Assembly: GCA_963674755.2 (NCBI GenBank)
Contig: CAXXVS010000002.1
Span: 32,001-96,000 of the forward strand
DNA length: 64,000 nucleotides
From: Desulfobacterales bacterium
GTDB lineage: Bacteria; Desulfobacterota; Desulfobacteria; Desulfobacterales; UBA5852
Reading direction: 5' to 3'
Shown piece after piece: positions 1 to 64,000 of the stretch. The first letter of the stretch is position 1; each line of letters opens with the position of its first letter. Position numbers and translations under genes: made by a program. The notes beneath the pieces are model-generated. The model ran no database searches. It was not told the origin of the DNA and worked only from the letters and a program-made list of their open reading frames with translations.

Positions 1-1
1 C

Positions 2-226
2 TTCCGCTGGGAAACCCGGCGGGCGGCCCAGCGCCATGATGTTACGGGGTGGGTGCGCAATCTGCCTGACGGACAGGTCGAGGCGCTGGTCGAGGGCCCC
101 CGCGCCTCTGTCACCGACCTCATCGACTGGTGCCGCAAAGGGCCGCCCGTGGCCCGGGTGGATAGCCTCGATATTCAGTGGGAGGATTTCGGCGGCGATT
201 TTACGTCGTTTGAAATTACATACTGA
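2..226 (+). CDS. acyP: Acylphosphatase (3' part; 5' end outside window)
   Basis: Hand translation of frame 2 (not in ORF track): FRWETRRAAQRHDVTGWVRNLPDGQVEALVEG...WCRKGPPVARV...FTSFEITY*; GWVRN.DG.VE and GPP.ARV motifs. Confidence 0.92.
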   Translation, partial: FRWETRRAAQRHDVTGWVRNLPDGQVEALVEGPRASVTDLIDWCRKGPPVARVDSLDIQWEDFGGDFTSFEITY

Positions 227-395
227 AAGTGGTTAAGGCGAACCTTAACGATCCGCCGCCCCGCTGGATGCCGGATACTGGATGCCGGTTAACCCAAAAA
301 CCATAAGTCCCGTCACTTAAGCCCACCGTTGGACCGATCCCGATAGTGTTTGTGAGATTATCGCTGTTGGATGTGTGTTTGTCAGCAGTTGCGCA

Positions 396-518
396 GACGG
401 CTTTGAAAAATGTTCAAGATACGGCGTGCAAAGGCCGAGGCGCGAGGCGTACACCGGGTACGCCGCAGTAACGAGGTCTGCCGCACAACGCCGATATTGG
501 ACATTTTACGAAGCCGTC
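396..518. mobile_element. MITE-like foldback element (GACGG...CCGTC ends)
   Basis: Imperfect terminal inverted repeats GACGGCTTTGAAAAATGTTCAA / TTGGACATTTTACGAAGCCGTC; internal GGCGTAC..GTACGCC hairpin; related copy at 46891-47040. Confidence 0.7.
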
Positions 519-1659
519 AAAACAGGGCATCCACGAACTGCCGGGGATCAAAATCTTGCAGGTCCTCGACCTGCTCGCCGACACCGATATACTTCAGGGG
601 GATCTGCAGGGTACTGCAGATGCTGACCACGATGCCGCCCTTGGCCGTACCGTCCAGCTTGGTCAGGGCCAGGGCGCTCAATTCGATGGCTTCGTCGAAG
701 AGCTTGGCCTGGGAGAGGGCGTTTTGCCCCGTGGTGGCATCCAGTACGAGCAGGGTCTCGTGGGGGGCTTCCGGGCATTTTTTGGCCAGGGAACGCTTGA
801 TCTTTTTCAACTCCTCCATCAGGTTGACTTTGGTGTGCAGGCGTCCGGCCGTGTCCACCAGAACGATGTCGACGTTGCGGGCCATGGCGGCCGAGACGGC
901 ATCGAAGGCCACCGCCGCGGGGTCGGCCTGGTCCTTGTGCTTGACGATATCGGCGCCGGCCCGTTCGGCCCAGATGCTCAGCTGCTCGATGGCCGCGGCC
1001 CGGAAGGTGTCCGAGGCCGCGATCAGGACTTTCTTGCCTTCGCGCGTGTAACGGGCGGCCAGCTTTCCGATGGTCGTGGTTTTGCCGACTCCGTTGACCC
1101 CGACGATCATGATCACCTTGGGCCGCGGCGGGGAGACCGGTTCCTCCCCGGTGGGGGCCGCATCCACGATGGCCATAATCTCTTCCTTGAGGATGGCCTT
1201 GAGATCGGCCGGGCTGGCGATCTTGGAGGTTTTGCGGGAGATGGCCTCAATCAGCTCCATGGTGGTCTGCACGCCCAGGTCGGCCGTGATCAGCAGCTCT
1301 TCGAGCTCTTCCAGCAGCTCGTCGTCGATCTTGCGTTTGCCGCTGAACAGGTCCTCGATGTCGGTGTTGAGGAAATCGCGAGTCTTGGACAGGCCGCGCC
1401 GCAGGCGCGACATGAATCCGCCCCGGGCGGGGGGTGCCTTTTCGGGTGTTGGCGCTTCCGGCGATTCCTCCTGCTCCGCCGTTTCCAGCAGGTCTTCGAT
1501 GTCCTCCGCCTCGACCGCCTCCGCCGCTGTTTCGTCGACATCGGCCGCCGCATCGTCTTCCGCGAATACCCCTTCCGGATCGAATATGTCTTCGCGTTCT
1601 TCCTCCGGGAGCGGGGCTTCCTGGCCCTTCTTTTTACGCTTCAACCATTTGAACGCCAT
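517..1659 (-). CDS. ftsY: Signal recognition particle receptor FtsY
   Basis: GVNGVGKTTTIGKLA, DTFRAAA, DTAGR, TKLDGTAKGG motifs; acidic N-terminal domain; downstream of smc. Confidence 0.98.
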   Translation of the reverse strand: MAFKWLKRKKKGQEAPLPEEEREDIFDPEGVFAEDDAAADVDETAAEAVEAEDIEDLLETAEQEESPEAPTPEKAPPARGGFMSRLRRGLSKTRDFLNTDIEDLFSGKRKIDDELLEELEELLITADLGVQTTMELIEAISRKTSKIASPADLKAILKEEIMAIVDAAPTGEEPVSPPRPKVIMIVGVNGVGKTTTIGKLAARYTREGKKVLIAASDTFRAAAIEQLSIWAERAGADIVKHKDQADPAAVAFDAVSAAMARNVDIVLVDTAGRLHTKVNLMEELKKIKRSLAKKCPEAPHETLLVLDATTGQNALSQAKLFDEAIELSALALTKLDGTAKGGIVVSICSTLQIPLKYIGVGEQVEDLQDFDPRQFVDALF

Positions 1660-1749
1660 GAATCATGGTCTCCTGTTAAACCATCAACCGCCAAAGGCGT
1701 GAACTCGCCGTACGGTGAAAAGGGTGGGTCCTCTTAAGATGATTCCGGG

Positions 1750-1800
1750 AAAAATGCAAGGGGAGCCGAAGGCAGTGCCGCCGGCTCCCCTTGCATTTTT
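1750..1800. terminator. Inverted repeat (possible terminator or regulatory hairpin) between smc and ftsY
   Basis: AAAAATGCAAGGGAGCCG ... CGGCTCCCCTTGCATTTTT. Confidence 0.5.
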
Positions 1801-1843
1801 CAATAAAAATAACAAAGCCTTCCGAAAAGCAGAAAAACGCCGT

Positions 1844-2129
1844 GGCCGCCCTATAAATGAGGATTTTCATTCGAGATCAAGGCGAACGTAAGTTTGGAAC
1901 CGCAGGCAACCATCGGTATGTCGAGGACGCCAACGCACGTTCAACGCCGAGCTATGGCCAAAAGACCATTTTCAGCAGGTTGCTGGAAGCCATTTCACGA
2001 TGAGGATTTTCGTTCGAGATCAAGGCGAGGCCGAGTCTCAAACCGCAGGCAACCTCCGGGTTGTCGAGGATGTGAGACGAGGCATCAACGCCGATATCGG
2101 GCGAAAAGACCATCTTGAGATGGCTTCTA
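1844..2129. repeat. Two tandem diverged copies (~140 bp) of a foldback/MITE-like element
   Basis: Both copies have ATGAGGATTTTC.TTCGAGATCAAGGCG..AACCGCAGGCAACC..GTCGAGGA..CAACGCCGA..AAAAGACCAT; second copy bounded by GAAGCCAT/ATGGCTTC. Confidence 0.8.
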
Positions 2130-5100
2130 AGCGGCGTCCCGTGCCTGCTCCCGCTCCAGATTGACCGACACCACCTTGGAGATGCCCTTATGTTCCATGG
2201 TGATGCCGAACAGGGTGTCGGCAAATTCCATGGTGTTCTTGTTGTGGGTGATGACGATGATCTGGGACTTGGCGCCGATGATCTTGAGCAGCTCGTTGAA
2301 GCGGTGGACATTGGCGTCGTCCAGGGGCGCATCGATCTCGTCCAGCAGGCAGAAGGCGGTCGGCTTGATCAGGAAAATCGCGAAGATGAAAGCAATGGCC
2401 GAAAGCGCTTTTTCCCCGCCGGAGAGCAGGCTCATGCGGGTGACCTTTTTCCCGGGCGGATGCACCATGAACTCCACGCCCGATTCCAGCGGTTCGTTGG
2501 GATCGGCCAGGATCAGCTCGGCTGTTCCACCGTCGAAGAGTTTGGGGAAAACTTCTCCCAGCTTTTCGTTGACCAGCGCCAGGGTTTCCAGAAAACGCTC
2601 CTGGGTGAATTTGTTGATGCGCCGGATCACAGTCTGAAGGTCTTCGATGGCTTGGTTCAGGTCTTCCTGCTGCTCGCAGAGAAAATCATAGCGGGTCTTG
2701 TATTGCTCGTATTCCTTGATGGCGCCCATGTTGACATCCTGGATCTGGCCCAGTTTCTGGCGGCAACGCTCGAGTTCCTGCTCCGCCTCTTCGATGGTGG
2801 GATCGAAGTCTTCTTCCAGGTTGGCCTGCAGTTCGGCGCGGAAGGTAGCGATCTCGCCATGATAGCGCTCGTTGAGCCGGCTGACGATGTGATCGCGTTT
2901 CATGCGCTGCTGGGAGACATCCACTTCGAGTAGGCGCAGTTTCTCATTGCTTTGCTCCCTCTGGGTCTGGATCCGGGCAATGGCGTCATCGCTGGTCTGC
3001 AACTGGCGGTCGATGGCCTGATAGAGGGTTTCATTGGATTCCAGATCCTGGGTGAGCTTTTCCAGTTCGCCATAGCGCTGGGCCAGGCCGGCTTCCAGGG
3101 TCAGGACACGTTGGGAGGCTTCCCGGTGGCGGTCGCGCTTGGTCTGAATTTCGTTTTTTAAGCTTTCAAAGCGTTGCAGCCCGTCGGCCTGGAATTCTTT
3201 CAGGCGGCGCAGGCTGTTGGCATTGTTCTCCATCTTGGCCTGCAAAGCGGTCAGCCGCAAACGGATGTCCATTTCGCGTTGCTGAAAGACCGCCATTTCC
3301 CGGGTGACCGCCTCCAGTTCGGCTCCCATGGCCGCCACTTGCTGCTGGGCCTGTTCGATCTCAGCGGCGATGTCGCGCAGGGTGGCGTGGTAGCCTTCGA
3401 TCTCCTGGCCGATATCGCTTTCCTCGCCCTGCAGGCGTTCCTGCTCCAATTGCACGATGTCATGGTGGCGCTGGGCGGCTTTCACGTCTTCCGCCGCCTG
3501 GACGCTTTGCTGGCGGGCCTGGATTTCCTCCTCGACGGTCTGATGCTTTTCCGTCAATAGGAGTTGGAGGTCGGTTTCCAGGGTTTTGACCTCGGATTCC
3601 ATGGCCGTCTGGATTTCCCGGCTCCCGGCGATCTGCTCGTTGAGCTGCAGGATCTGGGCGGCCAGATCGCGAATTTCCTGCTTCTGGGCCAGGATGCCGG
3701 CGGTGGTGTCGCCGCCGCCGCCCACGAAGGCCCCCTGACTGGTCACGACTTCGCCCTGGCGCGTGACAATGGTCTGGAACACGCCGTTGCGGTTGAAACG
3801 GGCGGCGGCCGCCGGCAGGTCCTCCACCACGGCCACATGGCGGAAAAGGGCTTCGGCGATCGACCGGTAGCCGTCCTCCACACGTACGTGGTTCAGCAGG
3901 CAAACCTCCGGCGGGGGCAGTTCGGCCGGATCTTTGGCCAGGGGGCGGAAGGTGTCCAGCGGCACGAACCCGCTGCGCCCGGAGGATTGGGCGCTTAGAT
4001 AGTCGATGGCCTCTCGGGCGTGGCCCTGGTCGTCCACCAGGATATACTGCAGGGATTCCCCCAGGGCGGCCTCCACAGCCCCTTCGTAGCCGGGTTCGGC
4101 GGCAATGACATCGGCCACCAGACCGCGGATGCCGTTGCGGGAGCGCTCTTCGGGAGCGCTGCGTTGCATGATGGCCCGCACGCCGTCGCGGTACCACTCG
4201 AAATTGTCCTCCATTTTCTTCAGGGTCGCATGCCGTGAGCGCAGCTGGTTGCGTTCCAGATCAAGGGCCTGGCCCTGTTTGATCTGCTCCGCCAACCTGC
4301 GGCCCTTGGTTTCCAAGCGCTGTCGGGCTTCGCCGATCTGGCGTTCGAGGACCCGCAGGGCTTCCTGCTTTTCGGTCAGCCGGGACTGAGCGCGGGTTTC
4401 GGCACTGCGGGCTGTGGTCAGCGCCCGGGCCGCCAGGACCGCTTCCTCGTCGGTCTTCTTGAGGCGCCGTTGCAGGCTTTCCCGGTTGTTCTGGGCAGCC
4501 TGGTGGATATTGCGGTAACGGGCCTCCTGGCCCACGAGATCGGTCAGACGGGCGCGTTGGGTGTCCAGGGCGGTCTTCAGCGTCTCGGACTTCGCGGCAA
4601 TTTCAGCGGAAGTGCGGCGCTCGGATTCGATTTCCCGCCGAACGGCCGCCACCTCCTGCTCCAGAGTCTGTTGCTGGGCTTCCGAAGCGGTGATTTCGTC
4701 CACCATGCGGGTGTTCTTGGCTTCCAGGTCGTCGCCGGCCTGCTGCAAGGCGGTGATCTCCCCATCCAAACGCTTGATTTCCCCGCGGGTATGCTGAAGA
4801 TCGTTCTCGGATTTGTCCAGGGCACGCTGCAGTTCGTGTTGCCGGGATTTCTGGTTGGCGATTTCCTGGTTCTTCTGCCAGCGCTGCAGTTTGATGTCTT
4901 CCACGGCGGCATCGAGCTTCGTGATCTCGGAGACATGGCTCAGGTTGGCGTCTTTAAGCTCCTGAAGCAGACGGCTGGAGTCCTCGAGCTGCCGGGTGTA
5001 ACGGTCGTGGTAGTGCAGGCCGATGAAGATGTCGAAGGTGCGCGTGCGCTCCTGGTAGGTCTTGTAGAGCTCCGCCTTGCGGGCCTGGCGCTTCAGGCTG

Positions 5101-5717
5101 GCCATCTGGCGTTTGATTTCCCCTACGATGTCCATGACCCGGTAGAGGTTGCGGCGGGTGGCCTCGATTTTGCGCATGGTCTCCACGCGGCGCTGCTTGA
5201 AGCGGGTCACCCCGGCGGCTTCCTCGATGAAATGCCGCCGCTCGTCCGGTCCGGCGTCGGTGATGGCGCCGATGTTGCCCTGCTGGATGACGGCAAAGGA
5301 CTTGGACCCCAGGCCGCTGCCCAGGAAGAGGTCGTGGATATCCTTGAGCCGGCAGGGGCGTTTGTTGAGAAAATAGCCGCTTTCCCCCGAGCGGTAGAGC
5401 CGCCGGGTGATCATGATTTCGGCATAGTCCCGCAACTCGATCGGCACGCTGCCGTTGTCATTGACCAGGGTGAGGGCCACTTCGGCCATGTTGAGGGGCG
5501 GTTTGCCGCTGGCCCCGGCGAAAATGATGTCTTCCATGGACTTGCCGCGCAGGGTCTTTACACTTTGCTCCCCCATCACCCAGCGCAGAGCGTCGATGAT
5601 GTTGCTCTTGCCGCACCCGTTGGGGCCCACCACGGCCGAAATGCCGGGCGGAAACTGGATAGACGCTTTATCGAGAAAGGATTTGAATCCCAAAATTTCC
5701 AGCTTTTTGAGTTTCAT
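2127..5717 (-). CDS. smc: Chromosome segregation protein SMC
   Basis: 1196 aa; GPNGCGKSN Walker A, coiled coils, hinge, LSGGEK signature, LLDEIDAPLD. Confidence 0.98.
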   Translation of the reverse strand: MKLKKLEILGFKSFLDKASIQFPPGISAVVGPNGCGKSNIIDALRWVMGEQSVKTLRGKSMEDIIFAGASGKPPLNMAEVALTLVNDNGSVPIELRDYAEIMITRRLYRSGESGYFLNKRPCRLKDIHDLFLGSGLGSKSFAVIQQGNIGAITDAGPDERRHFIEEAAGVTRFKQRRVETMRKIEATRRNLYRVMDIVGEIKRQMASLKRQARKAELYKTYQERTRTFDIFIGLHYHDRYTRQLEDSSRLLQELKDANLSHVSEITKLDAAVEDIKLQRWQKNQEIANQKSRQHELQRALDKSENDLQHTRGEIKRLDGEITALQQAGDDLEAKNTRMVDEITASEAQQQTLEQEVAAVRREIESERRTSAEIAAKSETLKTALDTQRARLTDLVGQEARYRNIHQAAQNNRESLQRRLKKTDEEAVLAARALTTARSAETRAQSRLTEKQEALRVLERQIGEARQRLETKGRRLAEQIKQGQALDLERNQLRSRHATLKKMEDNFEWYRDGVRAIMQRSAPEERSRNGIRGLVADVIAAEPGYEGAVEAALGESLQYILVDDQGHAREAIDYLSAQSSGRSGFVPLDTFRPLAKDPAELPPPEVCLLNHVRVEDGYRSIAEALFRHVAVVEDLPAAAARFNRNGVFQTIVTRQGEVVTSQGAFVGGGGDTTAGILAQKQEIRDLAAQILQLNEQIAGSREIQTAMESEVKTLETDLQLLLTEKHQTVEEEIQARQQSVQAAEDVKAAQRHHDIVQLEQERLQGEESDIGQEIEGYHATLRDIAAEIEQAQQQVAAMGAELEAVTREMAVFQQREMDIRLRLTALQAKMENNANSLRRLKEFQADGLQRFESLKNEIQTKRDRHREASQRVLTLEAGLAQRYGELEKLTQDLESNETLYQAIDRQLQTSDDAIARIQTQREQSNEKLRLLEVDVSQQRMKRDHIVSRLNERYHGEIATFRAELQANLEEDFDPTIEEAEQELERCRQKLGQIQDVNMGAIKEYEQYKTRYDFLCEQQEDLNQAIEDLQTVIRRINKFTQERFLETLALVNEKLGEVFPKLFDGGTAELILADPNEPLESGVEFMVHPPGKKVTRMSLLSGGEKALSAIAFIFAIFLIKPTAFCLLDEIDAPLDDANVHRFNELLKIIGAKSQIIVITHNKNTMEFADTLFGITMEHKGISKVVSVNLEREQARDAA

Positions 5718-5950
5718 GAAACCGATATCTCCTGTTAAAACCGCCGGTTCATCCGGCAGGGATGCGCTTCCGATTGATAATCACAGGGAAATGAATGCAT
5801 CAGGACCGCGCGAAATGGGCAACCGATCGGGGGCGGGGTCAGACGATCATAAGGTCGCATGGCATTGGCCGTTGGCGCCCGCGGGGTTCGTCAGCCTGCC
5901 CGATCAACCGTGACATTCCTAACAAAAATCAGGCCCTATGTAAAGAAAAA

Positions 5951-5998
5951 ACACTATGGAGGGTATAATAAGCTGTTGGTCCCCACAAGATCTGGTGT
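5951..5998. promoter_or_regulatory. Candidate tandem NrdR boxes upstream of smc
   Basis: CCACAAGATCTGGTGT (5983-5998) fits consensus acaCwAtATaTwGtgt; weaker ACACTATGGAGGGTAT 32 bp away (5951-5966). Confidence 0.5.
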
Positions 5999-6035
5999 TG
6001 AAGCGGCCCTGCAGAACGGCTGCGGTTTTGAGGCA

Positions 6036-6250
6036 TTAAGTGTTTAAGTTTTAAGTGATTAAGTGGTTAAGGGAAGGCAGGTGGTCAGTTGCTGAGCTGT
6101 TGAGCCCATGAGCTTCTAACGAAAATGGTTTAGCGGTTTAAGGTTTTAACGATTTAAAATTTAAGGGAACAACGAGGATCACCTGCATCTAAACAACGGT
6201 TTTTTTTAAACACTTAAACTTAACCCCTTAACCACTTTCTCTAACCCCTC
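6036..6250. repeat. TTAAGTG-type microrepeat arms in inverted orientation enclosing a partial copy of the ~130-bp intergenic repeat
   Basis: ttaagtgtttaagttttaagtgattaagtggttaagg ... aaacacttaaacttaaccccttaaccacttt; internal aagggaacaacgaggatcacctgcatctaa. Confidence 0.75.
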
Positions 6251-6424
6251 AAATCGCTATCGGGAACGAATTCATTCACCTGTTATCTCAAGGCCACATG
6301 TCATAAAGCACCCCGGTATTTATTGACATTCCTCCAGGCTTGTGGTCTAAAAAATCGGTATAAAGCATCCTATGTTCGGGCTTCCTACATATTCCGTTTC
6401 ACATCCTGCAGAGAGAAAATCGCG

Positions 6425-7213
6425 ATGTTGAGATCCCTTCGTATGCAAAAATCGACGGTGGCCGCCGCCATGACGAGCATCCTTTTTTTCATCGCCACAC
6501 AGGCCCTGGGGGCGATGGGGACGGGGAGGATCCTGCCCAGCGGTCAGGTCAAGGTCTATCGCGGCGATCAACTGGTCTCCGTGTTGAGCGAAGAAGCGCC
6601 TCTGCCGGAAGGGGTTTTGTTGGCTCCCGAGGGGCAGTGCGGTATGCGCCTGGACAACCTGTTTCTCGTGGCGGATGACGGCAGCCAGTTTTCGATTGCC
6701 GGGAGCCGGGCCGGGCGCGAACTCGCGGTTCGCCAGGGGACCCTTTATTTTGCCATGTCGGGCACCACGGGGCCGCTGGCCTTTCATACGCCGGACGGGG
6801 TGGTGACCACCCTGCGCATGATCCTGAAGGCGTCCACCGCGGGTGGGTTGCTGAAAGGCTATGTCGACGCCGCTCCGGACGGCACCCGTATCGGTGTCCT
6901 GGAAGGGGGCACACTGGTCGTCATGACCCCCGAAGGGGAGCAGACGATCGAATCCGGACGCCAGATTACCTTGGCCCAGGCCAACCTGTTCGACGAAGCG
7001 CCGGCTGAAGAGGGTGCCGAGGCCGGGAAGGGGAACCAGGAGAAAGAGCAAAAAGGGAACACGGACGATGACGATGAAATCCCGGCGGCCTATTTCTGGG
7101 GGGGCGGTGGGTTGGCCGCCCTGGCAGGCATCGGCCTTGCGGCGGGCAGCGGCGGCGGGGGCGGCGGTGGTGGCGGCGCGTTTATCCCGCCGGCCAGTCC
7201 TTCCACCCCGTGA
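6425..7213 (+). CDS. Exported hypothetical protein, FecR-like beta domain with C-terminal hydrophobic/Gly-rich tail
   Basis: Signal-peptide-like N-terminus (start 6425 or 6443); TRIGVLEGG.LVV..P.GEQTIESGRQIT resembles FecR domain end; tail GGGLAALAGIGLAAGSGGGGGGGGAFIPPASPSTP. Confidence 0.6.
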   Translation: MLRSLRMQKSTVAAAMTSILFFIATQALGAMGTGRILPSGQVKVYRGDQLVSVLSEEAPLPEGVLLAPEGQCGMRLDNLFLVADDGSQFSIAGSRAGRELAVRQGTLYFAMSGTTGPLAFHTPDGVVTTLRMILKASTAGGLLKGYVDAAPDGTRIGVLEGGTLVVMTPEGEQTIESGRQITLAQANLFDEAPAEEGAEAGKGNQEKEQKGNTDDDDEIPAAYFWGGGGLAALAGIGLAAGSGGGGGGGGGAFIPPASPSTP

Positions 7214-7239
7214 CCTGGGTGGAACTCTCTCCAAAACAC

Positions 7240-7275
7240 AACGGCGGCTTGCAATCCTTTGCAGGCCGCCGTTTT
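7240..7275 (+). terminator. Intrinsic terminator-like hairpin
   Basis: AACGGCGGCTTGCAA-TCCT-TTGCAGGCCGCCGTTTT. Confidence 0.65.
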
Positions 7276-7295
7276 AATGTAATCGGACAATAACG

Positions 7296-8348
7296 GTGAT
7301 GCGTAACGCAAATCGAAATCATGCCGGCTGGCCGGCCTTATACTCCTGGACCTCGATCCTGCTGCTATTCGTATTGATGGGGGGGCTGGGGGGGTGTCTC
7401 AACCCCAAGGAAGAAAAGCTCAACATGGCCATGGCCGAAAGCCATGTCATGCGGACCCCGGAGGCGCGCGACGCCGAGGACTTCAACCGCGAACTGCTGG
7501 CCGGAGCCCAGATCAGCACCGATCCCGGCGATCTGCTGCTGGGAACGGGCGACCTGCTGCAGGTGGAGGTGTTCGAGGCCAAGGAGCTGGCGGCCAAGGT
7601 GCGGATCAGCTCGCGGGGCTTCATCACCCTGCCGCTCATCGGACCGGTGGAGGTCAAAGGGCTCAGCGCCCGGGAGGCCGAACTGCGCATCGAAGCGCTC
7701 TACCGGGAGAAGTACATCAAGGAGCCCCACGTGTCGGTCTTCGTGGAGGAGCACTACAGCCAGCGGGTGACCCTGGTGGGCGAACTTAAAAGTCCGGGCA
7801 CCTACGACTATCCCCGCAAGATGCGGCTGCTGGACGTGCTCTCCCTGGCGGGCGGGCTTACGGAGAAGGCCGGCCGCACGGCCCAGGTGCGCCGCATGGG
7901 CGAAAACCAGGATGCCGCCAACACGATTATCGTGGATTTGGACAGTATGCTGCAACAGGGCCACAGCGAGCTCAATATCGAGATCAACGGGGGCGACATC
8001 ATCTTCGTGCCGGCCGCCGGCAACTTTTTCATCAGCGGCGCGGTGGTACGTCCGGGCACCTATCCCATCAAGGACGAGCTTTTCCTGTTGGAGGCCATTT
8101 CCACGGCCGGCGGTTTCAAAGGCTATGCGGATCCCGACGATATCGTCCTGGTCCGCCACAACAAGGAGGGCGAACGCCAGGTCATGGAACTGGACCTGGA
8201 CGACCCCGCGATCCAGCGGATGGTGGTCCAGGACCGGGACGTGATCATCGCCAAGTCCAGCGCCTGGGGCAAGTTCGTCACCGGTTTCGGGGTCAGCATC
8301 GGCTTCCCGGGGGTGGGGAGCGTGGGGTACACGGATCCCGAGCGATAG
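7296..8348 (+). CDS. wza: Polysaccharide export lipoprotein (Wza/OPX family, SLBB domains)
   Basis: LGGC lipobox; LGTGDLLQVEVF, G.ITLPLIGPV.V.GLS, PHVSVFV, V.LVGE...PG.Y motifs. Confidence 0.92.
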   Translation: MMRNANRNHAGWPALYSWTSILLLFVLMGGLGGCLNPKEEKLNMAMAESHVMRTPEARDAEDFNRELLAGAQISTDPGDLLLGTGDLLQVEVFEAKELAAKVRISSRGFITLPLIGPVEVKGLSAREAELRIEALYREKYIKEPHVSVFVEEHYSQRVTLVGELKSPGTYDYPRKMRLLDVLSLAGGLTEKAGRTAQVRRMGENQDAANTIIVDLDSMLQQGHSELNIEINGGDIIFVPAAGNFFISGAVVRPGTYPIKDELFLLEAISTAGGFKGYADPDDIVLVRHNKEGERQVMELDLDDPAIQRMVVQDRDVIIAKSSAWGKFVTGFGVSIGFPGVGSVGYTDPER

Positions 8349-8369
8349 TCACAGCTGACCGCAAAACGC

Positions 8370-8397
8370 AAAAAACCGCCCGGTGGGGCGGTTTTTT
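8370..8397. terminator. Bidirectional intrinsic terminator
   Basis: AAAAAACCGCCC-GGTG-GGGCGGTTTTTT between convergent genes. Confidence 0.8.
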
Positions 8398-8696
8398 ATT
8401 GCCTCGATCGGCAACGCAACAGCAGTCCACAAGCCGCTAAGCCGCTAAGCTGTTGAGCAACGACAGGGGCGGTGGGCTAACGGAACGGAAATAATAAAAA
8501 CAAGTTGTTGGTTATTCGTTATGAGGAAAGCCGGTAGAGCGGGGAATAGATTATCCGTTAATCGTCATAAGGAACTGCGAGAAATCGAGTAAACACCAAT
8601 TACCAATAACCGATAACGAATAACGAACTTTCTTCATTTCCGACCCCCGGTGTCACCAACGGCTTACCAGCTCAACAGCCAGCAGTTGAATTTCCC

Positions 8697-10787
8697 TCAA
8701 TCCCCCTTTTTTTTGTATTCCAGCCGCTTGACCCGGTAGACGCCCTTGTTCGATACCAGAACCATGGCGATCTCCCCCCGGGTGGTGCGCCAATCCCGGT
8801 TCGGCATGTGGTAGCGGACATGGAAGACGCCTTTCAGGGCGATCCGTCCAGTGGCGTCGTCTTTTTCCCAGGACATCAGGTCGATGGTATATCCCAGCCC
8901 GGCAAGGGCGGCGAAATTTTTCCGGTAGATGGGCAGCACCGTGCTGAATGGGCGGCCGTTTTCCAGGGCGTCTTTGGCGAAGAACAGGCGCAAGCGCTCT
9001 AGGTCGCGGCTTTCGTAGGCCTGGGCGTAGGCGCTGATGAAATCCCGCAGGCGGTCCTCGATCGAATAGGCTGGAAGCAGGGCGGGGGCGGGCGGTTTCG
9101 TCCGGGAATCCTCGGCCGCAGGTGACAGCGGCGGGGCAGCGGTTGTCGCAATGCGTGTCGCCGAGGGGAGCGGGGCTGGCCGCACGGCGTCGGTTTGCGC
9201 AGGCACCCTGCCCGAAGTTTCCACCATGGCGGGTGTCGGAAGTCCCCCGCTTGCTTGCCCTGGGATTGCCCTTGCCGGCCGTGGGACGGAATCGCCGGCG
9301 TTGTTCTTCAACGGGGCGGGTGCCGCGGCAAGGCCCAGGACCGCCGCAGGCTGTCGCCCGGGCGTTTTTCTCTCCGCCGCAGCCTCCTCGGCATATACGG
9401 GGTCGGGCGGCAGGGGGGCGGGCACTTCGTGCCCGATGAGCGGTGTTTCCGCTGTAAATGCCTCCGTCAGGCGTGGCCCAGAGACCGCTTCGGGCGATGG
9501 TGCGATTTTTGCGCTTCCGGCGGCCTCCCTGTCGGCCGGCTTGCCTGGGCGTGGTGCGAAAAGCGCCTTTTTCTTCGCGGCATCTCCGGCGCCGTCGGGT
9601 AGCGCCTCCTTTTGGGCAGGGGCTTGGGGCTCCCCTTTGGGCAGGGGGGCGCTCGATCCGATCTGCCGGGGCGCATCGGGCTTCGCCAGGTCCGTTGTGA
9701 CGACTGCGATGGGCGTTTCTTCCGGCGGGGACGGTTTCCCTGCGGTATCGGGTGCTACCCGGGAAATGATGACGGGCTTGCTCAGGGGCCACCCGCCCTG
9801 CTCCATAAAGACCCCCAGGCCGATGGCCAGCAGCAGTCCGGCGGCGGCCGCCGCCCAGGGCCATCGAGGGCGCCTGGTGGGCGGCAGGCTGTTTTGCAGC
9901 ATCAGGCCGGCGGTCACCGCGGCGGCCACCGGGCGGGCGTCCACCGCTTCCGGACCGGGTACCGGAAGACTGCGGGGGAGCTCTCCGGGCAGCATCAGGT
10001 CTTCGATGCTTTCGGCGATAATGTCGGCGCCGATGGTGTCCACATCCTTGACAAAGCCGCTCAGCAGGGCATGGTCGCAGAGAATATTGACGAGCCGGGG
10101 GGCGCCCTGGGAAAACTGGTGGATGAGCGGGAAGGCGTCCGGGCTGAAGATCGCGCGGGAAGCCCCGGCCACTTTCAGGCGATGGCGCACCAGTGCTTCG
10201 GTCTCCTCGAGGTCCAAGGCGTCCAGGTGATAGTTGACGGTGATGCGCTGCTTGAGTGCGCGGTTTACGGGCGCGGCGATAATGTCGAGGAATTCCTCCT
10301 GCCCCACGAAGAACACATTCAGCAGCTTTTGATCGGGGTCCTCGATGTTGGAGAGCAGTCGGATTTCCTCCAGGAGGGTCTGGTCCAGGCGCTGGGCCTC
10401 GTCCACGATGAGCAGGACGCTGCGCCCGGCCGCACGGTTTTTGCGCAGAAACTTCTCGAAGGCGAAAAGAAAGTCTACCTTGTTCGTGTAACGCCGGCGC
10501 ATGCCGTAGGCGTGGGCTATGAAGTTGAAAAACGCCATGGGCGTCAGGCTCGGATCCTGCACGGTGGCTACGACGACATGCTTGTCGAGCCGGCTGAGCA
10601 GGGAGTGGATGAGGGTGGTCTTGCCCGTGCCCACACCGCCCGACAGGAGCAGAAACCCTTTGCTGTTGCGCACGCCGTAGACCATCACCGCCAGGGCTTC
10701 CCGGTGTTTGTTCCCCATCCACAGGAAGGATGGGTCGGTGCTGATCTGGAAAGGCTTTTGCGTCAATCCGTAGAGATGGCGGTACAT
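8697..10787 (-). CDS. ExeA/GspA-like AAA ATPase with TM helix, Pro/Ala linker and C-terminal NTF2/SnoaL-like domain
   Basis: MY..LYGL..KPFQ..DP.F; GGVGTGKTT; LIVDEAQ; G.PRLVNILCD.ALL. Confidence 0.88.
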   Translation of the reverse strand: MYRHLYGLTQKPFQISTDPSFLWMGNKHREALAVMVYGVRNSKGFLLLSGGVGTGKTTLIHSLLSRLDKHVVVATVQDPSLTPMAFFNFIAHAYGMRRRYTNKVDFLFAFEKFLRKNRAAGRSVLLIVDEAQRLDQTLLEEIRLLSNIEDPDQKLLNVFFVGQEEFLDIIAAPVNRALKQRITVNYHLDALDLEETEALVRHRLKVAGASRAIFSPDAFPLIHQFSQGAPRLVNILCDHALLSGFVKDVDTIGADIIAESIEDLMLPGELPRSLPVPGPEAVDARPVAAAVTAGLMLQNSLPPTRRPRWPWAAAAAGLLLAIGLGVFMEQGGWPLSKPVIISRVAPDTAGKPSPPEETPIAVVTTDLAKPDAPRQIGSSAPLPKGEPQAPAQKEALPDGAGDAAKKKALFAPRPGKPADREAAGSAKIAPSPEAVSGPRLTEAFTAETPLIGHEVPAPLPPDPVYAEEAAAERKTPGRQPAAVLGLAAAPAPLKNNAGDSVPRPARAIPGQASGGLPTPAMVETSGRVPAQTDAVRPAPLPSATRIATTAAPPLSPAAEDSRTKPPAPALLPAYSIEDRLRDFISAYAQAYESRDLERLRLFFAKDALENGRPFSTVLPIYRKNFAALAGLGYTIDLMSWEKDDATGRIALKGVFHVRYHMPNRDWRTTRGEIAMVLVSNKGVYRVKRLEYKKKGD

Positions 10788-10865
10788 GGATAATCACCCG
10801 GTGGCTAAGCGATCAAGTTTTAAGTGATTAAGTGAAAAACGGTGTCTTTTAACGGAAACCTTTTT

Positions 10866-10997
10866 AGGTTTTATGGATTTAAGGTGTTATGGTTAACGTT
10901 CAAATCCCTAAGGTCTTACCGGCGGGAATTGCATTGCTTAGATGCAGGTGAACCTGTTTTTTTCCTTAAAACCCTAAATCGTTAAAACCAAAAACCT
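10866..10997. repeat. ~130-bp intergenic repeat family (copy A)
   Basis: ttatggatttaaggtgttatggttaacgt..tgcttagatgcaggtg..ccttaaaaccctaaa; homologous to 57023-57158, 62521-62650 (reverse) and 6127-6200 (reverse, partial). Confidence 0.75.
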
Positions 10998-11035
10998 GTC
11001 GCTTTGCCAGTTTGACCTCCATCGGATGAATTTAC

Positions 11036-12811
11036 TTAATCACTTTTCCTTTTCTTCTCGACCTCATAATCCAGCCGGACCACCCGGTAGCTGGTGCCGT
11101 GAGGCAGGAGGTCCAAGGCGATGGTGCCCTGGCTGCGGTAGTCCTTCTGATCGCCCATCCGGCCTTCGGCCATGAAACGCCCCTTTACGACCAGGGGTGC
11201 GGTGGGACCGCTATCCTCCCAGCGGGCGATTTCGATGCGGTAGGACAGCCGTTCGAGGCGCGCCATGTTGTCCCGGTAGCGCGGAAGCATGTCTTTAAAA
11301 GGCTGCCCGTTCTCGGTGGCCGCCGGGCCGAACAGGGCCGCCAGGCGGTCCGGGTCCCGGGCCTCGTAGGTCCGGCAGTAATGGTCGATGAAAGCCCGGA
11401 TTCGGCTTTCGGTCGGAGGTGCCGGCCCGTCGGCGATAGGCGTTTCCACAACAGCGGTGAGGGGCGATACCGGCTGGAGAGGGGGACTTTCTTCACTATC
11501 CGATACAACGTCCGCGGATGTGCCGGTGTTGAGCCAGATTTCTATCAGGCCCCGTTCCCGGTGGCGATACCGCCGGGAGAGATTTTTCAGCTGCACGATC
11601 GGTTTCGCGTGGGGGGCGTTAGCGGCCAGGAAGGTCTGCACTGCGGCCCTGAGCGTCCGGGCGGCATCCCGGTCGGCGCTATTGAAATAGCGGATAGTGC
11701 TGGGAAGCATCAGGGATTCAGGCGTTGGGCCGATGCGGGCCGGCGGATAGCCCCTGTCGGAGAGATGGGCGGCCAGCGTTCCTGACAGCCGTGCGCCGTC
11801 CGCACCGGCATGGAAGATCGACAGGCGAAGGGAAGGGAGGGATGCTGCGGCGGTATCGACAGCCGTCTGCCTGCCGGCGCTATCCGCCTCCCCGTTCGAT
11901 GCGTCGGGCGTCGATGGCCGAGGCTTTTCCGGCGGTTGGATCGATTGTTCAGGTGGCGCATGGTCCGGCAGGGCCGATGGGGCCGGCGCAGCGTCCACCG
12001 AGAGCGGACCTGCGGCGGATCGCTTCTCAGGCCGGGGGCGCGTTTGCCCCGGCGCCGGGTTCGGTTCCGGCAGATCGATGGGGAAGGACGCTTTTCGGGG
12101 GAGGGCGCGGACTTGGGGAACCACCGGTTGGATGACCCGGTGCCGGGAGGCCTGGTAAGCGCTGCGCCGCCCCCGGGCGCGATCCAGCTGGTCGAGCACC
12201 AGGGCGGCGGCCACCAGCAGGAGCACCACCACGATCACGGCGGTGAAGCGGGCGCGCCGGGGGCGGGCATGGCGGAGAACTTGGGGATCGGGTTCGTACC
12301 AGGTGGTTTCGGCCGCCAGGCGTGTGTCGTAGGCTTCTTTGGCCGCGGGGTCGCGCAGGGTTTCATAGGCCTCGGTCAGGGCGGTAAAGCCCTGGGCGTC
12401 GGGCATTTGCCCCGGCCGGAGGTCCGGGTGCAGGTCCCGGGCCCGCCGGCGGTAAGCCCGGCGGATAGTGTCCGCGTCGCTGTCCGGTGCCACCCCGAGT
12501 ACTTTGTAGAAGGCCGCTTGCGGCGGGTCGGGTACCAGATGCAGGGCCTGGGCCACGGGCGTGAGCCGCGCCCGCAGACGGTCCAGGGTGATGTCCGCCG
12601 TGCGGCAGGCCTCTTGCAGCAGGGGCGGCGCTTGGTGCGCGGGGTTAAGGGCGACGATGCGGCGGCACAGGTCCAGGTAGTGCGCATTTTCCGCCACGCG
12701 GCTGATAACGGTGGGGCTGTCGCCCGCCGTGGCCACGGCCCGTACGAAGGCGGTCAGAACAGCGTTGGGGGCGTCAAGGTAGGGGCTATCGGGTTTCTTC
12801 ACGGTGGCCAC
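11036..12811 (-). CDS. Membrane-anchored DnaJ (J-domain) protein with C-terminal domain paralogous to that of the ExeA-like ATPase
   Basis: FYKVLGV...IRRAYRRRARDLHPD...EAYETLRDP..K..YD; TM segment; C-terminal FIDHYCRTYEARD.DRL..LF...A.ENG.PF. Confidence 0.8.
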   Translation of the reverse strand: MATVKKPDSPYLDAPNAVLTAFVRAVATAGDSPTVISRVAENAHYLDLCRRIVALNPAHQAPPLLQEACRTADITLDRLRARLTPVAQALHLVPDPPQAAFYKVLGVAPDSDADTIRRAYRRRARDLHPDLRPGQMPDAQGFTALTEAYETLRDPAAKEAYDTRLAAETTWYEPDPQVLRHARPRRARFTAVIVVVLLLVAAALVLDQLDRARGRRSAYQASRHRVIQPVVPQVRALPRKASFPIDLPEPNPAPGQTRPRPEKRSAAGPLSVDAAPAPSALPDHAPPEQSIQPPEKPRPSTPDASNGEADSAGRQTAVDTAAASLPSLRLSIFHAGADGARLSGTLAAHLSDRGYPPARIGPTPESLMLPSTIRYFNSADRDAARTLRAAVQTFLAANAPHAKPIVQLKNLSRRYRHRERGLIEIWLNTGTSADVVSDSEESPPLQPVSPLTAVVETPIADGPAPPTESRIRAFIDHYCRTYEARDPDRLAALFGPAATENGQPFKDMLPRYRDNMARLERLSYRIEIARWEDSGPTAPLVVKGRFMAEGRMGDQKDYRSQGTIALDLLPHGTSYRVVRLDYEVEKKRKSD

Positions 12812-13029
12812 TAAAAGATTGGATATGGGTTTAAGGATTTAGGGTGTTAGGGGCTAAAACCTGACCCGGTTGTCTGGAATGCGCAAGTCGTTTTTAATGC
12901 AAAAGCAATAACCATGAAAAACACGAAGGCATCCATCCTTTTTCGAACGGTATTTCTTCGTGGTAAATTTTTGTTGACGGGCGCTTTCCTGAGAGCCGTT
13001 AAACCTTAACGCCTTAAAACCCTAACACC

Positions 13030-15342
13030 CTATTTCCCGGTCAGCTGTTTGGCCTGGGCTGTTTCCTTTCCGTAGCCGTAGTAGCGGTAGTAGGAGTGGT
13101 AGCCGTAGCGCCGGGTCATGTCCACCTTGTTGATGATGCATCCCAGGATGGTGGCCCGCACGTTGATCATGCTTTTCTTGAAGTGGCGCAGTTCGTCCCG
13201 CTTGGCCTCCCCCATGCCGGTGGCCAGCACCACGCCCCCCACGTTCTGGGCCAGCACCAGCACGTCGGCAAAGCCCTGGTGGGGCGGGGCGTCTACGATG
13301 ACCCGGTCGAAACGCTTTTCCAGGTAGCGCATGAGCTTGGTAAAACGTTTGGAGGCCAACAGCTCCACCGGGTTGGGGGGAATGGGCCCCGCCGGGATGA
13401 AGTGCAGGTTTTCCACCCCGTTGCGGCAGATGACGCCTTTTTGGGTCACCCCGGCCAGGAAGCTGGAAAGGCCCGGTGCCCCGTTGAAACCGTTTTCACT
13501 GAAGATTTTGTGGATGCGCGGCTTGCGCAAGTCGGCATCCACCACCACCACGTTCTCGCCCGCGCCGGCAAAGGTAAGCGCCAGGTTGGCCGCCAGGGTG
13601 GTTTTACCCTCCCCGGGCTTGGTGCTGGTGATGAGGAAGCTGCGGGCCTTGGGGCCGCTGCTGGAGAGTTGCAGCGACACCCGGGTGGTACGCATGGCCT
13701 CCGACATGGGTGCTCGCGGGTCGTGCAAAAAGGTTTTCTCCACGGAGTGGGAGGTGTCCTTGGAGATGGGCACCACCCCCAGGATAGGGATCTGGAAGCG
13801 GTCGCTGATCTCCTCCGGGTTGCTGACCGTGTCATTGAAGTATTCCAGCAGAAATGCCAGGCCAACTCCAGCCATGAGGCCCACCACGATGGCCAGCAGC
13901 AGGTTGCGCCGCACATTGGGTTTGGCGGGCAGGAGGGAGAGGTCGGCCGGGCTGACCACGCTGATGTTGCTGGAGGCCACCCCCACCATGGACTCGATTT
14001 CCCGACTGCGGTGCAGCAGGCTTTCATAGATGCTCTTGTTGGTTTCCACTTCGCGGGCCATGATCTTGTACTGGGTGGCGCGCTCGTTGAGCTCCAGGGC
14101 CAGCTGCTTCTGGTGCTCCACCCGCGCCCGCATGGTGTCCACCCGCTGCCGGGCAGCCATGAATTCGTTCTTGAGGGACTGGAAGATCTTCTGCTCCTCG
14201 GCGGCGATGCGCTGGGCGGTGGAGTCCATGCGGGCCTTGAGTGTTTTGACGGACGGATACTCGGGCTGGAAGGTCACGCTCAGCTGGTCGTGCTCGGATG
14301 TCAGACGGGAATATTCGGCCTTAAGTTCCGCGATCATGGGGCTGCTCATGACCTGGGGCATGTTGCCGGGTCCGTCCGCGATGGCCTGCTTATAGACGGC
14401 CTCCTTCTGGATAAAGTCCCCTTCGGCGTCCGCCAGCAGGCTGTTCAGCCCCTCCAGCTCACGGTAGACCCCGTTCAGGTTGGTGTCCATGGAGACGATG
14501 CCGGCGGCCTTGGCGAAGTGGTTCATCTGTTCCTCGGCACGTTCCAGGTTGACCTTGGCCCGGTCGATCTGCTTCATCAGGAAGGTCTGGGCCGTGGCCG
14601 AGGCCCCCAGGCGCTGCTCCATGCGCCAGTTGATGAATTCCTGGCAGACGGCGTTGACCACGTCCCGGGAGAGCATGGGGTCTTCGGACAGGAAGCCCAC
14701 CGTCATGAGCATACTGGTGCCGTTGGAGGACACGTCCAGGCCCCCTTTTAGATACCCTGCCAGGGACTGGCGCAGGAGGTATTCCTCGGACAACAGGCTG
14801 TCGTCGACCAGGGGTTTGGCCGCCTCGTCCTTGGGCAGGAACGATTTGATGAAATTCTTGATGCCCTGCTTGAGCCGTGTGATGGGGCCCGGTTCGGTGT
14901 CCGCGAAGAAGAGTTCCTGGATCACCGGATGGTCCTTGAGGTTCATGCGGTCCACCACCCGCTCCAGGAAAGTCGGATTGGTGATGAGCTGCACCTGGGT
15001 TTCGAAATATTCCTCCGACATCCAGCGCGGGGTGGTCTCGGAGAGCTCCTGGAAGTTGGTGACGTTCTGGTCGGACTGGGCGATCTCCAGGGTGGCGTAG
15101 GACTCGTAGAGTTTGGGTTGGGAGAGGGTCAGGATCAGGGTGGTCACGAAGGTCAGCAACAGGACGCTGATAATGAGCCATTTGCGCCGCAGGAGCACCT
15201 CCAGGTAGTCCCGTAGGTGGATCTCTTCCTGCTCCCACTCGGGAACCGGGCTGCGCAGGTCGGTGGACGGCAGGTAGGCCGCCTCGCCCCCCATTCGGCT
15301 GGGGACCACGGGGTAACGCGGATCGTGCAGGTTGTCGTGCAT
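13030..15342 (-). CDS. wzc: Polysaccharide co-polymerase / BY tyrosine kinase (Wzc/GumC)
   Basis: EIHLRDYL..L.RRKW; TSTKPGEGKTT; VDADLRKP; PPNPVELL; C-terminal Tyr cluster YGYHSYYRYYGY. Confidence 0.95.
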   Translation of the reverse strand: MHDNLHDPRYPVVPSRMGGEAAYLPSTDLRSPVPEWEQEEIHLRDYLEVLLRRKWLIISVLLLTFVTTLILTLSQPKLYESYATLEIAQSDQNVTNFQELSETTPRWMSEEYFETQVQLITNPTFLERVVDRMNLKDHPVIQELFFADTEPGPITRLKQGIKNFIKSFLPKDEAAKPLVDDSLLSEEYLLRQSLAGYLKGGLDVSSNGTSMLMTVGFLSEDPMLSRDVVNAVCQEFINWRMEQRLGASATAQTFLMKQIDRAKVNLERAEEQMNHFAKAAGIVSMDTNLNGVYRELEGLNSLLADAEGDFIQKEAVYKQAIADGPGNMPQVMSSPMIAELKAEYSRLTSEHDQLSVTFQPEYPSVKTLKARMDSTAQRIAAEEQKIFQSLKNEFMAARQRVDTMRARVEHQKQLALELNERATQYKIMAREVETNKSIYESLLHRSREIESMVGVASSNISVVSPADLSLLPAKPNVRRNLLLAIVVGLMAGVGLAFLLEYFNDTVSNPEEISDRFQIPILGVVPISKDTSHSVEKTFLHDPRAPMSEAMRTTRVSLQLSSSGPKARSFLITSTKPGEGKTTLAANLALTFAGAGENVVVVDADLRKPRIHKIFSENGFNGAPGLSSFLAGVTQKGVICRNGVENLHFIPAGPIPPNPVELLASKRFTKLMRYLEKRFDRVIVDAPPHQGFADVLVLAQNVGGVVLATGMGEAKRDELRHFKKSMINVRATILGCIINKVDMTRRYGYHSYYRYYGYGKETAQAKQLTGK

Positions 15343-15549
15343 TATTTTACTTCCTATCCATTGTTGGGCGTGGTTTCGCTGGCGGTCGTTGTCGCAATGG
15401 TTGAGAAGGGGTTTAATGCTTTAGGGTTTTAAGGCAGAGACGATTAAGCTGGTGAAAAAAGAAGTTTAGGCCTTAAGGGGCTAGTGTTTTTTATGGCCAT
15501 GCGCTAAATTTTTACCATAGAGAACCTTAAAACGTTAAATCCCTGAACC

Positions 15550-16782
15550 CTAAGAATCGGTGCCGGCAGAGGCTGCCTTTGGCATCGGTTCGATATCAAA
15601 ATCATCCACCCACAGCGTCCCGGCGATCTTACTGTCGAAGCGCCGGCTTTTGTTGCGGCGCAGTCGGACCACCACGGCCCGGCAGTCTTTCGGCGGCGTG
15701 AAGGTCAGGGTTTCCGCCTGCCAGTCGCGGTCGCCGGTCAGCATGGGGCCCGGCACCCGGAAGCCCCGGCAGTCGAAGCCGTAGATCTCCACGAAGGGTC
15801 CCTGGTCGGTGGTCAGGCCCCGGCCGCGCCACCACCAGTGCAGGCGATAGGTCACGCCCGCTGTTACGGGCACGATCTGGTAGAGGTGATGGAAAGCGAC
15901 GTTTTCCTGCCCGTAGAAGGTAAGGCGGGCGGCCGTGCCGCGGCCGTGCCCCTGGCCGAAGGCCTGCTGTAACTGCCATTGCCCTGCGGGATCGCGCCCC
16001 CAGCGCCAGTCAAAGCCCGTATTGCTTACCGCCTGCTCGAATCCGCCGTTGGTCAGGGGACCGGATCCGTTGGCGCCATACCAAATGGCGTCCGCCTCGC
16101 TGACGTCTTTCATAGATATCAAAAAACTCACGAATTTCAAGCGGATACTCTCGTCCGGTGGGCCATCGGCAGTGATTGCCTGCCAAACCGCCCGGGCGTC
16201 GTCCAGTCGGCTCCAGCGCATGAGCCATTCCAGGTAGGCCGGCCGGGCCTCCGGAGCCAGGGCGGCCAGGGTGGCCCGGGCGTCACCGTCGAAGTGGGTG
16301 TCTGCCAGGGCGAAAGTGTCAGTTAACTTCCAACCCCGCACGGCCAGTCGGTTGACGCAGCGGCGGAAGACGTCTTCCATGCCCAGGTCGTGGGCCAGCA
16401 GCGCCGTGGGCCACTGCCAGAACAAAACGTCTTCGGTACGCCGCGCCACGAAGGCCACCACGGCCCGGGCCTTGTCGCTGTGCCCGATGGCGGCTTCGGC
16501 TTCGGCCAGTTTGAGCCAGGCCCCCATGCGGGCCGGATCCCGGGTGACGGCCTCCCGGTAGTACGCCGCCGCCCCGGCAGTATCCAGGCCAAACCAGGCC
16601 CGTTGCCCAAAGGCTATCATAGCTTCCGGGAAGTACCGCAAGGTTTGGGCCTCTTCGTCGCTGAAGGTATAGTCCTGGAAATACAGATGCCGCTGCTGCC
16701 ACGCGAAGGGCAGCAGCCAGGCGGCGAAGCCGGTTAGAAACAGAGTAGCGACGGCGGCCAAAATGTGGCGTTGGGTCATCAT
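15550..16782 (-). CDS. TPR-like repeat protein with C-terminal carbohydrate-binding-like domain
   Basis: N-terminal TM; TPR-like helices; LTNGGFE..GFDWRW and GTLWVDDF motifs typical of CBM-like jelly-roll domains. Confidence 0.65.
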   Translation of the reverse strand: MMTQRHILAAVATLFLTGFAAWLLPFAWQQRHLYFQDYTFSDEEAQTLRYFPEAMIAFGQRAWFGLDTAGAAAYYREAVTRDPARMGAWLKLAEAEAAIGHSDKARAVVAFVARRTEDVLFWQWPTALLAHDLGMEDVFRRCVNRLAVRGWKLTDTFALADTHFDGDARATLAALAPEARPAYLEWLMRWSRLDDARAVWQAITADGPPDESIRLKFVSFLISMKDVSEADAIWYGANGSGPLTNGGFEQAVSNTGFDWRWGRDPAGQWQLQQAFGQGHGRGTAARLTFYGQENVAFHHLYQIVPVTAGVTYRLHWWWRGRGLTTDQGPFVEIYGFDCRGFRVPGPMLTGDRDWQAETLTFTPPKDCRAVVVRLRRNKSRRFDSKIAGTLWVDDFDIEPMPKAASAGTDS

Positions 16783-16923
16783 GGAAATTTTTTTTGCGAT
16801 AAAGAAAAGTTGGATTGGTTACCTGTTATGGGGTCATGGGTATTCGGTTTCATCGGGGAGTTCTTCGGTTTGTTACAACCGGTAACCGATAACGAATGAC
16901 CAACCCACGAAGCGGGCCTGTAA

Positions 16924-17724
16924 TCAGTTCTTTCTTCGGAACATCTCCCAAAACCGCCCGCGGCGGTTGGTGCGCTGGGGCAGGTCGGCTCTATCCATGT
17001 TTTTCATGGGGTGGCCGTTGAGGACTTTGGACGGGTTTTCCACGGTGAGCAGGGCCAGGTTTTTGCGGCCCACCAGTCCGGCCAGTTCTTCCACCCCCCG
17101 GCGCACGATGCGCGCGCTGCGATCCCGGGTGTCGTGGCTGTCGGTGGCCAGGCAGTGCACGGCGCCGGCGAGCAGCAGATGCCGGGCCGCTTTCCAGGCC
17201 GTTTTGCCGTGCGTGCCGATCAGGCTGGTCCAATTGACCTGCAAGTGGACGCCCGTCTCCAGCAGCCGCTCCACCAGGGCCGGCTGGCTGGCCAATTGCG
17301 CGCAGCGCTCAGGATGGGCCATCAGGATCTTGAACCCCCGGCCGGTCACCTCGAAGAGGATCTGCTCCCAATGCAGGGGCAGGCGCTGGAAGGGCGGTTC
17401 GATCAACACGTAAGCCCCCCCCGCCAGGGGGATCACCTCGCCCTTGTCCAGCATGGCGGGCACTTCCGGGGCCAGGGTGATCTCCATGCCGGGCAGCACG
17501 GTCAGATCCAAATGGTCCTCTTGCATGATGGCATTGAGGTTTTCCACGTGCAGGGCGACGGATTGGGCGAACTTGACGCCCCGGTCTTCCGGCACCGCAT
17601 GGGGGGTGGCAATCACCCGGGAGTAGCCGGCCCGGACGTAGTGGCGCGCCATTTCCAGGCTATGCCCGATATCCCGGGCTCCGTCGTCGATCCCGGGCAA
17701 AATGTGGGAGTGGATGTCGAGCAT
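16924..17724 (-). CDS. PHP-family protein-tyrosine phosphatase (CpsB/CapC/YwqE type)
   Basis: MLDIHSHILPGIDDG, ATPH, AHPER, ATDSH motifs. Confidence 0.95.
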   Translation of the reverse strand: MLDIHSHILPGIDDGARDIGHSLEMARHYVRAGYSRVIATPHAVPEDRGVKFAQSVALHVENLNAIMQEDHLDLTVLPGMEITLAPEVPAMLDKGEVIPLAGGAYVLIEPPFQRLPLHWEQILFEVTGRGFKILMAHPERCAQLASQPALVERLLETGVHLQVNWTSLIGTHGKTAWKAARHLLLAGAVHCLATDSHDTRDRSARIVRRGVEELAGLVGRKNLALLTVENPSKVLNGHPMKNMDRADLPQRTNRRGRFWEMFRRKN

Positions 17725-17924
17725 AAGAAAGTCAGCTGGTGAGCAATAGCTTCAGCTAATGCGTTGATAAGCTGATGAGTAGTAAAAAAGTTGGTAAAAA
17801 GGGGCCGAGGATCCAAGGTCGAATAGGCAAAGGGACAATGAAAATGCAAGGGGCCGAGGAGCCGAGGGGTCAAGGGCGAAAAGCAAAAAATTGAATCCTC
17901 GGGCCCTCAGTACCTATAATTTCT

Positions 17925-18054
17925 TCAGATCTTGCTTTCCAGGGAGTTGATTGGTGCTTTCATCATTCGGGAATTTTGAGGTCAGACCATAGCGCTTCAG
18001 GTAGAGGTCGTATGATTTTTGCCATACCTGGAGATCTTTGTAATCTTTTAGTAT
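17925..18054 (-). pseudogene. Remnant of four-helix-bundle (23S rRNA IVP-family) protein gene
   Basis: Hand translation: (ATA)LKDYKDLQVWQKSYDLYLKRYGLTSKFPNDE, then in another frame MKAPINSLESKI*; matches family N- and C-termini, middle deleted, start decayed. Confidence 0.72.
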
Positions 18055-18055
18055 A

Positions 18056-19465
18056 TCACTTGAATGCTTGGACCCCTGGACCCTTGGCCCCTCTTTTTTC
18101 CGGTTTCTTTGCCGCCGTGCAATCTTCGACGACCGCCATCAGCATCACGAAATAAACCGCGTTGGCGGGCATCTGCAGGTTGAAGTCGAAGAAGCTGTGG
18201 AAGATCAATGCGGCCAGACCGCTCAGGGCGCCCACGGCCGGGAAGAAGCGCTCGGGGGCGGCGGCCGGGTCCATACGGCCGATCCGCCGCACGCCGACCG
18301 CTATGAACCAGACCAGACCTCCCAGAAGGGCCGCCGCCCCGATCCAGCCGGTTTCCACCACGAGTTGCAGGATGTCGTTGTGCAGGTAGTAGGGCGTGGT
18401 GCCCCCCGGCAGGGAGGTGGTGTGGTAGAGGGGAAAGAGGGGCTTGAAGGCCGCCAGGCCGATGCCCAGAGGATGCTGGGCGATCATGGCCAGGCTGTCG
18501 CGCCACACATCGATGCGCGAGACGTTTTCGCTCAGAGCCAGAAAACGCTCCAGCACCGGATCCACCCCGATCGTTCCGCCATAGAATACGACCCCGCAGG
18601 CCAACAACCCAACCACCAGCCAGACCGCCGCCGGCACCCGCCGACCGCCCGCCCCCAACAGCGCCAGGAAGACGGCCAGCCCCACGAATCCACCCACGAT
18701 TCCGGCCCGGGATTTGGAGAAGAGCAGGGCCAGGGCCATCAGCACCAGGCCCAGCACCATCAGGCCGTGCTGGTGGGGCCGGTCCGATTGCAGCAGGGTC
18801 TTGAAGCTAATTTTTCCGTGCCAGTCGATGCGGGCCAGCAGGAACCCCAGGGACAGGGGGATCATCATCTCCAGGTAGCCGGCAAAGTGGTTGCGGTTGA
18901 TCCAGGTGCCCCGGGCGTTGCCGAGCCCAGCCTTGAGATAATCCACCCATAGGACGCCCAGGTTGGGCACCAGGGCCTGCAACAGGCCGTAGAAGGCTTC
19001 CAGCACCGCCAGAGCGAAGAGCAGCCAGAGGGTCAGCCGCAAGGTCCGCCGGTTGCGGACGTGGCACGCGAGCACCCGGTAGAAAAGGGCCAGCCCCAGC
19101 AGAAAGCCCCACCAAGCCAGAGCGTTCAGCGGGTAGTATCCCAGGCTGTGCCAGGCCGTCGGGGTCCCTGTGAGGGCCCGGGCCTCCTCCAGCAGGGCGA
19201 AGCGCGCCGGGCTTAAAAGCGCCAGCAGTCCGTCCGGCAGGGGCACGCACAAGAGCAGGGTCACCAGGAAGAAAGGGCCCAGGGAGAAATAAAAGGCCTT
19301 TCCCGGTCGCGGCAGATCCTCTGCGGGCACCCCCCACAACATTAACACGAACGCCAGATACATCAGGACCGTATACCCCCCCCACACGAAGGGCTGCACG
19401 GCTGCGAAGAGGATGGGGATGGTGATTAAAATAAAAGGGACAAGGAGTTTGAGAGCGGTCGTCAT
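18056..19465 (-). CDS. O-antigen ligase family (WaaL/Wzy_C) membrane protein
   Basis: Multi-TM; ARGTWINRNHFAGYL, SKSRAG, R..VW......HPLGIG, LHND.LQL..E.G motifs. Confidence 0.9.
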   Translation of the reverse strand: MTTALKLLVPFILITIPILFAAVQPFVWGGYTVLMYLAFVLMLWGVPAEDLPRPGKAFYFSLGPFFLVTLLLCVPLPDGLLALLSPARFALLEEARALTGTPTAWHSLGYYPLNALAWWGFLLGLALFYRVLACHVRNRRTLRLTLWLLFALAVLEAFYGLLQALVPNLGVLWVDYLKAGLGNARGTWINRNHFAGYLEMMIPLSLGFLLARIDWHGKISFKTLLQSDRPHQHGLMVLGLVLMALALLFSKSRAGIVGGFVGLAVFLALLGAGGRRVPAAVWLVVGLLACGVVFYGGTIGVDPVLERFLALSENVSRIDVWRDSLAMIAQHPLGIGLAAFKPLFPLYHTTSLPGGTTPYYLHNDILQLVVETGWIGAAALLGGLVWFIAVGVRRIGRMDPAAAPERFFPAVGALSGLAALIFHSFFDFNLQMPANAVYFVMLMAVVEDCTAAKKPEKRGAKGPGVQAFK

Positions 19466-19577
19466 ATGATTGCTGTCGGCGGAATTGGTTGGCAGCCAAC
19501 GGCGGCTATTCCGATGATGTGTGGAATGCTTTTCCGAGCGAAAAGTGGAACGGCTGTGCCGCGGCGCGTCTGGAAGG

Positions 19578-19940
19578 TTAGCCCCGGAAGCGCTTTCGGC
19601 TGATCACGAAGACCACCAGCCCCGCGCCCATGAGCCAGGCGCCGGTGGCCATAGCCCCCGTGTTTTCCTCGGACGCAACGCGGGCGGCGGTGACGTCGCG
19701 GACGCCGGCGTAGGCCATGCCCGTCAGGGATGCCTGGCGCCTATTGTTGTCTTCCGAGAGATCAAGGATGGCGGTTTCTTCGATGAGGCAACCTTTCGCG
19801 AGGTTGGAAACGGCCTGGCGCGTGGCGGGATCCGTCTGGGAATCGGGGCCGTTCCTGAAATACGGTACCGGTTCCGAAGCAAACAAAGGGTGGACCCAAA
19901 TCAGCAGCAGAAATAGGTACGCCAAAGCCGATTTTTTCAC
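19578..19940 (-). CDS. Small exported protein with C-terminal TM/basic tail resembling a PEP-/VPLPA-CTERM signal
   Basis: Likely GTG start after GGAG: MKKSALAYLFLLLIWVHPLFAS...; ends AWLMGAGLVVFVISRKRFRG. Confidence 0.55.
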   Translation of the reverse strand: MKKSALAYLFLLLIWVHPLFASEPVPYFRNGPDSQTDPATRQAVSNLAKGCLIEETAILDLSEDNNRRQASLTGMAYAGVRDVTAARVASEENTGAMATGAWLMGAGLVVFVISRKRFRG

Positions 19941-20285
19941 GTCGCACTCCATTCCAAATTTTCGGGTGATGCGGGCTTTGGGGGGCACATTAAAAATCGG
20001 GCAGCGTCAGGGGCAGGGGGACGCTGTCCGATCCAAGGTAAATGCTCTGTGGACTCCTACCATCGAAATTTCGGGAAGTCAATGGGGATATGGCAGGATT
20101 GGGCATGAGAAGATATTCTGCCAAAGACTTCCATCGCCGGAATGCTTTTTGATATTACGAAAACACAGCGCTTGGGGGCTATATGCCGTGTATTCGAATC
20201 GCTTCCGAAGCCCGGCATTCAGTGTGTAAAAGAAAAATTTCAAGGTTGAAAACCCTAAATCGCCAAACCGTTGGGCCATTATACC

Positions 20286-21926
20286 CTAAAGCAATAGTCC
20301 CCTCACCGCCACTAGGATAAAAGCGCCGGCCGCCGCCAGGGTCTGTCCGCGCACCTGGCCGCGCAGCTCACCGATCAGCACCTCGTAGCTGAACAAGACG
20401 ACGATGACGCGGGTGGTCACGATGCCCATGTGCATGCTCTGTACGTGGGAATCGGGGATATAGGGTATCGACACGGCCAGGAAGAGGACCAGGAAATCCA
20501 TCGGCGTCACCCGGAACCCCCTGCGGCGGCGAGTGAGTTTGAGCGTCAGGATCACGAAGAAGGTCAGGGCGCCGTGCATGATGTTAAAGAAGTGGCGGAA
20601 GAGGAGCGGCAGGTCGTTTTGCATACCGGACGTGCACTGGAAGACGATGAAGGGCAGGCAGATATAAAGTGAGAAACGCAAGGCGTCGCTCAGGACGGGC
20701 TTGCGGAACACGGCGGCCACCGTCATGGTGATCCCCATGCCCAGGCAGATCACGGCGAAGTAGGTCGGCGGCGATTTCACTAGGAGGCAGAGGGTCCACA
20801 GCAGGGCCGGGGTTATGATCTCGATGGTCTTGAAGGCAACCTTGATCAGGAGGGCCTGCTCCCTGATCTTCCGCAGGCGCCCTTTGATCACCCGGTCCAC
20901 CAGGTCGAAGCGCGGGATCTTCCACCCCATGCGGTCGCTCACGGTGGAGCCCGTGATCACCAGGCAGGCAAAGACCAGATAGAAGGAAAGCAGAAAACCT
21001 TCGGACGCGTAGCGGAAGACGAAGGCGGCTAACACCAGGAAGGCCTGATGCAGGTATACCGCCACCACGGCCTCGCTTTGGTAGAGCCCCAGGCGCATGA
21101 GCTTGTGGTGCAGATGGTTTTTGTCGGCCTTGAAGGGGGATACGCCCCGCAGGATACGCTCCGTCATCACCACCAGGGTATCGATAAAGGGGAAGCCCAG
21201 CAGCACCAGCGGCAGCACCTTGTTCAAACCGTCCACGCTCTGGCTGATCCATATGGACAGGCACATGGCCAGAAAGCCCAGCAGCTGGCTGCCGGTGTCG
21301 CCCATGAAAATCACGGCCGGGTGGGTGTTGTAGCGCAGAAACCCGAAAATGGCCCCGGCCACGGCCACCGAGACGAAGACCGAGAGAATAAGGTTGTGGC
21401 CGTAACTGATGAACCCGATGCAGATGAACATGAGCAGGCTGATGCCGCCCGCTAGGCCGTCCAGCCCGTCCGCCAGGTTGATGGCGTTGGTGGCGGCCAC
21501 GATCAGAAAACAGGTCAGGGGGATGGCGACCATCGGCGGCAGGATCGTGCCCGGGGGCAGCAGGCTGCCCAGGGAGCGCACTTGCAGGTCGCCGAAGATG
21601 ACCACGCACAGGGCCGCCAGAATTTGCCCCGCGAACTTGGGCCGGTAGCCCAGGTTGATGACGTCGTCCAGCAGGGCGAACGCCGCGATGATGCCCGCGC
21701 CCGACAGGAGCGCATGTCCGAACCCGTTCATGGGGGCCCAGAAGATCACCGGCAGCAGGATGCCAGCGGCCATGGCCACCCCTCCCACCCGGGGGATGGG
21801 GTGCAGATGTATCTTGCGCTCGTTCGGCATGTCCACGGCGTTGTAACGCAGGGCCGCCGTCTTGAGCAGCGGGATCAGCGTTACCGTGATGAACAGTGCC
21901 AGCAGGAGTGCGGAGAGGAAAGTCAA
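20286..21926 (-). CDS. MraY/WecA-family undecaprenyl-phosphate sugar-1-phosphate transferase with C-terminal extension
   Basis: D.P.ERKIH..PIPR.GG, LLDD, NAINLADGLDGLA, FMGDTGS, ADKNHLHHKL. Confidence 0.92.
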   Translation of the reverse strand: MTFLSALLLALFITVTLIPLLKTAALRYNAVDMPNERKIHLHPIPRVGGVAMAAGILLPVIFWAPMNGFGHALLSGAGIIAAFALLDDVINLGYRPKFAGQILAALCVVIFGDLQVRSLGSLLPPGTILPPMVAIPLTCFLIVAATNAINLADGLDGLAGGISLLMFICIGFISYGHNLILSVFVSVAVAGAIFGFLRYNTHPAVIFMGDTGSQLLGFLAMCLSIWISQSVDGLNKVLPLVLLGFPFIDTLVVMTERILRGVSPFKADKNHLHHKLMRLGLYQSEAVVAVYLHQAFLVLAAFVFRYASEGFLLSFYLVFACLVITGSTVSDRMGWKIPRFDLVDRVIKGRLRKIREQALLIKVAFKTIEIITPALLWTLCLLVKSPPTYFAVICLGMGITMTVAAVFRKPVLSDALRFSLYICLPFIVFQCTSGMQNDLPLLFRHFFNIMHGALTFFVILTLKLTRRRRGFRVTPMDFLVLFLAVSIPYIPDSHVQSMHMGIVTTRVIVVLFSYEVLIGELRGQVRGQTLAAAGAFILVAVRGLLL

Positions 21927-22260
21927 GGTGAAAGAAGTTTTAAGTGATTAGGTGGTTAGGTAAAAAGGGTTCAAGGGTCCAAGGGGTCGAGGGAACAAGG
22001 GCTCAGGGGAAAAGATCAGGCGATGCTTGATTCTGGTTGCCGGATATCGGATTCCGAATGCTTTTCACTCGACCCCTGGTATCCCCGGAACCTGCCGTTA
22101 GCATTTCACTTGAACCCGCTTACATGAATAACTCCTCAAGTTCTCAGCAAACCGGCCGATAACAAGAAATGGTTTCAGGTTTTGTGGGGTTGGGACTTTA
22201 GGGCTCTTAAACCCCTAAATCTTTAAATTTCTAAATCCTAAAAATTACCGGAACCGCCCC

Positions 22261-22722
22261 GTGAAAATCACCGCCGCAGCGCCCGTCCAACATCCCATCG
22301 CCCTCAACCCCCTGGCCGGATTCGTCTGCACCGGGGTGGCGGTCGTGATCGCCCTGCTGTGCGGCGCACCGGAGGGCATGCTCAAAACATGGGGTGTCGA
22401 CCTGTTGCTGGCCCTGAAGGTGGATACACCGACGGTCTGGCGCTTGGTGTTGGACTCACCCAACCTCTGGCATATGGGGATGTTTGCCGTGCTCACCACA
22501 GGGTTGCTGATTGCCGTTCCGGGCCGGTCCCGCTTGTGCGTCCACACGGCCGTGCTCCTGGGCGTCTTCCTGGAACTCGTCCAGATCGTCGTCCCCAGCC
22601 GCGAAGCCAGCCTGGGCGATATGCTCTTTAATCTGGCGGGGGTGAGTTTGGCGTTCTTTGCCTATACGGGGTTGAAGCGGTTAGGTAAAAAGGGTCCGAG
22701 GATCCAAGGGCTCAAGGACTAA
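22261..22722 (+). CDS. VanZ-family membrane protein
   Basis: H..MFAVL...ELVQ.VVPSREASLGDMLFNLAG. Confidence 0.75.
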   Translation: MKITAAAPVQHPIALNPLAGFVCTGVAVVIALLCGAPEGMLKTWGVDLLLALKVDTPTVWRLVLDSPNLWHMGMFAVLTTGLLIAVPGRSRLCVHTAVLLGVFLELVQIVVPSREASLGDMLFNLAGVSLAFFAYTGLKRLGKKGPRIQGLKD

Positions 22723-22939
22723 CGGCGCAACCCGTTAGCCGAGGGTTTTTATCTTTATCGAAATCGATTGTAATTCCAAGCCATCCACCGCAAGGGCGGC
22801 GGAAACTTGAACGCTCAGCAACCATCCGCTTACGAGCTGCTTTTACGGGCTTACCTGCTCAACAGCTGTTTTCCCCTCTGCCCCTGCCGCCAGCATTCCA
22901 TCTGAACCCTTGGCCCCTTGAATCCCCGGACCCTGCCGT

Positions 22940-23671
22940 TCACACAAACGGACTATATAGTAAAAACCATACAATCTTCACCCATTCCGAAACGACCCAT
23001 TTCACATCCGTCCAGTGGGCGAACCAGGGCCAGTGGGGCGGGTCGTAGGCTGTGGGCAGGTAGGCAAGCTCGTATTCCCCCGGCGGAAACACGTGATCGG
23101 CCATGATCTTGATGCGGCGCATGTGGTAGGGGGCGCTAACCAAAATGGCCCGGGAGGCCCCGATGTGCTTCATGAGGGCCAGCGTCTGGAGCACCTCCAC
23201 GTGCGTGCGTTCCACGAAGCTCTTGTTGAAGTCCATCCGCAGGGCGCGGGCCAGGCGGGCGGTTTTCTCCGGGGTGACCAGGGCTTTGGCGACCCGGGTT
23301 TCGAAAATCTCTCCCTCCCAGGGCACGATGACGAATTTGACCCAGCCCTTGGCCACAAGTTCGTCCACCTGCTGCCGGCGGGCCGCCTCGCCCGGACCCA
23401 GGAACAGCACCGCCGCGTTGGCCTTGATGGGCGGGGTGGCGTAAAGCAGGTAGTCGGGCAGTAAGACCGCAAACAACCAGGCCGCCAGGAGGCCCCCCAG
23501 GGCAGCGCCGACGGTGTAAACGATCATGCGCTGCCGCCGCGTTTTGACAACGCCGCCTCCTCCTGCACTTGGCGTTGCGGGTTCCGGGGCGGGTGTTTCC
23601 GGCGGATCTTGGTGTTTTTGGGGAACGTCTTTCCCCAATGGCGCAAGACCTCGTTTCATAACATCCCGCAA
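22940..23671 (-). CDS. YdcF/DUF218 (ElyC-like) protein; start uncertain
   Basis: A.VLFLG, T..E, ILVSAPYHMRR, SEWVK..W motifs. Confidence 0.8.
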   Translation of the reverse strand: MRDVMKRGLAPLGKDVPQKHQDPPETPAPEPATPSAGGGGVVKTRRQRMIVYTVGAALGGLLAAWLFAVLLPDYLLYATPPIKANAAVLFLGPGEAARRQQVDELVAKGWVKFVIVPWEGEIFETRVAKALVTPEKTARLARALRMDFNKSFVERTHVEVLQTLALMKHIGASRAILVSAPYHMRRIKIMADHVFPPGEYELAYLPTAYDPPHWPWFAHWTDVKWVVSEWVKIVWFLLYSPFV

Positions 23672-23824
23672 AGACGAGTCATGTTTTTCTTAAATCCCTT
23701 GTTTTTACCGCTCACCTCGAAGGAATAGGGATCGTCCACCGTGAAGTCACCTCTGAGCGGCGCATTAAGGGTGTGCGGGGTGCCCACGTACTCATGAAAA
23801 AAACGCAAACCTTTAACTTTCGCG

Positions 23825-24619
23825 CTAATCGCGCGCTTTTAAAAAATATTGCGGGATTTTGCGTAAAGGTTTTAGCGGTATTGTCCAAGGGTAGGGCTTG
23901 AGACCGTTGACTTCCCAAGCCTTGCGGTCATTGCGATTGGCCGCAAGCCGGGCCTTGAGGGATCTATTGCTGGCGCCGCCCACGCGCATTTTGACCAGGA
24001 CCTCGGGGATGTAGACCGTCTTGATGCGGTGCTTCAGAAGAAACCGCAGCATGATTTCGTAGTCGGCGGCCGTGCCGAGATCCAGGTTGAACAAACCGTG
24101 TTTCTCATAAATAGATCTACGTACAAAAAACGTCGGGTGAGGGGGCATCCACCCCCAATAGAACTTAGTTGGGTTAAAGCTCCCTGATTTCCAGTACCTT
24201 ACAGTTTTATATCCATTTTCTGAATCGCCACTTGAAATGGATGCGCGAGTACATCTGCTGCTGATATATTCCAAATCTCCGTAACAAGCCTCAACCTGGG
24301 GGTTTTTAAAAGCCTGTTTAACGTTCTCAATAATATTGGATTGAGCATAAACGTCATCGGTATTGAGGATACCGATTACATCGCCGCCAGCAAGAGAGAT
24401 ACCTTTGTTCATTGCATCGAAAATACCACTATCCGGTTCTGATACGAGCTTTGTGTTTTTACAATGGAACCTTTCTATAATATCCAGAGTGCTATCATCG
24501 GATTTTCCGTCGATAATGATATGCTCGACAACAATTGATTGTCCTTCAATGCTTTTAAGGCAGTCTTCAATGGTTTTCTCTGAATTGAAGGCTGGGGATA
24601 TGATAGAGAACGATGTCAA
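23825..24619 (-). CDS. Glycosyltransferase family 2 (WcaE-like)
   Basis: SII.P.FN, IIIDGKSDD, SEPDSGIFDAMNKG, GWMPPHPT, ADYE.MLR. Confidence 0.93.
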   Translation of the reverse strand: MTSFSIISPAFNSEKTIEDCLKSIEGQSIVVEHIIIDGKSDDSTLDIIERFHCKNTKLVSEPDSGIFDAMNKGISLAGGDVIGILNTDDVYAQSNIIENVKQAFKNPQVEACYGDLEYISSRCTRASISSGDSENGYKTVRYWKSGSFNPTKFYWGWMPPHPTFFVRRSIYEKHGLFNLDLGTAADYEIMLRFLLKHRIKTVYIPEVLVKMRVGGASNRSLKARLAANRNDRKAWEVNGLKPYPWTIPLKPLRKIPQYFLKARD

Positions 24620-24771
24620 TCAGATTCAAATGATGCGAGGCGAATGGATTATCGGTTATTCAGAAAGAGATCAAACAGGTAACATGAACGGCGACCACCG
24701 CTTGAGTTCGGATTGTAGTATTCGGTAATGAAACAGATTTTCAATAGTTTGTTCCCCTGGCAGGTGTCCGT

Positions 24772-25680
24772 CTACGAACTTTGCGTCACATCTATTTTGA
24801 GGACGTGAGAGATTGCCTGGGCAGCATCTGAGCCGGTGTTCTGCATATATCGCTTCACCTCAACAACCTTGGCATCCACCAAATAGCGATACCAAAATCC
24901 CTGAAGAAAATGGAAAGCCGTCCCGGCCTGACCATCGAGAAAACCAAGTCGCAGAAAATACCGGTAAAAAAAATAGGCAAAGGCACGAATCCCGCCGGGC
25001 AGATGGGCGTAAACCGACTCTTTTATCCAGCGCTTCATAGCCGCCTGGGAACCGGTTCGCAATCCGGCAACGCTGTCATGTGGCATGAAACCATATTCAA
25101 GATTGAGCAGATCGACAGCCTCGCGGCTGGCGTATTTGTTATGTTTGTCGGTCCACCAGGTGAGCGAATTCAGATTGTCGTCGATCATCTCGCCGGCGAA
25201 ATCGACCGTTGGGCCGGCTACCTTGATGTGCTCGTCCATCCACCGGTTTTCGCACTGGCCACGACCATTACGGAACAGACGCAGCACACGCACGGGAAAC
25301 ACGCCGCCATGCCGAATCAAGCGGCCTTGAAAGGTCATGCGCCGCCCCCAATACACCCCGTCGATTTCCGGGCCGATGTTTGGTAACCTTTCGTGGATTT
25401 CCGCCACCAACTCCGGGGTGAGCACTTCGTCGGCATCGATCCGCAACACCCAATCGGTAGCAGGTTCAAGCTGGGTCAACGCCCAATTGAATTGACTGGC
25501 ATGGTTGACCCACCCACGCTGAATAACACAGGCTCCTTGGGTACGGGCAATGTCGAGGGTTGCGTCGGTGGAATAGCAGTCAGCCACCACGATCTTGGTG
25601 GCGATATCCTGAAGGCTCGCTATACAGCGGGCAAGATGCTGCTCTTCGTTAAAGGTGAGGATGATGGCGACGACGTTCAT
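24772..25680 (-). CDS. Glycosyltransferase family 2
   Basis: Start MNVVAIILTFNEE (ATGA overlap with upstream gene); D.YSTD.T, LRIDADE, GFLDG..G. Confidence 0.92.
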   Translation of the reverse strand: MNVVAIILTFNEEQHLARCIASLQDIATKIVVADCYSTDATLDIARTQGACVIQRGWVNHASQFNWALTQLEPATDWVLRIDADEVLTPELVAEIHERLPNIGPEIDGVYWGRRMTFQGRLIRHGGVFPVRVLRLFRNGRGQCENRWMDEHIKVAGPTVDFAGEMIDDNLNSLTWWTDKHNKYASREAVDLLNLEYGFMPHDSVAGLRTGSQAAMKRWIKESVYAHLPGGIRAFAYFFYRYFLRLGFLDGQAGTAFHFLQGFWYRYLVDAKVVEVKRYMQNTGSDAAQAISHVLKIDVTQSS

Positions 25681-26306
25681 GGTTTGCAGGTGATGGCGAT
25701 CATCGACTTCGCCAATGCGGGTATGCGACCCACACGCTCGAAGCGAATATCGACAAAATCGGCCTCTTCCAGTAACTCGGTCAAGGTAGTGATCGACCAG
25801 AACTTGATATGTCCGTGATCCCAAAGCGCGGTGAAATGCTTATCCATCTTTCCTGTGAGCGCCAATGCCAAGTTCTTCCAGTACCCGTGAAAAGGGGTTG
25901 ACAAAATCACCGCCCCCCCCCCGCAGAGCAGGTCGAAAATTGTTCGCGCATACTGCCGCGGCGCATACAGATGTTCAACGATCTCCAGACTCAGCACTAC
26001 GGGAAACTGCCCATATTCTGCCGCCAAATCGTCATAGGCCGAGCCCTGCCGGAGCTTAAGTTCGGAATAAGCGGCTTGCGCCTGAGCGATCCCCTCGGAC
26101 GAAACATCCATGCCCGTGATATCCCAACCTCGCTGGCGGAGCGCATTCGCCACGCTTCCATTGCCGCAACCCAACTCGAATAAAACTTTATCCCCTCTAT
26201 CCAGATTCAGTGCATCAAGTGACTGAATTACAGTTGGCAGCAACCATCCATGCGACTGGTTCAACCCTGAACTATCATAACGATAGCCGGTGATATCTGT
26301 GGTCAT
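25677..26306 (-). CDS. Class I SAM-dependent methyltransferase
   Basis: LFELGCGNG; EIVEHLYAP; GHIKFW; ATGA overlap with carbamoyltransferase. Confidence 0.9.
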   Translation of the reverse strand: MTTDITGYRYDSSGLNQSHGWLLPTVIQSLDALNLDRGDKVLFELGCGNGSVANALRQRGWDITGMDVSSEGIAQAQAAYSELKLRQGSAYDDLAAEYGQFPVVLSLEIVEHLYAPRQYARTIFDLLCGGGAVILSTPFHGYWKNLALALTGKMDKHFTALWDHGHIKFWSITTLTELLEEADFVDIRFERVGRIPALAKSMIAITCKP

Positions 26307-28060
26307 GCCGCATCCTTGTGTTTTCTCAGTACATATTGCCCCATGCAAAGCGCATCCATATCCGTCCGCGCAAAGCAGTCATAAGCTTGCTCTGGTGTAT
26401 CGACCACTGGTTCATTTTCGTTGAAGCTGGTATTCAGTACCATGCCAACGCCGGTACGCCTCCGGAATGCGCTGATTAATGCGTGATACAGCGGATTACT
26501 GATTTTATCTACAGTCTGTAACCGGCCAGTACCATCAACATGAGTAACAGCAGGCAATCGTTTCTGCCATTCACTACGTATAGTTATCACATGCTGCATG
26601 AATGGACTATCGACGTTTTGCTCAAAATAGGCCCCCACTTCTTCCCTTAGCACACTGGGCGCGAAGGGCCGGAAAGATTCTCGGCGTTTAATCTTTGAAT
26701 TGATGGTATCCTTCATGGACGGTATAGCAGGGTTAGCCAGGATAGAACGATTGCCCAGCGCACGCGGTCCCCATTCACTGCGCCCTTGATACCAACCAAC
26801 AACCAGCCCATCGGCAATCAGGCCGGATGCGGTTTCGACCAAATCAGCCTGATCCGTGCACACCTTAACCAGGAAGCCACTTCTTTCAGCGACATGACGT
26901 ATACGATCCTCTGAATATTCCGGACCCCAAAAGGCGTGTTGCATGTGGAAACGTTCACTACGACCCAGCGCGTTGTGCCATACCCAGTATGCCGCGCCGA
27001 GGCAAGTGCCATCGTCCGAAGCGGCTGCCTGCAAATAGTGCTCCTTGAAATTCGTTTCGCGGTAGATACGTGCATTGGCCACACCGTTTAGGGCGCAACC
27101 ACCCGCCATGGCCAAACGCGATGAAGGCACCCTATTTTGCAGGCGGGCCAGACAGTGAACTGCCACTTCTTCAAAACGTACTTGTGTAGAGCGGGCGATA
27201 TCCTTCTCACGTTGAGTTAGCGGATCAGCGCGTTTGCGAGGACTACCCAATAAGTCAATAATCCGATCGGTATAGAGTCGGCCCATCTTAATGCGCTGAT
27301 TACTGTCCAATGCACCACTCTCACCCCCCTCATGCATACCGAAATAACCGGCATTCAGGCGATACCATGTATCCTCGCCGAAGGTAACAAGATCCTGCAT
27401 TTCCTCGCAATACTTGTCCTTGCCATAGGGTGCGAGGCCCATCACTTTATACTCTTCACCAAAGTCGTCGAAACCAATGAACTGACACATGGCCGTATAA
27501 AAGAAACCGAGGCTGTGAGGCAATGTGACTCGGTCCAATACCTCTATGCGGGTACCTTCGCAACGTGCAGCCATCATGCTGGCAAAATCCCCGGAAGCAT
27601 CGTAGGAGAAACCAGCGGTGACTTGTTCAAAGGGTGACAAATAATAAGCGCTGGCGATATGTGCCAAGTGGTGCTCTACGCCAATGGTCTCAAATTTGAC
27701 CTGCGCCGGGTCCTCGCCGCAGACCTGCGCCAACTGTTCCAGCACACTCTCAGTACGTCGGTTTCGCCCCATGTGTTCAATCACTGCACCAACTGCTTTT
27801 ATTGGATGGTTAGCCACATAAGCCATCTTAGCCACCCGATTGGCAGATGGATCACGCGCCATAGCAACATGGGTAACATCGCGAAGCCGCAGCCCTGCGT
27901 CAGAAAGCAATCGGCGAATAGCATTTTCAGGAAACGCAGGGCTATGTTTTAGACGATCACCCAAACGCTCTTCCGCCACTGCGCCAACCAGTTGTCCATC
28001 CACTACCAAGCAGGCAGCAGAATCTGCATGGAAGGCATTAAATCCAAGAACCACTGACAT
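26303..28060 (-). CDS. O-carbamoyltransferase (NodU/CmcH family)
   Basis: HADSAACL..DG....EER, EHHLAH.ASAYY, EYKVMGLAPYG, GPRALGNRSILA, KRRESFRPFAP, LNTSFN.NEP. Confidence 0.95.
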   Translation of the reverse strand: MSVVLGFNAFHADSAACLVVDGQLVGAVAEERLGDRLKHSPAFPENAIRRLLSDAGLRLRDVTHVAMARDPSANRVAKMAYVANHPIKAVGAVIEHMGRNRRTESVLEQLAQVCGEDPAQVKFETIGVEHHLAHIASAYYLSPFEQVTAGFSYDASGDFASMMAARCEGTRIEVLDRVTLPHSLGFFYTAMCQFIGFDDFGEEYKVMGLAPYGKDKYCEEMQDLVTFGEDTWYRLNAGYFGMHEGGESGALDSNQRIKMGRLYTDRIIDLLGSPRKRADPLTQREKDIARSTQVRFEEVAVHCLARLQNRVPSSRLAMAGGCALNGVANARIYRETNFKEHYLQAAASDDGTCLGAAYWVWHNALGRSERFHMQHAFWGPEYSEDRIRHVAERSGFLVKVCTDQADLVETASGLIADGLVVGWYQGRSEWGPRALGNRSILANPAIPSMKDTINSKIKRRESFRPFAPSVLREEVGAYFEQNVDSPFMQHVITIRSEWQKRLPAVTHVDGTGRLQTVDKISNPLYHALISAFRRRTGVGMVLNTSFNENEPVVDTPEQAYDCFARTDMDALCMGQYVLRKHKDAA

Positions 28061-28112
28061 TTCAGTTCCTTACTTCGTTAAAAGCACCAACTTATAGATT
28101 ACTGATTAATCT

Positions 28113-28175
28113 CGTTAACCCAACAATCCACCTACCGCGATTAGGAGTTGGGGTTCATTCCTCATCCTAACCTAC
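28113..28175 (-). repeat. GTAG-type REP-like sequences
   Basis: Minus strand GTAGGTTAGGATGAGGAATGAACCCCAAC followed by GTAGGTGGATTGTTGGGTTAACG. Confidence 0.45.
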
Positions 28176-28192
28176 GCGCTGCGCACTAAATA

Positions 28193-29428
28193 TCATGTCA
28201 CTCTCACACAAGCAGGCGATTCTCCACCTGACAGGATCCATCGGTAAACAGCGGTCATTTCAGTGGCAATCCCCGACCAAGAGAAAGATCTCTCCATCCA
28301 TGCGCGCCCTGTTATACCCATTTCCGCACGCTCAATGGCAGACTTCGACATCGCAGTGGCTAAAGCTTGCGTCAGATCATCAACGCTATTACTCACCCAC
28401 CAACCACAACCATGGGTTTCGAGCCCTCTCCAAGGCGTTCCCCGGCTTGCGATCACCGGCGTCCCCATGGCAAGGCTCTCCGCAACCGCGATTGCAAAAT
28501 TTTCACTCAGCGACGGCAGGACAAAAATCTCAGCGGCCTGCATCACTCGCCATTTTTCCTGCCCTTGCACAGGTCCCAGCAGCTCGACATTCGACAGACC
28601 ATAGTGCACGATTAGAGAACGAAGCTCGGCATCGTAACCTTGTTCGACTGGGCCAACGATACGCAAGCGCCAGCCAGATTGGTATTCGCCCAGCTTATGC
28701 CATGCACTGACGAGACGATCCAAGGCCTTGACCGGGTGAAGACGCCCTAAAAACAGTACCGTCGGGATATCGACATCAATCTCCTCTTGGGGAAAAAGCG
28801 CGGGGACGTCAATGCCATTTGGGATCACCGCAACAGGCTGCTTGAGCCCGTAAGCACGAATATCTTCGTATTCCGCCTCACTCGTTGCATGAAACACGGA
28901 AACGACAGCGGCGGCTTCCTTCTGCCTCAACCACCAAAAAATCCTCTTCGACAATGGTGAGAATGTAAGCGCCTGCGGCGCCAACATACCCCTTGGGGAC
29001 AATACCAACGGTTTTTGGGCTCGACGGGCGGCAGTAGCTGAATATACGTTGGCCAATCGCCACAACCCGTGCGAATGAAGCACATCCGCTTGCTTTGCAG
29101 ATTCGAGCAAAGTCTTGCGCATGGTGTGCGAAATACCCAGTTTCCCTACGACCGGAAGCGATTTGAACTGCCAGGGATACCTGCGATCATCATACGAGAG
29201 TGCGTCCCTATTATTTTCCAGACGGTTGCTTCCGTTAGATGTCACGGATAGTAGTGTAACGACGTGGCCATGCTCGGCAAGGGCACGGCTCAGACGAGGG
29301 ACCGAATATGACGGCCCCGCTGCCTCGGCATCGAGTGAGGCTACGACTTGGACGATTTGGAGCAGTGGCGATTTGTACGGATCGTTGACAGGAACATGCG
29401 CTTTTCTTAACGACATCTTATGCGGCAT
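28193..29428 (-). CDS. Glycosyltransferase family 4
   Basis: AGPS.SV..L, HSHGLW, SPRGML, VIPNG, FLGRLHPVK, SENF...VAE. Confidence 0.92.
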   Translation of the reverse strand: MPHKMSLRKAHVPVNDPYKSPLLQIVQVVASLDAEAAGPSYSVPRLSRALAEHGHVVTLLSVTSNGSNRLENNRDALSYDDRRYPWQFKSLPVVGKLGISHTMRKTLLESAKQADVLHSHGLWRLANVYSATAARRAQKPLVLSPRGMLAPQALTFSPLSKRIFWWLRQKEAAAVVSVFHATSEAEYEDIRAYGLKQPVAVIPNGIDVPALFPQEEIDVDIPTVLFLGRLHPVKALDRLVSAWHKLGEYQSGWRLRIVGPVEQGYDAELRSLIVHYGLSNVELLGPVQGQEKWRVMQAAEIFVLPSLSENFAIAVAESLAMGTPVIASRGTPWRGLETHGCGWWVSNSVDDLTQALATAMSKSAIERAEMGITGRAWMERSFSWSGIATEMTAVYRWILSGGESPACVRVT

Positions 29429-29448
29429 CTACTTAGCGAAACCTTCAT

Positions 29449-30285
29449 TCATGCATAAGTGTTCGATACATCAAACTGGCCTTCCAAAACATCGAACCAA
29501 CCAAGCGCACGTTGATGAACGATGAGATAGTTGGCCTCGAAAAAGCGATCCAACTCCGGATGCCATTCAGGAAACAACTCAATCCGCGTTGGCCGAATTC
29601 TATCGATGTGATATGGGCTGTCAGCCAGCATCTCGAATACATCCTTGAGGAAGGCACGGGCGTAGACCCAGCGATGGTTGTATTCGAATTGCAGGATATC
29701 GATACGCTCCTGCGCCAATAGCGACGAAGCACCCTGGATCACGCTCAGGTCATGTCCCTCGGTGTCACATTTGAACAGATGTATATGATCTATCTTGTGC
29801 AGTTGGCAAAAACTGGTCGCGGTCCTTTTTTCCACGTCCACCATGCCAAAAGCACCGTATTCCAACTCTTTGTCGTACACGAGCGTATTCGTCCCCCCGG
29901 TAGCACTTGCCATCATCAGTTGGCCACTGCCCTCGGTATTTGACAAAGCTGCCGGAATGCAAGTAATTTCGTCACGGTCACCATAACGCTTGGATAACAG
30001 CGCGTGGGTCTCGGGACTTGGTTCGAATGCCCAGACCTGAAAGTCCTGGCCACGATCAGATTCAATCTGCTGGATCAACGCTTGCGTCCATTCCCCAACA
30101 TTGGCACCGACATCGAAAACAACTATCTTCTCACCAGGTCCTGCGCTTCCGAGTACCCTTTTCTGGACATAGGCCTCTCCGTTGAGATCTATTTGATTTG
30201 CGCCCTCACCACGCGCGAAGCAATAGATTTTACGACCCAATCGCCATACCACCCGCCGGACCCATCCACTCAACTGCATTATCAT
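29449..30285 (-). CDS. FkbM-family methyltransferase
   Basis: VFDVGANVG, AFEP, K.DTEGHD..V..G, QFEY. Confidence 0.92.
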   Translation of the reverse strand: MIMQLSGWVRRVVWRLGRKIYCFARGEGANQIDLNGEAYVQKRVLGSAGPGEKIVVFDVGANVGEWTQALIQQIESDRGQDFQVWAFEPSPETHALLSKRYGDRDEITCIPAALSNTEGSGQLMMASATGGTNTLVYDKELEYGAFGMVDVEKRTATSFCQLHKIDHIHLFKCDTEGHDLSVIQGASSLLAQERIDILQFEYNHRWVYARAFLKDVFEMLADSPYHIDRIRPTRIELFPEWHPELDRFFEANYLIVHQRALGWFDVLEGQFDVSNTYA

Positions 30286-31016
30286 TCTCCGCGACTTCCG
30301 TGGTGTCTCAGAACGATAACGACCACAGGATCATATGGAATATTGGTTGCATAGACGAAATTCAAAAAAGCGCCGATCGTCCCGCGCAATACCCCCCTCA
30401 CATCTCGTACAATGCTACGCGCCAGTCCTCCTCCGCCAATTCTATAACTTCCCCCGTACCTCACAATCTCGAAGCCCGTTTCTTGGATAAGCAGTTCGAA
30501 AACATCACGTGATAAGGCACTTTTATGGGTTGGATCGCCGTTCTGGGGCGCAAGTCCGAATGGGCTCTGGGCATTGGGAAACCGCAGAATAAGATGACCG
30601 CCAATCTTGATCATGAGCGCAAGCGCAACGAGTCGAGACGTAATCTCACTGACCGTGAAGTGCTCAAACACATCGAAACCAACGACCGTATCGAAACGAT
30701 TGCGGTGTTGTTCCGCAACCGTCTCAAGGTTAGCGGGCAGCAGCTCAATACCATGCTCTTGCGCCGCCTGTAGTGCTGCGACATTGGCCTCGCTGCCAGC
30801 AACGCTGGCACCCTGCTCGATCGCCCACGCAAGAAAACTGCCGAAACCGAACCCGATCTCGAAAACCTGAGCGCCCGCGATTTTCAGACCACGGCACTCT
30901 CCCCTGAAATAGGTATCTTCGTCTGCGGTAAAGGTAAACGGGCTGCTCCAGCCTTTCCAACCCTCATAGGCATGGTAGAGGTCATCTCGAACAGGATTGG
31001 ATCTAGTTTCCTGCAT
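30282..31016 (-). CDS. Class I SAM-dependent methyltransferase
   Basis: FEIGFGFG, FDVFEH, PNAQSPFG...DPTH; start taken at MQETRS. Confidence 0.88.
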   Translation of the reverse strand: MQETRSNPVRDDLYHAYEGWKGWSSPFTFTADEDTYFRGECRGLKIAGAQVFEIGFGFGSFLAWAIEQGASVAGSEANVAALQAAQEHGIELLPANLETVAEQHRNRFDTVVGFDVFEHFTVSEITSRLVALALMIKIGGHLILRFPNAQSPFGLAPQNGDPTHKSALSRDVFELLIQETGFEIVRYGGSYRIGGGGLARSIVRDVRGVLRGTIGAFLNFVYATNIPYDPVVVIVLRHHGSRGE

Positions 31017-32622
31017 AAAGACTGCCCTCACTTGATTCAACTTTCTTTTCCAGGTTTATTTTTCTCCTGGCGGATCCTTGCCACCCCGAGGCCGTACGCC
31101 TGCGTCTTTGAGATCGTAAGTACTTTTCCAACACGTTTATGAGAAGGGCGTAAGCCACGTACATGGGAATCACGGCGATAATGCCATTAACGAAAAATTG
31201 GGTAAGACCTCCCGCCGCCGTCGTGATCGACAACAGCACCAGCGGCATTCGAATATAGTTGTGATGCAACATGACCTGCACTGAGCGCCAAGACATCATG
31301 GCAAAAAACCATCCAATAAGCGGCATAATTACAACGATTCCCGCCCAACCAAACTGCCAGTAGACATCACCGAACACAGAGAGCCCAAGGGATGTTCCGG
31401 TATTGCGTGTAACAAGCGTGTAGAACTTGATCCCCGGGGCGATATATCTAGGTTTTCCAGGCCAAATAACGCGCGGGATGAAGAGTGCCCAGGCATTGCC
31501 GAGGGTGTCAATGAAACGCCCCCGCTCCCGGAATCGCATCGCTAATGCCTGTACCTGTGAATAATTGAGCCGAAGCCACCAGGATTCCTCCTCCAAGGCA
31601 TGATTGGCAACGCTATCCCCCACTTTGTATCGAAAATACTTCTGTACGATACCAACTCGTTCCAGATAACCTGCCCGCCAGATAGTCCCAGTCCGACTCA
31701 TGATCTCAGCCCGGCCGAAATGCACAAAGTCCTGCGCCAGACCGTAGACCACCATGATACCCAAGCACGCGATGATCAATTTCCAAAGACGCTTGTGGCC
31801 CAGATAGGCGCCGATGGCCGGAAACAAAAGCGCAGTCACCATGGCTGATTTCGAAAACGTCAGCACCAGCAGGAGGAGGTGCAGCGGCCAAAGCGTCAGC
31901 AACATCCAGCGCATCCTGGCTGAGCCCCGCGCCACAAGATAGGCTGCCATCCCGAAGCCAACATCGGCAATCCCGCCTATGGAAGTGAGTGCGCCAGCGA
32001 CTAAGATATGCAACTGCCCCCATTGGGACGGATACACGAATACATGACTCAGAATCATCCCGCCAAAGACGAATCCCTTGACAAGCGTCTCCGGTTTGAA
32101 TACCGGTCGCCCCTGGCTGGTCTGGCGAAACACAGCCAGCCACCAGACCTTCGCATTCAGTCTCGAATGAAGCCAAAAGCCGGCGACAATGCCGAGGATG
32201 CTGGTGAAGGAGAGAAGATTGGCATAGAACAACTCGACCTCGTCGATGGTAAACCTACCTACCGCCAGCTGTTTTTGGGTTGCTATATTGCCAAAAACAC
32301 CCACCAGCGGCCCAAACCCGAAGAATAGCGCCGATGAGACCAGGAACCAAAAAGCAGGAGACCAGAGTGCGGCCGGCAAGAGGCGCGCAACACGATAGCC
32401 CGAGAATAGGGTTACCGCGATCAGGTAGAGTGGCGCGCTGGCGTTGAATAGGGTGGCAACCTCCTTGTCCGGGGGTGCTAGGGCGGCGCCTGCCATCACA
32501 AGCGGCACGAGCAGGATAAAGGTGGTGGCATAGATGCCGGCGACCGGGTTCCTAAGCGAACGCCGGGCGTGAAAGCGCTGGTTGATCTGCCCAAGCGTTA
32601 TCGGTAGCATGGTAGGCTCCAC
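31003..32622 (-). CDS. Multi-pass membrane protein, probable Wzy polysaccharide polymerase
   Basis: About 11 hydrophobic segments; FIPRVIWPGKP and FGD.YWQFGWAG motifs; located among GT and wzx genes. Confidence 0.7.
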   Translation of the reverse strand: MEPTMLPITLGQINQRFHARRSLRNPVAGIYATTFILLVPLVMAGAALAPPDKEVATLFNASAPLYLIAVTLFSGYRVARLLPAALWSPAFWFLVSSALFFGFGPLVGVFGNIATQKQLAVGRFTIDEVELFYANLLSFTSILGIVAGFWLHSRLNAKVWWLAVFRQTSQGRPVFKPETLVKGFVFGGMILSHVFVYPSQWGQLHILVAGALTSIGGIADVGFGMAAYLVARGSARMRWMLLTLWPLHLLLLVLTFSKSAMVTALLFPAIGAYLGHKRLWKLIIACLGIMVVYGLAQDFVHFGRAEIMSRTGTIWRAGYLERVGIVQKYFRYKVGDSVANHALEEESWWLRLNYSQVQALAMRFRERGRFIDTLGNAWALFIPRVIWPGKPRYIAPGIKFYTLVTRNTGTSLGLSVFGDVYWQFGWAGIVVIMPLIGWFFAMMSWRSVQVMLHHNYIRMPLVLLSITTAAGGLTQFFVNGIIAVIPMYVAYALLINVLEKYLRSQRRRRTASGWQGSARRKINLEKKVESSEGSLYAGN

Positions 32623-32628
32623 CGGAAC

Positions 32629-33576
32629 TTAATATTGCTCAGGTAGGTCGGTAAGCTTACGCTCATCGAGATACCGTTCCGCCAATGCAATGTCATCTGC
32701 CAGAAACGCGTAAAGCTGCCTCCGAGTGACATCAGACACCTCGCTCACATAGGCACTCTTAACCCTGTTGAAACGGTTGACGGTCTTCAAAATCCCAAAA
32801 CCTCGTCCGCCTCTTAATCGGCGCAATGGATCCAACACGGGATCCGCGAGCCGGTACACTTGCAACGCCAATCGGTTCACCAAAGGGCTTGCCAGTCCGC
32901 TACGCGGATTAGATACGCCGAAATCGCTACGGCCATCGTCAGGCAAGCTCAAAAAATCCAATATCTTTACATAGACCGCGCGGGGCGCGTCGCGCAGTTC
33001 ACGCAGGTGGACCACAAGAACCTGATCGCGCTCAAACAGAGCAAACAAACGATCAAGCCGCGCGCCGAGATGGGCCCAAAAGACATAATTGAGATCACCT
33101 GGCCGGGATCGCGCCGTTTCAGGTGTCGTCTCAGCAAGCTCACGCAACCAGGCCTTTGCGAAATCCGTTTCCCGCTCCCATCCTTCACGGACCTTCTGGC
33201 TATGCAGGGAAACTGCAAGGTCAACAGGGTCGCGCACGCACACGATAATACGCGGCCGCTTGCTAAGGCACCGAATTTCCCGTAAAGCCAAATCGGAATG
33301 CAAGTATTTCGGAGTCGCATCGCCTTTCGATTTGCCGACCGCAAAGGATCCGGAAAAGAGTCCGCAATAGGCTTCGAGGTCAGGGATGTGTCCACTTAGT
33401 TCTGCGGTTGGAAAGATATCCTGTGAAAAGAAACAAAGCTCTTTTCTCGGCATGAATACCGAGTCGTGCTGGCTGAGCCAATCATAAAGCGTTGTCGTTC
33501 CGCATTTAGGTGCGCCGACAATGAAAAAATCGGGAAAAGCCGCTTCTGAAATGCTATTCATTGACCGAATTGTCAC
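32629..33576 (-). CDS. Sulfotransferase
   Basis: PDFFIVGAPKCGTT (PAPS loop), DATPKYL, VRDPVD.A.S. Confidence 0.92.
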   Translation of the reverse strand: MTIRSMNSISEAAFPDFFIVGAPKCGTTTLYDWLSQHDSVFMPRKELCFFSQDIFPTAELSGHIPDLEAYCGLFSGSFAVGKSKGDATPKYLHSDLALREIRCLSKRPRIIVCVRDPVDLAVSLHSQKVREGWERETDFAKAWLRELAETTPETARSRPGDLNYVFWAHLGARLDRLFALFERDQVLVVHLRELRDAPRAVYVKILDFLSLPDDGRSDFGVSNPRSGLASPLVNRLALQVYRLADPVLDPLRRLRGGRGFGILKTVNRFNRVKSAYVSEVSDVTRRQLYAFLADDIALAERYLDERKLTDLPEQY

Positions 33577-33719
33577 CGACTTGGTAGCTGCTGAAATTCA
33601 CCATGTTTCACTCGCTTGGTCCAGTCTGTCAGCAATACAACCTTGACATAGTTGATGCCCAAATTCGTGCATGACTCGCACGTCATGTTGATACAGCAAT
33701 TCAATCATGTTCATCGTAT

Positions 33720-35117
33720 TTATTCTGATTTAGCATCAACTCGTTGTGCCTGCCACCTAGGAGCAAAGAGATCCCCTCGAAAACCTACCAGTTTTATTGT
33801 TCTATTCCAAAGAAATGTTTGAATGAAGATAGTCGTAACCACAGTTGCAACCGCAGCACCATTTGGTCCGTATAAAGGAATCAAGATGATATTTAAAATC
33901 GCGTTCAATATGGCTGAAAAACTGAGGGAAAAAGCGGTAGTTCTTTCGTTTCCACTCATATTGAGAAGGACGACTACGGCACCAACACCTGTATTGTACA
34001 GATATCCTACAGCGACAATCATTGCGACAGTATAAGCAGCGGCGAATTCTTCGCTAAACAAAATCGAGATTAGATTAGGTCCGGCGAGCCAGATCACGAT
34101 GAGCAGGGCCGCCGAAGGAAGAAACGATAATCGACAGGCCTTGACCATCAGTTCTTGAACCCGAGCCTTGTCGCCACTAGCGTAGAACCGTGCGATGCGC
34201 GGTGCGATCGAGGCATTAAGCAACGCCTGGGTCACCATCAGTAGCCCAGCAACCTTTGTTCCTACATCGTAGACAGCGACACTCGCAGAACCGGTAATTA
34301 GGCCAAGCATCGCGATATCGAGCCGGCTGTTAATCATGGCCGCGCCCGACTGCAGGGTCATGGGCCACAGGCTGTGGAGCCAAGCGCGCGTCTCGAACAA
34401 CGGGGACTGCGCGCCTTTAACGTCGATCGCTGTAAGACAGTGTGAAGCCATGGACCAGGAAAGTACTGTGGCCACCCCAGCGGCGATGACATGGAGCGTC
34501 ATCACTGTGCTCGAATTGAGGCCCAGAAGCATTGCCGCGCCGGCGACAAGCGCGAGAAACAGCAGCGGACGCGCAAAGGTGTCTGGAACATTGGCCAAAA
34601 CAACATTCTCGAAACCCGAGATGATCGCGCGATAGAGCGATAGCAGCCCAAGTAGGCAAAGCAAAACAAAAGCCGGAACGATGATACCAACCAACATCTT
34701 GGTCGGCCATCGGCCCATTGTGTCCAAAGCGATCCATGCCCCAAATCCAATAACTCCGATAGTAAGCGCGCCAAGACCCACAAATCGGAAACTCCACCGG
34801 ATGATCCCCTTGAGGTGCCGGGTATCTCCGTTACTACGATAGATGGCCACTTGTCGCATGACCAGGGTCGGCAATCCCATCTGTAGCGGCATGCCAAGAA
34901 TAAAGACCCAGCCGAGCGCGAAGGTGTAGACTCCATAACCCTCCGTGCCGAGCACCCGTGCCAGCAACACGGTGGATGCGAGGCCGATCGCCATACTGAT
35001 GGCACGCATACCGCCCATGCCCATGCCGCTGCGCAAGAGCCACGAGGTTTCTCCGTGCGAGTTACCAGTTTTCAGGAATGCGCCAATCATAGACAGCAAG
35101 TCCGCATTGCCAAACAC
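33720..35117 (-). CDS. wzx: Wzx flippase
   Basis: LARVLG.EGYG.Y, multi-TM, D.AMLG, LN.ILIP.YG.NGAA.AT. Confidence 0.9.
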   Translation of the reverse strand: MFGNADLLSMIGAFLKTGNSHGETSWLLRSGMGMGGMRAISMAIGLASTVLLARVLGTEGYGVYTFALGWVFILGMPLQMGLPTLVMRQVAIYRSNGDTRHLKGIIRWSFRFVGLGALTIGVIGFGAWIALDTMGRWPTKMLVGIIVPAFVLLCLLGLLSLYRAIISGFENVVLANVPDTFARPLLFLALVAGAAMLLGLNSSTVMTLHVIAAGVATVLSWSMASHCLTAIDVKGAQSPLFETRAWLHSLWPMTLQSGAAMINSRLDIAMLGLITGSASVAVYDVGTKVAGLLMVTQALLNASIAPRIARFYASGDKARVQELMVKACRLSFLPSAALLIVIWLAGPNLISILFSEEFAAAYTVAMIVAVGYLYNTGVGAVVVLLNMSGNERTTAFSLSFSAILNAILNIILIPLYGPNGAAVATVVTTIFIQTFLWNRTIKLVGFRGDLFAPRWQAQRVDAKSE

Positions 35118-35149
35118 AGGTTCGCAGTCACGTAGCGTTCCAAAACACT

Positions 35150-36286
35150 TTACCCACGAACTGCACCTAACTCAATAGACCCTGCAGTCGCCGATATTGA
35201 TCGCAATTCTCGGTATTTCGAAATCAACTGATCGGCCCTATGGTCATAGGAACAATCGGATAGCAGCATCCTCCGCCGTCCGGCTTCAGCAATGGACGCT
35301 CTTTCCTTATCGTGTAATAGGAAATACTGAATTTTGTTAATCATATCATCCTGATCGACGAAAAACGCACATTCCTCGCCATCGGCGAAATAATGCGTTG
35401 CAAGCTCATTTCGCTCGTGCAACATGAAACCGCCAGTCGCTGGAATCTCGAAAGTGCGCGCGGTGATGAGATCCCCCGCTGGCGCCCATGGCGTTCCCTC
35501 GAAAAGCAGACCAAGATTGATTTTCGCTCCCAGAATGGCCTTTGCATATTCCTGTCCCCAGACAGGGGTATCCTGGTAAACAGACCGAACTCGCGGGCGG
35601 GACCTGCTCCAGCCATTGGGACCCCAGATCTTCACGGAAATTTCCGGCAGCGCCTCCAACAAATGAGCAATTTCCCCTTCCTTCTTTCTCGAAATATTTC
35701 CAATGAAAACAACGTCACAACCGTAGCGCGAATGATCCAGTTCCGTCAGCGTGACAGGAACGTGCACCTCTGGATCGTAGGCGTGACTCACAAAGGTAAT
35801 ATTGGTATAAGCATATCGTTCCCGGAGAAAATCCATGTGCGCAGGCTTTGTCGTGAATACCCAATCATAAAGCGTGATCGCTTTGGCAGCTTGCCCATCG
35901 AAGCCCGTATCAGGATAAAAATTGATTGATACCGCTCCGCTTGCGCGCAGCGTCCGCAGTGTCTCTGGCGTAACGCTATCACCCTTAAATGCGAAGAAAA
36001 GGTCCGGTTCAAAGCCGCGCATGGCAGCAATCAGAGCGCGGTTATACTCGGTAATCATAGCGGGCGCCATGAGACGCCGCACGGCTCGCAACCAACGGGT
36101 CTCCCAACGTGGAAGGTGACTTTCCGGCGGCACAACAAGTACTGAATGACCGGCTCGCCTTAACGCACGGATAAAGCTGTAATCGTTCCCACCATGGCGG
36201 ATGTTACAAGCCGCAAGAATCCGTAAGGGTCCTATATTCGAGCACTCTTCGAGTACGTTGGCTTGTGTTGCTTTGCTTAGTTCCAT
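35150..36286 (-). CDS. CgeB-like glycosyltransferase
   Basis: D.VFIG, Y.KAI...KINL, TARTFEIPA.GGF.L.ER, KI.Y.L.....R..IA. Confidence 0.85.
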   Translation of the reverse strand: MELSKATQANVLEECSNIGPLRILAACNIRHGGNDYSFIRALRRAGHSVLVVPPESHLPRWETRWLRAVRRLMAPAMITEYNRALIAAMRGFEPDLFFAFKGDSVTPETLRTLRASGAVSINFYPDTGFDGQAAKAITLYDWVFTTKPAHMDFLRERYAYTNITFVSHAYDPEVHVPVTLTELDHSRYGCDVVFIGNISRKKEGEIAHLLEALPEISVKIWGPNGWSRSRPRVRSVYQDTPVWGQEYAKAILGAKINLGLLFEGTPWAPAGDLITARTFEIPATGGFMLHERNELATHYFADGEECAFFVDQDDMINKIQYFLLHDKERASIAEAGRRRMLLSDCSYDHRADQLISKYRELRSISATAGSIELGAVRG

Positions 36287-36863
36287 CCCACATGATCCAT
36301 GAGTGGCGATGCCTCACGAACGAAAACAAGATCCATTTGCGTCAGTGTTCTGTCGTAAGGCCTCTGGACGTAGCTATCAATGTCGTAGATGCAAAAGCCG
36401 AGACCACCGAGAAATGCGATGACTTCTTGAGCAAGTGGATTTCCTTCATAGATGCGTTGCGTAGAGACCTCCACAAGGATAATCGTAGTAAATTCAAGCG
36501 TGTGTCCTGCCCCCCCCCCCCCCCCCCCCCCCGCGCGCAGGACTTCGCGCTCATGGCCCTGCACGTCCAGCTTGAGAAGCACACACGGCACGTCAGAGAG
36601 CTCCGTAAGCACCTCACGTAGTACATCATCACATGTCCGAACAGGCACCATGACTGGAGAGCCAACAAACGTTGGACTTTTTAGAAAAACGGAAACCGGT
36701 CTTTTTCAGTCTCTCAACACAGAGTGCGGTTTTCAGCCCTTCACTGAGCAGAAGAGATGAAAAACAAGCAATAGTGAGGCATTCCTATATATCCAACTGT
36801 CGTATCCAAGTATGGCTCGAACCCAACCGCGCACGATTTCAGTGATGTTTATCTTCCGAATCA
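36277..36863 (-). pseudogene. Disrupted FkbM-family methyltransferase containing a 23-nt G tract
   Basis: 3' part LLKLDVQGHE.EVL..EVS....YEG.P..QMDLVF; 5' part from RBS+GTG (~36863) stops early and the DVGAN motif region is missing. Confidence 0.65.
36510..36532. repeat. C23 (G23 on coding strand) homopolymer
   Basis: Directly visible run of 23 C. Confidence 0.95.
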
Positions 36864-36894
36864 CTCTATGCTCTTCTCCTTTAGAACACCATAT

Positions 36895-38163
36895 CTACCA
36901 TAGAGAGAACACGCTCATACCTCGCCCACGCTTGGTACAAGTATCAACGCAGACATGACGCCCATCATACGACCACTTTGGATGCAAGTCGGCACGATAA
37001 CCGGTCGCCCGTACCGCGGAATCACTCGCAATTATTACTTCATCCAGAGGCTTGCGCTGCTCGACATCAAACAGGTAGAGGCGACAATTGCCTTCCTCGT
37101 CGGGGTATGTGTCGTTGATGATTGTAGTTGTGCTTCCCGGGCAAAATGTCGGATGTCCGTCCTCCGGCAGGATACTACGGTCTATTCGGTCGCGATCTCC
37201 GGTTTGGTCTGTAAATGACTGAAAACAGTCGCCGGTCACCTTGCGGGAAATCGCACCTCCAGGCGGGAACAATTTATGGTAAAGGGGAAGAAGTGGCTTT
37301 ATAAGGTTTTTGGCAATAGTCTTTTGTCCACGCAGTTTATTGAGCGTGGTACTGGTCCCGCCGTATCCGAACACGGTTCGATCGTCCCGCCAGCAGTAAT
37401 GACTCATACGTCCACTGTCGTTCAGCATGAACAGATTACGACCATCCGTGTCGGCGGTCAGCATGCGCGCATAGATACCCCCATCGACATTTAGCCAGCG
37501 GTGCAGGAAGACGAAACGGGAGTTGGCAGGATTGATCATCATATGCTCGAGATAATGAACTCCCGCATACATCGAGCTGACTCGCCCAATTTTCATCACA
37601 TCGCCGATAGCGATAATGCGCTCGAACGAGCCGTCGGCAAGTGACATCCTCCAGATACCATCCTCGGGATCGAACGGCTTCTTTTTCTCCAGGCGCGGTG
37701 TGCCTTGATAGTTATATCCTGGGCGGTACCAGAATAACCGATCGTAGTCGATCGAGAGCGCGTACTGACCATCACTGGTGATGGTGTAGGCTGGCATGGG
37801 CAGTACGGTTTCAGCGCCTGTCGCAATATCAAGCACAATTGCTCGGTAGTGGCCATCGCGGATGTCATTGTAGAGGACCCGACTACTAAAATCCGGTCCG
37901 AGCCACTGCAGCATCGAACCTTGCTGCCAGTTCCAGGAGCGCGTTTCGGCAATCGGCGTGAAGTCTCGGCCACCTGGAAATTCGAAGTATCCGATCGCGA
38001 TTGCCTCTCCAGCCTCGGGCATGCGGTTGATGAACGGCGTACGTTGCGCAAGTAGACGGTTGTTGTCGGCATTCAGGGGCGATTTGTCGTAGTAGCCAAA
38101 AAAATAATCGCCATCAGGAGGAGTTTCGTAGATCTGGTTTAACGTAATTGGAGTAGCGCTCAT
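36895..38163 (-). CDS. Beta-propeller (TolB/oligogalacturonide-lyase-like) protein of polysaccharide loci
   Basis: YFFGYYDKSP, SWNWQQG.MLQW, SHY.W, DGHP, R.DLHPKW. Confidence 0.7.
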   Translation of the reverse strand: MSATPITLNQIYETPPDGDYFFGYYDKSPLNADNNRLLAQRTPFINRMPEAGEAIAIGYFEFPGGRDFTPIAETRSWNWQQGSMLQWLGPDFSSRVLYNDIRDGHYRAIVLDIATGAETVLPMPAYTITSDGQYALSIDYDRLFWYRPGYNYQGTPRLEKKKPFDPEDGIWRMSLADGSFERIIAIGDVMKIGRVSSMYAGVHYLEHMMINPANSRFVFLHRWLNVDGGIYARMLTADTDGRNLFMLNDSGRMSHYCWRDDRTVFGYGGTSTTLNKLRGQKTIAKNLIKPLLPLYHKLFPPGGAISRKVTGDCFQSFTDQTGDRDRIDRSILPEDGHPTFCPGSTTTIINDTYPDEEGNCRLYLFDVEQRKPLDEVIIASDSAVRATGYRADLHPKWSYDGRHVCVDTCTKRGRGMSVFSLW

Positions 38164-39428
38164 CGCAGTTGTCCGGTTTCTTGTCGACTATCGCGTCCCG
38201 CAGCCCCTTCAACGGCACGGCCATTCAGCGCGAACCTGCAAGCCTCTTCCAATCCTGATGCGTTGGCTGCAAAAGAAAAGCGTGCTACATGCTTGTGCGC
38301 TGCTGTGGCGATACGCTTCCTCAGTTCGGAATCTTTTAGGAGTTTTAAATGCCCGGCAACCGTATCGACGCCTCCAACAGGGACGCGAAAACCGGTTTCT
38401 CCCTCAATAACAAGATCTCGGGATGTCCCGATTATTTCTGACACGATGACAGCGTTTGAAAAATTCATCGCTTCGTTCAATGCTTTTGGCGATGGATCAT
38501 ATTCGGAAAGGAGACAAAAAATGTCTGAAATAGAGTAGTAACGGCTGATCTCGGATTGGTTGACGAATCCGAGATGCACAGTGTGGATTTCATGGGCTTT
38601 TGCGACCGAAAGTAATTCGTCGCGTTGAGGACCGTCCCCCATAATGAGAAATGTAAAGGATTTCGGTCCAGCCCTCCGAATTGCTTCGAGCACATCCCCG
38701 GGCCGTTTTCTGCCAGTCAGACGCCCACAAAAAAGCACAACCAGGTTGTCTTCCGGGATGCCGAGTTCTGCTTTGGTCTGCAATTTTTTTGGGCGGTAGA
38801 TATCGTCCTGGGTGCGGAAAAAATCGTTATCTACAGCACATAGAAAGGGAAAGAGTTGTTCTGCACAAAGACCATGGTGAATCAAGAATTCCTTATTGCC
38901 TGAGCAGGTGTACATTACGGCATCACACCTTCGTAAAAACGCTTTAACCATCGCATCCCGCATGAAGTTACGAACTGCACCCACAAGTTGACCAGGTTTG
39001 AGCGTTACCTCGCCGCGCCAAATGACTTTGATACCAAGGTGGCGCGCCGAAAAAAGCGCAATCCAAAAAGATAAAATCGAGTAACCCTGTATGAGGATCG
39101 CGTCAAATCGCCCACGCTTTAAAGCCGAGAATAGCCCAATGTTGATACGCGATCCGAAACCAGACTTATTGTTGAGGGCGTAGTTCGGTAGAAATTCATA
39201 GGCATGCCCGTCCAGCAACGGTATATCCCACTCGATTTTAGTTCCGAATTCTTTGTCGTAGACACCTTTAAGTCCGAGGGTGTCAAGATACAGCACTTTT
39301 CCGTCAAATGCCGGCAAACTGCAAATGTTACTGTACAACGGAGAGTGATACTGCACAGGGTGCATCGCAAGAATCGCCAAGCGAATGGGGCGAGCATCCT
39401 TTTCGTGCGCTATAGATTCATATGGCAA
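38160..39428 (-). CDS. Glycosyltransferase family 4
   Basis: HPVQY..PL, WDIPLLDG, VDNDFF, F.GRL..RK.P, GFVNQSE, NEAM. Confidence 0.92.
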   Translation of the reverse strand: MPYESIAHEKDARPIRLAILAMHPVQYHSPLYSNICSLPAFDGKVLYLDTLGLKGVYDKEFGTKIEWDIPLLDGHAYEFLPNYALNNKSGFGSRINIGLFSALKRGRFDAILIQGYSILSFWIALFSARHLGIKVIWRGEVTLKPGQLVGAVRNFMRDAMVKAFLRRCDAVMYTCSGNKEFLIHHGLCAEQLFPFLCAVDNDFFRTQDDIYRPKKLQTKAELGIPEDNLVVLFCGRLTGRKRPGDVLEAIRRAGPKSFTFLIMGDGPQRDELLSVAKAHEIHTVHLGFVNQSEISRYYSISDIFCLLSEYDPSPKALNEAMNFSNAVIVSEIIGTSRDLVIEGETGFRVPVGGVDTVAGHLKLLKDSELRKRIATAAHKHVARFSFAANASGLEEACRFALNGRAVEGAAGRDSRQETGQLR

Positions 39429-39547
39429 GAGAGACTTTTCCTATAGAAAAAGAATGCGGCATGATTGAGTTGGAGGCGCTTGCTCTTAACAGGTTCTTCA
39501 AGAAAAACGATTGAAAAACGGCCAGTCTGTCACACACAAGGATTTTC

Positions 39548-41422
39548 CTACCACTCACCGGTTCCTGCATAGTTCCAAACAGAGTAAGCCCACCGCCTCG
39601 CCCATCGGCACTTTGGCTTTGCAAGTTTTTCAATCGTCTTCCAGGCTTGGGAGCGCTCGTCGGATTTCAGCCATTCAGCGATTGGAGTCGAGAAGCCCGT
39701 CTTTGCCCGATTGGTTACAGGTGCTGGCAGGGGTTGCACCGGTGCCGATGCGAGGAGCGATTTCCCCTTATTCTGCGCAAAACCGGAGACAAGTGCGGGG
39801 GATGTCTCTTCGAGAAGTATCTTGTCTACGAGTGGCACCCTGACCTCGAGCGAATGGGCCATGCTCGCCCAATCCGAATCGCGAAGCAACTGGTTCCGCA
39901 TGTAGAGCTCCGCTTCGAGTGCCGCGACTTTGCCGAATGGCGAGCGCGGCCCATCGCTTAATAAATCGGAGATCAGAGCAATCGGTTGTAACTCCCGTAG
40001 GCCGGCGGCAACGAACTCGGGCTCTAAAATAGCGTCGAGTTCGTCCGGCATGAAGACCCCTCTACGTACAAGATAAGCACCGGGATAGGTGCCGCCGTAG
40101 GTAAGTAGAGCGGCGATCTTCGGGTCGATGGCCTCGCCACTCAGCCGCTGCGCTCCCATGATCAGAGGCGCCAGCCAGGAGGTTCCGTCGTGGCGTATAC
40201 CCATTCGACCTAGAATGCTGACCGATCGTGGGACGTCGCGAAACGCTGGATAGCCGCCGAACAGTTCATCGCCACCCAGTCCGGAAATCGCCACCTTGAG
40301 TCCGAGTTCGTGTGCGGCCTTGCTGACGAACCAGGTGTTAAGGCCGTCGATGGTCGGCTGATCCATCGCGTCGAGTATTTTTGACAAATCTTCAAGGAAT
40401 TCTTTCCGAGAAACGCCTCTGCTCGTGTGACTGGCACCGTAACGACGGGCGATTTCCGCTGCCAGTGGTGCCTCGTCGTCATGTCTACCCTGAAATTCCT
40501 CGAAGTAGAGCGTTACGGTGTTGATTTCATGATCAGTCGCATCGCGCATCAAGCCAAGCAGGGCGCCAGAATCGATCCCCGCCGATAGAAACAGCCCCAC
40601 GGGGACGTCGGCCACCAGGTGATGGCGGACGCTGTCGGCGAGGCTGCGGCGGACCGTCTCGGTTACAAGCTCATCGTCCGGCTTTTCCCCTTTAGAAGCT
40701 GCTTCATTCGACCGAATTTCGGCCTGGGCAATTAAGTGACTGATCGAGCAATAGGGCATAATGCGCGGGTTGTCATTTGCCTCGACGATCATTGTTGTTC
40801 CTGCGGGCAATGCACGGATGGCGCGGCACCAGGTGAATGGCTCTGGTACCGAGCCGAACAAATAGAAACCGACGACGCCCGCCGGATCCACATCCTTCGC
40901 GATTTCTCCTCCGGCCAACAGCGACTTGACTTGGGATGCGAAGGTGATGCCTTTCGCGCTGTCGACGTAGTAGAGTGGCTTGATGCCGTAAGGATCGCGC
41001 GCGAGCATTAAGCGGCGTTTTTGGCGCTCGAATATCGCGAAGGCGAACATGCCTCGCAATCGCTCGACCATTGCGGGTCCATAAGCGTCGTAGAGATGCA
41101 ACAGGACTTCCGTGTCTGAGGTTGTTCTGAAGACATACCCACGCGCAATAAGGCCATCTCGGAGGATTTGGTAGTTATAGATTTCTCCATTGAATGTGAC
41201 GACCAGTCGCCCATCCGGCGTTTGCATCGGCTGTGATGCGCGCTCGGAAACATCGATGATCGAAAGCCGCCGATGCACAAAGCCGACGGACGCTTCCGTC
41301 TCTTCGATCCAAAGTCCATCACCGTCGGGCCCACGGCGGGACATGTGTTGCGAAATTGCCGCGAGTTCGATTTCGTTGACGCGTCCGCCCGCGTATCGGA
41401 ATTGACCACCGATCCCGCACAT
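39548..41422 (-). CDS. asnB: Glutamine-hydrolyzing asparagine-synthase-like amidotransferase, probably polysaccharide amidation
   Basis: MCGI (catalytic Cys2), RGPD, HRRLSIID, FNGEIYN, FLSAGIDS, SGLGGDELFGGY, SMAHSLEVRVP. Confidence 0.93.
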   Translation of the reverse strand: MCGIGGQFRYAGGRVNEIELAAISQHMSRRGPDGDGLWIEETEASVGFVHRRLSIIDVSERASQPMQTPDGRLVVTFNGEIYNYQILRDGLIARGYVFRTTSDTEVLLHLYDAYGPAMVERLRGMFAFAIFERQKRRLMLARDPYGIKPLYYVDSAKGITFASQVKSLLAGGEIAKDVDPAGVVGFYLFGSVPEPFTWCRAIRALPAGTTMIVEANDNPRIMPYCSISHLIAQAEIRSNEAASKGEKPDDELVTETVRRSLADSVRHHLVADVPVGLFLSAGIDSGALLGLMRDATDHEINTVTLYFEEFQGRHDDEAPLAAEIARRYGASHTSRGVSRKEFLEDLSKILDAMDQPTIDGLNTWFVSKAAHELGLKVAISGLGGDELFGGYPAFRDVPRSVSILGRMGIRHDGTSWLAPLIMGAQRLSGEAIDPKIAALLTYGGTYPGAYLVRRGVFMPDELDAILEPEFVAAGLRELQPIALISDLLSDGPRSPFGKVAALEAELYMRNQLLRDSDWASMAHSLEVRVPLVDKILLEETSPALVSGFAQNKGKSLLASAPVQPLPAPVTNRAKTGFSTPIAEWLKSDERSQAWKTIEKLAKPKCRWARRWAYSVWNYAGTGEW

Positions 41423-42510
41423 CAGCCAAGCACCTCAATCAATCGATTCTTGAATGCGCTGTACCGGAATTCCGCTTGCCAGCGTTCCTGGCCAGCGCGG
41501 CCCATATTGCTTGAGCGATCCGGGTTTCCCAGCAGGTCGATCAAGCGCTCTTCCAAAGCGTCTTTGCTGTTGAGGTCGATGTTGTAACCAGTGACTCCAT
41601 CAAGATTAACCTCTTGTCCGGCGTCGTGAACCGATGCAATAACGGGTATTCCATGACGCATTGCTTCGATATACACCAGCCCAAAACCTTCACCACGCGA
41701 GGGCATTGCAAAAACGTGTGCCTGTGACCATACTTGCGCTAACTCGGCCTCGCTCAAAAAGCCTTTGACATCGATATTCGTTGAGGCACTCGAATTTGCC
41801 GCATGCGTGATGATTGAGTCTTTCCCTGTTCCACTGCCGACAATGACGAGTCGGGCGTCTGGAACAGCAGAAACGATTTTTGGCCAGACCTCGATGATTT
41901 CGCGATGTCCCTTATACAGGTTACCGTCATCCATGCGCGCAACGATCAACGCGGTTGGTGGTCCGCTAAACGTTGCGGGCATTGAGGATGGTTTGTCCTC
42001 CTCGGTCCCCAACTGGCAGACTCGAGCCTGTTGTAGCGTACCATGCTTTTCTTCGAACCTGGCAAGCGTGTAGCTCGAGTTTGACAACACAAGGCCGGCG
42101 CGCCGTAGTACGTTTTTACGCTCCGTAGAAAGATCGCCCCAAACCTCAATTCCATGTATCCACACAACGTATGACCGTTTAAAACCCGGCAATCGCGGAT
42201 GGGCGCGTGCTGTGCCCAGAAAGTCGTAGATAAAACCGCCATGGGTTATTGCCGCCGCATGGCAATGTGCCAAAAAACGTACTTTACTTCCGTATGCCCT
42301 ACTCGCGACTCTACCAGCTACTTCAACCGGCGCCTCGTCGGATAAGGACAGAAGTGAAACATCCACCCCTGTCTCGATTAGCGCGCGCGCTGTGTTTCTC
42401 GCCACGCGGGCGATGCCACCCAGACCGGGGGTAAACAGTGCCGCAGCAACATGGATTTTCTGCGTGAGTGGTACGAATGCAGGGACGCTATTCACATTTT
42501 CACATTCCAT
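41422..42510 (-). CDS. Glycosyltransferase family 4
   Basis: GGI.R, HG.EVW, SNS.YT, YKGH, MPSRGEGFGLVYIEAM. Confidence 0.92.
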   Translation of the reverse strand: MECENVNSVPAFVPLTQKIHVAAALFTPGLGGIARVARNTARALIETGVDVSLLSLSDEAPVEVAGRVASRAYGSKVRFLAHCHAAAITHGGFIYDFLGTARAHPRLPGFKRSYVVWIHGIEVWGDLSTERKNVLRRAGLVLSNSSYTLARFEEKHGTLQQARVCQLGTEEDKPSSMPATFSGPPTALIVARMDDGNLYKGHREIIEVWPKIVSAVPDARLVIVGSGTGKDSIITHAANSSASTNIDVKGFLSEAELAQVWSQAHVFAMPSRGEGFGLVYIEAMRHGIPVIASVHDAGQEVNLDGVTGYNIDLNSKDALEERLIDLLGNPDRSSNMGRAGQERWQAEFRYSAFKNRLIEVLG

Positions 42511-43369
42511 CTATCCATTCAGTTATTTCATGTTGCACTTCCGGCAGCAGGGAATAGTTTCTTGGATAGCAGAGACTGTATGCCGGCAGGTGTTGCGTCA
42601 TATCTGCCATGCTGTCGAACAGGGCTATATTTTTTTTCTGATCCGTTACATCGAGTTGGAATGATTGTTTTATCAGGTTCATCAAGGCGGTTTGTTTGCT
42701 GATCGGCGAAATGTTTATTTGGCTGTTGTTCTTGCAAGCATCTCGATCTTCAAGAATGAAGACAGCCTTTAGCGGAAGCACCGTATTGATGGTCTCGCTG
42801 CCGGAGGTGAGCCGTTTTTTGGATGAATAGTATGCCATCGGCGCTAGTGCGGGGGCGGTTGCAAAAAGCGCTTCCAAGGAATCCGGCCAAAGCCTTGGGC
42901 CTGCGTCGAATGGCGTCAGCGTCACATGCCGGTTTTCCAGGTTGAGCTGGATGCAGTCGTCGGCCAGCAAGGGCGTTCCCTGCTGATGAAAGGCAGCGGC
43001 CAGGGTCGATTTGCCGTAGCCTGTCTCACCGATGAAGGCCACGGCTTGATCATCGATGGACACGGCGCTGGCGTGGACCATGATATGGCCCTGGTGGCTC
43101 AAGATCCGCGGCAGGACCTGGTCCCCAAAATAGTGGTCGATGGTGTCCTGGGTCGCATCGGACGCCGGATGGCACACAATATCCAGGCCGTTTTCTGAAA
43201 CGAGAAAGTCGGTCTGGTCCGGGAACCTCAGGAGATAGCCGAAGGCGGAGCGGGCCAGGGAGAGGGTGATTTCGCCATCGGGCAATTTCCAGTGGTGGAT
43301 CCAGCGATGGTTCCCATCGCCGGATAATCTTGTATTTTTAATGTTGAATTTTAAATTGGGGGGAATCAA
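42500..43369 (-). CDS. HPr-kinase-like lasso peptide kinase (PadeK/PsmK-type); 5' end uncertain
   Basis: VHASAV, FIGETGYGKSTLAAAF, LADD, PRLWPDS; adjacent to lasso precursors. Confidence 0.85.
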   Translation of the reverse strand: MIPPNLKFNIKNTRLSGDGNHRWIHHWKLPDGEITLSLARSAFGYLLRFPDQTDFLVSENGLDIVCHPASDATQDTIDHYFGDQVLPRILSHQGHIMVHASAVSIDDQAVAFIGETGYGKSTLAAAFHQQGTPLLADDCIQLNLENRHVTLTPFDAGPRLWPDSLEALFATAPALAPMAYYSSKKRLTSGSETINTVLPLKAVFILEDRDACKNNSQINISPISKQTALMNLIKQSFQLDVTDQKKNIALFDSMADMTQHLPAYSLCYPRNYSLLPEVQHEITEWIDGM

Positions 43370-43552
43370 TAGAAGCTATATTTGAATACAGTATGTTGAA
43401 TTCTGAATTGCCGGAAAAAACCCTTAATAAGTTTGAGTTATGGGTATATAAATTCATACTTTATGAAGCGGTGTTAGTGGTATTAATTTACTGCGTTCCC
43501 CCGAGTGGTGATGCTATCGCGGTCAGCGAACTTTTTTGGGATACGACAACGA

Positions 43553-43717
43553 TCAGGAACGTCTACCCGGATCATCCCGATGCCACCAACCTTCACGCCA
43601 TCCCCTTGATCCAGCGGCGGTCAATTCGCGGATGTTGCCATACTCTCTTAGAGATGGGCTTTGGTACGTTTTCTTAAGTTCCTCGTTTGACAATATTTTT
43701 CCTTCGGCGATTTTCAT
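43553..43717 (-). CDS. Lasso peptide precursor A2 (54 aa; not in ORF track)
   Basis: MKIAEGKILSNEELKKTYQSPSLREYGNIRELTA|AGSRGWREGWWHRDDPGRRS*; YxxPxL and G...LT(-2) leader motifs, Glu8 acceptor, C-terminal Ser; alternative ATG at 43729. Confidence 0.9.
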   Translation of the reverse strand: MKIAEGKILSNEELKKTYQSPSLREYGNIRELTAAGSRGWREGWWHRDDPGRRS

Positions 43718-43803
43718 TTTTAAACCCATCTTTTATTGTTGGATACGGGGTTATGAGTTTTGAACGTGGAGTGATGTGTTTGAGATTGCCAGCAAGTTTT
43801 AGC

Positions 43804-43959
43804 TCAGGGGTACCGATGCCTTTGCTGTGGCCAGTTTTCTGGTTTTCGGCCTGAGCCGCCGGCGGTCAGGTCGCAGATGCGACCGTATTCCCTTAGCTCC
43901 GGCGGTCGGTAGTTCTTTTTAGGGCGGGTTTTCTTATTGGCGGTTATGTTGTCGGTCAT
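43804..43959 (-). CDS. Lasso peptide precursor A1 (51 aa; not in ORF track)
   Basis: MTDNITANKKTRPKKNYRPPELREYGRICDLTA|GGSGRKPENWPQQRHRYP*; YxxPxL and G...LT(-2) leader motifs, Gly1/Glu8. Confidence 0.9.
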   Translation of the reverse strand: MTDNITANKKTRPKKNYRPPELREYGRICDLTAGGSGRKPENWPQQRHRYP

Positions 43960-44112
43960 ATGCACAAATCGTTCTGAGGCTGCGGACGTCGCGTTATTAT
44001 CTTCCGTTATGATGGCGAATGATTACTAATTATCTTTTTGCCATTCGTAGTACCTAAGCAGGCGTTGTGTCAAATGATTACTTTTTCGGGCATCGGGCAT
44101 CAAATGCGTCAT

Positions 44113-46032
44113 TCAGCCCTCATAATTGTGGTCCTTCCATGCGATAAGCGCTGCGGCTTCCCACACGTATTGTCGATCGTTGTCCGAGGCGGCGCCGTTT
44201 TGGAAATTTTGGTTGGCCTGGCGGATTTTGGGTTCATCCACGTAGTCGCTGACTTCGGAAAGATCTTGCGTGATGGTCCGGTTCAGGTGGGTCTTGTGGC
44301 TGTTCATCAGGGCGGTGATGAATTGCCAACCCAAATGGTTTTTGTCGGTGCGAAAACAGACGTCCCGCGGCAGGTAGCGGGACATGGATCGGCGCAGGAG
44401 GTATTTCGACCACCCCCGGCGGTCTTTCTGGTCCAGGGGCAGGGAGAGGTAAAATTCCACCAAACGCCGGTCGGTGTATGGGCAGCGAGGTTCGATGCCG
44501 AACCGGGCCGCGACGCGGTCGTAGCGTTCCAGGCCCACGGTCAAGTAAGGATGGAGCAACTTTTGCGCGTGGGCCTGGATCGGGTCTTTGACCAGGCCGA
44601 TGGGGTGATGGCGCCGCAGCTGGTGGAGGCGGTCTTCGAGGCCGATCCGTTGGGCGAACTCCGGACGGATGGCCGACTCTTTCATGGCCTCACAGTAGTC
44701 GTTGCCGGCCGGCCAAAAACGGCGTTTGACCTTGCGCAGGCGGTCCGTGACAAATGCGGCCCGGGCATTGGCGTGGAGCAGGTGCCAGGGGGAATCATAC
44801 GCCCCGGCCGTGGTGTCTTTCCGGAAGGCGTCGGCCAGCACCGCGAGCCAGCGGCCCTGCCTGAGAAGGTAGGCCAAGTAGTCGGTGCCGTAAGAGCAAA
44901 GGTTGTCCCCGGCCACGCCGTCAAGCAGGGTTTTGCAGCCCTGCGCCCGGGCGGCACCGTACAGGGCGCCCGGCAGGACCATGAAGATGTCGAAAGGATT
45001 GTCCGTCGGCGCCACGGCCTGTCCGAGGTCCTCGAAAAAGGGGCCGGGTTGATTTACGGCAACCAGGTGCGATGTCTGGGTGCCGCTGTCGATGACGCGC
45101 CGGATGAAATGGGTCTCCGGGCAGGTGATGCGATCCGGCGTCACGGCGGAAAAGGTTTGCAGGCGCGTCCGGCCGGTCTGGTTTAGGATGTTGCGGCCAA
45201 TGGCCACCACCGCCGAGGAATCCATGCCGCCACTGAGCATGGAGGCCGGAGGGGTGGGGCTGCGCAGGCGGCAGCGAACGGCCTGGGTGAAAATTTCCAG
45301 AAAGGCTTCGGTGTATTGGGCGTCGGACGGCAAGAACGTTTTTTTAGTGACGTCGGGTTCCCAATAAGTCTGGGTGCGCAGGCCGTTGCGGTCCACGGTG
45401 ATCCAGCAGGCCGGCGGCAGACGATGGATGTTGGCGGAAAAGGTGCTCGTTTTGTCGATGCCCTCCAACTCGGAGACCAGAAAATCGGCGATGCGCCCTT
45501 CGTTGATCCGCAAGGGTACGGCGGGCAGGGCCCGCAAGGCGTTTTCTTCCGAGGCCAGGGCAAAGAGCCTGTTGGGCTGGTGGTGGTAATAAATCGGTTT
45601 GACCCCCAGGGCGTCCCGGGCGGCAAAGAGGCGCTGTTGGGTGCCGTCCCAGATGACAAAGGCGAAATCACCGATGAGTCTCAAGGGGGCGGCCGTGCCC
45701 CAGCACCGGTAGGCCTCGATGATCAGTTCGCCATCGCCCATGGGGGCCGCAGCGCCGGCGGCCAGGCCGAGGTTGCGAATCAATTCGTCGCGGTTGTCGA
45801 TGCGGGCATCGGCGATGATGGTCATCGGGGATAGCGAGTGGGTCAGGGGCATGTGTTCGGTGAGGGATTCCGGGGTCGTAAAAAGGGCGCCCCAGGCCAG
45901 GCCCACGGGCCCGCTGATCCAGGCGGCGCTGCCGTCCGGTCCTCGATGCGCCTGCATGTCGAGCATGAGCTGGAGATCGGCGGTCGATGCGGGCTTGTCG
46001 TTCAGGTGATATATGCCGGCGATGGCTGCCAT
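44113..46032 (-). CDS. Lasso peptide cyclase (C protein, asparagine-synthase-like)
   Basis: MAAIAG (no catalytic Cys2), HRGPDG, DARIDNR.EL, LIGDFAF, LSGGMDSS, E.R.PY.DRRLVEF; adjacent to B1/B2. Confidence 0.92.
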   Translation of the reverse strand: MAAIAGIYHLNDKPASTADLQLMLDMQAHRGPDGSAAWISGPVGLAWGALFTTPESLTEHMPLTHSLSPMTIIADARIDNRDELIRNLGLAAGAAAPMGDGELIIEAYRCWGTAAPLRLIGDFAFVIWDGTQQRLFAARDALGVKPIYYHHQPNRLFALASEENALRALPAVPLRINEGRIADFLVSELEGIDKTSTFSANIHRLPPACWITVDRNGLRTQTYWEPDVTKKTFLPSDAQYTEAFLEIFTQAVRCRLRSPTPPASMLSGGMDSSAVVAIGRNILNQTGRTRLQTFSAVTPDRITCPETHFIRRVIDSGTQTSHLVAVNQPGPFFEDLGQAVAPTDNPFDIFMVLPGALYGAARAQGCKTLLDGVAGDNLCSYGTDYLAYLLRQGRWLAVLADAFRKDTTAGAYDSPWHLLHANARAAFVTDRLRKVKRRFWPAGNDYCEAMKESAIRPEFAQRIGLEDRLHQLRRHHPIGLVKDPIQAHAQKLLHPYLTVGLERYDRVAARFGIEPRCPYTDRRLVEFYLSLPLDQKDRRGWSKYLLRRSMSRYLPRDVCFRTDKNHLGWQFITALMNSHKTHLNRTITQDLSEVSDYVDEPKIRQANQNFQNGAASDNDRQYVWEAAALIAWKDHNYEG

Positions 46033-46473
46033 AGTGTCCATCCAGAAAGGGCATCTTTTAGCCCCTGGCGGCGTTCTCGCCTCCTGTCGGTCCTCGGCGT
46101 AGCCAAGCTACGCCTGTGGGCACCCACCGTTGAAGAATCAATCAGATGGGAAGTCCCGCTCAGCGGGACGCCAGTCGGCTGCGGCCTTGCCAGGAACCAA
46201 AATCTACCCTTTCTGGACGGACACTTTTGCTTATCCAAAAAAAGCATCTTTTAGCCCCTGGCGGCGTTCTCGCTTCCTGTCGGTCCTCGGCGTAGCCAAG
46301 CTACGCCTGTGGGCACCCACCGTTGAAGAATCAATCAGATGGGAAGTCCCGCTCAGCGGGACGCCTGTCGGCTGCGGTTTGTTGAACACCGATGTTTTTG
46401 AAGATCAGACGTGAAATCCCGCGCTGTGCTGCGGGACCGGGAACCAAAACCTACCATCTCCGGACGGACACTA
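46032..46473. mobile_element. Two tandem MITE-like elements (AGTGTCCATCCAGAAA/TTTCTGGACGGACACT ends)
   Basis: 134-bp near-identical direct repeat 46051-46184 vs 46244-46377 (2 mismatches by eye); terminal inverted repeats; TA at outer ends. Confidence 0.8.
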
Positions 46474-46955
46474 TTCAAAAGCAAAGCGAATTTTATCCGG
46501 ACGTCCGGGTTCTCATGCAAGGGTTGGCCCTGGTATTCGACCCAGGCGTGGGCTTGAATGGTGCGGCTGTTTTTTTGGACCCCGATGCAAATGTCGCTGT
46601 CGATGCACTGACGGCGCAGCAGGCTCCAGAGGGTCAGGGAACGGGGCAGGCAGTTGGCGCGGCCGAGCCGGGTTTGAGCGGCCCGGTGGACCATTTGGGC
46701 TGCGGTCTGGGCGATATTGTCCGCGTTGGCTTGTCTTCCCCAAGGTGCTGTCTGTCGGCCGGTGACCCACGTTAGCAGATGGTGGAGCCTTTGGTAGCCC
46801 AGGGTTTTCAAACCGATCCTTACCAGGGGAAGGCTTACAAGAGCCTGGAGGAAGAACCGTTTTTCCTGGCAGGAAAGGGATTGGAATAATGACGGCCCTC
46901 TAAAAAGTCCGACCCGCCGCGATAAAGGCGGATGAATATCTGCGTTACGCTTCAT
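46353..46955 (-). CDS. Lasso peptide leader peptidase B2 (transglutaminase-like)
   Basis: ANCLPRSL (Cys), IGV, AHAWVE (His); both termini run into repeat elements. Confidence 0.92.
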   Translation of the reverse strand: MKRNADIHPPLSRRVGLFRGPSLFQSLSCQEKRFFLQALVSLPLVRIGLKTLGYQRLHHLLTWVTGRQTAPWGRQANADNIAQTAAQMVHRAAQTRLGRANCLPRSLTLWSLLRRQCIDSDICIGVQKNSRTIQAHAWVEYQGQPLHENPDVRIKFALLLNSVRPEMVGFGSRSRSTARDFTSDLQKHRCSTNRSRQASR

Positions 46956-47040
46956 TTCTCGCCACTGCGGCCTACGCGAAGTGCGCCTCTTTCCTCAAGA
47001 TTCGCAAGTCTTGTGGTCTCAAACGTCATACGAAACCGTC
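46891..47040. mobile_element. 150-bp MITE-like element (GACGG...CCGTC ends) at the B1/B2 junction
   Basis: GACGGCCCTCTAAAAAGTCC ... CATACGAAACCGTC; internal CTGCGGCCTAC..GTGCGCCT like element 396-518. Confidence 0.7.
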
Positions 47041-47065
47041 TGGATTTCGACTGGTCAGGAAGCCA

Positions 47066-47332
47066 TCAGGATGACCTGGCCTGTATGAGGCCTTTTTCCA
47101 GCAGCTTTGCGATGAGCTGCTCCAGGTCTGATTTCAGGGTGTCGGGGTCCACGTCGTATTGTTCAAGCAGCGATGCGAAGGCCGCTTCGACGGTCTGGCC
47201 GGAGGTGAGGGCATTGATCATGCGGGTGCCGACTTCGTCCAGACCGAAGTACATTTCCGAATCGAGATTGAGAAGGACCGCTTCCCCGTCCAACTCCCTG
47301 ATTTTTACGTAGTCCGGAAGATCGTATTTCAT
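47066..47332 (-). CDS. Lasso peptide B1 / PqqD-family RiPP recognition element
   Basis: 88 aa: MKYDLPDYVKIRELDGEAVLLNLDSEMYFGLDEVG...QYDVDP..LKSDL..L...L.EKGLI. Confidence 0.93.
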   Translation of the reverse strand: MKYDLPDYVKIRELDGEAVLLNLDSEMYFGLDEVGTRMINALTSGQTVEAAFASLLEQYDVDPDTLKSDLEQLIAKLLEKGLIQARSS

Positions 47333-47358
47333 GTCAGAGATCAATTGGTTTTTCGCTT

Positions 47359-48573
47359 CTAAGAAGTTTCCCAGGATGAAGGGGTGAAAGTCGTTTGCTT
47401 TGCATCCCTTCGTTGTTCGATCCAGTGGCGGAATTCCTTGGCCTGATCCGCCCAGCGATGGATATAGCAGGGTACCAGCGAACGATGAGCGGCGATGTTG
47501 TAACGGATGCGCATGTAGGCCGGGGGCGGCACGGCGGTCTGCAGGATCATGCGCAACGAATCGCTGAGGGAAAGGTTCGTCATGCTGCGGCGGGCGTTTT
47601 CCCATCGCGCCCCCTTATGATTCAGGCGGGTGATCAGGGTGAGGTCTTCATCGGCTGGGCGGCGATCGTGCAAGGCCTGGAAAACCGCATCCGGTAGGGC
47701 CGAGTCCAACTCGGGGGTGTCAAAGGACTGCTTGACCCGCCGCAGGGTGCGTTCTGCGGCATAGGTCCAACCGAAAGCCACGGCCTGGGTGACAAGCAGG
47801 TCCCAGTCGATGGCCTCCCGGGTAATGGATAGATACACGTCCATGGTGTGCAGGTGGGTGATTTCCGGCTCGCCATGCTGGAGTTGGGCATGGGCCATGA
47901 GGTAGAGCAAATGGGCTTCCGGTTTCAGCGTGAGGAAGCGGCCGGCCTCGATGTCGATTTCGCGGGTTTGATGATGGAACCAGGTCATTTTGGGTTCGGT
48001 CATCCAGGTATGGGGGGCGCTGAGCAGCCAGTAGTGGAGCTCCAGTGCCACGGCCCGGCCCATGCCGCCTTCGAGGACAAAGTGATGGCTGTTGTCGATG
48101 CCCTTGGCGTTCGTCTGGCTCCACAGGTGGCCGGGATCGTCTATTTTTTGAAAACCGCTGCATTCCAGGGTATGCAATGCTGGCTGCCGAAGATGGTAGG
48201 GAATCAGCACGTCGAGGTCGGCCATGGGGCGCGTCCAGGGTCTGGGGTAGACGGTGTTGGCCAGGATGCTGCCCTTGAGCCACAGGGCCGGGATGTGGGC
48301 GTCGCGGAGTGCTATATTGACCTGCTTCAGGGTGTCTTCATACATTTCATACAGGGCGGCGGTTTGCAGGGCAGCGTTTTTTACCGGCTGCCACTGTTCG
48401 CTGTCCAGTTCGACGGCCGGGACGGAGGCGTTAGCCTGTTTGATGACCCAGTAAAGCATGGGGGCCAGATCGTGGGCCAGGGCGACCTTAATGATCGGTG
48501 GCCAGTGGCCGGCCGGAATAGATGGCGGGTCGACTTGTTGGGTCAGCAGGGCGGTTAGGGTTTTTAAAACCAT
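47359..48573 (-). CDS. Nucleotidyltransferase family protein (type found in paeninodin/pseudomycoidin-like clusters)
   Basis: LKG..LA..VYP.P..RPMADLDVLI, LELHY.L. Confidence 0.85.
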   Translation of the reverse strand: MVLKTLTALLTQQVDPPSIPAGHWPPIIKVALAHDLAPMLYWVIKQANASVPAVELDSEQWQPVKNAALQTAALYEMYEDTLKQVNIALRDAHIPALWLKGSILANTVYPRPWTRPMADLDVLIPYHLRQPALHTLECSGFQKIDDPGHLWSQTNAKGIDNSHHFVLEGGMGRAVALELHYWLLSAPHTWMTEPKMTWFHHQTREIDIEAGRFLTLKPEAHLLYLMAHAQLQHGEPEITHLHTMDVYLSITREAIDWDLLVTQAVAFGWTYAAERTLRRVKQSFDTPELDSALPDAVFQALHDRRPADEDLTLITRLNHKGARWENARRSMTNLSLSDSLRMILQTAVPPPAYMRIRYNIAAHRSLVPCYIHRWADQAKEFRHWIEQRRDAKQTTFTPSSWETS

Positions 48574-48611
48574 GTTGGGGGGACTATGAATCCGTTCTTC
48601 TCAATTTTAGA

Positions 48612-48792
48612 TAGTGCCTATCCATAAATGAAATGCATTTTTTGGCCCCTGCCGGTGTTCTCTGGGGCTGCGCCTGTGGGCGCCCGTCGGCTGAGGTTTG
48701 TTGAACACGGATGTGACCAAAAATCAGACGTGAAATCCCGCGTTCCGCGGTGGGACCGGAAGCCAGAATCTATCATCGCTGGATCGGCACTA
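48612..48792. mobile_element. Third, internally deleted copy of the TAGTG...CACTA MITE-like element
   Basis: TAGTGCCTATCCA ... TGGATCGGCACTA; shares GTTTGTTGAACAC..ATCAGACGTGAAATCCCGCG..GGGACCGG with 46377-46440. Confidence 0.75.
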
Positions 48793-50650
48793 TATAGTTG
48801 GCTGGGTTTGTCGATGCTGTTGATTCTTGGTTGTATTGGGCTCGCCAGGACCAGGCGTAGCGGCCATCGAGGGATATCAATTGTTCGTGGGTGCCGGACT
48901 CGGTTATGCGGCCGGCGCCCATGACGTGGATGATGTCGGCGTGCATGGCGGTGGTGAAGCTGTGTGTGATCACCAGGGCGGTTCGCCCCCGGGTAAGGGT
49001 GCGGAATCGGGCCAGCCAGTCAGCCTGGGCCCAGGAATCCATGAAACTGGTCGGCTCGTCCAGGACGATGATGGGCGATCGGCGCAGGAAGGCCCGGGCC
49101 AGGGCTATCCGCCGCCATTCGCCGGCGCTCAGGTCGGTGCCGCCGTCGAACCATTTCCCCAAACGCGTGTTGCCGCCGTCAGGCAGGCGTTGAACGATCT
49201 CTTCCGCGCCTGCGGCGGCAATCGCGTCGTTGAGGTCGTGCGGGCCGGGGACCGTCTGCACGCTGCCCATGGCGACGTTTTCAACTAAAGAAGCGTTGAA
49301 GCGAATAGGCTCTTGGAAGAGGACGCTTATCTGGCGCCGCAGGTCGGCGATAGCGAATTCCCGGATGTCGATGTCGTTGATGCGAATGGTCCCGGACTGG
49401 GGATCGTAGAACCGGCAGAGCAGTTTGAGCAAGGTGGTTTTGCCGGCGCCGTTGGGCCCCACGATGGCGGCTGTCTGGCCGGCGTGGATATGCAGATCCA
49501 GCTCTTCCAGTGCCGGGCGGTCGGTGCCGGGGTATCGAAAGCTTATATGGTCGAAACGAATGGCGTAGCGCTGTCGGTGGGGCATCGGTGCCGGTCGGGC
49601 AGGGTCCTTCATTCCAGGTGTCATATCCAGAAATTCGAAGAGGTTCCCCAGGAACAGGCTGTTGGAATAGAGTTCCCCCACATTGGCAAGCAGGGTCCGC
49701 ATGAGGCGCTGGCCCTGGCTGAAGGCCTGGTAGATAAGGGCCAAGTCGCCGAGGGTGTGTCGGCCGCGGGCGGTTTGCCATACCATCCAGATCATGGCCA
49801 GGCCGGTGATCAGCATAGCGGCCAGGGCGGCGCCGAATTCGGCCAGGCTGCGCCGTTTGATTAATTGGGTGAGCCGGTTGCGCAAGGTGCGGCGTACGTT
49901 CTGATAAAGGGATTTGAAACGGTCACCCAGGTCGAACAGGCGCAGTTCGGCGGCGGTTTCCCGGTCGGTGAGCAGCCAGTCATAGTACCAGCCCCGACGG
50001 CGATGGGCGGTGGATTCCAGCTGCCATTGGTGCATGAGCAGGCGGTGGTGAAGGACCACGTAAAGGGCCGGCAGGGTGCTGATAATGAGTGCGATGGGCA
50101 GCAGCCAGCCGTAGGAAAGCAGCACCCCGGCCATGGCTATGGCCGTAATGGCGGTTTGCAGCAGGCTGCCGAGGTTTTCCAGCAGGGCCACAGGGCGGTG
50201 GCCGGCGTCGTTGCGGGCCCGGTGCAGATGGTCGAAAAAATCAGGGGATTCGTAAAACGCCATGTCCACAGCCATCGATTGTTCGTGGACCAGACCGGCG
50301 ATGTAATCTTTGACCCGCTCGCCTTGAACGGTCCGCACCCAGTTGGTAAAGCCGCGCAGCAATTCGCCGAACAGCATGAGCCCGGCCATGAGCGCCACCC
50401 AGATCAGTACCGGTGTCGCCGCGGCGATGCTGACATCATTGCCGATCAGGTCGACCAGGCCGTTGACCAGAGCCCGGGTCAAGTAGACCGTGGCAACAGG
50501 CAAAAGGCCCTGGAGGACGAGCAACGTGATCCAGCCCAGCGTCCATTTCCCCGTTGCGGCACGGACCAGGGCGAAGGTGCGGGGGAGGAAGCGGAGTTGG
50601 TTGCGGAAGCGGCTCAGCCTGTCTTTTATTATGGGCAGGAGAGGGGGCAA
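48773..50650 (-). CDS. ABC exporter, fused permease/ATPase (lasso D-type)
   Basis: N-terminal TM domain; GPNGAGKTT, LSAGEW, LDEPT. Confidence 0.92.
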   Translation of the reverse strand: MPPLLPIIKDRLSRFRNQLRFLPRTFALVRAATGKWTLGWITLLVLQGLLPVATVYLTRALVNGLVDLIGNDVSIAAATPVLIWVALMAGLMLFGELLRGFTNWVRTVQGERVKDYIAGLVHEQSMAVDMAFYESPDFFDHLHRARNDAGHRPVALLENLGSLLQTAITAIAMAGVLLSYGWLLPIALIISTLPALYVVLHHRLLMHQWQLESTAHRRRGWYYDWLLTDRETAAELRLFDLGDRFKSLYQNVRRTLRNRLTQLIKRRSLAEFGAALAAMLITGLAMIWMVWQTARGRHTLGDLALIYQAFSQGQRLMRTLLANVGELYSNSLFLGNLFEFLDMTPGMKDPARPAPMPHRQRYAIRFDHISFRYPGTDRPALEELDLHIHAGQTAAIVGPNGAGKTTLLKLLCRFYDPQSGTIRINDIDIREFAIADLRRQISVLFQEPIRFNASLVENVAMGSVQTVPGPHDLNDAIAAAGAEEIVQRLPDGGNTRLGKWFDGGTDLSAGEWRRIALARAFLRRSPIIVLDEPTSFMDSWAQADWLARFRTLTRGRTALVITHSFTTAMHADIIHVMGAGRITESGTHEQLISLDGRYAWSWRAQYNQESTASTNPANYIVPIQR

Positions 50651-50717
50651 GAGTTTATGTTTTAGGGTTTTAGGGAAAGTGAGGGGACGTCTATGTTTTT
50701 CAATCGTCTCCGCCCGA

Positions 50718-50808
50718 TAGCGGCGTTGTGCTCAAAATGTAATCCTCGGAATATCAACCATATGCCTCTTGATCTCGACCCAATTGGCCAATTTCTGGAT
50801 CGGCACTA
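50718..50808. repeat. Degenerate foldback element fragment
   Basis: CGGCGTTG..ATCCTCG..TGCCT..CTTGATCTCGA (reverse of the 1844-2129 core) ending TTTCTGGATCGGCACTA. Confidence 0.55.
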
Positions 50809-50967
50809 CCTAACAACATATGACATGTTATGAACAGCCGTTGACGCGCCCCTGAGCAACATCAGGACGAATGATGGAATTCTTTTCGAAATCAGTTCTG
50901 GTCTTTCGAAGTTGCTTGGCAGCTTATGGGGTTGACAGCGCACTCGCCGGCAGCTTGCCACCCGGAT

Positions 50968-51288
50968 TCACTTCTTTTTAAGATCGATGATGTTATCCGC
51001 ACCAGCTTTTGGGGCCCTGGCGCTTTTGACCTTGCGGAGCAGGTGGGGCGACACATTCCACTTCTGACCGGCTTCCGTGATGATCGTAACGGTTTTCTTG
51101 TTGTATTTTACCAGCGTGCCAAACTGCTTGCCACGGCCGGGAGGCTCGAAAGACACCTGATCGCCGGGTGCAAATTGCATCATCTCCCTGTGCGTGTGCA
51201 TGGCATCCAGGAATTTAAGGCGCGCCACAATCTGGTGGTTCAAAGCGACGAGTTCATCGTAGCTTAACGATTCGATATCGATTTTCAT
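50968..51288 (-). CDS. Hypothetical protein (small, possibly SH3-like beta domain)
   Basis: 106 aa with RBS (GGGGTAAGGA); F.PGD.VSF...G.LVKYNKKTVTI....G.KW.VSP.LL. Confidence 0.75.
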   Translation of the reverse strand: MKIDIESLSYDELVALNHQIVARLKFLDAMHTHREMMQFAPGDQVSFEPPGRGKQFGTLVKYNKKTVTIITEAGQKWNVSPHLLRKVKSARAPKAGADNIIDLKKK

Positions 51289-51395
51289 TCCTTACCCCCT
51301 GACAAATAATCCCGGAAGGAGCTGAATCGACTGGGTCCTGCCTGCGCGGGGATAGGATGACAGAACGACGCCTTCAGAGACTTGCTGCGCATTCA

Positions 51396-51863
51396 TCAAT
51401 AGTCGTCTTCTTCTTCGTCATAGTCCGGGTATTGCTCCGGGGACTGGCCGACACGCTTGACTATGGTGATCACTTTGGTCTGGCCGGGAACTTCCGTGAT
51501 GCGCTCCACCCGGATGCGATGCCACCAGTCGTCGCCGAAATCGAAAAGATAGTGAAAGACCTCTTTTTCGGGCAGATCCAGATCGCCCAGACGGGTTTGG
51601 GCGGCCGAGTGTCGGGAGGGGCCGAAACCAATGGCATTCTGAACATTCTGGGGATGGGTGATCTCCGGCGCATTGTATATCGTGCGGACGTTCTTGGTAT
51701 CCTGGCGGGTCATGAAAAAGGAGTACAGATGGGGATCGTAGCGGTCGAAGGCCTCGAAGATGGCCTCGTGGAGATCCTCCAGGGTGGCGTTGGATGAAAT
51801 GTCGATCAGCCGGTAAAGACGCGGGATGCCAATGATGGATACTTTCAGGCGGTAACGTTTCAT
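51396..51863 (-). CDS. Plasmid pRiA4b ORF-3 family protein
   Basis: TL.DLH.AI..AF..Y..HLY.F and YLFDFGDDW.H.I.VE motifs. Confidence 0.85.
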   Translation of the reverse strand: MKRYRLKVSIIGIPRLYRLIDISSNATLEDLHEAIFEAFDRYDPHLYSFFMTRQDTKNVRTIYNAPEITHPQNVQNAIGFGPSRHSAAQTRLGDLDLPEKEVFHYLFDFGDDWWHRIRVERITEVPGQTKVITIVKRVGQSPEQYPDYDEEEDDY

Positions 51864-52035
51864 TCGTTGGCTCTCCGAAGGGATCAGAGCTTATGCCGCC
51901 TTCGTTGGAACTACGGCGGACAAGGTGGTTTTAGGGGTGAAAAAAGAGAAGCGGGAATTCTCCAGGGCCTCAAGGGGCCCCTAAAACTCTAATACTTTAA
52001 CCCCACCATAATACGATTATTATAGCGGTCACCAC

Positions 52036-53025
52036 TTAGCGGCGTTTGGTCGGCGACTTGTGCCATTGCCAGGCGGATTCGATGATCACCTCCAGGGTTT
52101 CGAACTTGGGCTGCCAGCCCAGTTCTGCCCGGGCTTTCGCGGAGCGGGCCACCAGGACGGCGGGGTCGCCGGGACGTTTTGGTCCTTCCACGGCCGGGAT
52201 GGGGTGACCGGTGATGCGGCGGGCGGTTTCAATCACGTCTCTGACCGAATGACCGGTGCTGTTGCCAAGGTTATAGGCCGCGCTGGGGGCGTTGTTTTGC
52301 AGGGCTTCCAGGGCCAGGAGGTGGGCGGCGGCCAGGTCGTTCACGTGGACGTAGTCTCGCAGGCAGGTGCCGTCCGGGGTGTTGTGGTCCATGCCGAAGA
52401 TGGTGATGTCCTCGCGCTCACCGGTGGCCACCTTGAGCACCAGGGGGATCAGATGGCTTTCCGGGTCATGGCGCTCCCCGATGGTGCCGGAGGCGTCGGC
52501 CCCGGCCGCATTGAAATAGCGCAGGGCTATGAAGCGCAGCCCATAGGCCTGGTCATAGTCCCGCAGGATGTCTTCCACCATCAATTTGGTGCGGCCGTAA
52601 GGGTTGGTTGGCCGGCAGGGGTGGTTCTCGTCGATGGGGGTATAATCCGGCTCGCCATAGACCGCGGCCGAAGATGAAAAGATGAACCGTTTCACATCGT
52701 GGCGCTGCATGGCTTGGAGCAGGTTGAGGGTACCGGCCACGTTGTTCCGGTAGTATTTCTGGGGATCCCGGACCGATTCGCCCACTTCGGTGAAGGCGCT
52801 GAAGTGCATGACCGCATCGAAGTGCCGGGAGGCGAACACCTGTTCGAGGACCACCGCATCGTTGATGTCACCCCCCACGAAAACCCCGCCCGGCAGTAGA
52901 TCGCGGTTGCCCTTAGAGAGGTTGTCCAGGGTGACGACGTCGTGCCCGGCCGACAGCAGGGCCTTGACCATGTGGGTGCCGATGTAACCGCATCCGCCAA
53001 TGATTAAAATGGCTAACTTTTTCAT
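52036..53025 (-). CDS. galE: UDP-glucose 4-epimerase
   Basis: GGCGYIG, FSSSAAVYG, YGRTK, LRYFNAAG, DGTCLRDYVHV; start at MKKLAI. Confidence 0.95.
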   Translation of the reverse strand: MKKLAILIIGGCGYIGTHMVKALLSAGHDVVTLDNLSKGNRDLLPGGVFVGGDINDAVVLEQVFASRHFDAVMHFSAFTEVGESVRDPQKYYRNNVAGTLNLLQAMQRHDVKRFIFSSSAAVYGEPDYTPIDENHPCRPTNPYGRTKLMVEDILRDYDQAYGLRFIALRYFNAAGADASGTIGERHDPESHLIPLVLKVATGEREDITIFGMDHNTPDGTCLRDYVHVNDLAAAHLLALEALQNNAPSAAYNLGNSTGHSVRDVIETARRITGHPIPAVEGPKRPGDPAVLVARSAKARAELGWQPKFETLEVIIESAWQWHKSPTKRR

Positions 53026-53095
53026 AGTGGTTTTGGCCTTAAGGAACGATGTGGTCAAACCTATCACCTTGCGGCAAGGATGGCGTCAGCCGTGA

Positions 53096-53479
53096 CTAGT
53101 CCGCCACCACACTGGCCTGACCGTCGTATTCCGCGGTCTGGCTCTTGATGTAGTCGGCCAGGGATTGCTGAGCGGAGTCGTCTTTCCAGCCCACCCAGTA
53201 GAACTCACAGCCCAGGTCGAACATTTCGTCGAAGTGGCGTTTTTTACACCATACCGCCCGGGCCATGGCGATGATGGGCATCTCCCATTCGGGCGATTCA
53301 AGCTCCAGAGCCAGCAGGGAATCGGGCGCGACTTCATCCAAGGTAGCAAAGCAAACGCCGCCGCCGCTCAGGTTGATGGCCAGACTGCTCAGGGGACTGC
53401 CCTGGTCCACATGCTTTTCTAACTTGCGGTACTTGAGTTGCCAGTTCCGGTCGATGCGCGGGAATTTTCTGTTTTTCAT
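53096..53479 (-). CDS. Single-domain PilZ (c-di-GMP binding) protein
   Basis: RKFPR (RxxxR) and NLSGGG (D/NxSxxG) motifs; start MKNRKF. Confidence 0.85.
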   Translation of the reverse strand: MKNRKFPRIDRNWQLKYRKLEKHVDQGSPLSSLAINLSGGGVCFATLDEVAPDSLLALELESPEWEMPIIAMARAVWCKKRHFDEMFDLGCEFYWVGWKDDSAQQSLADYIKSQTAEYDGQASVVAD

Positions 53480-53586
53480 GGATAGCGCCCTTTCGCGGTA
53501 TTGAAAAAGTTCCTCATGCAATGGCAGGCCGGCGTCCCTCTCCCGGCCATGCCGCCACACGTTCCTCTCGACCCGGCTGCCCCTGT

Positions 53587-54168
53587 CTATGGGCTGGGCA
53601 TCGCCTGGCGGTTCTCGCAATCTTCCAGGATCCCGCCCAATAGGGCCCCCATCGTGTTGGCGATGACATCATAGAGTGACGAGGTGCGGCCGGGCAGGAA
53701 AAAGTATTGCAGGATTTCAATGGCCAGACTGACCGCTAAACAAAAGGCCAGCGTCCACGCAAGGTGATGCCGACGGCCGACGGGCTGCATTTCGGCCAGG
53801 AGGGCCATGGTCAGGAACCCGAGGGGGATAAACCCCAGCGTGTTGATGATAAAGTCGCCCCGGGCAAAAGCGGCCATACTGAGCAACGCCAGGTGATGAT
53901 GGCCATGGGAAGGGCCCGGCCGCAGTCCCATGAACAGAATGCCGCCCAGGTAGAGCAGAAATAGACTTGCCAGGCTGAATTTCTTCTGCCAGGGCAGCCG
54001 GTCGTAAATAGCGGATAGAATGATGATGATGCTGATGGCGAGGCCTGCGAATTGCTGCAGACCGATGTCGACGGTTTGGCCCCGCAGCATATCGAAGCCT
54101 GCAAAGAAGATCAATCCGCTGATTCCCGTGGCCAGGTGCAGGGCGCGAAGCATGTTGTGCTTTTGCAT
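53587..54168 (-). CDS. VanZ-family membrane protein
   Basis: DFIIN.LGFIPLGF; SLAIEILQ.FLPGRTSSLYDVIANT.G. Confidence 0.85.
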   Translation of the reverse strand: MQKHNMLRALHLATGISGLIFFAGFDMLRGQTVDIGLQQFAGLAISIIIILSAIYDRLPWQKKFSLASLFLLYLGGILFMGLRPGPSHGHHHLALLSMAAFARGDFIINTLGFIPLGFLTMALLAEMQPVGRRHHLAWTLAFCLAVSLAIEILQYFFLPGRTSSLYDVIANTMGALLGGILEDCENRQAMPSP

Positions 54169-54855
54169 ATGCCATCCGAATAGCGCCTTGGCATCGAATA
54201 CCGAAAGATCGGTATGGCGCCATGGCGATAATCCGTCCGAAGGTTTAATTCCCCGCCGCTTGCGGCGTTAGATTGTCTTGGTCGATACCCCGCTGTTCTG
54301 GGGTGGGATCGTTTATTTTATAACAGGAATTCTTCTTAATAAAGGGGGGCTGAAACGGCTCCGCCGCTTGCCTTACACATCAAAAATGATGCGAGTGGCT
54401 GAAATTACATCCTATTTGTTGGAAAATCCCAATGCCGCGATATTTATCCCGACCCTGTCTATCGACCGCAAGACACCGCACGCAGATCGACCGCTCCGAA
54501 GGGATAAGCTCCTCTGCGGGTCCATATCTGACCGTTGATTGTTTCGTGGATGGGTGGTTCGGGAACTGCGGTACCAGGCACGCGTCAAACTCGGATCCAA
54601 TCGCCGCCGAGGGGGTGGTATGCCCCTCGGCCCCTTTGTCATGAACACCTAACCCCTTAATGCCATTGGACTTTGTCTATATCCGCACGAGCATAAAAAA
54701 GCAACAGGAAAATGGCGGAAAAATAAGGGGTTTAAGCGGTTAAGGGACAGAAGTTATTGAGCTGGTCGGCTGATAAGCTGTTGAGCTGGCGAGGGCCCAC
54801 TGGTTTTAATATTTTAAGGTAACCACTTTCTATTCCGCTATCTATTTAGCGCGGG

Positions 54856-55380
54856 TTATCGCGGGATAAATTCGGCGCGGCGGTTCATGGACCAGGCGCG
54901 TTCGCCGCTGCCTTCGGCATCCGGGCGCTCCTTGCCCCAACTGACGACCTGGATGCGCTGGGGGGCGATGCCCTGTTCGATCAGGTAAACGCGGACGGCC
55001 TCGGCCCGGTGTTTGCCGAGGGCCATGTTGTATTCGGTGCTGCCCCGCGCATCGCAGTGGCCTTCCACGATCACAGTGGCCTGGGGGTGGGAAGCGAGCC
55101 ATGCCGCTTTGCGGTTGAGGGCGCGCTTGCCCCCTGGCAGGAGAACACTGCTGTCCAGGTTGAAATGGACGTTTTCATAGCGGAATATCAGGCGTTCGAG
55201 GGCATCGATGGCCGAATCGGTAAGGCGTTCGGCGGGAACGGCTTCGGTGTCCGGCTGGTTGACTGCCAGGGCGGCCGGCGCCGGAGGGGTGTTGTCGGCC
55301 CACGTTTCAGAGCAGAGGGGCAGGCCCATCGTCAGAATCAGGAGCAGGAAGACCGGGGCAGGGCGCAAAAGGTTTCTCAT
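54856..55380 (-). CDS. OmpA-C/Pal-like peptidoglycan-binding protein
   Basis: VHF.LDS, VEGHCDARGSTEYNMALG..RA, SWGKERP, NRRAEF; no clear lipobox. Confidence 0.88.
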   Translation of the reverse strand: MRNLLRPAPVFLLLILTMGLPLCSETWADNTPPAPAALAVNQPDTEAVPAERLTDSAIDALERLIFRYENVHFNLDSSVLLPGGKRALNRKAAWLASHPQATVIVEGHCDARGSTEYNMALGKHRAEAVRVYLIEQGIAPQRIQVVSWGKERPDAEGSGERAWSMNRRAEFIPR

Positions 55381-55487
55381 AGCGATTTCCTCGTTGCGGT
55401 CGGCGGTATGTAAAACGGGAGTGACCTTGATAATCGACATAGCAAAGATTTGTCAGTGTTTCAAGCGGTTAGAGGGTAAGGACATGA

Positions 55488-55850
55488 GGTGGTATTTTCC
55501 TGCCCGAAGTTCTCGGGGCCGTGGAAACCCGCACCCATGCCAAGGGCTATGTGGTGGCCCGGACCGGCTCCTTTAACCAGGTACTGACGTTCACCCCTCC
55601 CCCGGAGGCCGCCGCCCACGAGCTCTTTCACATGCTGGGCATCGATCACGATGAGGAGACTGCGGCCGCTTTGCGCCGCATGGCCCGCATCCGGCAGCTG
55701 GCCCTGGAAAACCGCCGCGTAGGGCACGATTTCTTCCCCGCCGTCGCCTCCAATGGAACGGTCTATCGCACCTGCCAGGCCGTGGACCGCCGTTTCGGCA
55801 TCGACCCGTCCCAGACCTGCCTGGCAGAGGCCGGCGGGGATGGGTGTTGA
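55488..55850 (+). pseudogene. 5'-truncated paralog of the 56266-57015 metalloprotease-like gene
   Basis: LPEVLGAVETRTHAKGYVVA..GSFNQVLTF..AAAHELFHMLGIDH..DFFPA..AVDRRFGI; in-frame TGA at 55485, N-terminal half absent. Confidence 0.75.
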
Positions 55851-56265
55851 ATCGACATCGATGCCGGGTGCTGGATTCTGGGTGCTGGATACCGACAGAG
55901 GTTCAAAAGGCTGGGAGAAGTGTTTAAGTCCTAAGGAATCAAATGGTTAAGGTAAGAGCAGCTGCTAAACTCGTCATTGGATGCGGAATGCCTTCACCTG
56001 ACCCCTTGGATCTTTGATCCCTCGACGCCTTTTTAATCACCTCTAAAACCAAAATTCCTTACCCGCTTATCAGCTCATTAGCTCACCAGCTGTTTTACAA
56101 ACCCCTCAAGTTTTCCGCCGATTCCCCGATGTAGTCTCCAGGCAGTCAGCGCGCAAATCATACCTGCCACCGTGCCTGTGGCACGGCCTTCATGAAGGAC
56201 CATCGCCATGTGGATCCAGAATGGATTCCTAAGACAGAACCGTCACACATTGGGAATGGTCGATA

Positions 56266-57015
56266 ATGGAACGTTTTGCCGGAGGTCTCTTCCTCCTGGC
56301 CGTCCTGTCCGCCTGCACGTCCATCGGCGTGTCGGTCGGAACCGGGCCGGCCCCCCATGAATTCGGACCGGATATGGAGATTTGCCTCTGTGTCTATCAG
56401 GACACCGGCGTCTCCGATGAAACCACCCAAACCATCCTGGACGCCATCCGCGGGGAGTTTGCTCCCATGGGGCTGCACGTTAAAACGCCCTGGATCCGTC
56501 CTTGGCAACGTCCGGCCTTCAGCCAGAAAGGCATCACCCGGGATATCGCCCGGCGCCCCCTGGAAGCCCCCTGCGACCGCATCCTGGCCCTGGTGGGCCG
56601 CGATGCCCGGGACTTCCTGTGGGGAGCCCTGATGCCCGAAATCCTGGGTGCCGTGGAGACCCGCACCAATACGAAAGGCTACGTGGTGGCGGAAGTGGGT
56701 TCCCTGAATCAGGTGCTCACCTTTGAATCCCCTTCCGGCGCGGCCGTGCACGAGTTCTACCATCTGCTGGGCGTCGGCCACGGCCTGGAAAAGCAGGATG
56801 CCTATGACCAGGTGCGCCGCATCAAGGATCTGGCCGTTCGCAATCGGTTGGCCGGACGCGATTTTTTCCCGGCGATGACCGAAAAGGGGCGTGTCTATAC
56901 GACCCGGGCCGCAGTGGACCGCCGCTTCGGCATTCGCCCGCCGGCGCAGACCGCGGCAGCCGGGAAGAAAAAGATCGAACTCGTCAAGACCGACGTGGCT
57001 TCGCCGGGGGAATAG
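56266..57015 (+). CDS. Lipoprotein with metzincin zinc-binding motif (putative metalloprotease)
   Basis: LSAC lipobox; HEFYHLLGVGH = HExxHxxGxxH. Confidence 0.75.
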   Translation: MERFAGGLFLLAVLSACTSIGVSVGTGPAPHEFGPDMEICLCVYQDTGVSDETTQTILDAIRGEFAPMGLHVKTPWIRPWQRPAFSQKGITRDIARRPLEAPCDRILALVGRDARDFLWGALMPEILGAVETRTNTKGYVVAEVGSLNQVLTFESPSGAAVHEFYHLLGVGHGLEKQDAYDQVRRIKDLAVRNRLAGRDFFPAMTEKGRVYTTRAAVDRRFGIRPPAQTAAAGKKKIELVKTDVASPGE

Positions 57016-57022
57016 GGAGACC

Positions 57023-57158
57023 AAGGGTTTTATGGATTTAAGGTTTTATGGTTAACGTCAAAATTCTTAAAACAATACAGGCTTAAATCACACTGCTTGG
57101 ATGCGAGCAATTCTCGTTGTTTTCCCTTAAAATCCTAAAACTTTAAATCCATAAAACT
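57023..57158. repeat. ~130-bp intergenic repeat family (copy B)
   Basis: ttatggatttaaggttttatggttaacgtcaaa..tgcttggatgc..cgttgttttcccttaaaatcctaaa. Confidence 0.75.
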
Positions 57159-57193
57159 TCGCCCTTAACCACTTCTTCCAACCCCAAAAAACG

Positions 57194-57220
57194 AAAAGCC
57201 TCCCGCATTGGGAGGCTTTT
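57194..57220. terminator. Bidirectional intrinsic terminator
   Basis: AAAAGCCTCCC-GCATT-GGGAGGCTTTT between convergent genes. Confidence 0.85.
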
Positions 57221-57247
57221 GATATCAGGGGACTGCAGGGCGCGGGT

Positions 57248-57975
<728 letters not shown>

Positions 57976-57979
<4 letters not shown>

Positions 57980-58989
57980 GAGACGAGCATCCTCCTTTCC
58001 AGATACTGCGTCAGCATGGACAGCGAAAATGTGAGCACCAGATACAACAAGGCACAGATAAACCACATTTCAAAGGGCTGCAGACTGGTTGTAACCACTT
58101 CCCGGGTCGCTTTGGTCAGTTCCCGGATAGCGATGATGCCGAGCAGGGAGGAATCTTTGATCAGGCTGATGAACTGGCCCGCCAAAGGCGGAATGATCCG
58201 ACGCAGCGCCTGGGGTAGAATGACGTGATACATGCCCTGCAAGTAGTTCATGCCCAGCGAGCGGGCCGCCTCGGTCTGGCCCCGATGAATCGACTGGATG
58301 CCCGCGCGCACGATTTCGGCCACATAGGCACCGGCGAAACAGGCCAGCGAGGCCGTGCCGTACCAGAGATCCGGAATTTCAGGCAATCCGGCATGGGCCA
58401 GCAGGGTATTGAAAAGCGTACCCAGCACGAAATACCAGATAAAGATCTGAACGAGCAGGGGGGAGCCGCGAATGATTTCAATGTAGGTGATGGCCGCCCA
58501 TTTGAGGGCCGGATTGGAGGATATCCGGAACAATCCGCCGAAAAGTCCGATGATCATGCCGAAAAACGTGGCAATGACACTGATCTTGAGGGTCATCCAC
58601 AACCCCTGCAGGAGCAACCCCGCTTTCCACTTCTTGGAGGTCCCCAGCACATCGGCGGGATAAATATAATCGCCCTCGCTAACCCTCACGTCGCCGCCCG
58701 GCACGAAATAGGACTCACTGATTCCGGAATCGTTTTTTACGGTGACGGACTTGCCACCGTCGGCCGGGTTTATGGCGGCGACGGTGCCCTCGATCTCGGC
58801 CCGGACATCGACGGTGTCCTCAAAGAAAAAATACTGGGGCACCCGGTACCAGCGCCAGACATAATCAATTTGCTTGGTTGAATAATACAACCCGGCAATG
58901 AGTCCTCCCAGACAGAGAAAAAAAACCCCAACCCAGAGGTAGTAGGAGAAATCTTTCCTTAAAACACCTATTTTCCCTGTTGCATTCAT
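57976..58989 (-). CDS. Polar amino acid ABC transporter permease
   Basis: [41 protein letters not shown]. Confidence 0.95.
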
Positions 58990-59151
58990 AGGATCCCAAT
59001 TCACTTCCATGCTGCGGTTGGATTCTACGGGTTTGAACCCCGGAGGATGATCTGGCGGTCCAGATGCCTCGCGGCGCGTTGCTCGCAGACCGGAGGGACT
59101 TTGTTGCCCCACCGGCCTGCGTTGAGGTGGATAACCGGCATTAGGCCGCGG

Positions 59152-59979
59152 CTATTGGACTTCGCCCAGCCAATCGGTGCTCAGGATCCATTTGTTATAC
59201 ATGCGATCGTAGCGGCCGTCGTTTTTGACCTGGCGCAGGAAGTTGTTCAGCCAGTTCATGAAATCCGGATCGCCTTTGCGGATGGCCCAGGCCAGGGGCT
59301 CGTAGGTGAAGGGCTCCTCGAGAAAAAAGAGGGCGCCGGCTCCCTGCTGGGCGAAAAAGGAGCCGCAGTAGGGCAGGTCGTATACAAAGGCATCGGCCTT
59401 CCCGTTGACCACTTCCATGGCGGCCTCGGACTCGGCCTCGAAAGATTTATAGGTCGCCTTGGGCATGTACTGCTTGACGGCCTTTTCACCGGTGGTGCCC
59501 AGCTTGGAGGTGATGATATACTTGGGGTCATTGAGGTCTTTGTAGGATTTGATCTTGCCTTCGAGCTTCTTGTTGACCAGCAGGGTCTGTCCTACGACGA
59601 TGTAGGGATCGGCAAAATTGATCTGCAGGTTGCGCTCCTGGGTCACCGTCATGCCGCTCATGATGATGTCGAACTTGTTTGTCAGCAGGGCGGGGATGAT
59701 GCCGTCCCAGGCGGTGTTGACGGGCACGAACTTGACGCCCATGGCTTTGGCCATTTCCTTGGCCATGTCGATGTCGAAGCCCACGAAATTGCCCTTCTTG
59801 TCGGTCATCTCAAACGGCATGTAGGCGGCTTCAAATCCCACCCGCAGTTCGCCTCTTTCGAGAATCGTGTTCAGGGTGGATTTCTTGGCCAGTTCGATGT
59901 CGTCGGCCATTGCAAAGGGAACGGCAAGGGCTAGGATCGCCAGTGCTGCCATAAGACCCAACCAAAAACGCTTTTTCAT
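59152..59979 (-). CDS. Polar amino acid ABC transporter substrate-binding protein
   Basis: Signal peptide after strong RBS AGGAGG; PFE...GFDID, WDGIIPAL, SGMTVT.ER. Confidence 0.95.
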   Translation of the reverse strand: MKKRFWLGLMAALAILALAVPFAMADDIELAKKSTLNTILERGELRVGFEAAYMPFEMTDKKGNFVGFDIDMAKEMAKAMGVKFVPVNTAWDGIIPALLTNKFDIIMSGMTVTQERNLQINFADPYIVVGQTLLVNKKLEGKIKSYKDLNDPKYIITSKLGTTGEKAVKQYMPKATYKSFEAESEAAMEVVNGKADAFVYDLPYCGSFFAQQGAGALFFLEEPFTYEPLAWAIRKGDPDFMNWLNNFLRQVKNDGRYDRMYNKWILSTDWLGEVQ

Positions 59980-60160
59980 TCCTCTCCTCCTTGAGTAGAT
60001 AAGGTTGTCGTCAGCCGCCGCCCCCTGGTGCGGGTCAGGCGCGCGGCTGAAATTGCCTTGGCCGTCCCCGGTGGAACGGGCCGGCCGGTGGGGTTTACCC
60101 GGCCGAGGCGGACCGTCGGCAGACGGTGTCATCGGCAGGGCGTCGTGCCTGGACGACGTC

Positions 60161-60180
60161 CATCTGACATATGTCATATG
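60161..60180. promoter_or_regulatory. Palindromic operator candidate in divergent ABC/pfk promoter
   Basis: CATCTGACATATGTCATATG: 20-bp palindrome with one mismatched pair, perfect 12-bp core. Confidence 0.5.
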
Positions 60181-60333
60181 TTGCCGTTTGGTCAAGGGAA
60201 ATGGGGGAAATCCATTGAATTCCCGCCGCTCTCTATGCTATTAAAAAACCGTTTCCCCAGCCGGGCTTTTCTGCCGAAATCCGTGTTGATGCCGCCTGCG
60301 CGGCCCACCTATGCGAACCAACGGGAGAGATCC

Positions 60334-62424
60334 ATGACCGTCAGCGACAATTCCCAACTTCAAAAACTCATGCAAACGCCGGAAGTCCGCAACGCCATCA
60401 GCAGTCTCAACGAGGGCATGGCCCAGCGGCGCGCGTTCAAACCGCCACGCTGCCCGGTTTTCGATCACCCCTACACCGTACTGGAAGAAAAACGGGGCTA
60501 CCGTTTCGAGATCGATGCCGAGGCCCAACGACAGCTGCCGCGTATCATCGACAACCCGGTGCAGGTGGTGGTGGGATGCGACGAGCTGGACGACCCCGAG
60601 TGCCGGGCCTATGAGCGGCCGCATACGGTGGGTATTGTCTTCTCCGGCGGGCCGGCTCCGGGGGGGCACAACGTGATCGCCGGCTTGTTCGACGCCCTGC
60701 GGGCCGCCAATCCGGCCAGCCGCCTGATCGGGTTCCTAATGGGGCCCGACGGCATCATCGAAGGCGAGACCATCGAGATTACGGACGAACTGGTGGACCA
60801 GTACCGCAACATCGGCGGGTTCACCATGATCCGCACCGGGCGCACCAAGATCGACACGCCCGAAAAGATGGCCCTTTCCCGCAAGACCTGCCAGGACATG
60901 GGCCTGGACGCCCTGGTGGTGGTGGGAGGTGACGACTCCAACACCAATGCGGCTTTCCTGGCCCACGAGATGCTGGACGACGGCATCCAGGTGATCGGCG
61001 TACCCAAAACCATCGATGGGGACGTGCAAGTACGCGACGCCGACGACAACGTGCTGTGCGCCATTTCTTTCGGTTTTCACTCCGCGGCCCGGGCCTTCTC
61101 CCAGGATATTTCCAACCTCTGCAACGACTGCAGTTCGGACCGCAAATACTGGCACATCTGCAAGGTCATGGGGCGCTCGGCCAGCCACCTGGCTCTGGAA
61201 GTGGCCCTCCAGACCCACGCCAACATGACCTTGATCGGGGAAGATCTGGCCGATTTCGTGGACGAACGACGAATCCAGGCGGCGGCCGAAAGCGGGGCCA
61301 CCGACTTCACCGCTTTCGGCATCACCCTGCGCCACCTCTCGCGGGTCATCTGCGACGGCATCGTGCGCCGGGCGGCGGTGGGCAAAAACTGCGGGGTGCT
61401 CGTGATCCCGGAGGGGCTGCTGGAGTTCATCAACGAGATCCAGGTCTTCATCATCAAGCTTTCCACCATCATCGCCGACTACAACAACAAGCACGACCTG
61501 GATTTTCACGCCAGCTACCCGCGTCTGGAAAGCAAGCTGGAATACCTGCGGCGCCTCTCCAAGGATATCGCGGATGACGCCAACCAGGGGGTCTGGACCG
61601 CCCGGGACGACGAATTGTTCAACGACATCCCGGCGTTCTTCCAGGAGGGGCTGCTCACCGAGCGCGACAGCCACGGCAACTTCCAGTTCTCCCTGGTGGA
61701 GACGGACAAGGTGCTGATGGGGCTGGTGAAGGACTATCTGACGATCCTGCTGGAAAAAGGCCTCTACAAAATGGGCATCGAGCGGGCTTACTACAAGAAG
61801 ACCATGCTGCGGGGCGGCCTCGATCCGGAAGAATATGCCCAAGCGCTCTTCGCGGATCCGGCGGCCGACTACCTGCTGGTCAAGGAATCCATCATTTCCC
61901 AGAAGACCCTCAAACAGGCCCTGGTCAAGGCCGGGCTTATCAAGGAAAACGACGAGATCCCGCCGGCGGCGGCCAAGATTTTCAGCCAGTCCGTGCCCGG
62001 TTTCAAAACCCAGACCCATTTCTACGGCTACGACGGCCGGGGAAGCAATCCCACGCGCTTCGACTGCAATTACACTTACAACCTGGGGCTGACCGCCTTC
62101 AGTCTGATCGCCAACGGGGCCACGGGCCAGATGGCCGCCATCCGCAATCTGGAGAAAGACTTCTCCGAGTGGGAACCCATCGGCGTGCCCATCGCTCCCC
62201 TGATGCATCTGGAAGAGCGCAAGGGCAAACTCGCCCTGGTGCTGGAGAAGAGTCTGGTGGACATCAATTCCTTAGCCTTTCAGATCGTCAAGGCCTGTCG
62301 GGAGGAGTGGCTGGGGGCCGCACCGGGCGAAGACCGCTACCGTCGCCCGGCGCCCATCCTTTTCGACGGGCACAGCGAGGATGAGCGGCCGTTGACGTTG
62401 GAACTCAACCGGCTATCGCTTTAA
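60334..62424 (+). CDS. pfp: Pyrophosphate-dependent phosphofructokinase (long type)
   Basis: SGGPAPGGHNVI, GGDDSNTNAA, PKTIDGD, MGR motifs; start MTVSDNS after GGAGAG. Confidence 0.9.
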   Translation: MTVSDNSQLQKLMQTPEVRNAISSLNEGMAQRRAFKPPRCPVFDHPYTVLEEKRGYRFEIDAEAQRQLPRIIDNPVQVVVGCDELDDPECRAYERPHTVGIVFSGGPAPGGHNVIAGLFDALRAANPASRLIGFLMGPDGIIEGETIEITDELVDQYRNIGGFTMIRTGRTKIDTPEKMALSRKTCQDMGLDALVVVGGDDSNTNAAFLAHEMLDDGIQVIGVPKTIDGDVQVRDADDNVLCAISFGFHSAARAFSQDISNLCNDCSSDRKYWHICKVMGRSASHLALEVALQTHANMTLIGEDLADFVDERRIQAAAESGATDFTAFGITLRHLSRVICDGIVRRAAVGKNCGVLVIPEGLLEFINEIQVFIIKLSTIIADYNNKHDLDFHASYPRLESKLEYLRRLSKDIADDANQGVWTARDDELFNDIPAFFQEGLLTERDSHGNFQFSLVETDKVLMGLVKDYLTILLEKGLYKMGIERAYYKKTMLRGGLDPEEYAQALFADPAADYLLVKESIISQKTLKQALVKAGLIKENDEIPPAAAKIFSQSVPGFKTQTHFYGYDGRGSNPTRFDCNYTYNLGLTAFSLIANGATGQMAAIRNLEKDFSEWEPIGVPIAPLMHLEERKGKLALVLEKSLVDINSLAFQIVKACREEWLGAAPGEDRYRRPAPILFDGHSEDERPLTLELNRLSL

Positions 62425-62425
62425 G

Positions 62426-63122
62426 AAGTGGTTAAGTTTTAAGTGATTAAGTTTTAAGTGATTAAGTGGTTAAGGTAAAAACTGCGGTTAGGCGCGTCAG
62501 CTCATGAATTGGTAGTGGGAACGTTTATGTTTCAGGGCTTTAAGGGGAACAACAGGGAGCGTCCGCATCCAAGCGACGCGATTTCGGCCTTTATGGTGTT
62601 AATGCGTTTGACGCTACCCATAACCTTAAATGCCTAAAGCTCTATAACCTTTCATTCAATTCCCTTGGTGGTTCGATCCCGATTTCATACCGATAGTCGC
62701 TATGAGTCCCGAAGCCTACTTTTCTTCTTCTTTTGGTCCTTAGTTTCGATTTAAGCCCTCCACCTCTGGTGGAGGACCCGGAGAGGTTTTACCGATCCGG
62801 GGTGGCTTTACATCAATTGGTTCCTTCATTTTCTTTCACGTGAAAGAAAACAGAAGCAAAAGAAAACGCCCGTGTCCCGCTTAATCCTGCGCGTCGTCGA
62901 GGTGGCCGGAGCGCGCGGAAACTCGCTTTGCTCAGACAGTCCGCGCGCTTTTTTCCGGCCGCATCGCCGATGCTCGGCGCGGGACAAAGGGAAATTCAAA
63001 ACCAAAACCTCAAAAACTGTTTTCCAGCCCCCTTCGAGGGGGCTTCCTGAGGCCTCCCGCTAAGCGGGAGGAGGCTCATTGAAGTTACCTTAACCACTTA
63101 AAACTTAATCACTTAACCACTT
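62426..63122. repeat. Composite repeat spacer: inverted TTAAGTG arms enclosing repeat copy C (62521-62650) and several hairpin elements
   Basis: Left arm 62426-62478 and right arm 63085-63122 are reverse-complementary heptad arrays; hairpins at 62757-62775, 63026-63044, 63053-63071. Confidence 0.75.
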
Positions 63123-64000
63123 TAAAAAACAACCGCCTGCCCATCCTTCCGCGGATCCGACCCGGCCCAATAGACATCGCCCTGTTTGAGAATGAGCTGG
63201 GCGCCGCCGTAGCCCCAATAGGGATCCTCATCGATGATGACATGGCCCCGCCGGGCCAGCTCGTCCTTTATCCCGGCCGGGATGCCGGGCTCCAGGCTGA
63301 TGCGTCCGTCTTCGGCAATGTGCCAGCGCGGCGCATCACAGGCCGCCTGGGGATTCTGGCTGTAGTCGAAGAGCCGCACCACCATCTGGAGGTGTCCCTG
63401 GGGCTGCATGTAGCCCCCCATCACCCCGAAGCTCAACAGGGGCTGCCCGTTGCGGGTGACAAAGCCGGGAATGATGGTGTGGTAGGGGCGTTTGCTGCCG
63501 CCCACTTCATTGGGGTGGTTCTTTTCCAGGGTGAAGCCCAGGGCCCGGTTCTGGAGGCTGATGCCGGTGCCCGGCACCACTACGCCGGAGCCGAAGCCCG
63601 TGAAATTGGACTGGATCATGGAAACCATCCCGCCGTTGTGATCGGCGGCGGTCAGGTAGACCGTGCCGGCATCGAAAGGCAGGCTGCCGGCGGGCGCGGC
63701 GGCCCGGTCCGGGCGGATGGTCTCGGCCTGGCGGGTCAGGAAATCGGGTGCCAATAGATCTGCCGGGGTCACCCGCATGCAGCGGGGATCGGCGATGTGG
63801 CAGGCCGCCAGGGCGAACCCGATCTTCATGGCTTCGATCTGGAGGTGCAGGCTGTCGGCGGAATCCACCGGGTGGGTCCCCAGGTCGAAACAGGCCAGAA
63901 CCCCCAGGGCGATCAGGGCGGCCAACCCCTGACCGTTGGGCGGAATTTCGTGAACTTCCACATCCCGGTAGGCCACGGAAAGCGGCGTGACCCACTCGCA
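63122..64000 (-). CDS. ggt: Gamma-glutamyltransferase family protein (3' part; 5' end outside window)
   Basis: EIPPNGQG, GTVYLTAAD (Thr nucleophile), SNF.GFGSG, KRPYHTIIP, GVMGG.MQPQGH, SDPRKDG. Confidence 0.95.
   Translation of the reverse strand, partial: CEWVTPLSVAYRDVEVHEIPPNGQGLAALIALGVLACFDLGTHPVDSADSLHLQIEAMKIGFALAACHIADPRCMRVTPADLLAPDFLTRQAETIRPDRAAAPAGSLPFDAGTVYLTAADHNGGMVSMIQSNFTGFGSGVVVPGTGISLQNRALGFTLEKNHPNEVGGSKRPYHTIIPGFVTRNGQPLLSFGVMGGYMQPQGHLQMVVRLFDYSQNPQAACDAPRWHIAEDGRISLEPGIPAGIKDELARRGHVIIDEDPYWGYGGAQLILKQGDVYWAGSDPRKDGQAVVF

What the first reader, a model, noticed from the sequence alone, without database searches (positions are those of the whole stretch)
42500..50650. 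Complete, apparently tailored lasso-peptide gene cluster in a probable deltaproteobacterium
Seen: one strand carries ABC exporter, nucleotidyltransferase, B1 (PqqD), B2 (Cys/His peptidase), AsnB-like cyclase lacking Cys2, two precursors and an HPr-kinase-like gene. Established: split B1/B2 + C + kinase + nucleotidyltransferase is the paeninodin/pseudomycoidin architecture characterised in Bacillota. There the kinase phosphorylates the C-terminal Ser, and the nucleotidyltransferase is linked to glycosylation in pseudomycoidin. No isopeptidase or TonB receptor, common in alphaproteobacterial lasso clusters, is present in the window. Inference: an uncharacterised modified lasso system; I cannot confirm novelty without a search.
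Basis: partly seen in the sequence, partly recalled or inferred. Interest (0 to 1): 0.92.

Follow-up and report, generated by a model that had tools for sequence, protein, structure and literature searches.

The report
Ring-phosphorylated lasso peptide gene cluster
A sulfate-reducing bacterium carries, inside its surface-polysaccharide genes, a complete gene set for two knotted (lasso) peptides that are probably phosphorylated on a ring serine; the gene set is real, but it is a further example of a kind already described.

Summary
The cluster is real and complete. One strand carries an ABC exporter, an NTP_transf_5 protein, B1, B2, a lasso cyclase (above the NCBIfam cut-off, Ala in place of Cys2), two precursors (Thr-2, Glu8) and an HPrK-like kinase. 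It is not a new architecture. The bsf cluster of Bradymonas sediminis (class Deltaproteobacteria in that paper) has the same seven gene types (PMC10368454), and 15 of 59 cyclase-related loci carry the full enzyme set. A1 ends in Pro and its only Ser/Thr is Ser3. Four precursors that share source and contig length with close kinase relatives all have Ser3 and Glu8, and none ends in Ser. The kinase branches apart from Bacillota C-terminal-Ser kinases. The best model is BsfK-like Ser3 phosphorylation, then an N-dependent step, probably sugar addition. The cassette lies in the variable part of an EPS locus, and its kinase overlaps a GT4 gene. Similar co-location is published for Bacilli (PMC13381572). 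Genome-wide repeats supply both ends of B2, so decay is possible. Verdict: new member of a known kind.

The parts
48773..50650 (-). MsbA-like ABC exporter (D)
   Evidence: Pfam ABC_tran and ABC_membrane; no Pfam peptidase domain was reported
48607..48795 (.). Copy of a genome-wide repeat with terminal inverted repeats (MITE-like) between D and N
   Evidence: 46 merged loci in the genome; folds into a long hairpin; 78% identical to the copy at 46359-46474
47359..48573 (-). NTP_transf_5 nucleotidyltransferase-fold protein (N; PsmN/BsfN/LppN-like)
   Evidence: PF14907 116.5 bits; D119 and D121 invariant in 110 homologues; model pLDDT 93 matches MenT1 (Z 16.2) and ANT(2'')-Ia (Z 14.1); only copy in the genome
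47066..47332 (-). B1, RiPP recognition element (PqqD family)
   Evidence: PF05402 61.9 bits
46900..47042 (.). Copy of a second repeat family between B1 and B2; it holds the only ATG/GTG/TTG upstream of B2's conserved N-terminal helix (ATG at 46955)
   Evidence: 8 merged loci in the genome; in-frame starts at codons 1, 49 and 88; left boundary judged by eye from copies
46353..46955 (-). B2 leader peptidase; residues about 158-200 are read through a repeat element
   Evidence: NF033537 90.2 bits, cut-off 33; the tail matches many genome positions by tblastn; alignment with homologues
46030..46478 (.). Tandem MITE-like repeat copies between B2 and C (145-nt direct repeat, 97% identical; 42-nt inverted arms)
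   Evidence: 153 merged loci in the genome for 46030-46230
44113..46032 (-). Lasso cyclase (C); Ala at position 2 instead of the glutaminase Cys
   Evidence: NF033535 581.5, cut-off 525; N-terminus compared with the neighbouring AsnB
43804..43959 (-). Precursor A1, 51 aa; core 43807-43860 GGSGRKPENWPQQRHRYP; predicted Gly1-Glu8 ring; Ser3 is its only Ser/Thr; ends in Pro
   Evidence: cyclised mass 2131.057 Da, +phosphate 2211.024
43553..43729 (-). Precursor A2, 58 aa; core 43556-43615 AGSRGWREGWWHRDDPGRRS; predicted Ala1-Glu8 ring; Ser3 and C-terminal Ser20
   Evidence: (lasso leader models, below or near cut-off); cyclised mass 2405.139 Da, +phosphate 2485.105
42500..43369 (-). HPrK-like peptide kinase (K); its end overlaps the start of the GT4 gene by 11 nt
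   Evidence: H99, G114, G117, G119, K120, S121, D137, D138 invariant, with the same spacing as BsfK H148-G163-G166-G168-K169-S170-D186-D187; overlap from coordinates
41422..42510 (-). GT4 glycosyltransferase, first of the EPS genes downstream; candidate accessory, not shown to act on the peptide
   Evidence: PF00534
39548..41422 (-). True glutamine amidotransferase (AsnB family, Cys2 kept) of the EPS locus
   Evidence: TIGR01536 375.3, cut-off 267.1
7296..42510 (.). Wzy-type exopolysaccharide locus hosting the cassette (export protein, Wzc, CpsB, O-antigen ligase-like, WecA-like, GT2/GT4, carbamoyl-, methyl- and sulfotransferases, flippase); galE lies on the other side at 52036-53067

Best explanation
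A class II lasso-peptide cassette of the kinase + nucleotidyltransferase kind, working like the Bradymonas bsf system. Proposed steps: (1) B1 binds the YxxPxL leader of A1 and A2 (motifs shown; binding inferred from the family). (2) K, helped by B1, phosphorylates Ser3 of the linear precursor, possibly more than once (inferred from BsfK and LppK and from conservation of Ser3). (3) B2 cuts after Thr-2/Ala-1 (inferred). (4) C joins the new N-terminus to Glu8, giving 8-residue rings with 10- and 12-residue tails (family membership shown; threading untested). (5) N, a DxD nucleotidyltransferase-fold enzyme, acts on the phosphate, most likely giving a sugar-phosphate adduct as seen with PsmN (weakest step). 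(6) D exports the product. The cassette travels with the variable part of an exopolysaccharide locus, so its likely role is at the cell surface or in biofilm matrix rather than as a classical antibiotic (inference).
For: Gene identities. Ser3 is the only Ser/Thr in the A1 core, and both cores have it. Precursors P0242, P0243, P0244 and P0245 share source and contig length with kinases P0004, P0005, P0002 and P0007, which are 69-73% and 95% identical to K. All 4 of 4 have Ser3 and Glu8 and end in T, A, M and P; the top hit P0241 also has Ser3 and Glu8 and ends in P. Cores found without using core sequence, next to cyclase or kinase homologues: Glu8 cores have Ser/Thr3 in 9 of 13 and C-terminal Ser in 0 of 13; Asp9 cores 4 of 39 and 13 of 39. 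In a FastTree tree of 72 kinases, K and its six close relatives (support 99) sit apart from the Bacillota clade (99), whose nine Bacillales rows all go with cores ending in Ser. BsfK phosphorylates Ser3 (PMC10368454); LppK also does (PMC13381572). PsmN needs a DxD pair and is required for +162 Da adducts on the phosphorylated peptide (PMC6993621); N has invariant D119 and D121. EPS genes lie in 29 of 59 cyclase loci and 14 of 21 K+N loci, against 20 of 300 control windows of this genome.
Against: No product, transcript or activity was observed. BsfK itself could not be fetched, so orthology of K to BsfK is untested; the paper's authors never detected a mature bsf lasso and had no evidence on BsfN. 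Several kinases of about 180-206 bits against K go with cores lacking Ser/Thr3 (L035, L037, L039, L043, L044), so kinase kinship at about 40% identity does not fix the site. A2 does end in Ser. The link between relatives' precursors and kinases rests on equal source and contig length, not on seen DNA. Deleting lppN changed nothing in a heterologous host. Repeat elements lie at three junctions and supply both ends of B2. The EPS control is one genome and the loci include close kin.
Confidence: 0.7

Rival explanations
1. Paeninodin/pseudomycoidin mode: K phosphorylates the C-terminal Ser, so only A2 is modified and N adds hexose there as a tail lock; or A2 is phosphorylated at both Ser3 and Ser20.
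For: A2 ends in Ser; its closest leader relative P0242 ends in Thr; the gene set equals psm.
Against: A1 ends in Pro. None of the 5 closest related precursors ends in Ser. Glu8-type cores end in Ser in 0 of 13. K is outside the Bacillota kinase clade.
Confidence: 0.15
2. The cassette is silent or decaying in this strain: MITE-like elements have broken the B1-B2 coupling and replaced B2's natural start and stop, so little or no lasso peptide is made.
For: Repeats at the D/N, B1/B2 and B2/C junctions. B2's only early start codon lies in a repeat and about 43 C-terminal residues come from another. In homologous loci B1 and B2 often abut or overlap. Not found in the 16 other genomes of the family searched.
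Against: All eight frames are open with catalytic residues intact. The repeats are ordinary in this genome's intergenic DNA (153, 46 and 8 loci). Contigs of another run cover C and B2-N at about 99% identity (records 7 and 8). Pseudomycoidin forms without B1 and B2.
Confidence: 0.15
3. K and N serve the polysaccharide pathway (a kinase plus nucleotidyltransferase activating a small substituent for the neighbouring transferases), and the lasso peptides stay unmodified.
For: K overlaps the GT4 gene and is about 180 nt away from A2. N's closest solved folds are small-molecule and tRNA nucleotidyltransferases, with FKRP lower down (Z 7.9).
Against: K homologues occur in 57 of 59 cyclase loci, usually right after the precursor, whether or not EPS genes are near. 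All characterised homologues read here act on precursor peptides. Ser3 is conserved in cores linked to K's close relatives.
Confidence: 0.08

Closest known systems
bsf lasso cluster of Bradymonas sediminis FA350 (Duan et al. 2023, PMC10368454)
   Same: Same seven gene types (A, B1, B2, C, D, K, N); Gram-negative host placed in Deltaproteobacteria by the authors; YxxPxL leader at -17 to -12; 8-residue ring; Ser3 in the ring; same spacing of the kinase motif; no requirement for a C-terminal Ser.
   Different: Here Thr-2 (bsf has Ile-2), Glu8 (bsf Asp8), two precursors with basic and Trp-rich cores, and an EPS locus as host (bsf is flanked by an FG-GAP gene and ribosomal genes). Sequence identity to Bsf proteins was not measured.
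Pseudomycoidin (psm) cluster of Bacillus pseudomycoides (Zyubko et al. 2019, PMC6993621)
   Same: A, B1, B2, C, D, K, N; N with a catalytic DxD and a fold like ANT(2'').
   Different: psm is phosphorylated and hexosylated on a C-terminal Ser; here only one of two cores ends in Ser and K lies in another clade.
Paeninodin-type clusters (PadeK, ThcoK, SyanK; read through the review PMC9266682)
   Same: Split B, cyclase, HPrK-like kinase acting on the precursor, exporter; SyanK shows the kind already in Proteobacteria.
   Different: C-terminal Ser site; the pade cluster has no N.
LPP and paeninodin-like clusters in capsular polysaccharide loci of Bacilli (Popov et al. 2026, PMC13381572)
   Same: RRE + HprK-like kinase + NTP transferase + MsbA-like exporter embedded in polysaccharide loci; Ser3 phosphorylation (LppK); the authors already suggest that neighbouring polysaccharide genes may modify the peptide and that the role may be in biofilms.
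   Different: LPP is linear and uses a SipW-like peptidase; this cluster has B2 and a cyclase, and is in a sulfate-reducing Gram-negative host.

Membership tests
Lasso peptide BGC (class II) | Precursor with YxxPxL leader motif and Thr at -2 | tested here: met
   Tyr at -17 and Thr-2 in both precursors
Lasso peptide BGC (class II) | Asp or Glu at core position 7-9, small N-terminal residue, no Cys | tested here: met
   Gly1 and Ala1, Glu8 in both, no Cys
Lasso peptide BGC (class II) | RRE (B1) and Cys/His peptidase (B2) | tested here: met
   PF05402 and NF033537 above cut-off; Cys102 and His136 align with homologues
Lasso peptide BGC (class II) | AsnB-like macrolactam cyclase, not a glutamine amidotransferase | tested here: met
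   NF033535 581.5 > 525; TIGR01536 235.6 < 267.1; Ala2 in place of Cys2
Lasso peptide BGC (class II) | Threaded topology of the product | not testable with these tools
   Needs the product; bulky tail residues (Trp, Arg, His, Tyr) are present as possible plugs
bsf-type (ring Ser3-phosphorylated) lasso clusters | Gene set A, B1, B2, C, D, K, N | tested here: met
   against the description in PMC10368454
bsf-type (ring Ser3-phosphorylated) lasso clusters | Conserved Ser/Thr at core position 3 | tested here: met
   2 of 2 here, 5 of 5 closest relatives, 9 of 13 Glu8 cores found independently of core sequence
bsf-type (ring Ser3-phosphorylated) lasso clusters | Kinase motif H-G-G-G-K-S-D-D with BsfK spacing | tested here: met
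   the paper says this motif is shared with other lasso kinases, so it does not single out the bsf type
bsf-type (ring Ser3-phosphorylated) lasso clusters | Ile or Val at leader position -2 (Bradymonadales trait) | tested here: not met
   Thr-2 in both precursors; so this is not a member of the Bradymonadales Ile-2 group in the narrow sense, though it likely works the same way
bsf-type (ring Ser3-phosphorylated) lasso clusters | Kinase orthologous to BsfK | not tested
Paeninodin/pseudomycoidin type | Conserved C-terminal Ser as phosphoacceptor | tested here: not met
   1 of 2 here; 0 of 5 closest relatives; 0 of 13 Glu8 cores
Paeninodin/pseudomycoidin type | Kinase in the Bacillota PadeK-like clade | tested here: not met
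   FastTree places K outside the 99-supported Bacillota clade; PadeK and PsmK themselves were not in the tree; no clade test was run
Paeninodin/pseudomycoidin type | PsmN-like NTP transferase with DxD | tested here: met
   PF14907; D119 and D121 invariant; ANT(2'')-like fold
LPP (linear phosphorylated peptides of Bacillota) | SipW-like signal peptidase in place of B2, no cyclase | tested here: not met
   The eight cluster ORFs were scanned; B2 and a cyclase are present and none matched a signal peptidase model

The most novel reading that the evidence does not exclude
The lasso peptides are not free antibiotics but carriers or caps of the cell's exopolysaccharide. K makes phospho-Ser3, N links a first sugar to that phosphate, and the GT4 genes translationally coupled behind K extend it or join it to the Wzy-type polymer, giving a knotted peptide-glycan conjugate. 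The cluster would then stand for a large, uncharacterised cross-phylum family (core xG[S/T]xxxxE, often ending in basic residues plus Pro) whose tails vary fast between strains and act as surface tags.
Probability: 0.15. Interest if true: 0.8.

Novelty: new member of a known kind. Interest (0 to 1): 0.3.

Why it matters
The architecture is known, so the cluster by itself is not a surprise. It has practical value as a test system for two questions that the papers read here leave open: what PsmN/BsfN/LppN enzymes do, and why kinase + NTP-transferase RiPP cassettes sit in polysaccharide loci. Here the kinase overlaps a GT4 gene, which names a concrete partner to test. The cluster also offers a Thr-2/Glu8 example of probable ring phosphorylation, and two precursors that differ in having a C-terminal Ser give a built-in control for site choice. 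The searches run listed no characterised lasso peptide from a sulfate-reducing Desulfobacterota; most subscription journals are not in that library.

Tried and rejected
Word-indexed search with the two-precursor alignment found nothing; the full HMMER search did. The metagenome scan with the kinase alignment returned one 1.3-kb locus with a 38% match, so no DNA around close relatives was seen. No RNA holder was listed; this says nothing about expression. Runs with a small share of words (X6-X9) were not used to name a habitat. Promoter and terminator scans were at chance level (6 vs 5.3 and 13 vs 12.2). Rfam gave no match in 41000-53000. A sequence search of PDB with N gave nothing significant; with C it gave AsnB-family enzymes only. 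LicD/FKRP-like phosphoglycosyl transfer by N was considered: FKRP scores only Z 7.9, below MenT1, ANT(2'') and LnuA, so the fold does not decide the chemistry. The maximum-likelihood kinase tree did not finish; a FastTree tree of 72 rows replaced it, leaving out the 27 rows with no core found within 3 kb or duplicated. The counts (Ser/Thr3 in 113 of 142, Glu8 in 118 of 142, C-terminal Pro 71, C-terminal Ser 15; 7 long hits left out of 149) are biased by the query and were used only to show that the family is large. The paeninodin (PMC4919450) and RODEO (PMC5391289) papers were not held, so paeninodin facts come from a review and from citing papers. A true amidotransferase role for C was rejected.


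Full report
Observation. C passes the curated lasso cyclase model NF033535 (581.5 bits, cut-off 525) and misses the asparagine synthase cut-off. It begins MAAIAG, whereas the true amidotransferase 3 kb downstream begins MCGIGG. B2 passes NF033537, and its Cys102 and His136 align with homologues. Both precursors have Tyr-17, Pro-14, Leu-12 and Thr-2. The cores are GGSGRKPENWPQQRHRYP and AGSRGWREGWWHRDDPGRRS, each with Glu8. The genome holds single copies of N, B1, C and K, no lasso isopeptidase above cut-off, and dsrA above cut-off, which fits a sulfate-reducing deltaproteobacterium.

Surroundings. The cassette lies inside a Wzy-type exopolysaccharide locus. Export protein, Wzc, CpsB, ligase-like, WecA-like, flippase, GT2/GT4, carbamoyl-, methyl- and sulfotransferase genes lie on one side and galE on the other. 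K overlaps the first GT4 gene by 11 nt, and that gene overlaps the amidotransferase by 1 nt. In congener G004, DNA similarity (85-95%) covers the conserved EPS genes up to window 23560 and resumes at 50807. The G004 sequence beyond the 50807 breakpoint has no lasso genes over the roughly 15 kb to its contig end, and congener G005 has a compact galE-to-wecA locus without them. The cyclase was not found in the 16 other genomes of the family, nor B2 above cut-off; several of these genomes are incomplete. So the cassette belongs to the exchangeable middle of the EPS locus.

Repeats. Three junctions carry genome-wide repeat elements with inverted ends: D/N (46 loci in the genome), B1/B2 (8 loci) and B2/C (153 loci). 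B2 reads about 43 residues into one repeat, and its only start codon before the conserved N-terminal helix lies in another. The catalytic domain is whole, but lowered expression cannot be excluded.

How common is the architecture? A scan with C kept the best 80 of 292 related loci. Of the 59 loci of at least 15 kb, 57 carry a K homologue, 21 carry K and N, and 15 carry D, N, B1, B2, C and K at 20 bits or more. They come from cyanobacteria, Chloroflexota, Acidobacteriota, Bacillota and others. Within this genome's class, 18 of 400 other genomes matched the kinase profile. Of 20 regions fetched from 16 of them, three (L111, L113, L119) show all six enzyme genes and L117 all but B2. EPS genes lie in 29 of the 59 loci and 14 of the 21 K+N loci, against 20 of 300 windows of this genome outside the locus. 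The control is one genome and the loci include kin, so this is an enrichment, not a statistic.

Which residue is phosphorylated? A1 ends in Pro and has no Ser or Thr other than Ser3; A2 has Ser3 and Ser20. A profile of the two precursors found 149 proteins among 1.84 billion, 142 of them short precursors, most of the form xG[S/T]xxxxE. That count is biased by the query. Two checks are not. First, four of the five best precursor hits share source and contig length with close kinase relatives: P0242 with P0004, P0243 with P0005, P0244 with P0002, P0245 with P0007. All four have Ser3 and Glu8 and end in Thr, Ala, Met and Pro. Second, among 90 distinct cores found beside cyclase or kinase homologues, Glu8 cores have Ser/Thr3 in 9 of 13 and terminal Ser in 0 of 13, while Asp9 cores have 4 of 39 and 13 of 39 (about two of the 90 look like false hits). 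In the kinase tree, K and its close relatives form a clade (99) inside a 20-row group (95), away from the Bacillota clade (99) whose cores end in Ser. Against a simple rule, several kinases in the same 20-row group go with cores that have Gln or Gly at position 3 and Ser/Thr at 2, 4 or 5.

The N protein. An AlphaFold model from 110 sequences (pLDDT 93) has a nucleotidyltransferase core at about residues 70-290, closest to MenT1 (Z 16.2, rmsd 3.3, 180 aligned), ANT(2'')-Ia (14.1) and LnuA (12.2); FKRP scores 7.9. D119 and D121 are invariant, like the PsmN D134/D136 pair needed for hexose adducts. The fold shows a metal-dependent transferase but not its substrate. N's closest named relatives are from Chloroflexota at 33-41% identity.

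What is known. PMC10368454 (abstract, introduction, results, discussion and part 2 of the PDF supplement read, plus search passages; its FASTA supplements were not held) describes bsf from Bradymonas sediminis, which the authors place in Deltaproteobacteria, with A, B1, B2, C, D, K and N. BsfK phosphorylates Ser3 with help from B1; the mature lasso was never detected and BsfN is untested. PMC6993621 (passages) describes pseudomycoidin, with C-terminal phosphate and PsmN-dependent hexose. PMC9266682 (passages) reviews PadeK, ThcoK and the proteobacterial SyanK. PMC13381572 (passages and section 7) reports paeninodin-like and LPP clusters embedded in capsular polysaccharide loci of Bacilli, Ser3 phosphorylation by LppK, no effect of deleting lppN in a foreign host, and the suggestions that flanking polysaccharide genes modify the peptides and that the role is in biofilms. 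PMC13622209 (passages) shows an RRE-linked nucleotidyltransferase acting as a ligase in another pathway. Each element of this finding therefore has a published precedent: the gene set, a deltaproteobacterial host, ring phosphorylation and the EPS setting.

Mechanism and verdict. Most likely, K with B1 phosphorylates Ser3 on the linear precursors, B2 removes the leader, C closes the 1-to-Glu8 ring, N modifies the phosphate (probably with a sugar) and D exports the product (confidence 0.7; gene identities shown, all chemistry inferred). Rivals are C-terminal phosphorylation of A2 (0.15), a decaying cassette (0.15), and K and N serving the polysaccharide only (0.08). The cluster works like bsf but is not a member of the Ile-2 Bradymonadales group, and it fails the C-terminal-Ser test of the paeninodin type. 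It is a new member of a known kind. The boldest reading left open is a lasso peptide-glycan conjugate built with the GT4 genes coupled to K (probability 0.15). Interest 0.3.

Noticed in passing
window 43553-43615 (A2 core); one search runs X3 and X4: A 946-nt contig of run X3 matches window 43603-44069 over only its first 467 letters, stopping after about the fourth core residue of A2; an X4 contig starts matching at 43608 with 26 letters left over. The precursor P0245, linked to a kinase 95% identical to K, has a different core. The second core may be variable between strains; the unmatched letters were not shown.
   Followed up: partly
window 46030-46478, 46900-47042, 48607-48795, 50712-50767: Several abundant intergenic repeat families with terminal inverted repeats (up to 153 loci in the genome), no Rfam match; also present in congeners, and one copy lies next to the synteny break in G004 (L133 3496-3642). 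They look like MITEs and supply the ends of B2.
   Followed up: partly
L031, L032, L045, L053: Methanobacterium (archaeal) contigs carry B1, B2, cyclase, kinase and ABC homologues, with lasso-like precursors found in L045 and L053.
   Followed up: no
L065, L066, L073: Paenibacillus loci with two cyclase-precursor-kinase units in tandem.
   Followed up: no
P0284 and P0360: Long proteins with four to five repeated lasso-type leader motifs, each followed by a short acidic Ser/Asp-rich segment; P0284 ends in a further domain. Possibly multi-core precursors of another RiPP kind.
   Followed up: no
window 36277-36651: A short FkbM-methyltransferase fragment (model positions 97-171 only) with a G-rich low-complexity stretch; may be a broken gene in the EPS locus.
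   Followed up: no
window 36895-38163 and 31003-32622: Two EPS-locus ORFs (422 aa and 539 aa) without Pfam matches; the second looks like a multi-pass membrane protein, possibly the Wzy polymerase.
   Followed up: no
L037, L039, L044, L036, L117 and several of P0241-P0389: Many related cores have Met-rich tails, some ending in Cys-Leu; a distinct sub-family beside kinases close to K.
   Followed up: no

Follow-up and report, generated by a model that had tools for sequence, protein, structure and literature searches.

The window, a stretch of 64,000 nucleotides, carries a lasso peptide cluster on its minus strand in the order D-N-B1-B2-C-A1-A2-K, with a family match on each enzyme. A1 lies ~75 bases upstream of A2, which is placed between A1 and K. 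The genes, and the parts of A2, are:

48773..50650, minus strand: D, ABC exporter (PF00005, PF00664)
47359..48573, minus strand: N, NTP_transf_5 nucleotidyltransferase-fold tailoring enzyme (PF14907, 116.5 bits)
47066..47332, minus strand: B1, PqqD-type RRE chaperone, 88 aa from ATG 47332 (PF05402, 59.4 bits)
46353..46955, minus strand: B2, leader peptidase, transglutaminase-like (PF13471; NF033537, 90.2 bits)
44113..46041, minus strand: C, lasso macrolactam cyclase (NF033535, 581.5 bits against a cutoff of 525; PF00733)
43804..43965, minus strand: A1 precursor gene, from GTG 43965 or ATG 43959, leader ...KKNYRPPELREYGRICDLTA, core GGSGRKPENWPQQRHRYP
43553..43729, minus strand: A2 precursor gene, ORF of 58 aa from ATG 43729 or 54 aa from ATG 43717
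43616-43729, minus strand: A2 leader, the product reading MGLKMKIAEGKILSNEELKKTYQSPSLREYGNIRELTA and then the core
43556-43615, minus strand: A2 core, AGSRGWREGWWHRDDPGRRS
43607-43609, minus strand: A2 Ser3 codon
43592-43594, minus strand: A2 Glu8 codon
43556-43558, minus strand: A2 Ser20 codon
43553-43555, minus strand: A2 stop
42500..43369, minus strand: K, HPr-kinase-like peptide kinase, 289 aa from TTG

The PF05402 match of B1 covers residues 108-174 of a long ORF, which as listed extends to 47605. A dispersed repeat of ~145 bases is also found in the cluster, with two copies between C and B2 (46040-46184 and 46233-46377; 97% alike) and a partial copy between N and D (48678-48793); repeat DNA covers the final ~40 codons of B2 and a few at the end of D. 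At least 44 matches to this repeat were found in the genome (40 of 140 candidates scored), and contig depth in the last bin, 45996-46100, is ~1700 compared with 15 elsewhere. GC content is 0.605 from D to C and 0.500 across A1-A2-K, for a genome value of 0.579. Directly upstream of D are a 106-aa ORF without a family (50968-51288) and a PRiA4_ORF3 gene (plasmid pRiA4b ORF-3-like; 51396-51863), perhaps remnants of mobile DNA at the cluster edge.

The lasso cluster sits inside a long minus-strand polysaccharide locus, which contains GT4 and GT2 enzymes, a Wzy-type protein, a flippase, a sulfotransferase, methyltransferases, a carbamoyltransferase, a priming transferase and an epimerase. At 42500-42510 the K stop lies within the first bases of a GT4 gene. 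Two ORFs of this locus, of 422 aa (36895-38163) and 539 aa (31003-32622), are without a Pfam match, and the former is also without an NCBIfam match. An asparagine-synthase-like gene near the cluster (39548-41422) was considered and rejected as a second lasso cyclase (NF033535, 165 bits against the cutoff of 525); its best specific family is the XrtA/PEP-CTERM system amidotransferase TIGR03108 (356.5 bits, under the cutoff), and it scores higher against the generic asparagine synthase TIGR01536 (375.3 bits).

What characterizes a lasso precursor is found in A2, namely the leader motif, a small first core residue together with Glu8, and adjacent B1, B2 and C. Its leader reads Y(-17)xxP(-14)xL(-12)...T(-2)A(-1), with a Gly at -8, and thus holds all four of the leader recognition elements (Y-17, P-14, L-12 and T-2) given in the available text on the bsf system (PMC10368454). 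Against the NCBIfam model NF033521 (lasso_leader_L3) the A2 leader passes with 20.9 bits for a cutoff of 19, and A1 scores 16.2 bits, just under it; a Pfam scan of A2 returned no family. The core AGSRGWREGWWHRDDPGRRS contains three Trp, five Arg, Ala1, Glu8 and a C-terminal Ser20. Over the last 20 leader residues, A2 and A1 are identical at 13 positions. An earlier sequence-only reading of this DNA had described A2 as a second precursor that has its leader block in common with A1 and differs in its core, and had counted the retained Glu8, the three Trp, the five Arg and the final Ser; this description is borne out and the counts are correct. It had also placed the gene at 43553..43717. The stop stands, but the start is better set at ATG 43729, because the homologue P0004 begins VGLKMK and the 58-aa form of A2 begins MGLKMK. 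No clear Shine-Dalgarno sequence was found at either start codon, 43729 or 43717.

The pattern shared by the two precursors is rare. When the strict motif Y..P.L...G.{5}T. is required together with a short downstream tail that has Asp or Glu at positions 7-9, two six-frame segments of the window match, compared with three matches in 150 mononucleotide shuffles and two matches in 150 triplet shuffles, which places the A1/A2 pattern above chance. With a slightly wider motif, only A1 and A2 match in the six frames of the whole 6,714,429-base genome. Both precursors, in both start forms, are absent from a collection of 15 billion proteins in which the adjoining kinase K is present, so that the earlier description of A2 as unannotated holds, and extends to A1. 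A literature search found neither of two 10-letter core strings. Scans for Rfam families and for tRNAs returned zero of each, promoter and terminator scans gave nothing above shuffles, and the A2-K spacer folds no better than its shuffles (z -0.67). Judged by its sequence, A2 is a genuine, uncalled second lasso precursor of a kinase-equipped, bsf-like group.

A word-index search with A2 alone gave no candidate. A phmmer search of A2 against 1.84 billion representatives gave 14 matches at E <= 0.001, three of which are small proteins on short JGI metagenome contigs: P0004 (58 aa, E 8.1e-9), with the core GGSGPNPEGRLGWAKWRQRT (GGSGPNPE...) and a tail that is also Trp- and Arg-rich; P0006, with the core SGSKGGWEDGPSQKAYRM (SGSKGGWE...); and P0015, with the core AGSRGLREGRVGGFKL (AGSRGLRE...), which is the A2 ring with Leu for Trp6. 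The other 11 are long proteins (382-1906 aa, with many matching stretches each) and were set aside; the four that were scanned are InlB B-repeat proteins (PF18998), and the likeness (LTA..G.....GW) is taken to be a coincidence. In the alignment of A1, A2, P0004, P0006 and P0015, the leader residues Y, P, L, Y, G, I, L, T and A and the core residues Gly2 and Ser3 are invariant (5/5), and the five sequences end in S, T, L, M and P. Five A2-like peptides that are more distant came from a profile search, with P, M, P, P and P as their last residues; in P0019, a distant homologue, core positions 2-5 hold neither Ser nor Thr.

Evidence for the ring comes from the register of related cores. In the 11-row kinase subclade described below, leaders end in LTA and all eight distinct non-window cores (seven loci) have Gly2, Ser or Thr at position 3, and Glu8. 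The same x-Gly2-Ser/Thr3-...-Glu8 register is found in all three close A2 homologues, and Ala1 occurs in other cores of the family, such as AGTGRGME and AGTGFAAE. Given the Thr at -2 and the common LTA ending, the cut is predicted before Ala1. An Ala1-Glu8 ring with a 12-residue tail is the best reading of A2 and is well supported as a prediction; it had been proposed from the sequence earlier, and the sister-strain allele (AGSR..RE, below) also agrees with it. Three distant clusters (L026, L041 and L061) each hold a GG- or SG-start precursor ending in Pro and an AG-start precursor (AGTGRGME..., AGTGFAAE...), a pairing that mirrors A1 and A2.

In its composition A2 stands apart: it is the only one of 91 distinct cores with at least two Trp or at least four Arg, which confirms that it is unusually rich in both. 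The net charge of mature A2 would be about +2, and about 0 with one phosphate. This composition had led to the idea that the peptide may bind membranes or polyanions such as EPS. Binding to EPS finds no comparative support, since homologues of three nearby genes of the polysaccharide locus (GT4a, GT4b and the 422-aa ORF) lie at only 3, 1 and 0 of 162 related loci (tblastn, E <= 1e-8). For the same reason, the putative gene link between lasso and polysaccharide is specific to the window's genome and not conserved. Neither a cyclase query (E <= 1e-60) against 12 genomes of the same genus nor a query with A1-A2 DNA against 16 further genomes of the family found the lasso cluster, and GT4a was not found in the 12 same-genus genomes at E <= 1e-40.

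Public sequencing runs allow alleles to be compared. Contigs from runs X1 and X2 show zero differences from the window over 42400-46090; these two runs are one sample and are possibly the source of the window's assembly. Run X3 comes from another study, under another organism label, and holds a diverged copy, referred to here as the sister strain. Its 946-base contig (depth 2.7) matches 43603-44069 with 15 differences, and in the A2 leader seven listed base changes lead to two residue changes, R28T and N32S. Below 43603, the first base of A2 core codon 5, the contig is unlike the window's DNA; its 30 visible letters in the A2 frame read D-K-R-E, then I-F-T-P-H-G. The sister-strain allele thus keeps AGSR, Arg7 and Glu8 and has a different tail, as seen on one depth-2.7 contig with the tail end out of view. 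In X3 one base is also missing at 44117, two codons before the cyclase stop, where only the last residues of C would change. Runs X5, X6 and X7 gave one 36-base piece or nothing over 43330-44110. The change at codon 5 looks like a swapped core cassette. As the two strains share the leader and AGSR..RE and have unrelated DNA at ring positions 5-6 and in the tail, a bolder and rather improbable reading can be formulated, in which A2 would be a diversifying core cassette on a fixed scaffold, carrying a phosphoserine in its ring that is maybe decorated with a sugar, and acting on the adjoining polysaccharide. If true, this would be a cationic, Trp/Arg-rich lasso co-transcribed with an adjoining locus for a sulfated and carbamoylated polysaccharide.

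The kinase K is a distant relative of HprK and not a member of the families PF07475 (HPr kinase/phosphorylase; 25 bits, below the GA of 33.3) or TIGR04352 (HprK-related kinase A; 54.9 bits for a cutoff of 200). A profile of K and its relatives matches the HprK structure 3tqf (E 3.7e-5), and the best Foldseek matches of its AlphaFold (AF2) model are PEPCK and HprK/P (3tqf_A, E 7e-7). Residues H99, G114, G117, G119, K120, S121, D137 and D138 are the same in all 16 kinases of an alignment, with the spacing of H148-G163-G166-G168-K169-S170-D186-D187 in BsfK. A predicted complex of K, B1 and A2 gave a score that was not specific to chain 1.

To place K among related kinases, 80 loci were gathered around cyclase relatives in genomes and 80 around kinase relatives in metagenomes, the latter with a 6-row alignment as query (a metagenome scan with a single kinase sequence found nothing). 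The kinase tree was built from the 128 of 147 kinase matches with at least 200 aligned residues, 19 being dropped. A precursor was accepted where the leader motif occurred no more than 3.5 kb from the kinase and on its strand, and matches without a strict leader were dropped (one each at L119, L161, L100, L063 and L070). BsfK, SyanK and PadeK are not among the rows of the kinase trees, with Paenibacillus, Priestia and Bacillus loci standing in for PadeK. In the 93-row clade that holds K, only one of 51 distinct non-window cores ends in Ser (at L100), whereas all 51 have Ser or Thr within core positions 2-5 and 42 of 51 have the acceptor at position 8. The proportion with Ser or Thr at position 3 rises towards K, from 21/51 in this clade to 10/13 in the 26-row clade (96, starred) and 8/8 in the 11-row subclade; none of the 13 and none of the eight cores end in Ser. 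Since position 3 carries Ser or Thr in only 21/51 cores of the wide clade and position 5 in 26/51, the predicted phosphorylation site is not fixed across it. On the opposite side of the tree (cyanobacteria, archaea and others), 3/26 cores end in Ser.

BsfK of Bradymonas sediminis FA350 phosphorylates Ser3 of a core ending in Asp, a reaction that B1 speeds up, according to the available text (PMC10368454). LppK, an RRE-guided HprK-like kinase of linear peptides, likewise phosphorylates core S3, as described in the accessible portion of its report (PMC13381572). The core at L141, GTSGSAMDSTPADSLPTP (GTSG...STPAD), resembles the BsfA core, and the 26-row clade of K also includes the L141 kinase; the BsfA core (beginning GTSG and containing STPAD) was translated by eye from the gene printed in the available part of PMC10368454. 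A1 (GGSG) and A2 (AGSR) both offer Ser3, so both are expected substrates and the final Ser of A2 would be incidental. By analogy with BsfK and LppK, A1 and A2 are probably both modified by K. Altogether, it is proposed with moderate confidence that the A2 leader is cleaved off after Thr(-2)-Ala(-1), that the ring closes from Ala1 to Glu8, and that K most likely phosphorylates the ring Ser3 of A2 and of A1, not Ser20. In this pathway B1 would bind the YxxPxL leader, and K, aided by B1, would phosphorylate Ser3 of the linear precursor; B2 would then cleave the leader and C would close the 8-residue ring around the 12-residue Trp/Arg-rich tail. N would perhaps decorate the phosphate, and D would export the product.

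Among the alternatives, the one that survives best, although it is judged unlikely, is that K is impaired or inactive in the window's lineage and that A2 and A1 are made as plain, unphosphorylated lassos. K starts ~27 HMM positions later than its relatives, so that the first ~27 positions of the family are absent from it. At the expected ancestral start lies an out-of-frame ORF of 39 codons (43338-43457) that begins MNLY, like the kinases of relatives (MSLYSY, MTLYRV), and meets the K frame at a C6 run (43358-43363). This ORF may be a remnant of the missing N-terminus of K, but the HMM comparison is not significant: the ORF has no match to an HMM of 17 relatives, and an X-joined read-through into K aligned only from HMM position 25, for shuffles of at most 0.9 bits. 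The sister-strain kinase, P0002, belongs to the same 90% cluster as K and shares its residue changes with X3; its gene call begins no earlier than Met97 (193 aa). X3 carries dense substitutions over 42935-43328, in the N-terminal half of K (eight differences are listed within the 19 bases of 43160-43178), and many of the inter-strain differences alter a residue: those listed, a partial set, touch 21 codons of K with 13 residue changes and 12 codons of C with 7. The late start and the call of P0002 from Met97 suggest that K may be weakened in the window's lineage. Against a loss of activity, the 289-aa frame is open, all eight catalytic-motif residues are retained, the model has a pLDDT of 90.8, and the X1 and X2 contigs, which may be the source of the assembly, are identical to the window.

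A second alternative, quite unlikely, is that K is a paeninodin-type kinase, that only Ser20 of A2 is phosphorylated, and that A1, which ends in Pro, is left unmodified. This is what the sequence-only reading had proposed, with the C-terminal Ser as substrate of K, A2 as the modifiable peptide and A1 as the unmodified one. In agreement with the paeninodin rule, A2 has a C-terminal Ser, and PadeK, ThcoK, SyanK and PsmK act on the C-terminal Ser of the linear precursor, as stated in the available text of two reviews (PMC8498205, PMC9266682). A C-terminal Ser is present in each of the Firmicutes precursors that were located by hand (4/4; a search by hand at L081 and L084 found no precursor). SyanK is proteobacterial, and there could be a C-terminal-Ser kinase within the clade of K, as both BsfK and SyanK are outside the sampling of the trees. 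However, the frequencies given above (1/51 and 0/13) and the A2 homologues, of which 0/8 end in Ser, place the terminal Ser of A2 at about chance expectation. K and the Firmicutes kinases are also separated: with IQ-TREE, 67 kinases divide into 45 on the window side and 22 of cyanobacteria, archaea and Firmicutes at SH-aLRT 100, for groups taken from an earlier tree, and a first tree of 66 rows gave the same two clades at 95, likewise starred. Both precursors, moreover, carry the Ser3 used by BsfK and LppK, which argues against a modifiable A2 beside an unmodified A1. It is thus most likely that the anatomy given for A2 earlier was right and the kinase logic wrong.

Even less weight is given to the possibility that A2 is multiply modified, by K on both Ser3 and Ser20 or by a sugar added by N or the adjacent GT4. 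There are reports of polyphosphorylation and of relaxed specificity in such kinases, in the part of the literature available here, and PsmN adds a hexose to the phosphoserine of pseudomycoidin according to the available text of the reviews (PMC8498205, PMC9266682). A glycosyltransferase acting on a mature lasso, IgtG, is known (PMC11912497), and the stop of K overlaps the GT4 start. Against this, BsfK is reported in the available text to be strictly regioselective for residue 3 (PMC10368454), LppN is described in the accessible portion of its report as inactive in a heterologous host (PMC13381572), and GT4 homologues lie near only 3/162 related loci. Finally, it is highly improbable that A2 is a duplicate gone silent or in decay, from which no product is translated. 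This idea would account for the lack of an evident RBS, the absence of an A2 gene call in any source and the repeat elements that interrupt the cluster, but is at odds with an intact frame with all leader recognition positions, with homologues up to E 8.1e-9, and with leader changes in the sister strain that are mostly synonymous (seven bases listed, two residues).

Outside Firmicutes, lasso clusters with a kinase are few, and A2 adds to them an uncalled precursor with an unusual Trp/Arg-rich core. The textbook rule that a lasso kinase means a C-terminal Ser is not transferable to the clade of K, since a hydroxyl residue is conserved in the ring across ~50 related precursors. A ring phosphoserine is the modification to expect on both A1 and A2 when the cluster is mined or expressed, and A2 and A1 provide a clean natural contrast for studying site selection by the kinase.

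Compared with known systems, the paeninodin family (PadeA/PadeK, ThcoK, SyanK), as far as it is covered by the available sources, shares with the window cluster B1, B2, C, D, an HprK-like kinase and a nucleotidyltransferase, and A2 is paeninodin-like in that its core starts with Ala-Gly and ends in Ser. The paeninodin-type precursors of Firmicutes (L068, L069 and L083) have Asp at core position 9, whereas A2 has an 8-residue ring ending in Glu; their kinases and K lie on opposite sides of the SH-aLRT 100 branch, and the C-terminal Ser that is the rule for paeninodin occurs in only 1/51 cores in the clade of K. Pseudomycoidin (PsmA/K/N) also combines a kinase with an NTP_transf_5-type enzyme, and PsmN is a model for what N may do; pseudomycoidin itself is described in the available text as coming from Firmicutes and carrying its modification on the C-terminal Ser, unlike the reading of A2 preferred here. 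The Lpp system of linear polyphosphorylated peptides (LppA/K/B/S/D/N) resembles the window cluster in having an HprK-like kinase and an NTP transferase in the cluster, but according to the accessible portion of its report it is without a cyclase and B2, removes its leader in a signal-peptidase-like manner, has another leader motif, and belongs to a Bacillota host (PMC13381572).

Also among the closest known systems is bsf, in which A, B1, B2, C, D, K and N are found and where the role of N is given as unknown in the available text (PMC10368454). In that text, bsf has one precursor whereas the window cluster has two, and BsfA has Ile at -2 where A2 has Thr. The Trp/Arg-rich tail of A2 is unlike that of BsfA, and K is N-terminally shorter than its relatives. 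The two clusters are alike in being split-B lasso clusters with an HprK-like kinase, an NTP_transf_5-type gene and a YxxPxL leader. BsfK and K have the same H-G-G-G-K-S-D-D catalytic motif with identical spacing; for their putative orthology the only link is an indirect one, through the likeness of the L141 and BsfA cores. At the level of the substrate, the BsfA core described there and that of A2 both have a small first residue, Ser3 and an acidic residue 8, in a pattern for which a C-terminal Ser is not needed.
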